DNA of 46,621 bases, from positions 2,377-48,997 of the forward strand of contig JAUNST010000001.1 of assembly GCA_030539095.1 (NCBI GenBank), read 5' to 3'. A program made the translations under genes and the position numbers. The notes under the pieces were generated by a model. It searched no databases, was not told where the DNA came from, and worked only from the letters and a program-made list of their open reading frames with translations. The DNA is from a bacterium (GTDB lineage Bacteria > Patescibacteriota > Microgenomatia > UBA1400 > PJMF01). Below are positions 1 to 46,621 of this stretch, piece by piece (positions within the stretch are counted from its first letter, which is position 1; each line of letters begins with the position of its first letter).

Positions 1-811
1 CCTCACTGACGAAAAATTGGCTGGCAACTGGTTGCCGATAAGTTTCGCTCCACCAAGCCAAATTTTCTTTAGCTCCTAGAATAGCTTTGACGTCTAAATC
101 TGTGCCAATTAAGTGCAAATTTGGCGTGGCAGCCGCTTCCAAAAGAATTGTGCCGGTGCCGCAAAACGGATCGTAAAGAGTTTGTTCTTTAGTAATGTCG
201 CTTTGACCAAGAGCTAAATTTACCATCATTCGCGCTAATTTTGGCGGTAGCATCCCTTTTTTATGATCAGCATACGGTTTGCCGCGATCACGGAGTGTCC
301 AGTCGTCAATATCTTGCACCGCCAAAGTTCTACTTAAAATTAATTCCTGTTGCTGTTCATTTTCTCCTTGAACCATTAAAATTTCAATTAAGTCATGGCG
401 GTGTAAAAGCAAAGCTGCGCTCGCGCCTTGGCGCGATTGATCGTTAAAACGCACTTTCAGACCCATTTCTTGTAAACTTTGTTTTAATTTAATGACGTCA
501 AAACTTTCGCGTTGATCGCGACCAATTTCGCCGATGGCGAAATGAACTTTTGGCTGTTGAAGCTTGAGAAAGTATTCGTTCAAGAAATTTTGCAAGTCGT
601 TATCGGAAATATTTTTGTCAAAATTTTGCAAAATTTCACCAATTTTCACCGTTCCACCAAGATTTTTTATGGCCTCCACCGGATCAGTTTCCATTTGTAC
701 AACAGCCGCTTGACGACTAAAACGACTCACGTTTTGTTCACCAAAAACAGCTTGCAATTCCGCCAAAGATAAATTGGGAGTACTTCCGAGAAGAAAAAGA
801 TATTTTTTCAT
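1..811 (-). CDS. SAM-dependent methyltransferase, UPF0020/Trm11-like putative RNA methylase (C-terminal end lies beyond the window start)
   Basis: Absent from the ORF track because it is open at the window edge. My reverse-strand translation from the ATG (complement of 809-811) reads MKKYLFLLGSTPNLSLAELQ...TLYDPFCGTGTILLEAAATPNLHLIGTDLD...AWWSETYRQPVASQFFVSE. DPFCGTGT is a SAM-binding motif I, and it follows a ~180-aa N-terminal domain as in THUMP/UPF0020 RNA methylases. Confidence 0.6.
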   Translation of the reverse strand, partial: MKKYLFLLGSTPNLSLAELQAVFGEQNVSRFSRQAAVVQMETDPVEAIKNLGGTVKIGEILQNFDKNISDNDLQNFLNEYFLKLQQPKVHFAIGEIGRDQRESFDVIKLKQSLQEMGLKVRFNDQSRQGASAALLLHRHDLIEILMVQGENEQQQELILSRTLAVQDIDDWTLRDRGKPYADHKKGMLPPKLARMMVNLALGQSDITKEQTLYDPFCGTGTILLEAAATPNLHLIGTDLDVKAILGAKENLAWWSETYRQPVASQFFVSE

Positions 812-912
812 ATCACGCACCTTTCCGTGCAACCGTCTTTTAATTCATTTTATAAAAATGAATTAATTATTTTCAGAGTCTTATTTATATTTTCAGCGAC
901 TCTGATAATTTT

Positions 913-1221
913 TTAGATTTTCACCACTTCTAGATTGGTGATGCGTTGGCGATGGCCAATGACTTTGCGATATTTGCTTTTGGATTTGTATTTACCAACT
1001 AGCAATTTTTCGTCTTTACCGCTTTCTAAAACCTTTAGTGTAACTTTAGCTTTTTCCACCAATGGTGTGCCAACGGTGATTTTGCCTTCGTCATTGAGCA
1101 ATAAAACATCACTGACGTCAAAAGTTTTGCCAACTTCTTGATCTAAAAGATCAACAGTTAATTTGTCACCTTCGCTAACTTTATATTGTTTACCCTGAAG
1201 GGCGATTACGGCGTATTTCAT
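913..1221 (-). CDS. rplU: 50S ribosomal protein bL21
   Basis: 102 aa. MKYAVIALQGKQYKVSEGDKLTVDLL...KYKSKSKYRKVIGHRQRITNLEV is a typical bL21 sequence and length. Confidence 0.95.
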   Translation of the reverse strand: MKYAVIALQGKQYKVSEGDKLTVDLLDQEVGKTFDVSDVLLLNDEGKITVGTPLVEKAKVTLKVLESGKDEKLLVGKYKSKSKYRKVIGHRQRITNLEVVKI

Positions 1222-1246
1222 AAGACGGGTATTATATCACAAAAAA
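1222..1246 (-). promoter_or_regulatory. Extended -10 promoter of rplU (TTTTTTGTGATATAATACCCGTCTT, then ATG)
   Basis: The reverse strand reads TGTGATATAAT followed by 9 nt and the ATG. The same block recurs upstream of rpsT and rpsU (see findings). Confidence 0.5.
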
Positions 1247-1281
1247 CTCGAACTCACAAGAGAAGAAGGGCGTTAAATCGG

Positions 1282-1830
1282 TTATTCTCCGAATTCCGTT
1301 CTCCAGGCACGGAAAGTAGCGGTCTGTTCTGGTCCAAATCCGTTTAACTCTGCTTCGATTTCCTCTGGAGTATCTTCTTTCCAGAGTGTTGCTTCACGTT
1401 TGCTAAAGAAAAGATCAGCGTAGGTAATAATTTTTTCTGCTTGAGTTTCTGGCAAAAAATCTTGAGTAGGTAAAGGCAATTGACGAGCACTAATTTCTTT
1501 TTTAGTTAAGCCGACGCCCACGTGGCGTTCCGCCACTTGGGCGTGCTGCGGCAAATTTTCTTGACGTAAAATTTCCGCGCCGGCTACGCCGTGAGCGATA
1601 TACGGTAGATCGCCGACGCAGTCCATTTTGGCGCTGTTAACTTTAAAAACACCAATATCGTGCAACATAGCCGCTTCTTCAATAAATTCTTGTTCTTGAG
1701 CACTTAAATTCAGCCGGCGAGCAATTTTTAAGGCTTTATTGGTAACTAAAATCGCGTGCACAGTAAAAATTTTATAAGTGCGCGTGCCTGGTTGGTAATA
1801 TTTATTGATGATAGCAAAATAATCTAGCAT
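1282..1830 (-). CDS. HD-domain metal-dependent phosphohydrolase
   Basis: 182 aa with AAMLHDIGVF (HD dyad) and later histidines (AHGVAGAE, ERHVGVG), typical of small HD/HDIG hydrolases. Confidence 0.75.
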   Translation of the reverse strand: MLDYFAIINKYYQPGTRTYKIFTVHAILVTNKALKIARRLNLSAQEQEFIEEAAMLHDIGVFKVNSAKMDCVGDLPYIAHGVAGAEILRQENLPQHAQVAERHVGVGLTKKEISARQLPLPTQDFLPETQAEKIITYADLFFSKREATLWKEDTPEEIEAELNGFGPEQTATFRAWRTEFGE

Positions 1831-1838
1831 AATTGAGT

Positions 1839-1847
1839 ATTATAGCA
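1839..1847 (-). promoter_or_regulatory. Extended -10 (TGCTATAAT) 8 nt upstream of the HD-gene ATG
   Basis: The reverse strand reads cgTGCTATAATactcaattATG. Confidence 0.45.
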
Positions 1848-1876
1848 CGCAGGGACTCACCTATTTTTCCGCTTTC

Positions 1877-1885
1877 TGCTATAAT
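1877..1885 (+). promoter_or_regulatory. Extended -10 (TGCTATAAT) 6 nt upstream of the ATG at 1892, predicting a leaderless mRNA
   Basis: tgctataat-gttttt-ATG, with no Shine-Dalgarno sequence. Confidence 0.45.
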
Positions 1886-1891
1886 GTTTTT

Positions 1892-2620
1892 ATGAAAAAA
1901 CGGCGTACGTCTTGGTATAACCAAAAAAAACAACTGCAATTGACAGCTGTTGTTTGCGCTTGGGTTTTGGTCGCTTGTTTTTTTTGCCAACATTTTTTGT
2001 CTGCGCGGACTCAAGTCTTGGGCTTATCTACTAAATTGGACACGCAAAAAATTGTTGACTTGCTCAATTTAGAAAGGGCGAAAAAAGGTTTGGGCCCGTT
2101 GAGCGTGAACGAGCAGCTGGATCAGGCTGCGATTGCCAAAGGCGAAAACATGTTTTCCAATAATTATTGGGCACACGTTGGTCCGGATGGAACTCAGCCG
2201 TGGAGTTTTATTAGTGGCGCTGGTTACGCTTATCAAAGTGCCGGTGAAAATTTAGCCCGCGATTTCACTGATGAGCAAAGTTTGCTTAACGGTTGGTTAG
2301 CTTCTGCCACTCACAAAGCCAATATTCTCAATGGTAATTTTAGTGAAACGGGAGTGGCGGTTTTAGACGGAGAAATTAACGGCGAACCAGTTCTATTAAT
2401 TGTTAATTTATTTGCTCAACCGTTAAGCGCTACTGGACAAGCGCCAGAGATTGCGATTTATCAGCAAGATAATCAGGGTTTAGTTCTGGCGGGTGAAGTG
2501 TTGCCCGTTGGTCAATTAACAGCTGGACGAGCTCAACTTTCTTGGTCGCAATGGCTTTTTGTTGGTGGAGTGCTCCTTTTAGCCAGCGTGATCGTGTATA
2601 ATTTGAGCAAAAGGAAATAA
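1892..2620 (+). CDS. CAP/SCP (YkwD-like) domain protein with N- and C-terminal hydrophobic segments
   Basis: 242 aa. NNYWAHVGPDG...GYAYQSAGENLARDF...GWLASATHKANIL matches the conserved CAP-domain blocks. There is an N-terminal TM/signal segment and a C-terminal TM. Confidence 0.75.
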   Translation: MKKRRTSWYNQKKQLQLTAVVCAWVLVACFFCQHFLSARTQVLGLSTKLDTQKIVDLLNLERAKKGLGPLSVNEQLDQAAIAKGENMFSNNYWAHVGPDGTQPWSFISGAGYAYQSAGENLARDFTDEQSLLNGWLASATHKANILNGNFSETGVAVLDGEINGEPVLLIVNLFAQPLSATGQAPEIAIYQQDNQGLVLAGEVLPVGQLTAGRAQLSWSQWLFVGGVLLLASVIVYNLSKRK

Positions 2621-2621
2621 A

Positions 2622-2990
2622 GTGAAACAAGGTCTTTTTCAATTAATCTATTTTACTTATTTACACAATCAGCTGGCTATTGGTTTAGCGTTGGCGGCCT
2701 TGGTGAGTTTATTTATTTTAATTAAAAAGCCAGCTCGTCGTTATGTTTTCTTTTTTATTGGTTTTATACTTTTACTTTTGCATTTTGAATATCAAAAACA
2801 TATTGTCCAAGATTTAGCCGAACAAACAATTTCTACTTTGTTTTTAGAAGAAGGTCATTATCGCTGGCGTTGGTTCACCAAAGTAACTCTTTATCATTTA
2901 ACGCCGTTTTTGCTTTGGCTCGCTGGTTGGGGCAGCGTTATTTTAGGTATTCTCAATCCTCGCTTCAATAAAAAAGAGAAGCTAAGCTGA
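2622..2990 (+). CDS. Hypothetical integral membrane protein
   Basis: 122 aa with 3-4 hydrophobic helices. GTG start 2 nt after the upstream stop. No recognisable motif. Confidence 0.5.
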   Translation: MKQGLFQLIYFTYLHNQLAIGLALAALVSLFILIKKPARRYVFFFIGFILLLLHFEYQKHIVQDLAEQTISTLFLEEGHYRWRWFTKVTLYHLTPFLLWLAGWGSVILGILNPRFNKKEKLS

Positions 2991-3046
2991 GGGCGTTTTT
3001 TCATCTACCAATTTTATAATTGAAATCACAATAAATAATTGGAAAG

Positions 3047-3622
3047 GTGGATGTGAGAAACTTTTTTAACGAAACAAAATGGCTTTTGGGAATTATTGGT
3101 TTGTTAATGTTGGTAGTAGGAATTTTTCTTTTAGTACGGCCGATCGGAACAATGATTTTTGGCACGATGTTAATCGGTTTGGCATTAATGATTGCCGGAA
3201 TTTTTTATTTTGTTAGTTTCTTTTTCAATCTTAAAGCTCCATGGGCCGGTTGGATGATGATCACCGCCATTATTAATTTTTTAGTTGGAGCTTTGCTTTT
3301 GGCGCGCCCAAGTTTAAGTTTAGATATTATTGTTTTTCTTTTTGGTTTGTGGGCGATTGCCTTGGGCGCTAGCGTTTTTGCTAATTCTTTTGCTGCCCGT
3401 ACTTTCCGTCACAGCGGTTGGGGCTGGCAATTAGTGGGTGGTTTATTAGGAATTTTAGTTGGTATTTTAATTATCTTTAATCCTTTGGCTGGTTTTGTTA
3501 CTTTGAATTGGATAATTGCCGTAGCTTTCATTTTTTACGGTATTGCTAATATTATTGGTGCTTTTTATCTCAATAATCACACTAAAGAATTAAATACACT
3601 TTACAAAGCTCTTAGATTCTAA
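3047..3622 (+). CDS. HdeD/DUF308-family membrane protein
   Basis: 191 aa with six regularly spaced glycine-rich TM helices (LLGIIGLLMLVVGIFLLVRP, WQLVGGLLGILVGILIIFNP), as in DUF308. GTG start preceded by GGAAAGG. Confidence 0.6.
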   Translation: MDVRNFFNETKWLLGIIGLLMLVVGIFLLVRPIGTMIFGTMLIGLALMIAGIFYFVSFFFNLKAPWAGWMMITAIINFLVGALLLARPSLSLDIIVFLFGLWAIALGASVFANSFAARTFRHSGWGWQLVGGLLGILVGILIIFNPLAGFVTLNWIIAVAFIFYGIANIIGAFYLNNHTKELNTLYKALRF

Positions 3623-3652
3623 AGTTTAAAAATAATTTAAAGTTTGATTTTG

Positions 3653-3692
3653 CTCACGAAAAAATCCCTTACTATAGGGATTTTTTCGTGAG
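3653..3692 (+). terminator. Intrinsic terminator, 16-bp perfect stem
   Basis: ctcacgaaaaaatccc-ttactata-gggattttttcgtgag, directly after the stop at 3622. Confidence 0.7.
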
Positions 3693-3713
3693 TAAAATTT
3701 ACTCTCTTGAATA

Positions 3714-3722
3714 TGTTATAAT
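3714..3722 (+). promoter_or_regulatory. Extended -10 (TGTTATAAT) 9 nt upstream of the ATG at 3732
   Basis: atgttataatgaaatta is repeated verbatim at 29887-29903. Confidence 0.45.
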
Positions 3723-3731
3723 GAAATTATT

Positions 3732-4502
3732 ATGTTTGAAGATCAATCACCTTTGCGTAATGAACAAAACAGTGCTCAATCATCATCAGATTTAGACGTT
3801 TTATTGGATCAACAAAAATTGCTTGACCAAGAAGAAACTCCGTTTACTGTAAAAAAGAAACGCCAAGCAAAAATTGCTAAAACTGGTAATGAAGCGACAA
3901 AATTTGTAATTTTTTTAGGTTTGGTACTGATCTTAATTTTAGTTCTTATTTATTATTTTGGCAGTCGACGACAAAACTCTGCCGCCGTTTCTCAGAACGT
4001 TCCGCTTCTGGGGCCTACGATGACGACATTTGATTTGGCTGAAATTTTAGTTCCAGAGACGGAGCCAATTAAAGAACCAACTGCTACTAGCGCCAGCGGT
4101 GTACAATTAAAATTAAGCGAGGTCGCTCTGACTGAACCAGTGAGTATTTCGCCAACGCAAACTTACGTTAATTTTAAAAAAGCCATTAATGAAGTTTCCA
4201 CTTTGGAGGATTTTCTTGATGTAAGTAAAGAATACGTTAATGGCAGTAGCCGCAAAAATTTAATTGGCTTAGAAATGAGTTTAGGTGCCCTTTCTAGCGA
4301 AGTTAAAAATCAAACTTTGGCTCAACTTTTGGACACCACGCCGGCATTGGCGGACTTAAAAACTGTTCAAGAAACTACCACCGGTGACTCGTCAACTTTA
4401 ATTGTGACGACGAAAAATGGTAGCGAAGGCACCATTGAAATGGTACGTGAAGCTGGCGAGTGGAAGATTGCCAAGGAAAATTGGGCTTTAGCCAACGAAT
4501 AA
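3732..4502 (+). CDS. Hypothetical membrane-anchored protein (disordered N-terminus, one TM, extracytoplasmic domain)
   Basis: 256 aa. Polar N-terminus, TM FVIFLGLVLILILVLIYYF, then a ~170-aa domain with no recognised motif. Confidence 0.5.
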   Translation: MFEDQSPLRNEQNSAQSSSDLDVLLDQQKLLDQEETPFTVKKKRQAKIAKTGNEATKFVIFLGLVLILILVLIYYFGSRRQNSAAVSQNVPLLGPTMTTFDLAEILVPETEPIKEPTATSASGVQLKLSEVALTEPVSISPTQTYVNFKKAINEVSTLEDFLDVSKEYVNGSSRKNLIGLEMSLGALSSEVKNQTLAQLLDTTPALADLKTVQETTTGDSSTLIVTTKNGSEGTIEMVREAGEWKIAKENWALANE

Positions 4503-4554
4503 TTTTAATGAAAAAAACAAAATTACCTCGTCAAAAGCTAGGTTCTTTTTTTCG

Positions 4555-4966
4555 TGGAGATGACGGGATTGAACCCGTGTCTGTAGATAATCAACTTTCG
4601 CCTTCTACCAAGATAGTTAACTTTCATGATGACTATTTAAGCGAGTTAACCAACTTTGAATAGTCCTCAACGCAAAATTAGCAGACAAAATAAGCGCGTT
4701 GCTCTCTTATAGCGTTGCTATCGGCTAAGTTTTCACCGCAAGTAAAACGACGATAAAATTTTAGCTTGTAGTGCCAAAACAATTAAGCCACGTAGGCGTA
4801 ATTGGCTGGAGCGAATACGTTTGCTACAGCACCAACGGTGTCGAGTAAAAGTGATTTCGCTTTGCTGACGAATTTATCGGCAGTTAAAGTTTGATCGATT
4901 TTTACCTCTTCGATCAAAGACGCTTGGCGAGCAAGAACCAATTTCTACATCAAAACAAACATCCCC
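4555..4966 (-). ncRNA. ssrA: tmRNA (transfer-messenger RNA)
   Basis: On the reverse strand, 5' GGGGATG (complement of 4960-4966) pairs with CATCTCC (complement of 4556-4562), giving a 7-bp acceptor stem with a G3:U wobble. The discriminator is A at 4555. The adjacent T-arm is ACGGG-TTCAAT-CCCGT (4563-4578). An internal tag frame is present at 4783-4824. CCA is not fully encoded. Confidence 0.8.
4783..4824 (-). other. tmRNA tag-coding frame, predicted tag (A)ANVFAPANYAYVA-stop
   Basis: GCA AAC GTA TTC GCT CCA GCC AAT TAC GCC TAC GTG GCT TAA. It starts GCA AAC like the E. coli tag and ends in a hydrophobic Y-x-Y-V-A tail. The exact resume codon is uncertain. Confidence 0.6.
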
Positions 4967-4987
4967 AAATTAAAGAACAGAGTGATA

Positions 4988-5521
4988 TTATAACACAATT
5001 GCCGCAATTTCTGGATCTTTCGCTGTAATTTCTTCAGCGGTTAAGCCAATTAATTCGTGCGGCAAGACTAACCAACGATCGGTTTCATGAAGGTAAAAAT
5101 CTGGCGCAAAATCAACTAAGCAGCGGCTAGGTTTGTAAAAAATCGTGGCTACTTTGATTTTGCGCGTGACTTTGGCAATGATATTTTTGACCGCAGCCAT
5201 AGTGGAACCAGTGTCAAAAATATCATCAATTAAAAGCACTTGACTTTTTGAGTTTAGATTAGCGAGTACGTGATCCATATTTTCCACTTGAACTTGCGTG
5301 CGTTGATCTATATCTTGATAAGCAGAAGTTTTAACAATGGTGTGATAACAAGTGACACCTTTGTAAGTGAAAAATTCTTGTACAGCCATGCCGACCAAAG
5401 AACCACCACGCCAGAGCACAATAATAGCGTCTGGCACCAAACCACTTTCATAGATTTTTTTTGCTAAAGCAAAACTATCGTGATTTAGGGTTTGGGCGTT
5501 AATGTAATCTTTGGTCGGCAT
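4988..5521 (-). CDS. Phosphoribosyltransferase family protein (purine PRT-like)
   Basis: 177 aa. VLLIDDIFDTGSTM is the PRPP-binding motif of type I phosphoribosyltransferases. Confidence 0.75.
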   Translation of the reverse strand: MPTKDYINAQTLNHDSFALAKKIYESGLVPDAIIVLWRGGSLVGMAVQEFFTYKGVTCYHTIVKTSAYQDIDQRTQVQVENMDHVLANLNSKSQVLLIDDIFDTGSTMAAVKNIIAKVTRKIKVATIFYKPSRCLVDFAPDFYLHETDRWLVLPHELIGLTAEEITAKDPEIAAIVL

Positions 5522-5535
5522 CTTTAATTTTTTAA

Positions 5536-7827
5536 TTAAAAGCGACGGCGATTATTGCGATTGCGATCAAAGCCACCGCGATTGCCGCTGACACGATCGC
5601 CGGCGGAGCGGCGATCGTTTTGACGACCACCACGGAAAGCCGGACGAGCTGGGCGATTAGCTTTCGCTTGTTCTTCTTGCTCGGCAGTTAACATTGACAT
5701 TTTCACTTTGCCGTCTGGTTGAATATCGCTGATGCGAACGTGAATCGTATCACCGAGTTTCACTAATTTATTAGGATCATCGAGATATTCAGTCGACATC
5801 GCTGAGACGTGAACAAGACCTTCTTTGTTAAAACCATAATTAACAAAGCAGCCGTAATTTTCGATTCTGGTGACAACGCCGTCATACTCATCGCCGATTG
5901 TATCCACCTTCATCATTCCTTGCACCATATCTACCGCTTTTTGAATCGCAGCTTGATCGGAAGAAGAAATATTCACTTGACCAATTTTCTTTTCTTCGTC
6001 TTCTTCTACGTCAATTTGAGCGCCGGAAGTTTCGATGAGACTTTTAATGTTTTTACCGCCAGGTCCAATTAATTCACCGATGCGATCAGCAGGAATTGTT
6101 AATTGCACAATTTTCGGCGCATATTGACTAATTTCTGGTCGTGGTTCCGCCAAACAAGCGAGCATTTTATCTAAGATAAATAAACGACCCTCTCGAGCTT
6201 GAGCTAAAGCTTTAGTTAAAATTTCTAAAGTAATGCCTTTGATTTTGATATCCATCTGCAAAGCAGTGATACCATCAGCTGTGCCGGCTACTTTAAAGTC
6301 CATATCACCGCAATGATCTTCCACGTCGCGAATATCAGAAAGAATCTGATATTTAGCGCCATCAGAAATTAAACCCATAGCAATACCAGCTACTGGTCGT
6401 TTAATCGGGACGCCAGCCGCCATCAAAGAAAGCGTGCTGCCGCAGACCGAAGCCTGAGAAGTGGAACCATTGGAACTTAAAATTTCCGAAACTACGTGAA
6501 TGGTATATGGGAAAGCTTCTTGATCAGGAATTACTGGCAAAAGAGCTCTTTCCGCCAAAGCGCCATGACCAACTTCGCGCCGCTTGGGTGAACCCATGCG
6601 GCCGGCTTCGCCGGAAGCATATGGTGGCATACTGTAAAAATGCATGTAGTGACGCACATCTTCACCACCCATATCTTCGATAAGTTGACCTAAAGAAGGC
6701 GAACCCAACGTGGTCACTGTAATCGCTTGAGTGGCACCGCGTTTAAACATGGCGCTGCCATGAGTGCGCGGGAAAACATCTACTTCGCAAGAAATTGGGC
6801 GAATCTCCGTGGTTTGTCTGCCGTCTGGACGGATACCTTCGTTGATAATTTTTGCGCGAATAGCTTTGGCGGCTGCTTCATGCCAAGCTGCCTTAACGTC
6901 GCCCAAAGTAATTTCTCCGAGTTCTGCGGCGGCAATTTGTTGCAAAAGGTTTTCGTCAGCGTTAATTTTTTCAGTGATGGCGGTTAATTTTTCCTCTAAA
7001 CCAGTTTCTTCAAAATTGGCTTCTTTTTTAACAATATCTGCCATGTCGATATCACTGAAAAAAGGCGTGATTAAAGCGGATTTTTTCTCAGCCAAAGCTT
7101 TTTCACTAACAAATTCAATTTTCTTTTTACCTATTTGAGCAGCTATTTCGTTAATTTGAGCGCAAATTCTGCTTAATTCTTCTTGAGCCGCACCCAAAGC
7201 TTGAATCATAAAGTCTTCTTTGACTTCTTGTGCGCCGGCTTCCACCATCACAATAGATTCGAGACCACCGGAAACGATTAGATCTAATTTAGAGTTGGCG
7301 CGTTGTTCCTCCGATGGGTTAAAAATAAATTTTTGGCCCACTTCGTCGTAACCAACCCGCACACCAGCAATCGGACCTTCAAAAGGCACATCGCTCACCG
7401 CTAAAGCAATACCGCTGGCCAACATGCCCAGCATATCGTCTGGCGCATTTTTGTCATACGAAAAAACTGTGTTTACCACTTGCACCTCACGCATGAAGCC
7501 CTCTGGAAAAAGTGGACGAATCGAACGGTCAATGACGCGCGATTTCAAAATTGAGCCATCGGAAGGTCGGCCGTCTCGTTTGATCCAGCGCGAACCTTTA
7601 ATAATACCGCCGGCATAAAGTTTTTCCATGAATTCCACGGAAAGTGGAAAGTAGCCGACATTACTTTCGCCGCCCAAAGCAACAGTGCAGTTCACCACTG
7701 TATCATCGCATTGGACTAATACGTCTGCACTGGCCTGTTGGCCGAGTTTACCGACGTTGATTTGGACATCTTTGTCCCCGACTTTAATAGTCGTATTGAA
7801 TTGATCTTGATAGCTTGGATAAGCCAT
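5536..7827 (-). CDS. pnp: Polyribonucleotide nucleotidyltransferase (PNPase) with an Arg/Gly-rich C-terminal tail
   Basis: 763 aa with two RNase PH-like cores, a KH region (RIGELIGPGGKNIK), an S1 domain (GVVTRIENYGCFVNY...GLVHVS) and the tail RGGRQNDRRSAGDRVSGNRGGFDRNRNNRRRF. Confidence 0.97.
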   Translation of the reverse strand: MAYPSYQDQFNTTIKVGDKDVQINVGKLGQQASADVLVQCDDTVVNCTVALGGESNVGYFPLSVEFMEKLYAGGIIKGSRWIKRDGRPSDGSILKSRVIDRSIRPLFPEGFMREVQVVNTVFSYDKNAPDDMLGMLASGIALAVSDVPFEGPIAGVRVGYDEVGQKFIFNPSEEQRANSKLDLIVSGGLESIVMVEAGAQEVKEDFMIQALGAAQEELSRICAQINEIAAQIGKKKIEFVSEKALAEKKSALITPFFSDIDMADIVKKEANFEETGLEEKLTAITEKINADENLLQQIAAAELGEITLGDVKAAWHEAAAKAIRAKIINEGIRPDGRQTTEIRPISCEVDVFPRTHGSAMFKRGATQAITVTTLGSPSLGQLIEDMGGEDVRHYMHFYSMPPYASGEAGRMGSPKRREVGHGALAERALLPVIPDQEAFPYTIHVVSEILSSNGSTSQASVCGSTLSLMAAGVPIKRPVAGIAMGLISDGAKYQILSDIRDVEDHCGDMDFKVAGTADGITALQMDIKIKGITLEILTKALAQAREGRLFILDKMLACLAEPRPEISQYAPKIVQLTIPADRIGELIGPGGKNIKSLIETSGAQIDVEEDEEKKIGQVNISSSDQAAIQKAVDMVQGMMKVDTIGDEYDGVVTRIENYGCFVNYGFNKEGLVHVSAMSTEYLDDPNKLVKLGDTIHVRISDIQPDGKVKMSMLTAEQEEQAKANRPARPAFRGGRQNDRRSAGDRVSGNRGGFDRNRNNRRRF

Positions 7828-7989
7828 ACGATCCTTTCTTAGATAAGGTGAAACTCAAGAATCCAGCAAGAAACGACATTCGTTTCTTTTATAAGTCCAA
7901 AACCTGTTGAAAATTTTGGACAAAGATACGAGGATATCATCTCTTGAGAAGGCTCAAGTTTTTTTGCCTTATCATCAATTAAATAATAT
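7828..7989 (-). promoter_or_regulatory. Structured ~160-nt 5' leader of pnp
   Basis: The reverse strand contains cttgag-cctt-ctcaag, gtccaaaa-(11 nt)-ttttggac and agaaacg-aatgt-cgtttct between the predicted promoter and the ATG. Confidence 0.4.
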
Positions 7990-7995
7990 ATCTAT

Positions 7996-8004
7996 ATTAT
8001 ATCA
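7996..8004 (-). promoter_or_regulatory. Extended -10 promoter (TGATATAAT) for pnp
   Basis: The reverse strand reads cttaTGATATAATatag, about 35 nt downstream of the preceding stop codon. Confidence 0.45.
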
Positions 8005-8038
8005 TAAGAAGACTTAAATCGTTTGCTGGCGGGTTTGT

Positions 8039-11000
8039 TTAGCTATTGCCCATCAAATAAATGGGCAAATCGTGCTCTTGAGCGTAAGTAAGTAATTCTG
8101 GCGCTTGAGCTGCAAATTCTTGCATATTGTTAGTCAAGCCAACAATTGCTTTTACTTGTGGATTGTAAGCTACAACCTCATTGTTATTAACATAGCCTTT
8201 TTGTCTAAATAAAGAATCTCGGGCTTGGCGTAAAGCCATTTTTATTTGTTTACCAGTTAAACTTTTTTCACCCACTTTAAAAATGCTTTCATCGGCAATT
8301 TGAGCTAGCGAACTCTTATGCATCAATTGTTTAAAAAGTTCTCCGTATTCTTCTTCAGTTAAAGCTACACCTAGCTGGTCAGCTGCAACCGGCTGTTCCA
8401 AAGCTTGAAGAAAATATTGGCGCACATAAATGCGACCGGATTCTTTGCGATAACGTAATCTAGCAAAAGTTTCAAAATCTTTACCGACACCACTATCTAG
8501 ATTCCGATTAGCAGCGACAGCTAAATTTTCTGGTTGAGTTTCTAGTAACAATCCAAAACGACGGCCGCCATAACTGAGTTGCGAATTTTTATCTCCCAGG
8601 CGAACTAAACTGGAGCTTAAAGAGCCGCCATGAGCAATATCAGAAGCATTTTGAGCAATATTGGCCCGATGTCGCAAGTCGTCATTGGGCAAAAAATGAA
8701 TTAAGAAACGTAAGTCCTCAGCTTGACTACCAATAATTTCGCCGGCTTCATTTTTTCCTTCAATAAAACCAAATTGCGCCAATTCAGCTGGATTCGCTTC
8801 GGCGGAAAGATTTAAAACTCGATATTGTTTACCTTTGATAGTTTCCGTCGCTGGTAAATCTTGAAAACTCAGTCTACTGCTATCGGTAAATAAAGGGATG
8901 CCGGTCTCTTGGTCTTCTCTGAGCGCCTCTGCAATTGGTTGCTGTTCTGCATCACTTAAACTTTGCTTGTAAGTTTGATAAAAACTTTCGTTAACACCTT
9001 TTAAGTCGGCGCGCGCAAAAATTTTAGCCATTAAGTAATCTTGTTGACGGCGAAAGCGCGCGGCCACCACTTGAGCTGCCGGCAAATGTTGGCCAAACCT
9101 CATTTCCGTCTTCAATAAATCATCAGCCACCGCTTCTTCTGCTTTGGCAGCGCTATATTCTTTAAGCCATTGATGATTGGCAATTTGTTCGAAAATTTTA
9201 CTCCTCACCAAACTGGAAAGTTTAAATTTTTCTAATAAATTCCGAGCGTAAAGAGCGCTTATTCTTTCGTGTCCTTGATCGGTGACGCCTTCTTTTTTAG
9301 CGATATCATGAAAAAGAATGGCTAACTTCAAACTAAATTTATCTAAATTGCCTAATTGATCATAATTTTCTTTATCTTCAAGTGCGGCTTGCAGCACACG
9401 CAAGGTATGAATATCCAAAGTATGTTCTTGCTCGCTATGTTGAAGTTTACCAATAATATTAATAAATTCCGGAACAGCCGCAATGATGGCATTCATGAAA
9501 TTATCAAATTCTTGATGGCCAGTTTGGACGGCATTTTCTAGAAAAAATTGTTGAAAAATTTGAGCAAATTTTTGTTCCGGCGCGTTAGTCGTTGACTCTT
9601 GCAAATCGAGATTCTTCAGAGTAGGGATACCTTCATAACCAACAATTTTTCCTGCTCCATCAACTCGCGGAGTGATGGTAATTTTTTGCCAAAATGCTGT
9701 TTGTTCTTCCGGGCTGAGAGTAACGTTAATTTCATTAAGCGCGCTCAAAAATTGAGCGCGCGTGAACTTCAAAGGCAAACCGGTTTGGCGATCAAATTGA
9801 CTAAAATCCATTTTTAAAAGCATTTGCTCGTTGCCAGTATTTTTTGCCATCAGAGCTCGGAAAAATTCTTTTTGTGCCGTTAACGGTACTGGAATAACTT
9901 CAATACTTTTTGCTAAAGATTCATTAATTAAATGTGTTAACTCCTCTACGTCAATGCCACGTTCGCTCAGTTGTTCAAGAGAATATTTTTCCCGTAATTT
10001 GCGGAATTGCTTTTGCAAAATATTAATTTCTTCTAAACTCAAACCAATTTTAATTTGTTCAGTTAAGAAATTTTTCAATTCAAAGTTTTGAAAAATTTCT
10101 TGATGTTGCGACACTCCATCTAAAAAATTAATTTCTATTTTAAAGTTGTATATATCAAAAATTAGTTGTCGAGCAATTTCACTATTTAAACTTTGAGCGG
10201 GAAATTTTTCTAGATATTTAACTAAGGTTTCTTTCTCACGATTTTCTAATAATGCTTGAGCTAAGTTTTGATCAAATTGAAAATCCTTAAAAACCTCTGC
10301 GTGTTCTAAGACAGCTTCGGCGCAACCTCTTTTAATTAATTTTTGAGCCATGCCTGATGACAATTCTCCCGTATCAGCCGTATCTAAATTCTCTGCAACA
10401 AATTTCAATATTTTGCCGGCGTCAAAACGAATATCAGTATCATTGCGAAAACTGGAAAAAGCGCTTCCGTCATCATTTTTTTGATAATCCTGATAATCTT
10501 GAACAATTTTTTCTAAAAAAGGTCCATCGGTTTCTGTCTGCCAAGCTTGGGTAAATATTGCCAAATTTTTGAAAACTGCTAATGCATAGCCTTCTTCAAT
10601 TAAAATTTTTGCTATATCTTCTCCCAGTGATTCTTCTGGAAATGAACTTAAATTTTCCGCTAAGTCAGCCATTGATTTTTCATCGCCATACTCGCGAGCG
10701 TCTTCAAGAATTTGCATAGCAAATTCTTGATTGAGAGGTTGGCTAGCAAAAGCATCTTCGTGATGAGCAAAAACTGTCTCCAAATAGCCATCACAAATAA
10801 AAAGATCGGCAGCCTTTTGCGGCAAGGGTTGCCAAACTAAATTAAAACTATCGATAATTTTTTTGGCTTTTTCCAATTTTTCAGTAACAATCTCTCCCTG
10901 AGCATTTTCCTCTTCTTCACTAAGATTCCCTGCAGCTCTCACTTGATCAACTATTTGTAATGCTTCTGCCACTAAATTTTGCAGTTGTGTTTGCAGCTGA

Positions 11001-11581
11001 TTTTGCATCTCTGCATTTAGGGGAAATGCCTTCATTAAGGATCGAACATAAAATACAGGAAATCGCCGATAATCAGTAGCTTCTTCGTTTAAATTTTGCA
11101 AAAAAGTTTGTGTTAATTGTGTTAATAGTTTTTGCGCCTGTGGCGCAAGAGCGGTCAGAATCTCAGAATTATCAAAATCATAACGAAACACTTGCCCGAG
11201 CTCGTCTGCTCTTCTGTTAATATTGTCGTCTAAAACAAGAAAGCGTTGAGTAAAAAGTTGTTCTATTTTTGCGTTTGCTAGTTGATGTGCTTGCTTTAGT
11301 TTTTGAGGATCAGAAAAAAGTTTTTTGAGTTCATAAAGAACAATCCCGTTTGAATTTATCCAAAATTCAAGATAAGATCTTTGCTCCTCTTGTGTCCATT
11401 CAGCAAAAAGTGGTTCTAATTGAGCCAAAATTTCTTGCTCATCAGCCTCAACTTCTGGTTGTTTTTTGTTATCTTGTTCTGCAACTTCGCTTTGAGAATC
11501 CGCAGTAGCGTCTTTTTCAGTTTCAGCCAAACCGAGTTCCGCCGGTGTTAAACCCATTTCGCTAGCGCTCATCTCTGCCAT
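8039..11581 (-). CDS. Giant (1180 aa) cytoplasmic protein of unknown function with a central GlnD-like HD domain and internal helical repeats
   Basis: An uninterrupted 3.5-kb ORF. The HD region is EQEHTLDIHTLRVLQ...LAILFHDIAKKEGVTDQGHERISALYA (HD codons at complement 9305-9310). The N-terminus is acidic and there is no TM or signal peptide. A motif of the form SL..(I/M)A..LI..G.a.AV....F occurs three times. Confidence 0.7.
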   Translation of the reverse strand: MAEMSASEMGLTPAELGLAETEKDATADSQSEVAEQDNKKQPEVEADEQEILAQLEPLFAEWTQEEQRSYLEFWINSNGIVLYELKKLFSDPQKLKQAHQLANAKIEQLFTQRFLVLDDNINRRADELGQVFRYDFDNSEILTALAPQAQKLLTQLTQTFLQNLNEEATDYRRFPVFYVRSLMKAFPLNAEMQNQLQTQLQNLVAEALQIVDQVRAAGNLSEEEENAQGEIVTEKLEKAKKIIDSFNLVWQPLPQKAADLFICDGYLETVFAHHEDAFASQPLNQEFAMQILEDAREYGDEKSMADLAENLSSFPEESLGEDIAKILIEEGYALAVFKNLAIFTQAWQTETDGPFLEKIVQDYQDYQKNDDGSAFSSFRNDTDIRFDAGKILKFVAENLDTADTGELSSGMAQKLIKRGCAEAVLEHAEVFKDFQFDQNLAQALLENREKETLVKYLEKFPAQSLNSEIARQLIFDIYNFKIEINFLDGVSQHQEIFQNFELKNFLTEQIKIGLSLEEINILQKQFRKLREKYSLEQLSERGIDVEELTHLINESLAKSIEVIPVPLTAQKEFFRALMAKNTGNEQMLLKMDFSQFDRQTGLPLKFTRAQFLSALNEINVTLSPEEQTAFWQKITITPRVDGAGKIVGYEGIPTLKNLDLQESTTNAPEQKFAQIFQQFFLENAVQTGHQEFDNFMNAIIAAVPEFINIIGKLQHSEQEHTLDIHTLRVLQAALEDKENYDQLGNLDKFSLKLAILFHDIAKKEGVTDQGHERISALYARNLLEKFKLSSLVRSKIFEQIANHQWLKEYSAAKAEEAVADDLLKTEMRFGQHLPAAQVVAARFRRQQDYLMAKIFARADLKGVNESFYQTYKQSLSDAEQQPIAEALREDQETGIPLFTDSSRLSFQDLPATETIKGKQYRVLNLSAEANPAELAQFGFIEGKNEAGEIIGSQAEDLRFLIHFLPNDDLRHRANIAQNASDIAHGGSLSSSLVRLGDKNSQLSYGGRRFGLLLETQPENLAVAANRNLDSGVGKDFETFARLRYRKESGRIYVRQYFLQALEQPVAADQLGVALTEEEYGELFKQLMHKSSLAQIADESIFKVGEKSLTGKQIKMALRQARDSLFRQKGYVNNNEVVAYNPQVKAIVGLTNNMQEFAAQAPELLTYAQEHDLPIYLMGNS

Positions 11582-11598
11582 AAACTCATTTTAACACC

Positions 11599-13245
11599 TT
11601 ATGGATAAAGTTTGGTGCAATAATCTTCCATCATTCTTTTTGCGCTGTATTGTGGAGAAAGTTTGATCGAATTTTTCATCATTCGTAGCCACTTGGTTGG
11701 CAAATCTTTTTCATCGCGCTGATAATAGAGCGGAATCACCTTTTCTTCTAAAGTGCTAAGTAAACTTTCTTGCAAATCCTTGCTGTCCAATTGCCAGCCC
11801 ATGTCTTCGTCGCTCCAATCTACTTCTTCTGCCCAACCGTCATGCGTGCTCACTTGCAAAACGCCATTGCTGATACACTTCATGCCGCTGGTACCGCTCG
11901 CTTCTTCTCCCTTGCGCGGCGTATTTAGCCAAATATCACTGCCGCGCGTCAAAGCGGCGCCCATTTCCATATTGTAATCAGGAATAAAGAGGGCGTTGCC
12001 GCGCAATTCTTGCGACATATAGCCAATAATCTCGCGGATCATTCGTTTGCCGTTTTGATCGAAGACGTGCGCTTTGCCAGCTACTAAAATTTGCACTGGT
12101 CGATTAGTAGAAAGAGCAATTGCTTGCAAACGATTAATGTCGCGGAAAAGTAAATCTGGCTGTTTATAAGTGGCAAAGCGCCGAGCCCAAGTAATAACCA
12201 ATTTTTCTGGATCATAAGTGTAGCCAGTTCTTTGATGAATTATTTTTTCTGTCTGTTTTTTATCTTCCAAATGCAAACGCCATAAATCCTCATTGCTTAA
12301 ATCGTCTTTAATTCGTTCATCATGCCAAGTAGGAAAGTGAACCCCGTTGGTTACATTAACCCAATGATATTTGGGCCAATTTTTCTTGCAAATTTTGTAA
12401 TGCGGCAAGCTGACTGAAGAAGCTCGGCAAGATGTATTGAGCGCGAATAAAGTTACATCAAATCTACCTTGTTTATCCACGCCATCTTTAAGTAATTCCT
12501 CTACTCTAATGCCCATTTTTTCGGCGTAGTATTTAGTATACGCTTTCATTAAATCTAAATCGTAAGTTTGATTGCCGGCGGCGACCACTGTGTGGTTAGT
12601 ATAAACAGTTTTTTCAGTAGCGTACTTGCGAGCTGCTTTATAACCAATATTTTTGTCATCCATGATCGAACGAATAACTTGCCAATGTAAAAAGCTTGGT
12701 CGACCTTCATTAACGTGATAAAGCGCCGGCGTCATCCCCAAAGCTTTAAGAGCTTTAACGCCGCCAATACCCAAGACCAGTTGCTGTTTAATAATTTCTT
12801 CTTGTGTGCCGGCGTAAAGAGCATAAGCTAACCGACGCTCGTGAGAATGGTTGTACGGATTATCTGGATCAAGCAAATAAAGCGTGACGGTGTTTTTAAA
12901 TTTGTATTGCCAAATTTGCAGCCATACATCCACTTGAGTAAGGTGGACTTTAATAAAAAGCGGTTGACCGGTGGCGTCACGAATTAGTTCCAAGCCTTCT
13001 TTTTCTGGCGTGTAGTCAAAGTTCTTTTCTTCTTGATTGCCTTCTTGAGTGATATGCTGACGAGCTTCTTCGCCACGATAAAGTAAACCTACGCCGACCA
13101 TATTAATGCCTAAATCGTCGGCCTCTTTGAGAATATCTCCAGCAAGCACGCCTAAACCGCCAGCGTAAACCGGTAAACCGTTGTGAATAGCAAATTCGGC
13201 GCTAAAATAGGCGACTGGTTTTTCTGGTGAAAAAGTTTTAATCAT
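11599..13245 (-). CDS. glgP: Alpha-glucan (glycogen/maltodextrin) phosphorylase, GT35 short form
   Basis: 548 aa. FSAEFAIHNGLPVYAGGLGVLAGD at the N-terminus and EASGTSGMK (pyridoxal-phosphate lysine region) near the C-terminus. Confidence 0.88.
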   Translation of the reverse strand: MIKTFSPEKPVAYFSAEFAIHNGLPVYAGGLGVLAGDILKEADDLGINMVGVGLLYRGEEARQHITQEGNQEEKNFDYTPEKEGLELIRDATGQPLFIKVHLTQVDVWLQIWQYKFKNTVTLYLLDPDNPYNHSHERRLAYALYAGTQEEIIKQQLVLGIGGVKALKALGMTPALYHVNEGRPSFLHWQVIRSIMDDKNIGYKAARKYATEKTVYTNHTVVAAGNQTYDLDLMKAYTKYYAEKMGIRVEELLKDGVDKQGRFDVTLFALNTSCRASSVSLPHYKICKKNWPKYHWVNVTNGVHFPTWHDERIKDDLSNEDLWRLHLEDKKQTEKIIHQRTGYTYDPEKLVITWARRFATYKQPDLLFRDINRLQAIALSTNRPVQILVAGKAHVFDQNGKRMIREIIGYMSQELRGNALFIPDYNMEMGAALTRGSDIWLNTPRKGEEASGTSGMKCISNGVLQVSTHDGWAEEVDWSDEDMGWQLDSKDLQESLLSTLEEKVIPLYYQRDEKDLPTKWLRMMKNSIKLSPQYSAKRMMEDYCTKLYP

Positions 13246-13281
13246 TTGCTAATGATAACAAAAAATCATTGACCGAGCAAG

Positions 13282-13290
13282 TGTTATAAT
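13282..13290 (+). promoter_or_regulatory. Extended -10 (TGTTATAAT) 10 nt upstream of the epmA ATG
   Basis: gtgttataat-atacctcgag-ATG, with no Shine-Dalgarno sequence. Confidence 0.45.
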
Positions 13291-13300
13291 ATACCTCGAG

Positions 13301-14317
13301 ATGAAAAATTGGCAGAAAATTAAAAACGAACCAGAACTTTTAAATAATTTTTTTAAGCGAGAAAAAATTATTAATGCTTTGCGCCAATTTTTCCAAAGCA
13401 AAAACTTCCATGAAGTAGAAACACCGCTCTTAGTGCCTAATCCAGGCACAGAACCTTATTTGGAAGTTTTTGCCACCCAATTACAATTGCAAAATGAAAA
13501 ACCGAAAACTGCCTTCTTAGTTACTTCGCCAGAATTGCAAATGAAAAAATTGTTAGCGGCTGGCTTAGAAAATATTTTTCAAATTACCAAAAGTTTTCGT
13601 AATGGCGAAGGCCGCAGCCCCACACATAATAGCGAATTTACAATTTTGGAATACTATCGTGCTAATGCTACTTATTTTGATTTAATGACTGATTTAGACG
13701 AACTTCTGCCCTATCTTTTCGGCGGAGAAAAGTTAACTTATCAAGGAAAAAATTACGATTTATCGCAGGGCTGTTTAAGAATTAGTGTCAAAGATGCTTT
13801 TGCTAAGTATGCGCACATCACCGAAAAAGAATTATTAAATCGTGATCTTTTATGCGCGCGCGCCGCGGAAAAAGGCTATCAAATTGACGAGCATACCACC
13901 TGGGAGGAAGCGTATAACCAAATTTTCTTAAATGAAATTGAACCAAATTTGGGTCAAGATCGGCCGACAATTATTTATGATTACCCGCGCGCGCAAGCTG
14001 CTTTGGCTAAATTGTGCGATGATAAAAACTATGCTCAAAGACTGGAAGTTTATTTAGCTGGCTTAGAACTTGGTAATGGTTTTGGCGAATTAACTGATGC
14101 CGCGGAACAGGAAAATCGTTGTTTAGTTGATTTGCGTGAACGCGAGCGTTTAGGAAAAACAGCCTATGATTACGATCATGATTTCATTGAAGCTTTGGCA
14201 AATATTGATTTCCCTGCCGCTGGCATTGCTATTGGTGTAGACCGTTTAATTATGTTGGCCGCCGACGTTGCCGACATTACGCAAATTACTTTTTTCCCCA
14301 CTACAGAAATTTTTTAA
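13301..14317 (+). CDS. epmA: EF-P--(R)-beta-lysine ligase (GenX/PoxA-type truncated class II LysRS paralog)
   Basis: 338 aa consisting only of a class II aaRS catalytic core (FHEVETPLL, FRNGE...HNSEFTILEYY, GIAIGVDRLIM). There is no anticodon-binding domain, which is the EpmA architecture. Confidence 0.75.
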   Translation: MKNWQKIKNEPELLNNFFKREKIINALRQFFQSKNFHEVETPLLVPNPGTEPYLEVFATQLQLQNEKPKTAFLVTSPELQMKKLLAAGLENIFQITKSFRNGEGRSPTHNSEFTILEYYRANATYFDLMTDLDELLPYLFGGEKLTYQGKNYDLSQGCLRISVKDAFAKYAHITEKELLNRDLLCARAAEKGYQIDEHTTWEEAYNQIFLNEIEPNLGQDRPTIIYDYPRAQAALAKLCDDKNYAQRLEVYLAGLELGNGFGELTDAAEQENRCLVDLRERERLGKTAYDYDHDFIEALANIDFPAAGIAIGVDRLIMLAADVADITQITFFPTTEIF

Positions 14318-16483
14318 TTATTTTTTATTTTTACTTAACGGAAAAATTAAAGTAAAAGTGCTACCCTTACCGAGTTCGCTTTTAAAAGTGATATCACCGT
14401 CATGTTTAAGCATAATTTGCTTGCAGATATAAAGACCTAAACCTGTACCAGTTTCTTTAATTTTGACGTAAGAGTTTTCTAAGCGGCAAAATTTATTAAA
14501 CAATTTTGGAAAATCTCTTTTATCAATTCCTGGTCCAGTATCAGAAACACTAAAGATAGCGCAACGACCTTTCTTCTCACAACGCATTTCCACTTTGCCT
14601 TTGGTGGTAAATTTAATTGCATTACCAACTAAATTTTGCATTACTTCGTGGATTTTGTCTGCATCGCCGTAGATAGATAAAGCTTCGGTAGAACTTTCTT
14701 TACTAAATTTAAAATCTTTATCATTCGCTAAAGGTTGTAAATCTAAAAATACTTGATTCATTACCACATTCAAATCAAGATTTCTTTTATTAAGTTCAAA
14801 ACGATTACCTTCAATGCGAGAAATGGTAAGCATGTCGTTCACCATATTAATTAAACGCTCCGTAGAATCTAAAGCAATTTGGATAAACTTTTTATTTTGT
14901 TTAAAATTCTTTTCTTCATTATTTTTATTTACTAACCACAAATAATTTTTGATAGCCGTCATCGGCGTGCGTAATTCGTGACTAGCCACAGAAACAAATT
15001 CGTCTTTCATTTTATCTGCGATCATTAATTTTTCGTTTGCTTTCACTAATTTGCGCGTAGCTAAATTAATTTTGCGTTGCAGATGGCCGTTAAAATTTTT
15101 AGTGTTCTGGTAAACAGTTGCTCGGTCAGCAGCCACGGCCACTTCCTGCAATGTTTGTTCGATTAAATCGATATCCTGAATAAAGTAAGCATTTTGATTA
15201 AGCTTTTTACCCATAGCCAAAATTCCTTTTGAACCTGAGTAAAGCACTATTGGAAAAACCGCACCATAACCTTCTTTTTTCATTAAGTTAATTAGCATTC
15301 TCTGCTCTGGCAAATTTTCTAAAATTAATTCTTCAAAAATAATTGGACGAGGTATTTCTTGTTTTTGCCATTCCTTTTCGCATAATTCAAAAAGCCTGCT
15401 CGGATCTTTTTCTTCTGCAAAGGTAGAAGTTAAATAAAATTTGCCGTCATCAGTAAAGTCTTCGTAAATTAAACTCCCAGTATTTTTAATCACTCGTGAA
15501 TAAAAGCGTAATGTTTCATTTGTAATTTTTCCTAAATCTAAATCTTGAGCAATATGCGTAGAAAAGATTTTATTTTCTGCTTTCCAGTCCACTCCGTGAT
15601 TAACAATTTTCTTTACTAAAAAATCTTGTAAATTTTGATAAATGTATATCAGCGAAATCGACCATGAAGCTAAGAAAATAAAGGCTAACGGATGCGCAAA
15701 ACGGTCTTCCCATTGTGGTAAATTAAGCAGAAAAAATAAAGCAATTAAAAGCCAACCTATTAAAACAGCGTAATAGAAAATTTTTGCTAAAATAAAATCT
15801 AAACCGGTGAAACGAATTTTGAGCAAAGAATAACCGATCATGCCGGTGATAACTACACTCATCAGCCAGCTGCCTAAATTGGTAAGATTGCTATTATGGA
15901 AAATAATAACTAAGAAAAAATTAAAAAACAAAACGATAACGATCATCACTACAAAAGCAGCCGTTAAATAACTTAAACGAACTTTTTCTAATCCTTGAGC
16001 TTTTCTGGCACTTTTAATAAAATTAAAACAAGCTAAAGAACCGAAAATCAAAAAGTTTAAAGCTGCCACCACAATGCCCCAGCTAGAATTTAAAGTGAAA
16101 CCGTTTGCAGTAAGATTAATGCCGCTAAAGGTGAAGGGCAAAAAATTGAAAATAATATTAAGAATTGCCCAGCAAATGCAAATTGTTTTCCATGGTTTGC
16201 TTAAACGCAATTTTTTGTCAGGAAAAACACAAGAAAAAAAATAGAGAGTGACTGGGATACCAGCCGTCACCACCATCACCAAACGGACAAAAAATAAAGT
16301 TTCTGTGGCGGGCAAACCAGATTGCGAAAAAGCATTGCAAACAACCCAAAGACATATCTGAATAACCAAAAGAAAGAAAAGTGAATTGCTTGGCTGCTGT
16401 CTATTGCTTCGCCAGACTCTATGACCAATAAAAACATCAAGAATTGCTACACTCAAAGCAGTAATTAGACTGATGCTAATCAT
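14318..16483 (-). CDS. Sensor histidine kinase with a polytopic (about 8-9 TM) N-terminal domain and a GAF-like linker
   Basis: 721 aa. The first ~290 aa are nearly all TM helices. H-box VSVASHELRTPMTAI, N-box QNLVGNAIKFT, G-boxes DTGPGI and GTGLGLYICK. Confidence 0.9.
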   Translation of the reverse strand: MISISLITALSVAILDVFIGHRVWRSNRQQPSNSLFFLLVIQICLWVVCNAFSQSGLPATETLFFVRLVMVVTAGIPVTLYFFSCVFPDKKLRLSKPWKTICICWAILNIIFNFLPFTFSGINLTANGFTLNSSWGIVVAALNFLIFGSLACFNFIKSARKAQGLEKVRLSYLTAAFVVMIVIVLFFNFFLVIIFHNSNLTNLGSWLMSVVITGMIGYSLLKIRFTGLDFILAKIFYYAVLIGWLLIALFFLLNLPQWEDRFAHPLAFIFLASWSISLIYIYQNLQDFLVKKIVNHGVDWKAENKIFSTHIAQDLDLGKITNETLRFYSRVIKNTGSLIYEDFTDDGKFYLTSTFAEEKDPSRLFELCEKEWQKQEIPRPIIFEELILENLPEQRMLINLMKKEGYGAVFPIVLYSGSKGILAMGKKLNQNAYFIQDIDLIEQTLQEVAVAADRATVYQNTKNFNGHLQRKINLATRKLVKANEKLMIADKMKDEFVSVASHELRTPMTAIKNYLWLVNKNNEEKNFKQNKKFIQIALDSTERLINMVNDMLTISRIEGNRFELNKRNLDLNVVMNQVFLDLQPLANDKDFKFSKESSTEALSIYGDADKIHEVMQNLVGNAIKFTTKGKVEMRCEKKGRCAIFSVSDTGPGIDKRDFPKLFNKFCRLENSYVKIKETGTGLGLYICKQIMLKHDGDITFKSELGKGSTFTLIFPLSKNKK

Positions 16484-16497
16484 TATTCCATTATACT

Positions 16498-17850
16498 TTA
16501 TTTTGATGTTTTAGCAAGAAAAAACTTACGTAAATCTAAAGAAAAGCTTAAAAACATTGCTTTTAGATTGGTCCATTCCTGAATTTTGAGCTGATCGTTT
16601 TTTTTATCAAAAAGTAAACGCTTGCAATTAAAATTTCGTTTTTCTTTTTTATCAATTAAGTAGCGTAAAGCTTTTTCTGTGGCCATGCCAGCAGCAACCA
16701 AAGTCGTGCTGCCCATTTGCGGAGTGGTATTTTTAAAAGGACTATCAGATTTATTTTTCAAAAAAAGTCCAGCCTCATCGCTGAAAGCATTTTCCAAACC
16801 CACTAAGTAAATAGCAGCAGTCAAAAAATCTTTTTTCAACAAAACTTCCAACTTTTTATTGCTAATGCCCAAAAAAAGATTTTTTCCGGTTTGCAAATCA
16901 TTAGGATTATTAAAATTAATTTCTGCAATTGAACCAACATCTGCCAATTGGATAATTGGTAAAGAATTTTTTTGGGCTATTTTTAATAAATCAATTTTAT
17001 GAAAAATATTATCAATTGCTTCAATTACTAAATCAACAGCTGGATAATTTTTATTCGCAGAAATATATTTTTGAAAATTTTTAATTGAAAAACCAGCCGG
17101 TTCTAAATAAATGATTTGTGTGGGATCTTGAGCGTGAACTTGTCTGGCAAAAGCAATTGCCTTAGATTCATCGTTGGCTACGTCAAAAACGTCATAAGCA
17201 GTGCGATTAAAATTTGTGGCATTGGGACTTTTTGGATCACCAATGGTGAGATAGCCGATACGCGCGTCGCGTAAAATCATATGTGCTGTTACCGAAGCGA
17301 CGCTCGCACCAGCGACAAGAACGTGTGTCCGATTAAAAATACGACGAATTTCGTACCAACCTTTTTGATAATTTTGATCACGATAAAGCGCGCTTCCACT
17401 AGCAACTAAAGATAATTTATAAGTGGGAAGATTGGGAAATTGGACTGCTTTTACAAAATTGTTTTGAGCGTCAAAATAGAAAGCGTAAAAACCAAAATTT
17501 TTTTTATCAGCAGTATATTGATAACTCAAAAATTCTTTAACTAAATACTGGCAAACTGGATCGCGGCTATTGTGAGTGAAAATTTTTTTTAACTGTTGAT
17601 GCGTACTAGCAACAACGCTCACTATTTGGGCGGCGGAAATTTTTTGCGTGCTTTGATTAATATTGAGAATATATGAACGCCCTTTTTTGACCAAAATATT
17701 TTTGGAAAAAACTTCTTCTGCAGTAAATAATTGCGGTCTACCAGTATAAAACGTTCTTGGATGTTGCAATCGTCGGCGAATTTTTTTTAAATCCCAATCT
17801 TGATTAACGATTTTCTGCCAAATTTCTTTATTGCTCAATTTTGATTTCAT
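16498..17850 (-). CDS. E1/ThiF-like adenylyltransferase-fold protein with a ~175-aa N-terminal extension and a degenerate Gly loop
   Basis: 450 aa. THVLVAGASVASVTAHMILRDARIGYLTIGDPKSPNATNFNRT and DLVIEAIDNIFHKIDLLKIAQKNSLPIIQ follow the ThiF/MoeB/MccB layout, but GxGxxG is replaced by AGASVA. Assignment is by recalled pattern only. Confidence 0.5.
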   Translation of the reverse strand: MKSKLSNKEIWQKIVNQDWDLKKIRRRLQHPRTFYTGRPQLFTAEEVFSKNILVKKGRSYILNINQSTQKISAAQIVSVVASTHQQLKKIFTHNSRDPVCQYLVKEFLSYQYTADKKNFGFYAFYFDAQNNFVKAVQFPNLPTYKLSLVASGSALYRDQNYQKGWYEIRRIFNRTHVLVAGASVASVTAHMILRDARIGYLTIGDPKSPNATNFNRTAYDVFDVANDESKAIAFARQVHAQDPTQIIYLEPAGFSIKNFQKYISANKNYPAVDLVIEAIDNIFHKIDLLKIAQKNSLPIIQLADVGSIAEINFNNPNDLQTGKNLFLGISNKKLEVLLKKDFLTAAIYLVGLENAFSDEAGLFLKNKSDSPFKNTTPQMGSTTLVAAGMATEKALRYLIDKKEKRNFNCKRLLFDKKNDQLKIQEWTNLKAMFLSFSLDLRKFFLAKTSK

Positions 17851-18556
17851 AAGCGGCGATTTCTGTGAAATAACGCGGATGAATTTTCATAAATTTTTTA
17901 GTCATTTTATTATGCACAAATTTTGTGTGAGGAATTAATTGGCTGTCAATACCAGCAGCAGTAACAAAATGATGGACATTCTCGCGCATCGTTACTCCCA
18001 GCCACGATTGTTGCGGTTTTTTAATTAGGCTTTGCAAAAAATGGAACATTTTTTGCAAAATTTGCATCTTAAAACTTAAATCGTTTTCTAAATCTAAAAG
18101 CGGATGAAAAGCTAATCGCTCTACTTCGTAAGGAATTAATTTTTTTTCTTGATGCGGCCATAAACAATCTTTTGGTAAAGTAAAAAAAGAAAAAATTTCT
18201 AAATTATCACTCTGCACCAAACGAGCTGTTCCTAAAATTAATTCTTTATTGTTTAACTTAATTTTCGCTACCAAAGTTTTAGTATGGGGAGCGTCTTTAA
18301 TTGCTTGAAAAGAGTTGGCGGTTGACTTTGTGCCGTTGCTATAACGCCAGTTGTAAGCTACTTGCACAATTTTTTCGATGATGGGAAAATCCCGATCTTC
18401 AGCTAAACTTAATTTTATTTTTTTAACATCTAAATGATTAAAAAACGGCTCTCCATCTTTCAATAATTCTTGAGTAATATTAACTAAATCGGAATCTTGG
18501 CTGAGTTTTTTAATTTTGTCCAAATATGTTTTTGATATAGTTTGATAATCGCGCAT
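17828..18556 (-). CDS. Putative GNAT-superfamily LuxI/FeeM-like N-acyltransferase (tentative)
   Basis: 242 aa. LILGTARLVQSD...IPYEVERLAFHP...FVTAAGI resembles the G..RL / E.(S/E)R(F/L)A blocks of autoinducer synthase and N-acyl amino acid synthase folds. It overlaps the downstream E1-like gene by 23 nt. Confidence 0.35.
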   Translation of the reverse strand: MRDYQTISKTYLDKIKKLSQDSDLVNITQELLKDGEPFFNHLDVKKIKLSLAEDRDFPIIEKIVQVAYNWRYSNGTKSTANSFQAIKDAPHTKTLVAKIKLNNKELILGTARLVQSDNLEIFSFFTLPKDCLWPHQEKKLIPYEVERLAFHPLLDLENDLSFKMQILQKMFHFLQSLIKKPQQSWLGVTMRENVHHFVTAAGIDSQLIPHTKFVHNKMTKKFMKIHPRYFTEIAAYEIKIEQ

Positions 18557-18558
18557 AT

Positions 18559-18587
18559 TTGACTTTCTGCTACTATCGTAGTATTTT
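18559..18587 (+). promoter_or_regulatory. Candidate sigma70-type promoter (TTGACT-17 nt-TATTTT) for the acyl ligase gene
   Basis: It lies in the 62-nt divergent region between 18556 and the ATG at 18619. Confidence 0.35.
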
Positions 18588-18618
18588 TATCATATTGATT
18601 ATAAACAGAAGCCTGTCC

Positions 18619-20247
18619 ATGTCAAGTTGCAATTATCAATATCCCCTTAATAAAGTTGAAACTCTGAATAGCTTTCGCGAGCTGATTAATTACGGTGCGG
18701 AAAAATTTGCCCAACGACCAGCTTTTATTTACCAAAATAATGAAGATGAACCTTTAAAAACTGTTACTTATCAACAATGGCGAGATGAAGTGACTAGCGC
18801 TAGCGCTGGTTTAGTGCGTTTGTTGAAACTTTCTAGTCAGAGACGCGAGGGCAAAAAAATTGCCGTCATTGCCGGCAATAGTTATTCTTGGGTTTTAGCT
18901 TATTTTGCCATTGTTAATATTAATCAAGTAGTGGTGCCTTTAGATTGGCAATTACCTGTTCGCGATTTGATTAATGCTTTGCAAAAAGCTAATGTAAGTG
19001 CAATTATTTTTGCGCCAGAAATTGCTGATAAAATTGCAGAAATTAAGGCTGCAAATTTAAAAATTCGCCATTTTATTAGTTGGCAAAAAAATTCCGTTAC
19101 TACTGTCACCTGGGCGCAAGTAATGGATAACGGTGCTAAAGAGTTGGTTGAAAATCCAGATTTTAATAAAGAATGGTCGGTTTATCCAGATGCTTTGTCT
19201 ACGATTATGTTCACTTCTGGCACTATTTCTTCGCCAAAAGGCGTTATGCTCACTCAAAGTGGCTTACTTGCTAATGCTACCGGCATTGCTCAACTTCTTG
19301 ATTTAAATCAAGAAGTTCTATTGTCCGTTTTGCCACTTTTTCATGCTTACGAATTTACAGCCGGCACTTTAACCCAACTTTATAGTGGCAGTACTATTTA
19401 TTATTTACCTGGCGGCTTGCATAATTTTGCTCAAAACTTACAAAAAGTGCGGCCGACTTTATTATTTTTAGTGCCTTTAATAGTGGAAGGCTGTTATTCG
19501 CGCATCGTCCAAGCTTTGCCGGAAAATTCCGAACAAAAAACCATTAATCAAGTGACTAAAAAATATTTTGGCGGCCGTTTACGAAAAATTATCGTTGGCG
19601 GTGCGCCCCTTAATCCGGAAGTAGCGGATAAATTTGAGGAAATGAAAACTACCATAATTCAAGGCTACGGCGCTTCGGAAAATTCGCCCGTAATTGCCAC
19701 TGGTCGCGATCGAGCAAACAAACATAAATCTGTCGGCTTTCCCCTGCCAAACTCAAAGGTGAAAATTGACCAACCAAACGAGGAAGGCATTGGTGAAATT
19801 TTGGTTCACGGGCCAAGTGTGATGCTTGGCTATTATTGTGATGAGAAAAAAACTAATGAAGCAATTGTTGATGGCTGGCTGCACACCGGAGATTACGGTT
19901 ATTTCGACGATGATGGTTTTCTTTATGTGGCCGGAAGAAAGAAAAACGTTATTATCGGTAAAAATGCCAAGAATATTTATCCCGAAGAATTGGAATTTTT
20001 ATTAAATAATCAGGACGGCATTACCGAAAGTTTGGTTTATGGAGAAATAATTAATGATGATGTGCAAGTGGCGGCTTTGATTGTGCCGCAAGCCAATTTA
20101 AATTTGCCGCTAGACGAATTGCAAGCTTTTGTGAGGCAAAAAGTGAAAGCTATTAATCGTAATAATGCGCCGTATAAGGAAATTAAAAAATGGCGATTGG
20201 TAGCTGGTTTACCTAGAAACGTAGTCGGTAAAATTAAAAGAACTTGA
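18619..20247 (+). CDS. AMP-dependent synthetase/ligase (long-chain fatty acyl-CoA or acyl-AMP ligase, FadD-like)
   Basis: Start moved to the ATG at 18619 (MSSCNYQYPL...), because the upstream 20 codons of the track ORF cover the promoter region. AMP-binding motif IMFTSGTISSPKGVMLT, plus YGASENS and GWLHTGDYGYFDDDGFLYVAGRKK. Confidence 0.85.
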   Translation: MSSCNYQYPLNKVETLNSFRELINYGAEKFAQRPAFIYQNNEDEPLKTVTYQQWRDEVTSASAGLVRLLKLSSQRREGKKIAVIAGNSYSWVLAYFAIVNINQVVVPLDWQLPVRDLINALQKANVSAIIFAPEIADKIAEIKAANLKIRHFISWQKNSVTTVTWAQVMDNGAKELVENPDFNKEWSVYPDALSTIMFTSGTISSPKGVMLTQSGLLANATGIAQLLDLNQEVLLSVLPLFHAYEFTAGTLTQLYSGSTIYYLPGGLHNFAQNLQKVRPTLLFLVPLIVEGCYSRIVQALPENSEQKTINQVTKKYFGGRLRKIIVGGAPLNPEVADKFEEMKTTIIQGYGASENSPVIATGRDRANKHKSVGFPLPNSKVKIDQPNEEGIGEILVHGPSVMLGYYCDEKKTNEAIVDGWLHTGDYGYFDDDGFLYVAGRKKNVIIGKNAKNIYPEELEFLLNNQDGITESLVYGEIINDDVQVAALIVPQANLNLPLDELQAFVRQKVKAINRNNAPYKEIKKWRLVAGLPRNVVGKIKRT

Positions 20248-20251
20248 AATG

Positions 20252-20260
20252 TGATATAAT
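20252..20260 (+). promoter_or_regulatory. Extended -10 (TGATATAAT) upstream of the response regulator
   Basis: tgtgatataatgaaatt, then a ~30-nt leader with AGAGG before the ATG at 20293. Confidence 0.45.
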
Positions 20261-20292
20261 GAAATTGAGAGAAATAGCAGAGAGGCGACGAT

Positions 20293-20679
20293 ATGGCAAA
20301 AGGTAAAAAAATTTTACTGGTTGAAGATGAAACTGAGCTGCGCGAACTATACGAAATGCTGCTCAAAGACGCTGGTTATGACGTTACTTCCAAAGCTGAT
20401 GGCAAAAGTGGTCTAGAGGCTTTGGAGGAAGGCGGTTTTGATTTGGTGCTTTTGGATATTATGTTGCCTTTTATCGACGGTTTGGAAATTTTGGAGAGAC
20501 TTTCTGACTCCAAAGATGCCAAGCAACCTACAAAAACAATTGTTTTGCTAACTAATTTGGCGCAAGATCAAACTATTGCTAAAGCCTTGGAATTTGGTGT
20601 GCGTGGTTATATGATTAAGAGTGATTATAATCCGGAGCAACTTTTGCAATCAGTGCAAGATTTTTTGGCTGAAAACTAA
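20293..20679 (+). CDS. Single-domain response regulator (receiver only, CheY-like)
   Basis: 128 aa. KKILLVEDE, the phospho-acceptor context DLVLLDIMLP and a conserved Lys region (GYMIKS). There is no output domain. Confidence 0.9.
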   Translation: MAKGKKILLVEDETELRELYEMLLKDAGYDVTSKADGKSGLEALEEGGFDLVLLDIMLPFIDGLEILERLSDSKDAKQPTKTIVLLTNLAQDQTIAKALEFGVRGYMIKSDYNPEQLLQSVQDFLAEN

Positions 20680-21641
20680 ATTTCCTCTTTTTGTAAAAAA
20701 TCTTGCACGTCTAGAGCTGCTCTAGCGCCGCCTCCGGCGGCGATAATTACTTGAGCTTTTTCATCGGCGACGATGTCGCCAGCGGCAAAAACGTTTTTAA
20801 TGCTAGTGACAGTTTTATAGTTTGTTTCTACTGGCGCCATTTCTCCAGTTAATAAATAACCAGCTTCGTCGGTAGCGAATTGATCGCTAAAAAGTTGATT
20901 TGCTGGAGTTTGTCCAATCGCTAAAAATAAACCGTCAATCGCTAATTCTTTTTGTGATTGATCTTGAGTATTTTTGATGACGATTTTTTTCAGTTGTGAA
21001 TCGCCAAGTAATTGGATTATTTGATGGAAAAAAATCGTTTCAATTTTTTTATTTTCTTGAATTTGCTTTTGCAAATAATCGTCCGCTTTCATGGTTGCAC
21101 CACGAATAATTAAATATACTTTTTCAGCGTAGCGACTGAGAAGCAGGGCTTCTTCAGCGGCTTTGTTGCCGGAGCCAGCCACCCCAACAATTTTATTTTT
21201 ATAAAACGGCCCGTCGCAGATAGCGCAAAAAGCTAAGCCTCGCCCAAAAAATTTTTCCTCTTCTGGCAGAGCCAATTTTTTGGGCTCGCTGCCAGTGGCA
21301 ATAATTAAAGTACGCGTTTGGTAGTCTGGCGGCTGATCGCTAGCGCTAGTAGTCCAGACGTTGATCGGAGAATTAGTGCAATCGAGACGAGTAACAATTT
21401 CTGGCACAATTTGTGCCCCGAATTTTTCTGCTTGAGCAAAAAATTTTTGGCTTAGTTCTGTGCCAGAAATTCCTTCCGGAAAACCGGGATAATTTTCTAC
21501 TTTTTCTGTCCAAATTGGCTGGCCACCAGCCAATTTGCCAGTCAACACCAGCGGCTCTAAATGAAAACGCGTCAAATAAATCGCCGCGCTCATGCCGGCT
21601 GGACCTGAGCCAATAATTAAAGTTTTTCTAATGTCCGTCAT
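20676..21641 (-). CDS. trxB: Thioredoxin-disulfide reductase
   Basis: 321 aa. FAD motif IIGSGPAGMSAAIY, redox-active CAICDG and NADPH motif GVAGSGNKAAEEA. Confidence 0.92.
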   Translation of the reverse strand: MTDIRKTLIIGSGPAGMSAAIYLTRFHLEPLVLTGKLAGGQPIWTEKVENYPGFPEGISGTELSQKFFAQAEKFGAQIVPEIVTRLDCTNSPINVWTTSASDQPPDYQTRTLIIATGSEPKKLALPEEEKFFGRGLAFCAICDGPFYKNKIVGVAGSGNKAAEEALLLSRYAEKVYLIIRGATMKADDYLQKQIQENKKIETIFFHQIIQLLGDSQLKKIVIKNTQDQSQKELAIDGLFLAIGQTPANQLFSDQFATDEAGYLLTGEMAPVETNYKTVTSIKNVFAAGDIVADEKAQVIIAAGGGARAALDVQDFLQKEEI

Positions 21642-21973
21642 TATTTCAAATTTTTGGTGATTAAATTTTCAAAACCATTTTTACCCAAAAATCCGCTGGC
21701 CCGCTCTACCTCTACTCCATCTTTAAAAATTACAATCGTGGGCATGCTCATGATACCATATTCGTTAACGCTATTTGGAGCTAAATCTACGTCTATTTTT
21801 GCCACTGCCACTTTATCTTTATATTGGCGAGCCAATTCTTCAATAATTGGAGCTGTCATTTGGCATGGTCCGCACCAAGTGGCAAAAAAATCGATCATGA
21901 CTAATTTATCTTTGTGTTTTTCAATAAAACCGGCTAAGGCGTCATCTTCTAAATGAATAGCTGCATCAGACAT
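21641..21973 (-). CDS. trxA: Thioredoxin
   Basis: 110 aa with WCGPC active site. The stop overlaps the trxB start (TAATG). Confidence 0.93.
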   Translation of the reverse strand: MSDAAIHLEDDALAGFIEKHKDKLVMIDFFATWCGPCQMTAPIIEELARQYKDKVAVAKIDVDLAPNSVNEYGIMSMPTIVIFKDGVEVERASGFLGKNGFENLITKNLK

Positions 21974-22042
21974 AAAATTTTCCTTTCGTCCTTATTTTAG
22001 CCGATTTTTTTTACTTATCAGCGCCAAAAAAGCAGCCTTAAA

Positions 22043-22070
22043 TTGACAAGTAAAGTTTTTATGAGATAAT
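22043..22070 (+). promoter_or_regulatory. Canonical sigma70 promoter TTGACA-16 nt-GATAAT (with upstream TG) for the orphan gene
   Basis: ttgacaagtaaagtttttatgagataat. This is one of the few full -35/-10 promoters in the window. Confidence 0.5.
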
Positions 22071-22117
22071 CGGCTGGCTCTTTTCACTCAACTGTCTGTA
22101 GAATGGAGGGATTAGTC

Positions 22118-22405
22118 ATGTTTGTTTGGCGACCGCATCTTGTCGAAAAAAACGATGGCGATTATCTGTACAACCGACACCAAGATCAACTGATCGTTTG
22201 CCTGTCTCGCATCGTGCTGAACAAGCCTGGTCGCTGGTTGGTGGCTCTTGGCACGAACGGTCACGACTACTTCACTGTCAATCGTTTAGGTCTGGTGAAG
22301 CAGATCAGCAATAAGACGGTGCAGATCTGGAAAAACCACCAATCGGACGATTGCGAAAACAAGCGGCGGCTGATGGACGCTGTGGACTACAAACAGGAAA
22401 ACTGA
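22118..22405 (+). CDS. Orphan hypothetical protein (95 aa) in a compositionally atypical cassette
   Basis: I prefer the ATG at 22118, preceded by GGAGGG, over the track start at 22103. The gene is visibly richer in G+C than its flanks and uses CTG/GAC/CGC codons where neighbours use TTA/TTG/GAT. No recognisable motif. Confidence 0.5.
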   Translation: MFVWRPHLVEKNDGDYLYNRHQDQLIVCLSRIVLNKPGRWLVALGTNGHDYFTVNRLGLVKQISNKTVQIWKNHQSDDCENKRRLMDAVDYKQEN

Positions 22406-22412
22406 AAAGTGC

Positions 22413-22438
22413 AAGCCGCGCCCAAAGCGCGGCTTTTA
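22413..22438 (+). terminator. Intrinsic terminator
   Basis: agccgcgc-ccaaa-gcgcggct followed by TTTT. Confidence 0.7.
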
Positions 22439-22455
22439 TCTTGAGAAAGTCATTC

Positions 22456-22484
22456 TTGCATTTTTTGCGTTAATCGATTATAAT
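22456..22484 (+). promoter_or_regulatory. Promoter TTGCAT-17 nt-TATAAT ending 6 nt before the Fic ATG (leaderless geometry)
   Basis: cttgcattttttgcgttaatcgattataat-caaggc-ATG. Confidence 0.5.
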
Positions 22485-22490
22485 CAAGGC

Positions 22491-23579
22491 ATGTTCCAGC
22501 CTAACTATACCATCACCAACAATCTCATTATGTATTTGTCTCGTATTGAAGCCGCTCGAGCTTTAATTGAGAATTCCCCGCTCGTTCCTGCGTGGGAAAT
22601 GAAATTTCGTAATGAAGCTTTGCAGAGAACAGTCCATTTTGGTACCAAAATTGAAGGTAATGATCTCACTCGCGAACAAGCTAGCCAAGTGGTGATGATC
22701 GATGACAGCAATTTGCGCTCAATTAGCGAAAAAGCTGGTATCGTGGCGCGTGATCGCGATATTCAAGAAGTAATTAATTATCGCAACGTGGTTTGGTGGA
22801 TCGATCAACAGCAAACTAATGGCACAGATAATTTACTTACGGAAAAAACTTTAAAAAAGTTACATAGTTTAACGGTTAATCGTTTAATCGATGATGAATA
22901 CGTGGGCGTTTATCGCGATAAACAAGTGGTAATTAAAAGTGTTGACGGCGAGCAAATCGCCTTTCGTCCGCCGCATAGTACAGAAGTACCTTTTTTGTTA
23001 GCGGATTTTTTCGCTTGGTTAAATCATCCTAGCACTTTACAGATTCATCCGATTGTTCGCGCAGCTATTGTGCATTACCAGTTGGTGAACATTCATCCGT
23101 TTGTGGAAGGCAATGGCCGGACAGCGCGCGCCATGGCCACTTTGGTGCTTTATTTAGCGAAATACGATTTCAAAAAGTTTTTTTCCATGGAACAATACTT
23201 CGATATGGATGTTGAACGCTACTATCAAGCGCTTTTGTCCGTGCAACAAAGCGGCAATCAGGATCTCACCTACTGGCTAGAATATTTTGGCTACGGCTTA
23301 GCAATTGAAGTTGACAAAGTGAAACAGCAGGTGATGAAACTTTCTAAAGATCTTAAATTAAAAGAGCAATTAGGTAAACAAATTTCTCTTTCGGAAAGAC
23401 AAATTATTTTATTGGAAATTTTACATCACCAAGGAGAAATTACTTCGGAAGAAGCTCAACAAGCATTGCCAAACATTTCTACTGATACAATTTTGCGCGA
23501 TATGAAGGACTTAATTAAAAAAGGAGTCATTGAGAAGAAAGGTGTCACTAAGGGTGTACGCTACGTTCTTAGTGAGTAA
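22491..23579 (+). CDS. Fic-family protein (AMPylase-type) with a C-terminal winged-helix domain
   Basis: 362 aa. The canonical Fic motif HPFVEGNGRTAR lies at 23094-23129. An N-terminal inhibitory-helix-like GTKIEGN lies at 22641-22661. The C-terminus (LSERQIILLEIL...TILRDMKDLIKKGVI) looks like a wHTH. Confidence 0.9.
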   Translation: MFQPNYTITNNLIMYLSRIEAARALIENSPLVPAWEMKFRNEALQRTVHFGTKIEGNDLTREQASQVVMIDDSNLRSISEKAGIVARDRDIQEVINYRNVVWWIDQQQTNGTDNLLTEKTLKKLHSLTVNRLIDDEYVGVYRDKQVVIKSVDGEQIAFRPPHSTEVPFLLADFFAWLNHPSTLQIHPIVRAAIVHYQLVNIHPFVEGNGRTARAMATLVLYLAKYDFKKFFSMEQYFDMDVERYYQALLSVQQSGNQDLTYWLEYFGYGLAIEVDKVKQQVMKLSKDLKLKEQLGKQISLSERQIILLEILHHQGEITSEEAQQALPNISTDTILRDMKDLIKKGVIEKKGVTKGVRYVLSE

Positions 23580-24514
23580 TGAAATTATCTCGCTCAGTCA
23601 TAATTAAAATCATTTTAATTATTTTAGGTGTGGGCTTATTAATTTTTATCGTCAAAAATTATCAGCCGCAACAAGCGCAAATTATCTCTCAACAACAAGA
23701 AAAAATTGCTACTCAATTAGCTTTGAATACAGGCGTTCCTCAACAGCAAGATCTTCAAACTTGGCAAGTTTTTTACAATCTTGAGTATACTGGTTTAGAA
23801 AACTTCCAGGTTTCAACCTTGGTTGCGAACACGTTTAATCAAGTGGCACTTTTAGATGCGACAACGCAGCAATTATTACTTATAGATCTGGCTAGTAAGA
23901 GTTTTGAACTTTTATCTTTGCCAAATTTTGGGCTTGCCACTACCGCTCTTGCTTGGGACGGTGACACACTTCTGGCATACAGCGATGCGCTTTATGCTTA
24001 TCAGCAAAAAACTAAAACCTGGCAACCTTTAACTTCCCCATTAGTTCTGCCAACAAGAGTGACTTTATTGCAAAAATTTGATCAAAATTACTATCTCTTT
24101 GGTGCTAATACGATTCAAAAATTGAATTTAGCCACCAACGATGGGCAAAAAAATTCCAATTGGTTAAATGAAGGAGAAAGCGTCGGTCAAAATTTAATTG
24201 ACGTCTGGATTGATGGCACAATTTTTGTGAGTGATCAAAATTTAGGTTTACGTCAATATCTGCGCGGGCGTGAAGTGGCAACTAAAATTGCCGCTAATTT
24301 AGTGCCGCCATTATATTTAGCAAAAAAAAGTGATGATTTTTTTGTTCTTTCTAGTACTCAAGGAGAAATTACGCGTTTTAACGAAAACGGCGAAGCTTTA
24401 CAAACTTGGTCTGAGCCTCTTTTACAAGGTAGTCGCTGGTTGTGGTTTAATGCAGAACAAACGAATTTGTTTGTCTTGAAAGATAATTTATTGTATAATT
24501 TAGGAATTGACTAG
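23579..24514 (+). CDS. Hypothetical N-terminally membrane-anchored protein, probably a beta-rich repeat (propeller-like) ectodomain
   Basis: 311 aa. TM IIKIILIILGVGLLIFIV, then a Q-rich linker and repeated short beta-like segments. The start overlaps the Fic stop (TAATG at 23577-23581). Confidence 0.5.
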   Translation: MKLSRSVIIKIILIILGVGLLIFIVKNYQPQQAQIISQQQEKIATQLALNTGVPQQQDLQTWQVFYNLEYTGLENFQVSTLVANTFNQVALLDATTQQLLLIDLASKSFELLSLPNFGLATTALAWDGDTLLAYSDALYAYQQKTKTWQPLTSPLVLPTRVTLLQKFDQNYYLFGANTIQKLNLATNDGQKNSNWLNEGESVGQNLIDVWIDGTIFVSDQNLGLRQYLRGREVATKIAANLVPPLYLAKKSDDFFVLSSTQGEITRFNENGEALQTWSEPLLQGSRWLWFNAEQTNLFVLKDNLLYNLGID

Positions 24515-24581
24515 TTGCAAAATAAAAAAAGTTGTGCTAGAATGTGATTTAGAAAAGTTGTTAGTGGTAAAGGAAAAAAAT

Positions 24582-24881
24582 ATGAAATTATTCTTAAGTT
24601 TGCTTGCAGCAGGTGTTTTGGCTTTTGGGGCAACCACAGCTCAGGCGGCAGAGACTACCAATAAAATCTGTACCACTGATAGTTATGGTAATCAAAGTTG
24701 TTCTGAATCTACCACCACTAGCACTGCTCAAGAAATTAGTTATGTTTCTGAGGTTAAGGAAGAAACGACTGGTGTAGAAATTTTAAACACCAGCACCCCA
24801 ACGGTTTTTCAAAGTTTGGCTATCGGAAGCGTGGTTTTGGGCGCAGCAGCTTTGGTGCTTAAGAAAAAATTAAACGCTTAA
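24582..24881 (+). CDS. Small secreted protein with a signal peptide and a C-terminal hydrophobic anchor plus basic tail
   Basis: Start moved to the ATG at 24582 (AGGAAA upstream). The sequence is MKLFLSLLAAGVLAFGATTAQA, then a Thr/Ser/Cys-rich region, then LAIGSVVLGAAALVLKKKLNA. Confidence 0.55.
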   Translation: MKLFLSLLAAGVLAFGATTAQAAETTNKICTTDSYGNQSCSESTTTSTAQEISYVSEVKEETTGVEILNTSTPTVFQSLAIGSVVLGAAALVLKKKLNA

Positions 24882-24907
24882 TTTTTTCTTCTATAAAGTT
24901 TGTTTTT

Positions 24908-24932
24908 AAATCCTGCCTATGGCAGGATTTTT
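24908..24932 (+). terminator. Intrinsic terminator
   Basis: aaatcctgcc-tat-ggcaggattt followed by a T run. Confidence 0.7.
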
Positions 24933-24934
24933 CG

Positions 24935-24943
24935 TGCTAAAAT
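24935..24943 (+). promoter_or_regulatory. Extended -10 (TGCTAAAAT) 6 nt before the helicase ATG (leaderless geometry)
   Basis: gtgctaaaat-gcagct-ATG. Confidence 0.45.
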
Positions 24944-24949
24944 GCAGCT

Positions 24950-27900
24950 ATGATTGATAATTCTGCCGCGTATGAAAAAAAGTTTTCAGCTGCTTTGGAA
25001 AAGTTAAATCCTCAGCAAAAACTAGCAGTGGACACTCTGGAAGGACCGGTCTTAGTTTTTGCTGGGCCAGGAACGGGCAAAACTCAAGTTTTAACTTTGC
25101 GAATCGCTAATTTGTTGGCTCAAGGTCTAGCTGAGCCACAAAACATTTTAGCTCTCACTTTCACTAAAGCAGCGGCAGCTAATATGAAAGAACGCCTGGC
25201 TACTTTCGTTGGGCCGATGGCTTATCAAGTAAATATTAATACTTTTCACGGTTTCTGTCAGGACGTTATTGAAGCTCATGGAGAATTTTTTCCGCTTCGG
25301 CATGATAGCCAAGTTTTAGACGAATTAACTCGTTATGAAATTATGGAAAAAATTCTTCTCAGCTTGCCTTTGACAATTTTACAGCCAGCCGGAGATAAAC
25401 TTTATTATTTAAAAAAATTAACCGATAAAATTGACCAACTGAAAAGCGAGAATATTACTCCGGATAAATATCAAGAACTTTTGGAAGCAGAACGACGACG
25501 GGTGGCATCTTTGCAAGAAGCGGAATTAGCTAAAAAACGTCCTAGTCAGAGCAAAATTACTACTTGGCAAAAAACACTTAAAAAACAAGAGGAAATTTTG
25601 CTTGTTTATCAAGCTTATTGTCAAGAATTGCAAAAACAAAATCTTTATGACTACACAGATATGATCTTGTGGACAATTCAAGCTTGGCAAAATAATGCTG
25701 ATTTGTTAGCTGATTATGAGGAGCAATATCAATATCTTTTGGTGGACGAATATCAAGATACTAATAATGCTCAGAGTGAAATTTTGCGCTTGTTAATGGC
25801 GCATTGGCAAGATGAACAGCCAAATATTTTTGTTGTCGGCGATGCGCAGCAATCGATTTATCGTTTCCAAGGAGCTAATTTGGAAAACTTTTTGCGTTTT
25901 CAAAAAGATTATCCGCAAACTCGAGTGATTTCTTTGGATACTGGTTACCGTTGTAGCGATAAAATTTATCAGCTCGCGCATCATTTGATGTGCGACACAG
26001 ATTTAAAAGACGCTGCCACTTTATTGAAAAATTTCGAATGCAGAGCTGGAGAACCAGTCACTCTCACCGCTTGCCAAAGCGCAGATAGCGAAATTATCGA
26101 GATTATTAAACAAATCAAAGATCTACAGAAGACGCAGATTCCTTTGGAAAAAATTGCGGTAATTTTCCGCCAAAATAATGAAGCGGCGCGCTTGCTAGAA
26201 CTTTTTGCTCAATACGGCGTGCCAGTAGAAATTGAAGGTGGAATTGATGTTTTGCAACAAAATATCATTGAGCAACTTTTACAAATTTTGCGTTTTTTGA
26301 CAAATTTCTCCGATCAAGAATCAAACGATTTTCTCTTAGCGCAAATTATCTGGCAACCATGGTTTGATTTGCCAGCCCTACCGTTGATTAAATTGTTGCA
26401 AAAAGCGCAAGCGGAAAGAAGTAGTATTTTTGAGTTGTTATTGAATACTTCTGAGCCAGCTTTGCAAAAATTTGTTCAGCTTTTAGTTACTTGGCAAAAA
26501 AGCGTGCCCACGATGTCTGTGACAGAATTAGTCCAAAAAATTCTTCAAGAAAGCAATTTGTTAACTTGGATTAACGAGCAGCCGAATCGAATTCATTTAC
26601 TTACTTATCTTTATACTTGGCAAAGTACGCTCAGTTATTGGCAGCAACAACAAAAAACACCGTTAACTTTAAATTCGGTTTTGGCCAAAGTCGATTTGAT
26701 GCAGAATCATCATCTAAAAATGATTGCTCAAGACTTGAATGTGCGCGCTGGCGCTGTCAGTTTCACAACGGCTCACAAAGCCAAAGGCAGAGAATGGGAT
26801 TATGTTTTTATCTATGGCTTCGGAGATCATAATTGGCATAAAAAGAAACGTGAGTACTTACCATTGCCTGCTGGTATTTTGCAAGAACAGGATCCGCAAG
26901 AAGACGAAGCGGAAAATCGACGCTTGTTTTTCGTAGCTCTCACTCGCGCCAAAGTGCAAACGCGTATTAGTTGGCATTTAAGTGAAACTGGCGATATGGA
27001 TGTGGCACCAAAATTACCCTCATCTTTTGTTTACCAATTGCAAGAAAAACAAGAAGCTGGTTTAGTTATCGATCGACCTCCGGCATTAACAGCAGAACAA
27101 GCTAATCAAGAGTTGGAGAAATTATTGCAACCACCGGCAGAAATTGATTTTGACTCGCAAGCGCGCGCCTTTTTGCGTCAGCAAGTGCAGAACTTAATTA
27201 TTTCACCTTCTCTTTTGAATGACTATTTAGAAGATCCGCAATTATTTTTGCAACGCTATTTACTGAAAATGCCCAGCGAGCCAATGAAAGTGGAGCGCGA
27301 ATTTGGTAATAGTTTGCACTTAGCTTTGGAAAAATATTACCAACCGCGAACTCAAGGTGGTGACTTTTTGCCTTTGGAGCAAGTGCAACAAATTTTTCAG
27401 GCAGATTTTTCAGTGAAAAATCTGCCTGAAACAGATAGAAAAAATTACTTACAAATCGGTTTGGATTCCTTAACTGAATATGCAAATAATTACCAACCAA
27501 CAGATGCGGAAACTCGCACTTTGGCGGTAGAGAAAAAATTTGGTTATCAAAAGTATTTAACTGTTGACGACGCGCGCCTTGGCGGAAAAATTGACCGTTT
27601 AGATTTACTCACGGATAACTGCGCGCGCGTACTTGACTACAAATCCGGTAAAGCTCAAACTGAAAACGAACTTTTGGGTAAAACTAAAAAAACTACTTTA
27701 AGTGAACGCGAAAAAACTTTGCCGCCGGCTTTGCAAAATAGAACTATGCGCCAATTGCTTTTTTATAAATTATTATGTCAATTGGCGCCAGACTTTCCTT
27801 ACACGATTGAATACGGGGTGATTGATTTTGTGAAAAAAACTGCTAGCAGTAAACCGGTGCGGCGGCAATTTTCTTTGCCAGACGAACAAGTAGAACAATT

Positions 27901-27964
27901 GAAAAAATTAATTAAGGAAGTTTGGCAAGAAATTAAAGACTTGCGATTTTTGGAAAACAATTAA
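24950..27964 (+). CDS. UvrD/PcrA/AddA-type superfamily 1 helicase fused to a C-terminal PD-(D/E)XK (RecB-like) nuclease
   Basis: 1004 aa. Walker A AGPGTGKTQV, motif II LLVDEYQDTN, VGDAQQSIYRFQGA, TAHKAKGREWDYVF. C-terminal LGGKIDRLD...ARVLDYKSGK is a nuclease motif. Confidence 0.85.
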   Translation: MIDNSAAYEKKFSAALEKLNPQQKLAVDTLEGPVLVFAGPGTGKTQVLTLRIANLLAQGLAEPQNILALTFTKAAAANMKERLATFVGPMAYQVNINTFHGFCQDVIEAHGEFFPLRHDSQVLDELTRYEIMEKILLSLPLTILQPAGDKLYYLKKLTDKIDQLKSENITPDKYQELLEAERRRVASLQEAELAKKRPSQSKITTWQKTLKKQEEILLVYQAYCQELQKQNLYDYTDMILWTIQAWQNNADLLADYEEQYQYLLVDEYQDTNNAQSEILRLLMAHWQDEQPNIFVVGDAQQSIYRFQGANLENFLRFQKDYPQTRVISLDTGYRCSDKIYQLAHHLMCDTDLKDAATLLKNFECRAGEPVTLTACQSADSEIIEIIKQIKDLQKTQIPLEKIAVIFRQNNEAARLLELFAQYGVPVEIEGGIDVLQQNIIEQLLQILRFLTNFSDQESNDFLLAQIIWQPWFDLPALPLIKLLQKAQAERSSIFELLLNTSEPALQKFVQLLVTWQKSVPTMSVTELVQKILQESNLLTWINEQPNRIHLLTYLYTWQSTLSYWQQQQKTPLTLNSVLAKVDLMQNHHLKMIAQDLNVRAGAVSFTTAHKAKGREWDYVFIYGFGDHNWHKKKREYLPLPAGILQEQDPQEDEAENRRLFFVALTRAKVQTRISWHLSETGDMDVAPKLPSSFVYQLQEKQEAGLVIDRPPALTAEQANQELEKLLQPPAEIDFDSQARAFLRQQVQNLIISPSLLNDYLEDPQLFLQRYLLKMPSEPMKVEREFGNSLHLALEKYYQPRTQGGDFLPLEQVQQIFQADFSVKNLPETDRKNYLQIGLDSLTEYANNYQPTDAETRTLAVEKKFGYQKYLTVDDARLGGKIDRLDLLTDNCARVLDYKSGKAQTENELLGKTKKTTLSEREKTLPPALQNRTMRQLLFYKLLCQLAPDFPYTIEYGVIDFVKKTASSKPVRRQFSLPDEQVEQLKKLIKEVWQEIKDLRFLENN

Positions 27965-28579
27965 TTACTGAAAAAGTCGAGGTCTACCTAATTTGTAAAA
28001 AAGTTCTGTCGCGCGCACGCCAATTTCTTTAGCAGGCACGCCGGCGACGATAGTTTTACTTTTAACGTTTTTAGTGACAACGGCGCCGGCGGCGACTACC
28101 GCACCTTTACCAATTGTAACCCCTGGTAAAATAATGGCGCGCGGACCAATAAAAACGTAATCTTCAATCACTACTGGTTCCTCGATTGCTTGCCACTCGC
28201 TGCTCCGCAAATCATGCTCGCTCGTCCAGATCATGACTTCGCTCGCAATATCCACGTGATTGCCAATCTTAAGTCCACCGCGAGAATTTTCTAATTGGCG
28301 GCGACCGTCAAGAGTAGCTTTCTCGCCAATCAACGTATCTTTACCAATAATAATATGATGAGGATCGTAAATTCTCGCTTGCATGTGGATCGTTGAGCCG
28401 GTGCCAATCTTCATGCCGTTGAGACGATAAAAAAAACGGCGCCAAGTGTGAAAAGGTAAATTACCCACAAACCACCACAAAAAACCAGTTACAAATTCTA
28501 AATACCAGGCTTGTAAGCGCTTAATAATTTTTTTGCTCAGTTGCTTGGCGGTCAGAACTTGACCATTTTTATCTTGCAT
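27965..28579 (-). CDS. Left-handed beta-helix (hexapeptide repeat) acetyltransferase, WcaF/WbbJ-like
   Basis: The start is placed at the ATG (MQDKNGQ) because the track TTG start at 28612 lies inside a terminator hairpin. Hexapeptide repeats include IGNHVDIASEV, VFIGPRAIILPGVTIGKGAVVAAGAVV. Confidence 0.8.
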   Translation of the reverse strand: MQDKNGQVLTAKQLSKKIIKRLQAWYLEFVTGFLWWFVGNLPFHTWRRFFYRLNGMKIGTGSTIHMQARIYDPHHIIIGKDTLIGEKATLDGRRQLENSRGGLKIGNHVDIASEVMIWTSEHDLRSSEWQAIEEPVVIEDYVFIGPRAIILPGVTIGKGAVVAAGAVVTKNVKSKTIVAGVPAKEIGVRATELFYKLGRPRLFQ

Positions 28580-28593
28580 AAGCTTATTATAAC

Positions 28594-28630
28594 AAAAAAA
28601 GTGATCGCTCAACGAGCGATCACTTTTTTA
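28594..28630 (-). terminator. Bidirectional-looking intrinsic terminator after the DsbA-like gene
   Basis: aaaaaaa-gtgatcgctc-aac-gagcgatcac-tttttt, a 10-bp stem flanked by A/T runs on both sides. Confidence 0.65.
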
Positions 28631-28644
28631 TATTTACTTAAATA

Positions 28645-29733
28645 TTATTCCAAAGTGGTTTCGCAATAGCTACCAGGATTGGTGCTGCTGCAACAAACGA
28701 TTTCTTTGAAAGAATCTGGCACTCGACCACCGAAATCAATATCGGAGACTGATTCTGTACCGTTTACAAAGAAACTTGGTGTACCTTGAATAGCCAAATT
28801 GGTGGCAGCCGTTTGATCAGCTTTAATTGCCGCTAAACCGCTTCCGTCAGCCATACAAGTGTCCACCAAATTGGTGCTCACTCCAGCTGTGCTTTGGCAA
28901 GTTTCTGTTTTGCCGCCGTCAGCCATACAGGCTACGTAGTTCCAGAAAGCAGTGGGATTCTTTTCTCGAATACACACTTGACGCAAGTTTTCTGTGCCGC
29001 TTTCTTCTGAACCCAAGAAAGAAATGACCGTTCCGTCATCTTGAGTGGTACCGGCATAGCGTAAAGTGATATGCTCAGCTAAAGCTGGCACTTGTTTCAC
29101 TGCGGAGGCAATTTCCGTTTCGGCTTGTTTACAATAACCGCAATCGGAAGAAACGTAAACTTCCAAATTTGGATTTTCCGTCTTAGTTACTTCGTCGCAA
29201 CTTAAAGAAGTGCTGCTAGCATTGCTAGTTTGATCACCAGCGGCGCGAATTTCTTCCAAAAGTGTTGGTACCTCTAAACTCATATCACTGAAGAAAAATT
29301 TACCGTCTTTAGTGATAGCAGAAGTGAATTCGTCATCATATTCAGAAAATTTAATCTTAAATTGAAAAAGATCACTCACGTTTTCCAATTTAGAAATATT
29401 TTCTACAGTCATACCGCCACCTAAGCCGGTAATTAGCTCAGAAAGGTATTTATTAATCGCTCTTTTTTGCATGTTTTCTTTAATCATGCCTCCCAAAATA
29501 AAAGCGGCACAAGTTAAAAGAACCGCACCGATGAAAGTGCTCCAAGCAAATTTACTCTCTTTTTTACTCGCAGCTTGAGTTTTTGCTTGTTCTTCTTCCA
29601 TTTTTTTAAGTTCTTTTTTTGCTTCTTCCACGATATCAACTTTTTTTACCGGTTTAGCGGCTGGTTTAGTTGTTTTAGTTTTCGTTGCTGGCTTGGTGCT
29701 GCCAGTTTTTTTCACCTTTTTTTTATCTGCCAT
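28645..29733 (-). CDS. Membrane-anchored thioredoxin-fold thiol:disulfide oxidoreductase (DsbA-like) with a Lys-rich cytoplasmic tail
   Basis: Start at the internal ATG (MADKKKVKK). The tail KKTGSTKPATKTKTTKPAAKPVKK is followed by one TM, a CGYC active site (VYVSSDCGYCKQAE) and IQGTPSFFVNG (cis-Pro loop). There are many further Cys, including a C-terminal CCSS...YC. Confidence 0.65.
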   Translation of the reverse strand: MADKKKVKKTGSTKPATKTKTTKPAAKPVKKVDIVEEAKKELKKMEEEQAKTQAASKKESKFAWSTFIGAVLLTCAAFILGGMIKENMQKRAINKYLSELITGLGGGMTVENISKLENVSDLFQFKIKFSEYDDEFTSAITKDGKFFFSDMSLEVPTLLEEIRAAGDQTSNASSTSLSCDEVTKTENPNLEVYVSSDCGYCKQAETEIASAVKQVPALAEHITLRYAGTTQDDGTVISFLGSEESGTENLRQVCIREKNPTAFWNYVACMADGGKTETCQSTAGVSTNLVDTCMADGSGLAAIKADQTAATNLAIQGTPSFFVNGTESVSDIDFGGRVPDSFKEIVCCSSTNPGSYCETTLE

Positions 29734-29887
29734 AAAAGTGGACTTTCTATAATTTTTAATCTTATTTTTGCGAAAAAATATCAGCAAAACTAATACTGGA
29801 TAATTTATCTCATTTTACGGATTTGTCAAGAGCGAAAAGGAAAAAAGTTTTAACATTCCCTCTATAATTTTTCTTATTTTTTTATTA

Positions 29888-29896
29888 TGTTATAAT
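29888..29896 (+). promoter_or_regulatory. Extended -10 (TGTTATAAT) 6 nt before the ATG at 29903 (leaderless geometry)
   Basis: atgttataat-gaaatt-ATG. Confidence 0.45.
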
Positions 29897-29902
29897 GAAA
29901 TT

Positions 29903-30289
29903 ATGTCGAATGAGAAGAAAGCTCTGCCAACAGAACAAAAAGCTCCTCTTAAGAATTTGGTAATTCTTTGTTTTTTTTGGGGTATCCTTTTTATTACGGC
30001 GCTCACTTTGATTATTAATCTTTTTCAAACGCAATGGCAACAGATGCTAAATACCGTTGGTGCTTATGTACAAAACAATCCTCAGGCAACCGTAGCTAGC
30101 AGTTCGACTGAAGAAAGTACCAATACGTTGACAGTGATCGATGAAGAAATTGCAGCAGAACCAGAAGCTAGCGCTTCTGGTAAACAAAATCTCACTTTTG
30201 ACGCCGCTTTTATTGAAGGTTTATTGGAGGCAATTTCTTCATCGTCGGCTAGTGCGCAAATTGCTAGCGCCAGTGCCGCTCTGCCGTAA
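29903..30289 (+). CDS. Hypothetical single-pass membrane protein with a Ser/Ala/Glu-rich ectodomain
   Basis: 128 aa. TM LVILCFFWGILFITALTLIINLF, followed by low-complexity sequence. Confidence 0.5.
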   Translation: MSNEKKALPTEQKAPLKNLVILCFFWGILFITALTLIINLFQTQWQQMLNTVGAYVQNNPQATVASSSTEESTNTLTVIDEEIAAEPEASASGKQNLTFDAAFIEGLLEAISSSSASAQIASASAALP

Positions 30290-30300
30290 ACTTTTTCCGC

Positions 30301-30329
30301 TTGACGTTTCCAGGGGATTATGTTATAAT
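30301..30329 (+). promoter_or_regulatory. Strong sigma70 promoter TTGACG-17 nt-TATAAT (TG-extended) for the rpsO-rpsL-rpsG-fusA operon
   Basis: ttgacgtttccaggggattatgttataat, followed by an ~80-nt leader and AAGGAAGG before the rpsO ATG. Confidence 0.6.
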
Positions 30330-30410
30330 CGCGCTCTTGTTTATAAAAAATATGGTTACTTGTTCTGGGCGGTTTAGACTGCGCTGAACAGGGAAAAAGG
30401 AAGGAATACC

Positions 30411-30680
30411 ATGGCTTTAACCAAAGACCAAAAATTGGAGATCATTGCCAAGTTTCGTCAAGACGAGCATGACACTGGCTCCCCAGAAGTGCAGACCGCT
30501 TTGCTCACTGCCTCGATTGAACAATTGACTGAGCATTTGAAATCTCATAAAAAAGATAATCATTCGCGTTTAGGCTTGCTTAAACAAGTGGCTAAAAGAC
30601 GACGTTTACTTAACTTCTTGAATCGAGTTGATCAAGAACGTTATCAAAAATTAGTCAAACAACTTAAATTGAGTAAATAA
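30411..30680 (+). CDS. rpsO: 30S ribosomal protein uS15
   Basis: 89 aa. [46 protein letters not shown] is typical uS15. Confidence 0.95.
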
Positions 30681-30687
30681 GGATAGT

Positions 30688-31101
30688 ATGCCAACAATTA
30701 ATCAATTAATCAGAAAAGGCCGTCAAGATAAACCTAAACGTGTTAAGGGTACGGCTTTACGTAAGAGTTTCAATAGCTTAACTAGTAAAACTGTCGGCAC
30801 GAAGAATCCGCAAAAGCGTGGTGTTTGTACTTTGGTGAAAACTATGACTCCAAAGAAACCAAACTCCGCTCTCCGGAAAGTGGCGCGTGTTCGTCTTTCC
30901 AACAAAGTGGAAGTGACTGCTTATATTCAAGGTGAAGGTCACAATCTTTCTGAGCACAGTATTGTCTTAGTGCGTGGTGGTCGGGTGAAAGATCTTCCCG
31001 GTGTTAAATATCATGTGGTTCGTGGCAAGTTTGACTGCGCCGGCGTGGAAAAACGGATGACTTCACGCAGTAAATACGGTGCCAAGAAAGCGAAAAAATA
31101 A
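30688..31101 (+). CDS. rpsL: 30S ribosomal protein uS12
   Basis: 137 aa. [12 protein letters not shown]...[18 protein letters not shown]...[19 protein letters not shown]. Confidence 0.97.
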
Positions 31102-31186
31102 AGTATTAAAGTATTCCTTGTTTTGGCAAGGGAGAAGCCCCGCTCGGCGGGATCTAGAGACACTTTTGTCTTAAGAAAGAAATAAT
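31102..31186 (+). promoter_or_regulatory. Structured rpsL-rpsG intercistronic spacer (possible uS7 translational operator)
   Basis: Three short hairpins: ccttg-ttttgg-caagg, cccgc-tcg-gcggg and agaca-cttt-tgtct. Confidence 0.3.
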
Positions 31187-31663
31187 ATGAGAGCAAAAAA
31201 AGCCCCAGTTAGAACTATTCAACCAGATAGTAAATATAACAGCCCTAAAGTGGCAAAACTAATTAATTATGTGATGGTCGATGGTAAAAAAAGTATTGCT
31301 ACTACTTTGGTTTATCGCACTTTGGATAAAGTAGCCAAAGAAACTGGTAAAAAACCAGTGGAAGTCTTTGAAGAAGTAATCGATTTAATCACTCCAGAAA
31401 TGGAAGTGCGCTCCCGCCGTGTTGGTGGAGCCGCTTATCAAGTACCAATGCCGGTGAAAAGTCATCGCGGCTTTTCTTTAGCTTTGCGTTGGTTAGTTCA
31501 AGAAGCTAATAAACTTCCTAATAAGCAATATCGTTCTTTTGAAGAAAAATTGGCGGCAGAAATGCTCTTAACTCTTAATAATGAGGGTGGCGCGTTGGCT
31601 CGTAAAGAAACTGCGCACAAGGCAGCTGAAGCGAATAAAGCCTTCTCTCATTTCCGTTGGTAA
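31187..31663 (+). CDS. rpsG: 30S ribosomal protein uS7
   Basis: 158 aa. PDSKYNS..V.KLIN.VM.DGKKS...EVRSRRVGGAAYQVP...ANKAFSHFRW. Confidence 0.97.
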   Translation: MRAKKAPVRTIQPDSKYNSPKVAKLINYVMVDGKKSIATTLVYRTLDKVAKETGKKPVEVFEEVIDLITPEMEVRSRRVGGAAYQVPMPVKSHRGFSLALRWLVQEANKLPNKQYRSFEEKLAAEMLLTLNNEGGALARKETAHKAAEANKAFSHFRW

Positions 31664-31700
31664 ACTTCAAATTTCATTAAATCTATAAGGATAAATTTTT

Positions 31701-33854
<2,154 letters not shown>

Positions 33855-33857
33855 TTG

Positions 33858-33927
33858 TGGTATAATCATTGTTCTTAAAGGTAAAAAGTAGTTATTAATT
33901 AAAAAGAAAATCTCGAACTCGAGATAA
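33858..33927 (+). promoter_or_regulatory. Candidate internal promoter(s) for tuf (TGGTATAAT at 33858-33866; GATAAT at 33922-27) around a small hairpin
   Basis: ttgtggtataat directly after the fusA stop. The hairpin atctcg-aact-cgagat lies at 33910-33925. AAGGAAGG precedes the tuf ATG. Confidence 0.35.
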
Positions 33928-33948
33928 TACAAATTAAGGAAGGAAAAT

Positions 33949-35139
33949 ATGGCAGGTAAATACGAACGCAAGAAAACCCATGTCAATATTGGCACCATCG
34001 GTCACGTTGACCACGGTAAAACCACTTTATCGGCGGCTATCACCACCACTTTGGCGAAAAACGTCCCTTCAGACGTCAACAAAGCGATGGGCTACCTCGA
34101 CATTGATAATGCTCCAGAAGAAGCCAAACGTGGGGTAACTATTAATATTTCACACTTGGAATACGAAACCAACAAACGTCACTATGCTCACATTGATGCT
34201 CCAGGTCACGCTGACTACATCAAAAATATGATCACTGGTGCCGCTCAAATGGATGGCGCGATTTTGGTGGTGGCTGCCACTGATGGTCCTATGCCGCAAA
34301 CTCGTGAACACATTCTTTTGGCTGGACAAGTGAACGTGCCGAAGATCGTTGTCGCTTTGAATAAATGCGATATGGTTGACGACGCAGAACTTCTTGATTT
34401 GGTGGAAATGGAAGTGCGAGACCTTTTAACCAAATATGGTTATGATGGTGATAACACTCCAATCATTCGTGTTTCGGCTTTGAAAGCTTTGGAAGGTGAT
34501 GCCGACGCCCAAGCTCAAATCATGAAATTAATGGACACTGTGGATGAATATATTCCTGATCCAAAACGTGATTTAGACAAACCATTCTTGATGCCAATTG
34601 AAGATGTCTTCTCGATTTCTGGTCGCGGCACCGTGGTTACTGGTCGTATTGAGTCTGGTAAAGTTAAGGTTGGCGACGAAGTTGAAATCATTGGCTTGCG
34701 CGACAAACAAAAATCAGTTGTAACTGGCGTAGAAATGTTCCGTAAACAATTGGATGATGGTCAAGCTGGTGACAACGTGGGTATTTTGCTCCGCGGTATT
34801 GAAAAAGACGCTGTGGAACGTGGTCAAGTTTTGGCCAAGCCAGGTACCGTGACCGCTCATACAGATTTCGAAGCCGAAGTTTATATTTTGACTAAAGAAG
34901 AAGGTGGTCGTCACAAACCATTCACTAATGGTTATCGCCCACAATTCTATATCCGCACTACGGATGTAACCGGTGAAATTAAATTGGCCGAAGGCATGGA
35001 AATGATTATGCCTGGTGATAGTGCAACTATCTCCGTCAAATTGATTGCTCCAGTGGCTATGGCAGAAGGTTTACGCTTTGCTATTCGCGAAGGCGGCCAC
35101 ACTGTTGGTGCTGGTGCTATCACCAAAGTCATCAAATAA
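33949..35139 (+). CDS. tuf: Elongation factor Tu
   Basis: 396 aa. [31 protein letters not shown] and a conserved C-terminal beta-barrel sequence. Confidence 0.98.
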
Positions 35140-35165
35140 ATTTCTTGACTAAAATCAAAAACTTT

Positions 35166-35192
35166 AAAACCCCTGTTTAACAGGGGTTTTTT
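35166..35192 (+). terminator. Intrinsic terminator after tuf
   Basis: aaaacccctg-tttaa-caggggtttttt. Confidence 0.8.
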
Positions 35193-35253
35193 GGGCTTGC
35201 TTTTTCCTTGCGCTTGGTTTAAAATGGATTTACGTTTAAGCGGAATTCTTGTT

Positions 35254-36642
35254 ATGAAAAAATGTGCGCAATTTTTAGTTAGTCTTTTTGTTTTTAGCTT
35301 CGTTTTTTTGGCTCTGGTAAATTCGGTGGCGGCTAATAGCTTCGAAATTTATCCTAGTAATTCGCGTTTATCTTTTCGCGGTGCCATGGGCGGCGGCAAT
35401 ACAGCCGGTACCTCAATTGCGCTTATTCAAACAACTGGCAATTTAGCAAATAAAATTTATTCTGTTAATGCTGGTCAACTTATGAACGGTGATGAAATCA
35501 CTATTGGAGATAGCACCTACGTAGTGGCAACCACCAGTGCTAGTTTACAAAGCAATCAGATTCCCCTCGCTTCTGTTTTAGGAAGTGACAATATTGCCAT
35601 TAATACTCCAGTTATCCATAATGCTTCGGGGCCAATTAAAATTAGCGTGCAAGCGGACAATATTAATCCTGGTGATGTTTTCTTTGTTTACGTGCAAGCC
35701 GCTTCTGGTAGCGCTGCTTTAGCCAATGATGGTTTGCCAGACTATGACGGCTTCGATTTTAATTTTAATGCGCAAATTGTTTGTCCAAGTAATGCTACTT
35801 ACGTTGCCGAGGCGACGCCGGCTTCTAATGTTTCTTCTCTACATGGTTTCAGTTGCGCTTACGCTGGAGATTCAGCTTTAACTAATCAAAGTTTTGATTT
35901 GTATATCAATGATTTGATTAATCCGACTCCAGAAGTTGGTCAATCAATTAATAATTTAGGTATTTTTAATTTTCTGGTCGCCCAACGAGATCAAGCGGGA
36001 AATAATATTTTCTTGAACAGTGATTATGTTGGTTTGGGCAATGCAGTCAAAATGACTGTCCGCGTGGCGCCGCAGCTAACTTTTAAGATTGAAGGTGTTG
36101 GCGTGGACGCGACTGCCTGTGGCACTTTGACTACCACTGCCACCACCGGAACTTTGGTGCCTTTTGGCGGTATCGGTTATACTTCTTTCGCTGATGCGGC
36201 GCAAAGAATTTTAGTTAATACTAACGCGGCCAATGGTTATGTGATTACTGCTGTTGAAACTGATCAAATGAGTTTGGGCGGTGGAGTTTGCAGCGGTGAT
36301 GGTGTGAGTAATACGGCTTGTATTCCTAATTACAGTACGCCAGGTATTCCATTGCCTTGGAATACTGTTTCCGGTAATTTCGGTTTTTCGATGGAAGTGG
36401 TTTCTGGCGATACTTACTTAAACGGAAATACGCCAAACGTGACTCCAATTTTCACTTATACCAACGGTTGGAGCAGTTTTCCAGATATGCAAGCCGGAAG
36501 CGCGCCAATGCAAATCATTGAAAACTTACGTTCAACAAATGGCGACGTGATCGACGTCTGTTATCGTATTGCCGCTGACGCCACTACTAAACCTGGAGAA
36601 TATTGGACTTCAGTTACTTATACCGTTACAGCTTCATTTTAA
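35254..36642 (+). CDS. Secreted cell-surface protein, beta-rich (possibly WxL-like C-terminal domain)
   Basis: Start moved to MKKCAQFLVSLFVFSFVFLALVNSVAA (signal peptide), because the track start overlaps the tuf terminator. The C-terminal half has MTVRVAPQLTFKIEG...LVPFGG...ILVNTNAANGYVITA...EYWTSVTYTVTASF. Confidence 0.55.
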   Translation: MKKCAQFLVSLFVFSFVFLALVNSVAANSFEIYPSNSRLSFRGAMGGGNTAGTSIALIQTTGNLANKIYSVNAGQLMNGDEITIGDSTYVVATTSASLQSNQIPLASVLGSDNIAINTPVIHNASGPIKISVQADNINPGDVFFVYVQAASGSAALANDGLPDYDGFDFNFNAQIVCPSNATYVAEATPASNVSSLHGFSCAYAGDSALTNQSFDLYINDLINPTPEVGQSINNLGIFNFLVAQRDQAGNNIFLNSDYVGLGNAVKMTVRVAPQLTFKIEGVGVDATACGTLTTTATTGTLVPFGGIGYTSFADAAQRILVNTNAANGYVITAVETDQMSLGGGVCSGDGVSNTACIPNYSTPGIPLPWNTVSGNFGFSMEVVSGDTYLNGNTPNVTPIFTYTNGWSSFPDMQAGSAPMQIIENLRSTNGDVIDVCYRIAADATTKPGEYWTSVTYTVTASF

Positions 36643-36666
36643 CAAGAATCAGAAAGGAAAAAGAGA

Positions 36667-37737
36667 ATGAAAAGCAGTCAAAAAGTTATCACCAGCCTTG
36701 CTCTTTTGCTTGGTTTAGGTTTTGCTAGCCTCGCTCATGTTCAGGCACAGCAAGCAGCTGCCGCCACTAGCTGCAATGCCAATGTGGTGACTTTAACTGC
36801 GGTACCGCCGCGTTTGGGCGACGACTACAGCATTGTCTTAAAACCTGGAGAAACGCGGCAAATCGAAATTGAAGTGCGCAATCCTTCGGATTGCCCGATT
36901 ACTATTGAAACTTTTGCCCGTGATTTTATTATTGCGGACGACGGCGAAACGCCAATCGGCGTTGATGACGATGTGAGCAGCAAGTGGAGTTTAGCCAATT
37001 GGCTAACTATGACTCCTAATACCGTTGTTCTTAAAGAACGCGGCTCGGCAACTGTTTTAGTGAATATTACTGTTCCAGAAGATGCACTTCCTGGCGGCCG
37101 TTACGCGATGATTTTACATCGCCCAGCCAGCGGCAGCGATACCGCGCAAGCAACTGGCGCTAAAGTGACGGCTCAAGTTGGTACTTTGTTATATGTCGTC
37201 GTTGACGGTGAGTTAGTAGAAAATGCCGATGTTGCGGATTTTTCTTTCACCGACTTCAATGAATTTGGCCCGATAGATTATAGCTTCACTATTCAAAATG
37301 GTTCTAGTTTGCATATTCGCCCAGAAACTGAAATTACGGTCAAAAATATGCTGGGTAAAGAAATTGCTAAAATCGATCCTGAACAAAAAAATATTTTCCC
37401 GGATAGTGAAAGAAAATTCACCGGTACTTGGGATACCAACTGGGGCTTTGGTCGCTACACTGCAGATTTAACTGGCACTTACGGCAATCAAGGCGGCACT
37501 TTAAGCGCGCAAACAGCATTTTGGATTATTCCCGTGCGGATTATCTTAGCAATTTTGTTAGTTTTCGTCCTTATTATTGCGGTTATTGTAACTACAAGAC
37601 GTAAATATACCAAGATGTTAGATATTGAAGCGGAAAAAGTGCGTCGTTTAGATGAAAAATTGGATGAACAAAATAATGCTCAACCAATAGCTGAACGCAC
37701 GGCAAAAACTGATTCCGAGTCGACACCAAAAGTTTAA
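36667..37737 (+). CDS. Surface protein with a signal peptide, Ig/chaperone-like domains and a C-terminal TM anchor (DUF916/DUF3324-like architecture)
   Basis: 356 aa. Signal peptide ending in AHVQA, then VTLTAVPPRLGDDYSIVLKPGETRQIEIEVRN...LPGGRYAMIL...GTLLYVVV, a C-terminal TM IILAILLVFVLIIAVIVTTRRK and a charged tail. Confidence 0.5.
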   Translation: MKSSQKVITSLALLLGLGFASLAHVQAQQAAAATSCNANVVTLTAVPPRLGDDYSIVLKPGETRQIEIEVRNPSDCPITIETFARDFIIADDGETPIGVDDDVSSKWSLANWLTMTPNTVVLKERGSATVLVNITVPEDALPGGRYAMILHRPASGSDTAQATGAKVTAQVGTLLYVVVDGELVENADVADFSFTDFNEFGPIDYSFTIQNGSSLHIRPETEITVKNMLGKEIAKIDPEQKNIFPDSERKFTGTWDTNWGFGRYTADLTGTYGNQGGTLSAQTAFWIIPVRIILAILLVFVLIIAVIVTTRRKYTKMLDIEAEKVRRLDEKLDEQNNAQPIAERTAKTDSESTPKV

Positions 37738-37759
37738 TCTTTATTAAGAACTACTTTGA

Positions 37760-37789
37760 CTCCCCTGTTTGAAAAACAGGGGAGTTTTT
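37760..37789 (+). terminator. Intrinsic terminator
   Basis: ctcccctgttt-gaa-aaacaggggag followed by TTTTT. Confidence 0.8.
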
Positions 37790-37824
37790 CTAGTAAAATC
37801 AGGGATTTGTGTTATGATGTAGCA

Positions 37825-38361
37825 GTGAAAAGAAATGGACAAAACTTTTTTGCTTTGGTTTTGAAGTGCCGCAAAAATCGCGAGCAAGATTTATCCGTGA
37901 CTTTGCTCACTCGTGAGCAAGGAAAAGTGATTGCTGTCGCTAAAGGCGTCTGTAAGTTGACTTCTAGCAAAAGAGCGTATTTAGAACCAGGCAATTTAGT
38001 GCAAGTGCAATTAGTAGAAACTAAAAATTGGCCAATTTTGACGCAAGCAAAATTGGTGGCAGATACCGGCAAAGCGCGCGAAGACTTGGTGCAGGTGCGA
38101 AGATTATTTTTGTATTTGGAAATTTTAGATTTACTTTTGACTGCCGAAGAAATTCCCGTGCCGCTATGGCAAAAAATTATTTATCTGCGAGAAATTTTAT
38201 TGCAAAATATGAGTACGCGTTTGGTGCGCCAAGAGTTTAAGGCTATTTTAGCTACTTTAGGTTATGCAGATGAAAGCCAAGAATTGACTTCTGTGACTAA
38301 TTTAGTTAGTGAAGTCACTGGCAATCGTTTGTGTACTTATGAATATTTGCGAGTGAAATAA
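37825..38361 (+). CDS. recO: DNA repair protein RecO (short form)
   Basis: LTREQGKVIAVAKGVCKLTSSKRAYLEPGNLVQVQLVETKNWPILTQAKL is a RecO N-terminal OB-fold pattern. The track start at 37756 lies inside the upstream terminator. The true start is unresolved (GTG at 37825 or TTG at 37807). Confidence 0.65.
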   Translation: MKRNGQNFFALVLKCRKNREQDLSVTLLTREQGKVIAVAKGVCKLTSSKRAYLEPGNLVQVQLVETKNWPILTQAKLVADTGKAREDLVQVRRLFLYLEILDLLLTAEEIPVPLWQKIIYLREILLQNMSTRLVRQEFKAILATLGYADESQELTSVTNLVSEVTGNRLCTYEYLRVK

Positions 38362-38402
38362 TTTTTTGCCAGACTGAATAATGCTTAAAGGCTGCTAATG
38401 CA

Positions 38403-38431
38403 AAAACCCCCGCTCGTGAGAGCGGGGGTTT
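38403..38431. terminator. Bidirectional intrinsic terminator between convergent recO and the pilin gene
   Basis: aaaacccccgctc-gtga-gagcgggggttt, with A/T runs on both sides. Confidence 0.75.
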
Positions 38432-38451
38432 CAATTTTTCTTTTATTTATT

Positions 38452-38880
38452 TTAACCGTTTGCCTTTGGTTCTGACAAAGTCGGAACAGTTAAACCAGTG
38501 TCACCAAAAGCAATAGTGAGCACCAATTGGAAAATCGCCCACGTTGCAGCTAGAATCAGTAAACCGATAATAGCGCTGGTGATTTTATTTCTGGCATCTT
38601 CCACTTTACTCTTTTCACCGCCAGAAGTGATCCATTTAATGGCACCATAAATAAGGTAAGCAAAAGTGAGAGCGGCGGCCACGATAAAGATGATCGTCAC
38701 CACATTAGGGATTAAAGTGCTAGCATCAGAAGCAACATCAATACCTTCAGGAGCTAAATTGCTTAAATTTAACGTATTACTTTTCTTCGCATCTGCGGCT
38801 TGAATTTGTCCGCCAAAAGCCATCGCCGTTAGCGCAAAAACCGCTAAACTGAGAACTAGTTTTTTGCCGAATTTTTTCAT
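38452..38880 (-). CDS. TrbC/VirB2-like (type IV secretion-type) pilin
   Basis: Start at MKKFGKKLVLSLAVFALTAMAFGG (signal peptide). The mature part has two hydrophobic helices separated by a charged loop (VVTIIFIVAAALTFAYLIYGAIKWITSGGEKSKVEDARNKITSAIIGLLILAATWAIFQLVL). The call rests on topology only. Confidence 0.45.
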   Translation of the reverse strand: MKKFGKKLVLSLAVFALTAMAFGGQIQAADAKKSNTLNLSNLAPEGIDVASDASTLIPNVVTIIFIVAAALTFAYLIYGAIKWITSGGEKSKVEDARNKITSAIIGLLILAATWAIFQLVLTIAFGDTGLTVPTLSEPKANG

Positions 38881-38931
38881 AAGCAAAAACCTTTCATTTC
38901 TTCTAATTGAAGACAATTAAATTGCTTCTTA

Positions 38932-39930
38932 TTAATTTTGCTCTTCTAGTGTAACATTTACTTTTTTGCTTGTCAAGTCGAAATAGAGAACTTTTTCACC
39001 TAAGTGATTGGTGGCTAAATATTGATGAGGCGTGGCGGTTTTTTGCAAACTAGCCACTGGCACTTTGCCGCGCCCAACGGGTAGATCTAAATAATATTCT
39101 GGCAAACTTGTTGACGGCAAAAGTTGGGCTAGTTTTTGCATAAGTGCTAAACCGTCCGCTACGCTGACGCGAAAATGGCTAATACCAGGCGCTTGATCAA
39201 GATGATAAAGACGGTACGGCTGAATGCCAATTTCTTTTAAGCGTGAGCATAGTTGTTGCAAAACTGTTGGCGTGTCATTCACACCAGCTAAAAGCACGGA
39301 TTGGCTTTTGAGAATCAATTCAGGAAATTTCTTTTTTAAATTTTTAATTAAATCCGTGAATGCCAAAGAAATTTCCTGAGGGTGATTAATGTGAATGACG
39401 AGGATGATTTTTTTGCCAGAAAGGGCAAAAAAATCATCGGCACGTTTGGGCGTTAAAGCCAAAGGGTTAAAAACCGGCAGCCGTGAATGCCAACGTACAG
39501 TTTTAATCGTGGAGGTCGCGAGTAAGACTTTTTTCAGCGCCTGCCATTTTTTAGTTTCTACCAAAAGCGGATCACCACCGGAAAGAATAAATTCATCAAC
39601 TTCTGGATGAGCTTTGAGATAAGCGGCAAGAGCGGCTAAATCGAGTTTCGTTTCTTGATGCGTAAAGTCGCTAGCGCGGCGAAAACAAAAACGGCAATGA
39701 CCGGCGCAAGTTTGATTTAAAACTAAAAGCACTTTGTGTGGGTAACGGTGAATTAGACCAGGCAATACTTCATTAACGTGATCACCGATTGGATCCGCGT
39801 TTTCGCCAGCTACAATTCGCTGTTCTTTATCGCTGGCAACTAACATTTTTGCCAGTGGACAATGGTCAACGTCTTGCCAATTAATTAATTGGCGATAAAA
39901 TTCGGGAATTTGTTCGGAAAAATCAAGCAT
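38932..39930 (-). CDS. epmB: KamA-family radical SAM lysine 2,3-aminomutase (EF-P beta-lysylation protein EpmB-like)
   Basis: 332 aa. The CAGHCRFCFRR radical-SAM cluster motif sits in the LLVLNQTCAGHCRFCFRR context, and size and layout match the EpmB/YjeK type. Confidence 0.75.
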   Translation of the reverse strand: MLDFSEQIPEFYRQLINWQDVDHCPLAKMLVASDKEQRIVAGENADPIGDHVNEVLPGLIHRYPHKVLLVLNQTCAGHCRFCFRRASDFTHQETKLDLAALAAYLKAHPEVDEFILSGGDPLLVETKKWQALKKVLLATSTIKTVRWHSRLPVFNPLALTPKRADDFFALSGKKIILVIHINHPQEISLAFTDLIKNLKKKFPELILKSQSVLLAGVNDTPTVLQQLCSRLKEIGIQPYRLYHLDQAPGISHFRVSVADGLALMQKLAQLLPSTSLPEYYLDLPVGRGKVPVASLQKTATPHQYLATNHLGEKVLYFDLTSKKVNVTLEEQN

Positions 39931-41758
39931 ATTGGCTAGCGACGTTAAGATCGCGTTTGCGTAAACGGAGAGACTTTGGCGTCACTTCCATTAATTCGTC
40001 AGCAGCTAAATAAGCCAGTGCTTGTTCTAAAGAAAATTGTTTTGGCGGTGAAAGTCGAATTAGCACATCAGCATTAGAACGAACATTAGTTAATTTTTTA
40101 CCTTTGCACAAATTAATTGCGATGTCTTCTTTTTTACTGTTTTCGCCCACAATCATACCAGCATAAATCGGTGTACCTGGAGTCACAAAAGTGACGCCTC
40201 TTTCTTCCAAACGAGCTAAATCGTAGGAAAGCGCTTGACCGCTGTGAGAAGCGATGAAAACGCCATTACGTTGCCACGCCATTTCTTCGCCTACCGGTCG
40301 GTAACCTAAAAAGACGGAATTAATTAAACCGCTACCAGATGTTTTAGTTTGGAATTCGCTCCGGAAACCGATCAAATTACGAGAGGAAATTTCGTATTCA
40401 AAACGAACGCCATTGGGCAAATTACGCATATTGCGGAAAATCGCTTTCCGGTCGCCCATGGCCGCAGTAACGACGCCCACGTGATCTTCTGTGGTTTCAA
40501 TCGTCAAAAGTTCCCACGGTTCAGTTTTAGTTTCACCGTCCATTTTGAAAATTACTTCTGGGCGGCCGACACTAAATTCATAACCTTCGCGGCGCATATT
40601 CTCAATTAAAATAGCTAAATGTAATTCACCACGGCCAGAAACTAAAAACGATTCACTATTCGGGCCCGGCGCTAAACGTAAACCTACATTGCGTTCTAGT
40701 TCTTTTTCTAAACGAGCTTTGAGCTGGCGTGAAGTGTTAAATTCTCCTTCTTGGCCAACGAAAGGCGACGTGGAAACTAAAAATTGCACTTGAATTGTTG
40801 GTTCAGAAATAGCAATGTGTGGCAAAGATTCTAAATGCTCCGGATCGCAAAGAGTGTCAGAAATTTTAGCATGACTAAAACCGGTAATGGCCACAATATC
40901 TCCGCTATCTGCGCTTTCAATTTCTTTTTTACCTAAACCAAAAAACTCATAAAGAAATTCCACTTTAGCAGTTTCCACTTTTTCATTGTTTTCACCGCGT
41001 ACTAGCGCTAATTGCTCGCCGCGTTTAATTGTGCCTCGTTTAATTTTGCCAATAATATATTGGCCTTTGTAATCGTCAAAATCAATATTACTCACCTGCA
41101 TTTGCGCTGGTCCGGTTTGCACTTGAGGCGCAGGAATATATTCCGTAATCCCTTCAAAAAGCGGAGTTAGATCGGTGCTATCAGTGATTTTCATTGAATT
41201 ATCCGCTAAAGTTTCCACTTGTCTACCGGCAATGCCTTCGCGCCCAATGGCGTAAAAAATCGGAAACTCAAGTTGCGATTCGTCGACAGCTAAATCTAAA
41301 AACAAATCGGTGATTTCATTAATCACTTCACCAGCCCGCTGATCTTTACGATCCACTTTGTTCACCACCACAATTGGTTTGAGGCCAAGTTTAAGAGCTA
41401 AAGATAAAACAAAACGAGTTTGCGAAAGCACTCCTTCGGAAGAATCAACCAAAAGCACACAGCCTTCGGCCATATTGAGCACACGCTCCACTTCGCCTGA
41501 GAAATCAGCGTGACCAGGAGTATCAATAATATTGATTTTATAATCGCGCCAATGCACGGCCGTATTTTTCGCTAAAATAGTTACGCCACGCTCGCGCTCA
41601 ATAGCGTTGTTGTCGAGAATGGTTGTTTGTTGCATTTCTGCTTGATAAGCCGCAAAAGTTTTGGCTTGTTTAAGCAGACCATCCACCAAGGTAGTTTTAC
41701 CGTGGTCAACGTGAGCAATAATAGCGATATTACGGATCTTGTCCGCTGCAACTGTCAT
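39923..41758 (-). CDS. typA: Translational GTPase TypA/BipA
   Basis: 611 aa. [42 protein letters not shown] and a BipA-specific C-terminal domain. Confidence 0.95.
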   Translation of the reverse strand: MTVAADKIRNIAIIAHVDHGKTTLVDGLLKQAKTFAAYQAEMQQTTILDNNAIERERGVTILAKNTAVHWRDYKINIIDTPGHADFSGEVERVLNMAEGCVLLVDSSEGVLSQTRFVLSLALKLGLKPIVVVNKVDRKDQRAGEVINEITDLFLDLAVDESQLEFPIFYAIGREGIAGRQVETLADNSMKITDSTDLTPLFEGITEYIPAPQVQTGPAQMQVSNIDFDDYKGQYIIGKIKRGTIKRGEQLALVRGENNEKVETAKVEFLYEFFGLGKKEIESADSGDIVAITGFSHAKISDTLCDPEHLESLPHIAISEPTIQVQFLVSTSPFVGQEGEFNTSRQLKARLEKELERNVGLRLAPGPNSESFLVSGRGELHLAILIENMRREGYEFSVGRPEVIFKMDGETKTEPWELLTIETTEDHVGVVTAAMGDRKAIFRNMRNLPNGVRFEYEISSRNLIGFRSEFQTKTSGSGLINSVFLGYRPVGEEMAWQRNGVFIASHSGQALSYDLARLEERGVTFVTPGTPIYAGMIVGENSKKEDIAINLCKGKKLTNVRSNADVLIRLSPPKQFSLEQALAYLAADELMEVTPKSLRLRKRDLNVASQYA

Positions 41759-41780
41759 TTTATTTTTCCTTTACCAATGA

Positions 41781-42038
41781 TTATTTGCTGGAACTCAATT
41801 TTTCGTGCATGCGGCCAATGATATCTGGAGAAATATTTTTCATTTTCTTTAAACCGCGTAAGCGACGACGCAAGCGACGATTGTCATTGGTAGCATTTTT
41901 GCGTACTTGGGAAGGTTTAAGATGGTATTGACGGTCACGAACCACTTGATTAACGTCCAAAGAAACGCTAATTTTCTTAAAGCGTTTAATTAAATCATTA
42001 ACTGATTCATTACCTCTGTTTTTAACGACGATACTCAT
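41781..42038 (-). CDS. rpsU: 30S ribosomal protein bS21
   Basis: 85 aa. VVKNRGNESVNDLIKRFKK...RDRQYHLKPSQVRK...RRLR is bS21-like with an extended basic C-terminus. Confidence 0.88.
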   Translation of the reverse strand: MSIVVKNRGNESVNDLIKRFKKISVSLDVNQVVRDRQYHLKPSQVRKNATNDNRRLRRRLRGLKKMKNISPDIIGRMHEKLSSSK

Positions 42039-42079
42039 ATTCGCTCACCCCCTTCCCCAAAAAATTACAAATTTGTATT

Positions 42080-42105
42080 TAAGACTGGTTATTATATCAC
42101 AAAAA
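42080..42105 (-). promoter_or_regulatory. Extended -10 promoter of rpsU (TTTTTGTGATATAATAACCAGTCTTA)
   Basis: It shares the same block as the rplU and rpsT promoters, but here it is followed by a ~40-nt leader with GGGGGTGAG before the ATG. Confidence 0.5.
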
Positions 42106-42167
42106 CACGATATTACTAGAGGCAGATAAAAGAAAAGGCCAAAAATAGTCGCTTAATTAATAAAGTA

Positions 42168-42339
42168 TGTTATAATGTGATAATAAGGTACTTTCTAGCT
42201 TAAACTGATATAAATGGAGGGAGGGAAAATCACTTAGCTAGAAAACCTGAAGGCTCTTTGACAACAAACTCCGAACAACTAACTCTGTGGGAACACGCTT
42301 TAACGTCGAACTTCAATAATTGAAGAAGGAGGAATTAAA
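42168..42339 (+). promoter_or_regulatory. Extended -10 (TGTTATAAT, 42168-42176) plus a ~160-nt structured leader upstream of the GNAT gene
   Basis: A 9-bp stem pairs tttctagct (42192-42200) with agctagaaa (42236-42244). It encloses a mini-ORF ATG GAG GGA GGG AAA ATC ACT TAG (42214-42237). The hairpin cttcaa-taa-ttgaag (42311-42325) abuts the AAGGAGG Shine-Dalgarno sequence. Confidence 0.35.
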
Positions 42340-42924
42340 GTGCGGTATTTCGAGAAATTGCCAGAAAGAGACGTTAAACTTTCTTTTGGCTTGGAAGGCA
42401 CAATCAGGGAGTTGCATATCCAAGATTTTGACACCATTTTGGATTTGCAAAATAATCACTGCATTCCTCGGGAAAAAGAATTGGGTCAGGAAGATTGGTC
42501 GCGCCAGCTCAACAAAAATGAGTTGATGCGCATTCTGGCGTCTGGTTTTATCCTGGGGGCGTTTGAAAAGTCGACCGGCAAATTGATGGGCTACGCGGCC
42601 TTCTATCACTTGGATCCGGAACAGCCGGTCAGCTATTACGCCAAACAGCTGAATGGATACGACCAAGCGCTGGTGGCTGAACTGAAAAAACCGCGAGTGC
42701 ACCCAGATTTCCGTGGCCATCAGCTCAGCAAAGCTCTCATTTTGAGAGGAATCGAGATCATTAAGACTCGTTTCACTCAAATTCAAGCTTTGGTGGTGGC
42801 GCTACCGATGGCGGATATTTATTCGCCAACTAAATTCGCGATGATGTCTTTCGAAGGAACGAATATCACTGCCCGCAATCGCGCTGGCAAGGAAAGGCGA
42901 GTTTATCTCTATCGTATCCAGTGA
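42340..42924 (+). CDS. GNAT-family N-acetyltransferase in a compositionally atypical cassette
   Basis: 194 aa. GTG start 7 nt after AAGGAGG. LVAELKKPRVHPDFRGHQLSKALILRGIEI fits GNAT motif A (V.P..RG.G....L). The gene has visibly higher G+C and CTG-rich codon usage. Confidence 0.7.
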   Translation: MRYFEKLPERDVKLSFGLEGTIRELHIQDFDTILDLQNNHCIPREKELGQEDWSRQLNKNELMRILASGFILGAFEKSTGKLMGYAAFYHLDPEQPVSYYAKQLNGYDQALVAELKKPRVHPDFRGHQLSKALILRGIEIIKTRFTQIQALVVALPMADIYSPTKFAMMSFEGTNITARNRAGKERRVYLYRIQ

Positions 42925-42984
42925 AAAAAAGTAGCAAGGTTAGGTGACGAAGTTTGAATAGACAAAAGAGTACGCTCGGATGTG

Positions 42985-43023
42985 GCGTCCTGTTTTCTTT
43001 TTGGAAAACAGGACGCTTTTTTT
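42985..43023 (+). terminator. Intrinsic terminator after the GNAT gene
   Basis: gcgtcctgttttc-ttttt-ggaaaacaggacgc followed by TTTTTTT. Confidence 0.8.
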
Positions 43024-43068
43024 GATGATAATTGGCACGCTAAAAATGTTTAATAAATGCTGTAGATC

Positions 43069-43088
43069 TGTGATATAATACTCGTCTT
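43069..43088 (+). promoter_or_regulatory. Extended -10 promoter of rpsT (TGTGATATAATACTCGTCTT, then ATG)
   Basis: -10 TATAAT at 43074-43079, ATG 9 nt later, no Shine-Dalgarno sequence. Confidence 0.55.
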
Positions 43089-43322
43089 ATGCCAATTTTG
43101 AAAAATGCAAAAAAAGCTTTGCGTGTTAGTGAACGCAAACAAGTAATTAATCGCCAAGTGAAAACTAAATTAAAAACCGGCGTCGATAAAGTTTTAAAAA
43201 GCAAAAAAGTTGCTGATTTGCCACAAGCTTTCAGTACTATCGACAAAGCGGTCAAAAAAAACTTGATTCATAAAAATAAAGCTGCTCGTCTTAAAGCTCG
43301 AGTGGCTAAAGCAGCTAAATAA
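43089..43322 (+). CDS. rpsT: 30S ribosomal protein bS20
   Basis: 77 aa. MPILKNAKKALRVSERKQVINRQVKTKLKT...IHKNKAARLKARV. Confidence 0.93.
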   Translation: MPILKNAKKALRVSERKQVINRQVKTKLKTGVDKVLKSKKVADLPQAFSTIDKAVKKNLIHKNKAARLKARVAKAAK

Positions 43323-43373
43323 TTTTAGCTTTTTCCTTTGTCAGCAAGCGAATCTGGTTTTTAAATAAAAACC

Positions 43374-45152
43374 ATGGATAAAATTCGTAATTTTTCTATC
43401 ATCGCTCATATTGATCACGGTAAGACTACTCTCACCGATCGTTTACTGGAACTCACCGGAAATTTAGGTCGCGGCGCGCATGAACGGATTATGGATAGTA
43501 ATCCGATTGAACGCGAGCGAGGTATCACTATTAAATTGGCGCCAGTGCGTTTAAATTATCGTGGTTATCAGTTAAATTTAATTGATACTCCAGGTCATGT
43601 TGACTTCGGTTACGAAGTCAGTCGCTCGCTGGCAGCTTGCGAAGGAGCGATTCTTGTAGTAGACGCCACTCAGGGAGTGCAAGCACAAACGCTTTCTAAT
43701 TATTACAAAGCCAAAAATCTAGGTTTAAAAATTATTCCCGTTATTAATAAAATCGATTTACCGGTGGCCGATGTAGAAAAAACTACTTTGGAGTTGATGG
43801 ACGCTTTTGGTTTTAATGAAGAAGAAATTGTAGCTGTTTCTGCCAAAAGTGGCCAGAATGTGGCGCAAATTTTGGACAAAATTATTGAGGTTATTCCGCC
43901 ACCAACGCAAAATTTGCGCGCATCGGCTCGCGGTTTAATTATGACCGCCACTTTTGATCGCCACCGCGGAGCGGTGGCTTATGTGCGAATGATTGACGGC
44001 GTTATTCGCGAGCGCGAAAAATTAGAATTTTTCGCTAATGATAAAACTTTCACTCCTTTAGAAATCGGTTGCTTCAGTCCGCAAATGCAAGCTCTGCCGG
44101 AATTAAAAGCTGGTGAAGTTGGCTACATTTGCACAGGACTTAAAGATATTCGTAGTTTAGCTATTGGCGACACTTTAATTGTTTCGCCCAAAGATCCGCA
44201 ATTGCAACCATTGCCGGGATTTAAGAAAGTTCAACCGGTGGTTTTTATGGAAATTTATCCAGTTGACGCAGATTTATTTCCAGATTTGCAAGATGCGGTC
44301 ACTAAACTTTCCTATCATGACGCAGCGCTCTCTTTTAGCACCACTTACTCCAATGCTTTGGGCTCTGGCATTAAAATTGGCTTCTTGGGAATTTTGCATG
44401 CCGAAATTGTTTTGGAGCGCTTAAATCAAGAATTCGATTTAGATTTAATTGCCACTGCTCCGACTGTTGATTATCGCGTCACTTTAAAAACTGGAGAAGT
44501 CCATCACGTTTTTGTTCCGGCAGATTTGCCAGAGCCAAGTTTAATCGATAAAATTGAAGAACCGATTGCCACTTTAGAAATTTTTACGCCAGAACTTTAC
44601 GGCAGCAATATTATTCAATTTTGTCGCGAAAGACGAGGTAAATTAATTTCTAGCGAATTCACAGCAGGTAATTTGAAAATAAAAATTCAATTGCCGTTAG
44701 CAGAATTAATTACTGATTTTCATGATCAACTAAAATCTTTAAGCTCTGGTTTTGCTTCTTTAGAATACGAAATTACTGGTTATGAACCGGTGGCTGCTAT
44801 TAAAGTTAATATTTTGCTCAACGGAGAATTAGTGGAAGCGCTCAGCTTTATTGCTTTGGAGGCGGAAGCGGAAAGACGGGGTCGCGAAATGGTGGAAAAG
44901 TTGAAAGAAGCTATCCCCCGCCAAATGTTTGAAATTCCTGTTCAAGCAGCGGTGGGCGGCAAAATTATTGCTCGCGAAACGATTAAAGCTTGGCGGAAAG
45001 ACGTCACAGCCAAACTTTATGGCGGCGATGTGACTCGCCGGCAAAAACTGCTTAAAAAGCAAGCTAAAGGTAAAAAACGCATGAAACAGTTTGGTAAGGT
45101 GGAATTAAACCAAGATGTTTTTTTGACTTTGCTTAAAAACAAAGTCAACTAA
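43374..45152 (+). CDS. lepA: Elongation factor 4 (LepA)
   Basis: 592 aa. [43 protein letters not shown] and the LepA-specific C-terminus (YGGDVTRRQKLLKKQAKGKKRMK). Confidence 0.97.
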   Translation: MDKIRNFSIIAHIDHGKTTLTDRLLELTGNLGRGAHERIMDSNPIERERGITIKLAPVRLNYRGYQLNLIDTPGHVDFGYEVSRSLAACEGAILVVDATQGVQAQTLSNYYKAKNLGLKIIPVINKIDLPVADVEKTTLELMDAFGFNEEEIVAVSAKSGQNVAQILDKIIEVIPPPTQNLRASARGLIMTATFDRHRGAVAYVRMIDGVIREREKLEFFANDKTFTPLEIGCFSPQMQALPELKAGEVGYICTGLKDIRSLAIGDTLIVSPKDPQLQPLPGFKKVQPVVFMEIYPVDADLFPDLQDAVTKLSYHDAALSFSTTYSNALGSGIKIGFLGILHAEIVLERLNQEFDLDLIATAPTVDYRVTLKTGEVHHVFVPADLPEPSLIDKIEEPIATLEIFTPELYGSNIIQFCRERRGKLISSEFTAGNLKIKIQLPLAELITDFHDQLKSLSSGFASLEYEITGYEPVAAIKVNILLNGELVEALSFIALEAEAERRGREMVEKLKEAIPRQMFEIPVQAAVGGKIIARETIKAWRKDVTAKLYGGDVTRRQKLLKKQAKGKKRMKQFGKVELNQDVFLTLLKNKVN

Positions 45153-45154
45153 GG

Positions 45155-45160
45155 TATAAT
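45155..45160 (+). promoter_or_regulatory. -10 hexamer TATAAT 6 nt before the ATG at 45167 (leaderless geometry)
   Basis: The lepA stop TAA is followed by ggtataat-ttagat-ATG. Confidence 0.4.
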
Positions 45161-45166
45161 TTAGAT

Positions 45167-46006
45167 ATGAAATTAAACCTCCCACAAAGTGATGGACACA
45201 AAGGTCAAAACGGCAAAGTTTTAATTGTTGGCGGCTCAAAACTTTTTCACGCTGCTTCCTTGTGGAGCGCCCAAACAGCGGCTCACTTAGTCGATATGGT
45301 TTTTTATGCCAGCGTTAAAAATAATAATAAAAGTGTTCAAGAAAATAAAAAAAAGTTTTTTGATGGTATTGTAATTGAGCGTGACCAAATTTTAACTTAT
45401 GCGCAAGAAGCAGATGTTATTTTAATTGGTCCGGGACTAGAGCGAGGCCAGCGCCAACCGGAAAAATTGGTGGAAATTTTGCAAACAAAAAAAGATTTAA
45501 CTTTTAGTGAATGGGAAAATAATACTTATCTCATCACTAATTTTTTATTAGCAAAATTTCCACAAAAGAAATTTGTTTTAGATGCTGGAGCTTTGCAAAT
45601 GTTGGATTTAAATTTTTTGCCGGCTAATTGTATTTTAACTCCGCACCAAAAAGAAGCTTTGCAGCTGGAAGAAATGGCAGATACGGCAGATAAAAAAACT
45701 AAACTGCAAGCAGTGACAATTTTGCGTAAAAACATTGTTGATCAAGTTTGGAAAAACAACAAATTAATTGAAGAAATTAAGGGTGGTAATGCTGGCTTAA
45801 CTAAAGGTGGCAGCGGTGACGCGCTAGCTGGTTTAATCGCTGGACTTTTTGCTTATAACAATGATATTACGGCCGCTGTTTGGGGTAGTCGTGTTTTGAA
45901 AAAAACCGCCGACGAACTCTATCACACTGTGGGGCCATTTTTTACAATTACTGAACTAGTGGCAAAAATTCCCGCAGTTTTATGGACACAAGTGCAAGCG
46001 CAATAA
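45167..46006 (+). CDS. ADP/ATP-dependent NAD(P)H-hydrate dehydratase (YjeF C-terminal domain family)
   Basis: 279 aa. HKGQNGKVLIVGGS near the N-terminus and KGGSGDALAGLIAGL near the C-terminus, as in the NnrD/YjeF_C carbohydrate-kinase fold. Confidence 0.8.
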   Translation: MKLNLPQSDGHKGQNGKVLIVGGSKLFHAASLWSAQTAAHLVDMVFYASVKNNNKSVQENKKKFFDGIVIERDQILTYAQEADVILIGPGLERGQRQPEKLVEILQTKKDLTFSEWENNTYLITNFLLAKFPQKKFVLDAGALQMLDLNFLPANCILTPHQKEALQLEEMADTADKKTKLQAVTILRKNIVDQVWKNNKLIEEIKGGNAGLTKGGSGDALAGLIAGLFAYNNDITAAVWGSRVLKKTADELYHTVGPFFTITELVAKIPAVLWTQVQAQ

Positions 46007-46012
46007 ATTTTT

Positions 46013-46621
46013 ATGCCTAATCATCGACAAGCGTGGGAAAAAAATTGGCTCATGACGCATGGCTGGACCGCTGCTCAAATAGAAACTTTGATTGCCAACG
46101 ACGAGCAAACCCCAGTGGAATATTTAACCGGTTGGGCGCAATTTTTAGATTTGCAGGTACAAGTAACTAAAGATACTTTAATTCCAAGATTGGAAACAGA
46201 AAAATTAGTCGCTTTAGCTGTGGACGAAATTGCAAAAAACAAAGTTGCAAATGTGTGGGAAGTTGGCACTGGCAGCGGCGCCATTGCTATTGCTTTAGCA
46301 AGTGAATTGCAAAAAAAACATCTCGCGACGCAAATTTTTGCCAGTGATATTTCCGCCGCCGCTTTGCAAGTAGCCAGCAAAAATTTGCGTCGCTTGCAAT
46401 TGGAAAAAGTTGTTACTTTAGCACAAGCAGACTTGCTTGATGCGGAACCAAAGTTTTTTAATCAAGATGGACCTTGGTTTTTAGTGGCTAATTTACCCTA
46501 TCTGCCAGAGTTTCGCCGCCAGCAAATGTCTGTCAGCGTCAAAAATTTTGAACCGGAGATAGCTTTATTTGCTGGCGCTGACGGTTTGGTTTTGATTAAA
46601 AAACTTTTAAATTCAGTTATT
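46013..46621 (+). CDS. prmC: Release factor glutamine N5-methyltransferase (PrmC/HemK-like), 3' end beyond the window
   Basis: Absent from the track because it is open at the window end. My translation reads MPNHRQAWEKNW...PVEYLTGWAQFLDLQVQVTKDTLIPRLETEKLV...VWEVGTGSGAIAIALA...LVANLPYLPE...FEPEIALFAGADGL. Confidence 0.8.
   Translation, partial: MPNHRQAWEKNWLMTHGWTAAQIETLIANDEQTPVEYLTGWAQFLDLQVQVTKDTLIPRLETEKLVALAVDEIAKNKVANVWEVGTGSGAIAIALASELQKKHLATQIFASDISAAALQVASKNLRRLQLEKVVTLAQADLLDAEPKFFNQDGPWFLVANLPYLPEFRRQQMSVSVKNFEPEIALFAGADGLVLIKKLLNSVI

Follow-up and report, generated by a model that had tools for sequence, protein, structure and literature searches.

Acyl-oxazolones are made from N-acyl amino acids by OxzA/OxzB of Pseudoalteromonas rubra and TyzA/TyzB/TyzC of Mycobacterium tuberculosis (PMC10404671, which cites de Rond et al. 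2021 as reference 9 on these pathways). The Oxz/Tyz enzyme pair consists of an N-acyl amino acid synthase and an ATP-dependent cyclase of the ThiF type: TyzA, which has FeeM and BjaI among its nearest structural homologues, uses acyl-CoA to N-acylate amino acids, the ThiF homologue TyzB carries out the ATP-driven cyclisation of the TyzA product, and the OxzB homologue Rv1355c is a ThiF-FDO fusion (PMC10404671). Here we describe a five-gene locus in a window of 46,621 nt (the whole stretch of DNA that was analysed; contig JAUNST010000001.1) from a bacterium of the Patescibacteriota, in which an enzyme pair of this known type is linked to a sensor kinase. The initial annotation knew of no described system with this exact combination; the link to the sensor is indeed new, but the core of GNAT and E1 is known from OxzAB and TyzABC (PMC10404671). 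In our reading, to which we give about an even chance, the locus is a module for the biosynthesis of an N-acyl amino acid-derived lipid that is genetically coupled to a two-component sensor. The genes and candidate control elements are as follows.

14318..16483, minus strand: sensor histidine kinase gene, 721 aa
16498..17850, minus strand: E1/ThiF-like gene, 450 aa
17828..18556, minus strand: GNAT gene, 242 aa
18557..18618, 62 nt: divergent control region that separates the ligase gene from the GNAT-E1-kinase genes; coordinates taken from the sequence itself
18559-20247, plus strand: ligase ORF, full extent; probable gene 18619..20247, 542 aa
20252..20260, plus strand: TGATATAAT, candidate extended -10-like element upstream of the receiver gene, read from the sequence
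20293..20679, plus strand: receiver gene, 128 aa

The five gene sizes, the 23 nt shared by the GNAT and E1 genes (17828-17850), the 14-nt gap between the E1 and kinase genes (16484-16497), the 62-nt divergent region and the 45 nt that separate the ligase gene from the receiver gene agree to the base with the initial annotation. The promoter-like element before the receiver gene (20252-20260) and the housekeeping genes that flank the five-gene unit are also as it described them. The ligase probably starts at the ATG at 18619, which gives a protein of 542 aa, the same length as called in the relative L004. At 18625..18598 of the minus strand, the sequence matches the sigma-70 consensus TTGACA-16-TATAAT in 12 of 12 positions; this consensus match points toward the GNAT-E1-kinase genes.

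Chance does not account for the five-gene arrangement, as many relatives have it between other flanking genes. About eleven lineages of Patescibacteria carry the ligase, GNAT and E1 genes in differing surroundings, in most cases together with the receiver and 7TM kinase genes. The module family as a whole occurs in only 10 of 185,579 species representatives plus a single JGI metagenome locus, which makes it very rare. Among the Patescibacteria loci, only the short contig L029 lacks a full-length ligase orthologue (39-92% identity in the others) next to GNAT-E1; its ~1.8 kb of upstream DNA gave no ligase match. Kinase orthologues adjoin GNAT-E1 in L001-4, L009, L010, L012, L015, L016, L024, L029 and the P0041 contig; no kinase gene lies next to the module in the clade of L005, L018 and L006, and in Parabacteroides the module has no kinase, ligase or receiver gene beside it. 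In L016, ksgA and ham1 sit between the module halves.

Genome compaction could in principle have placed functionally unrelated genes side by side, as genes are densely packed in this genome and L001-L004, which are close relatives, have the same flanking housekeeping genes. We regard this as extremely improbable, and it is already contradicted by gene fusions and by synteny, both of which show that the genes are truly linked, as had been proposed. The module stays intact while the flanks change completely (L009, L010, L012, L015, L016, L005/L018, L006), the kinase gene remains adjacent even where it is inverted (L010), and the GNAT-E1-kinase trio is retained at 22-34% identity in much more distant relatives, namely L024 (E1 domain 22%, kinase 34%) and the P0041 contig (in the order GNAT-ThiF-x-7TM kinase-receiver, with a PilB-like ATPase after these). 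Where they are not fused, the GNAT and E1 genes share 4-23 nt, and single GNAT::E1 chains occur in four relatives of the core family (P0019, P0020, P0023, P0025) and in the distant P0052.

The 242-aa protein had no direct match in Pfam or NCBIfam, and its link to FeeM runs only through predicted fold and transitive homology. Its AF2 model (pLDDT 89.5) gave a GNAT fold in Foldseek: among solved structures FeeM matched best (2g0b, E 2.5e-5), and LasI, EsaI, TofI, BjaI and MesI matched as well. With TM-scores of 0.45-0.62 the similarity is modest, and SpeG and other ordinary acetyltransferases reach nearly the same values. Two additional N-terminal helices set the model apart from FeeM-type synthases. 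A family profile search recovered 93 relatives among 1.84 billion representatives; of the 85 that were scanned, six matched PF21926 (FeeM), three PF13444 and three TIGR03694, and the distant relative P0111 scored 28.2 bits on Pfam FeeM (cut-off 27). These results agree with the earlier description of the protein as LuxI/FeeM-like, and we regard it as a FeeM-like GNAT acyltransferase and putative N-acyl amino acid synthase.

In the 450-aa protein, residues 1-170 form an N-terminal domain and residues 173-420 a ThiF-like Rossmann domain; at the C-terminus lies a basic amphipathic helix (429-449) that could be seated on the membrane. It matched PF00899 with 37.2 bits (cut-off 28.1), and the best NCBIfam model was that of the Rv1355c family (NF005901), as was the case for the E1 domain of the P0052 fusion. 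The family profile matched the PDB sequences of TcdA (5e-9) and AclA (9egb, 1.5e-5), and the best Foldseek match of the AF2 model (pLDDT 88.6) was again AclA (9egb, E 1.8e-12, TM 0.75 normalised by target length), followed by UBA5, BubCD, PaaA, MccB and ThiF. The assignment as E1/ThiF-like is thereby upheld; the comparison with MccB and PaaA that came with it was less apt, as the small-molecule cyclodehydratases TcdA and AclA and the Rv1355c family are nearer by sequence and fold. The AGASVA loop, D205, R216, K230 and D280 are invariant across the family, with no invariant Cys among its aligned members; R216, K230, D280 and D205 are residues that adenylation requires and, as judged from the alignment, their invariance without such a Cys is the pattern of cyclodehydratase-type E1-like enzymes. 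In the nucleotide loop, AGASVA takes the place of GxGxxG, and the binding of ATP is therefore an assumption.

Searches with the 170-aa N-terminal domain of the E1-like protein gave no known relative. The domain is highly conserved and is predicted to form three strands in a run, followed by helices, and the Foldseek alignments extend beyond the core domain (~400 columns for MccB, 350-394 for PaaA), which leaves room for a role resembling that of a peptide clamp. These features would suit a RiPP-type modification, in which the enzyme would work as MccB and PaaA do and adenylate a ribosomal peptide, held by the N-terminal domain, at its C-terminus or at a side-chain carboxylate, and the GNAT would lipidate the peptide to give an Agr/ComX-like pheromone. 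We consider such a modification quite improbable: the model deviates from MccB and PaaA by an RMSD of 15-16 A, small-molecule enzymes are nearest to the E1 in sequence, and the solved structure nearest to the GNAT makes N-acyl amino acids. The module also has neither a free-standing small ORF nor intergenic room for one (in a scan of 14.2-20.8 kb, all ORFs of at least 20 aa overlapped a large gene), in line with the initial annotation, and no small gene is conserved across the loci with differing flanks.

The ligase, encoded on the plus strand opposite the GNAT-E1-kinase genes, matched PF00501 (1.5e-67), in agreement with its description as a divergent FadD-type AMP-ligase. The best NCBIfam model was PRK06187, long-chain-fatty-acid--CoA ligase (270 bits, under the cut-off of 476), and MenE-type models also gave ~200 bits; by these matches, the protein is a FadD-type AMP-forming acyl ligase of the ANL superfamily. 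The kinase matched HisKA_7TM (7.3e-9), HisKA (1.1e-15) and HATPase_c (6.2e-28) and consists of about eight hydrophobic segments (residues 1-281, HisKA_7TM), an unassigned linker of ~200 aa, HisKA (H502) and HATPase_c. The hydropathy scan, which found 8 hydrophobic segments in residues 1-281, bears out that the first ~290 aa are mostly transmembrane and places the sensor part wholly within the membrane, where W46, N50, R67, T73, Y172, N188, Y218 and Y238 are invariant polar residues among nine orthologues. The receiver is CheY-like, as described (PF00072, 1.3e-22, residues 7-121 of 128), with an acidic pair (E11-D12), D55, T87 and K109 in its translation and no output domain in the Pfam scan; no other gene product of the five is as conserved (72-98% identity between loci in which E1 goes down to 42%). 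PADLOC gave no defence-system match for GNAT, E1, kinase or ligase, and generic receiver-domain matches only for the receiver.

In the pathway that we propose, the first three steps of which we jointly hold to be fairly likely, the ligase would, as its family suggests, activate a carboxylic acid, probably a fatty acid drawn from the surroundings, to acyl-AMP or acyl-CoA. The FeeM/TyzA-like GNAT would then, judging from fold and remote homology, move the acyl group onto the amino group of an amino acid. The conserved catalytic residues and the precedents of TyzB, OxzB and TcdA suggest that the E1-like enzyme would adenylate the free carboxylate of the N-acyl amino acid, and intramolecular attack on the adenylate would yield an oxazolone (azlactone), or else a lactone or lactam with the side chain; an outside nucleophile may instead capture the adenylate. 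No module locus contains a nitroreductase desaturase gene or domain, so the product would not be of the unsaturated tyrazolone type. In a fourth step, the 7TM kinase may read the lipophilic product or the resulting membrane state and phosphorylate the output-less receiver, which would act via protein contact, not DNA. That the kinase senses the product is suggested by gene linkage only and is put forward tentatively.

N-acyl amino acids can also be membrane constituents, and the tyrazolone remained in the cell fraction (PMC10404671). The intramembrane sensor part of the kinase and the E1 helix that could seat on the membrane would likewise be consistent with membrane lipid remodelling, in which the three enzymes would build scavenged fatty acids into a membrane lipid that contains an amino acid, much like the ornithine and glycine lipids of FeeM-related N-acyltransferases, and the kinase would respond in a DesK-like manner to the membrane's physical state instead of a diffusible signal. 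GNAT relatives match PF13444, to which, we presume, ornithine- and glycine-lipid N-acyltransferases also belong. A module this rare is nevertheless easier to understand as an accessory trait than as a core membrane pathway, it has no linked O-acyltransferase that could add a second acyl chain, and we know of no aminolipid pathway that includes E1-type activation. We consider remodelling an unlikely explanation.

Equally unlikely, in our view, is an effector or antibiotic lipid that its producer does not sense, a reactive azlactone or N-acyl amino acid directed against the host bacterium or competitors, with a two-component system that only regulates production on some other cue. [quoted passage not shown] A distant GNAT relative in L025 also forms a cluster with a ligase and an MFS exporter, and no kinase. 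In the Patescibacteria loci, however, no exporter gene is linked to the module, the kinase gene lies inside the biosynthetic operon, and the receiver is without a DNA-binding output, so its transcriptional control of the operon is not obvious.

Among known systems, Agr and ComQXPA share with the module the placement of modifier genes in an operon with a polytopic kinase, but the analogy drawn in the initial annotation is weak because the module has neither a precursor peptide gene nor a DNA-binding response regulator. In LuxM/LuxN and CqsA/CqsS of Vibrio, the gene of an acyl-signal synthase lies beside that of a kinase with a membrane-helix-bundle sensor, and the kinases are hybrids whose phosphorelay leads to a DNA-binding regulator. 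These systems are the closer analogy, a functional one without sequence relationship, and the module kinase has only an output-less receiver as partner. As for the enzymes, MccB and PaaA have an E1-like fold with an N-terminal extension in common with the module E1, but TcdA (cyclic t6A synthase) and AclA (PDB 9egb) are its closest solved relatives by sequence profile, and AclA also by fold; like the module E1, both retain the Arg, Lys and Asp of the adenylation site and have no catalytic Cys, whereas they are single-domain proteins (~250-270 aa) without the added N- and C-terminal parts, and TcdA acts on tRNA. The FeeM/ligase pairs of fee clusters and PEP-CTERM/exosortase loci (TIGR03694) share the GNAT fold and an adjacent AMP-forming ligase; distant relatives of the module GNAT match PF21926, PF13444 and TIGR03694, with the 242-aa protein itself below detection, and no acyl carrier protein or exosortase genes lie near the module. 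OxzAB and TyzABC have in common with the module a gene for a FeeM/BjaI-like synthase beside one for a ThiF-type enzyme. The module differs from them in that the nitroreductase-type desaturase is missing from all its loci, the fusion partner of ThiF in its relatives is the acyltransferase instead of an oxidase, the E1 carries an extra conserved 170-aa N-terminal domain and the AGASVA loop, the hosts are gut Patescibacteria, and a dedicated FadD-type ligase, a 7TM kinase and an output-less receiver are tightly linked to the enzyme pair.

The five genes of the module were re-read from the sequence, and their sizes and spacings match those of the initial annotation exactly. They are arranged as follows (window positions).

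14318-16483, minus strand: kinase gene (721 aa)
16498-17850, minus strand: E1 gene (450 aa), ending 14 nt before the kinase gene
17828-18556, minus strand: GNAT gene (242 aa), overlapping the 450-aa E1 gene by 23 nt
18619-20247, plus strand: ligase gene (542 aa), divergent across 62 nt, start taken as the ATG at 18619
20293-20679, plus strand: receiver gene, 45 nt after the ligase gene and behind TGATATAAT at 20252-20260

The 542 aa of the ligase are the length called in the close relative L004. The divergent region carries a perfect TTGACA-16-TATAAT on the minus strand, which is a match to the consensus only. The end of the E1 gene carries a promoter-like TTGCTA-16-TATAAT (10/12; 16490-16517, minus strand), a short distance upstream of the kinase start. 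Judging from this motif, the kinase gene might also be transcribed from its own promoter, which would fit the inverted kinase gene of locus L010. Within the module there is no non-overlapping ORF of at least 20 aa, and the gaps measure only 14, 62 and 45 nt, in agreement with the early remark that no precursor peptide gene is evident. Modification of a peptide would call for an unlinked precursor and is very unlikely.

The genes flanking the module are housekeeping genes, as first described, and include those for L21, PNPase, a phosphorylase, a truncated class II lysyl-tRNA-synthetase-like protein, thioredoxin reductase, thioredoxin, Fic and an AddA-like helicase. A gene for a 338-aa class II tRNA-synthetase core (tRNA-synt_2; 13301-14317, plus strand), which lacks the anticodon-binding domain and is EpmA/PoxA-like by size, converges with the kinase gene and ends at the base directly before the kinase stop codon (zero spacing); this adjacency is kept in L001 and L004. 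Elsewhere in the window, Rfam detected a full-length tmRNA at 4552-4966 (minus strand; 69.8 bits), but ARAGORN reported neither a tmRNA nor a tRNA at any position; possibly the tmRNA is of a divergent or permuted type. A gene at 8039-11581 (minus strand) encodes a 1180-aa protein whose only Pfam match is a weak HD domain (residues 723-810) and which is conserved in L004 as a 1175-aa gene. A CAP/cysteine-rich secretory protein family gene (1892-2620, plus strand) and a Fic/DOC gene with a C-terminal HTH (22491-23579, plus strand) could have host-interaction or regulatory roles.

The module recurs in relatives with different flanks, which answers the question of synteny raised by the initial annotation. 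The five genes are also kept in the close relatives L001-L004; because their flanks are conserved as well, these loci are a weak test of synteny. The informative loci, whose flanks differ, are listed below.

Gene content of the module in relatives, with the identity of E1 to that of the window
L009, 62%: complete five-gene module
L015, 57%: complete five-gene module
L016, 50%: complete five-gene module, with ksgA and ham1 inserted between the two halves
L010, 46%: complete five-gene module, with the kinase gene inverted yet adjacent
L012, 45%: ligase, GNAT, E1 and kinase; no receiver
L006, 43%: receiver, ligase, GNAT and E1; no kinase
L005 and L018, 42%: receiver, ligase and a GNAT::E1 fusion; no kinase

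In every locus the GNAT and E1 genes adjoin, overlap or are fused. Single GNAT::E1 chains, with GNAT at the N-terminus and E1 at the C-terminus, occur in four relatives of the core family (P0019, P0020, P0023 and P0025, the last incomplete at a contig end) and reach 696 aa; this architecture is shared by P0052, a protein of 738 aa that is far more distant. GNAT, E1 and kinase occur together in two deep relatives. In one of them, L024, a kinase with 34% identity along its entire length, including the membrane part, comes after the fusion, and the contig of P0041 (JGI 3300075153) encodes GNAT, ThiF, one unrelated protein, a HisKA_7TM kinase, a receiver and a PilB-like ATPase. Orthologues of the ligase, 39-92% identical over the full length and thus similar in range to E1, stand beside GNAT-E1 in every Patescibacteria locus but the short contig L029, where about 1.8 kb of upstream DNA gave no ligase match. 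Of the five genes, that of the receiver is conserved best (72-98% identity across loci). Because the genes fuse, stay together while their flanks change, are accompanied by ligase orthologues and by a well-conserved receiver, and include a GNAT-E1-kinase trio that persists in deep relatives, we conclude that GNAT, E1 and their partners are functionally linked. Chance adjacency, to which L001-L004 alone would say little, is extremely improbable in view of the fusions and of the loci with other flanks.

The family is rare, with members in 10 of 185,579 species representatives at one JGI metagenome locus and in 23 protein clusters, and most of its members come from animal-gut samples. Two species of Parabacteroides have the GNAT-E1 pair only (E1 identity 32%; hhalign probability of GNAT 98.8%). 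The G + C content of the GNAT-E1-kinase operon (window 14001-19000) is 33-35%, as against about 38-45% in most of the window. Together with the Parabacteroides pairs, this may indicate horizontal transfer, or it may simply be the composition of membrane-protein genes. According to the record titles of L014, L015, L016 and L019, several of the MAGs with the module carry the label 'uncultured Pseudomonadales bacterium', and one carries that of 'Mycoplasmataceae'; gene content and relatives ('Patescibacteria group bacterium', goat-jejunum bins) suggest that these public labels are wrong. In L010, the receiver gene of the module has a diversity-generating retroelement pair (2982-4792; a bAvd-like gene and a reverse transcriptase) about 300 nt away. 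A distant GNAT relative, P0045, belongs to a different cluster (L025, 19-3802; also L026-L028) with a 242-251-aa protein (weak Haem_oxygenas_2 match), a 47-aa ORF (MSIPIALDEVVRLGKLRERDVLVRVAFDLGCYRCALVMKQRFDLLCR), GNAT, an AMP-ligase and an MFS transporter; neither E1 nor kinase is visible on these short contigs.

Direct scans of the 242-aa GNAT protein gave no Pfam or NCBIfam match at E ≤ 1. Its AlphaFold (AF2) model, built on an alignment of nine sequences, has a pLDDT of 89.5 and yielded 24 Foldseek matches in the PDB at E ≤ 0.001, almost all of them GNATs. The top match is the N-acyl amino acid synthase FeeM (2g0b; E 2.5e-5). The list also contains the acyl-homoserine-lactone synthases LasI, EsaI, TofI, BjaI and MesI, the first four at E 1e-4 to 3e-3. 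The matches reach only moderate TM-scores (0.45-0.62), and those of SpeG-type acetyltransferases are nearly as high; on fold alone, the modelled protein is thus best called a GNAT, nearest FeeM/LuxI-like. A word-indexed homologue search with the family alignment retrieved 5 proteins, and a full HMMER search, in which the family profile was run against 1.84 billion representatives, retrieved 93 relatives. When 85 GNAT relatives were scanned, 6 matched PF21926 (FeeM), 3 PF13444 and 3 the exosortase-associated acyltransferase model TIGR03694. One relative, P0111, which the profile found at E 1.4e-5 among the 1.84 billion proteins, passes the PF21926 cut-off (28.2 bits; cut-off 27). A profile of the 85 relatives had no match among PDB sequences and did not reach FeeM itself, so the link of GNAT to FeeM consists of the fold and of transitive matches. 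Residues E144 and R147 (block PYEVERLAFHP), which correspond to the E-x-x-R block on the central strand of LuxI/FeeM-type enzymes, are invariant in 13 GNAT sequences, and E144 is present in at least 90% of the 85. Of the initial label 'LuxI/FeeM-like', the FeeM-like GNAT fold therefore stands. A LuxI-type synthase of acyl-homoserine lactones was rejected, since Autoind_synth (PF00765) gave no match and the resemblance is at the level of the fold only.

The E1/ThiF-like assignment of the 450-aa protein was borne out both by profile (PF00899, 37.2 bits against a cut-off of 28.1; residues 173-420) and by fold. Its AF2 model (pLDDT 88.6) had 243 Foldseek matches at E ≤ 0.001, the top 50 all E1-like enzymes, led by AclA of Tenacibaculum discolor (9egb; E 1.8e-12, TM 0.75 normalised by target length) and followed by UBA5, BubCD, PaaA, MccB and ThiF. 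Among solved proteins, the family profile matched the cyclic-t6A dehydratase TcdA best (5e-9), and then AclA (1.5e-5); MccB and PaaA, with which E1 had been compared initially, are more distant than either. The best NCBIfam model is the Rv1355c family. The adenylation site of MoeB and ThiF consists of an Arg finger, a Lys, an Mg-binding Asp and a ribose-binding Asp. In the E1 family, D205, R216 (NFNRT), K230 and D280 (EAID) are invariant in 22 members and align to the same residues of TcdA. The nucleotide loop, A-G-A-S-V-A-(S/A), is invariant in the family, departs from GxGxxG and is one residue shorter than the GIGGVGS of TcdA; no Cys is conserved among the 22 members. With the adenylation residues invariant, the glycine loop altered, no conserved Cys and TcdA, AclA and Rv1355c as best relatives, the profile is that of a putative carboxylate-adenylating cyclodehydratase and not of a thioester-forming E1. 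A further, strongly conserved domain (residues 1-170), when scanned alone, matched neither a Pfam family nor a PDB sequence.

Two other roles of E1 were considered and rejected. A protein-activating or sulfur-transfer E1 (Uba, MoeB, ThiF proper) does not agree with the lack of an invariant Cys, and no ThiS, MoaD, E2 or JAB gene was present in any locus. Nor does a defence function (CBASS- or Bub-type E1) agree with the findings: PADLOC matched none of GNAT, E1, kinase and ligase, E2 and JAB genes are absent from the loci, and no Cys is conserved.

From homology, conserved residues and fusions, the biosynthetic steps can be proposed as follows. The ligase would activate a fatty or other carboxylic acid, GNAT would form an N-acyl amino acid, and E1 would adenylate the carboxylate of this product; the adenylate would then close to an oxazolone or to a side-chain lactone or lactam, or be captured by another nucleophile. 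We consider the ligase, GNAT and E1 steps, taken together, probable.

The kinase contains HisKA_7TM, HisKA and HATPase_c domains. Its first ~290 residues had been described as almost entirely transmembrane, and eight hydrophobic segments were indeed located in residues 1-281. Nine kinases share H502 and ATPase-domain residues such as N617, N621, D648, G650, G652, G679, G681 and G683. The receiver domain occupies residues 7-121 of the 128-aa protein, which leaves no room for an output domain, as first noted, and has E11-D12, D55, T87 and K109. Phospho-acceptor His, complete ATPase domain and receiver Asp pocket are thus all present, as expected of a two-component system, and the two genes are neighbours in most loci and follow each other directly on the P0041 contig. 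On this contig, a PilB-like type IV pilus/T2SS ATPase (MshEN and T2SSE) is encoded directly after the 7TM kinase and the receiver, and this may hint at the output of a receiver that has no output domain.

The linkage of the genes makes it possible, if somewhat short of probable, that the kinase senses the product of the module. The membrane part of the kinase diverges faster than its core, and since the cytoplasmic linker does likewise, this divergence says nothing about specificity, either way. Two other relations between lipid and kinase come into question for the same set of linked genes, and each is unlikely: the module could belong to a membrane-lipid pathway with the kinase as a sensor of membrane state, or its product could be an effector lipid that is regulated by the kinase and not sensed through it. 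If the kinase does sense the product, the module could be a self-contained lipid-signal circuit of gut Patescibacteria, in which a scavenged fatty acid and an amino acid would be joined, E1 would close a ring (a saturated oxazolone or a side-chain lactone or lactam), and the 7TM kinase would signal through the CheY-like receiver to surface machinery such as type IV pili. In its entirety this circuit is somewhat doubtful. If true, it could provide acyl-homoserine-lactone-like molecules by a route that does not need LuxI, would mean that ultra-small episymbiotic bacteria communicate chemically or sense their hosts, and would assign a signalling role to ThiF-type N-acyl amino acid cyclases. The initial observation is confirmed and its interpretation as an acyl-signal module partly supported.

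The coupling is kept across deep divergence and in very small genomes with few regulators. The arrangement yields a testable hypothesis, namely that the lipid is a ligand of a 7TM histidine kinase, and points to an uncharacterised product class (saturated or side-chain-cyclised N-acyl amino acids) whose heterologous reconstitution should be eased by the GNAT::E1 fusions. If the signalling reading is true, the module would be a rare means of studying how Patescibacteria perceive their surroundings or hosts.

The initial annotation could name no described counterpart of the exact combination; its core, a GNAT paired with a ThiF-type protein, is already known (PMC10404671). TyzA, which has FeeM and BjaI among its closest structural homologues, uses lauroyl-CoA to N-acylate Tyr and Phe, the ThiF homologue TyzB cyclises the product in an ATP-dependent reaction, and TyzC, an oxidase of the nitroreductase superfamily, introduces the desaturation that leads to acyl-oxazolones (PMC10404671). 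OxzA/OxzB of Pseudoalteromonas rubra carry out the same chemistry with a ThiF-oxidase fusion, and Rv1355c is another such fusion, which adjoins an oxzA homologue; the biological role of oxazolones and other cyclisation products of N-acyl amino acids has yet to be settled (PMC10404671). The Rv1355c model gave the best score for E1 of both the window and P0052, and with the Tyz/Oxz precedent this would place the GNAT-E1 pair in the known oxazolone-type chemistry.

As in OxzAB and TyzABC, the gene of the putative N-acyl amino acid synthase adjoins a ThiF-type gene. Unlike these systems, the module loci have no nitroreductase oxidase gene or domain: no PF00881 oxidase was found next to the module in the fetched loci or among window ORFs scanned from 0.9 to 29.8 kb, and the sole PF00881 match in the fetched loci is faint and about 8 kb away, in Parabacteroides. 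In some relatives E1 is fused to the acyltransferase and not, as in OxzB and Rv1355c, to an oxidase. E1 further differs from its OxzAB and TyzABC counterparts in its extra N-terminal domain and its altered nucleotide loop. The Agr/ComQXPA layout proposed initially does not apply, as there is neither a precursor gene nor a DNA-binding response regulator. Better functional analogies are LuxM/LuxN and CqsA/CqsS, where the gene of a lipid-signal synthase lies beside that of a polytopic kinase. What sets the module apart from OxzAB and TyzABC is its dedicated ligase and its linked 7TM kinase and output-less receiver, and what appears to be new here is the conserved coupling of an oxazolone-type pair, without the oxidase, to a 7TM two-component sensor in gut bacteria with reduced genomes.
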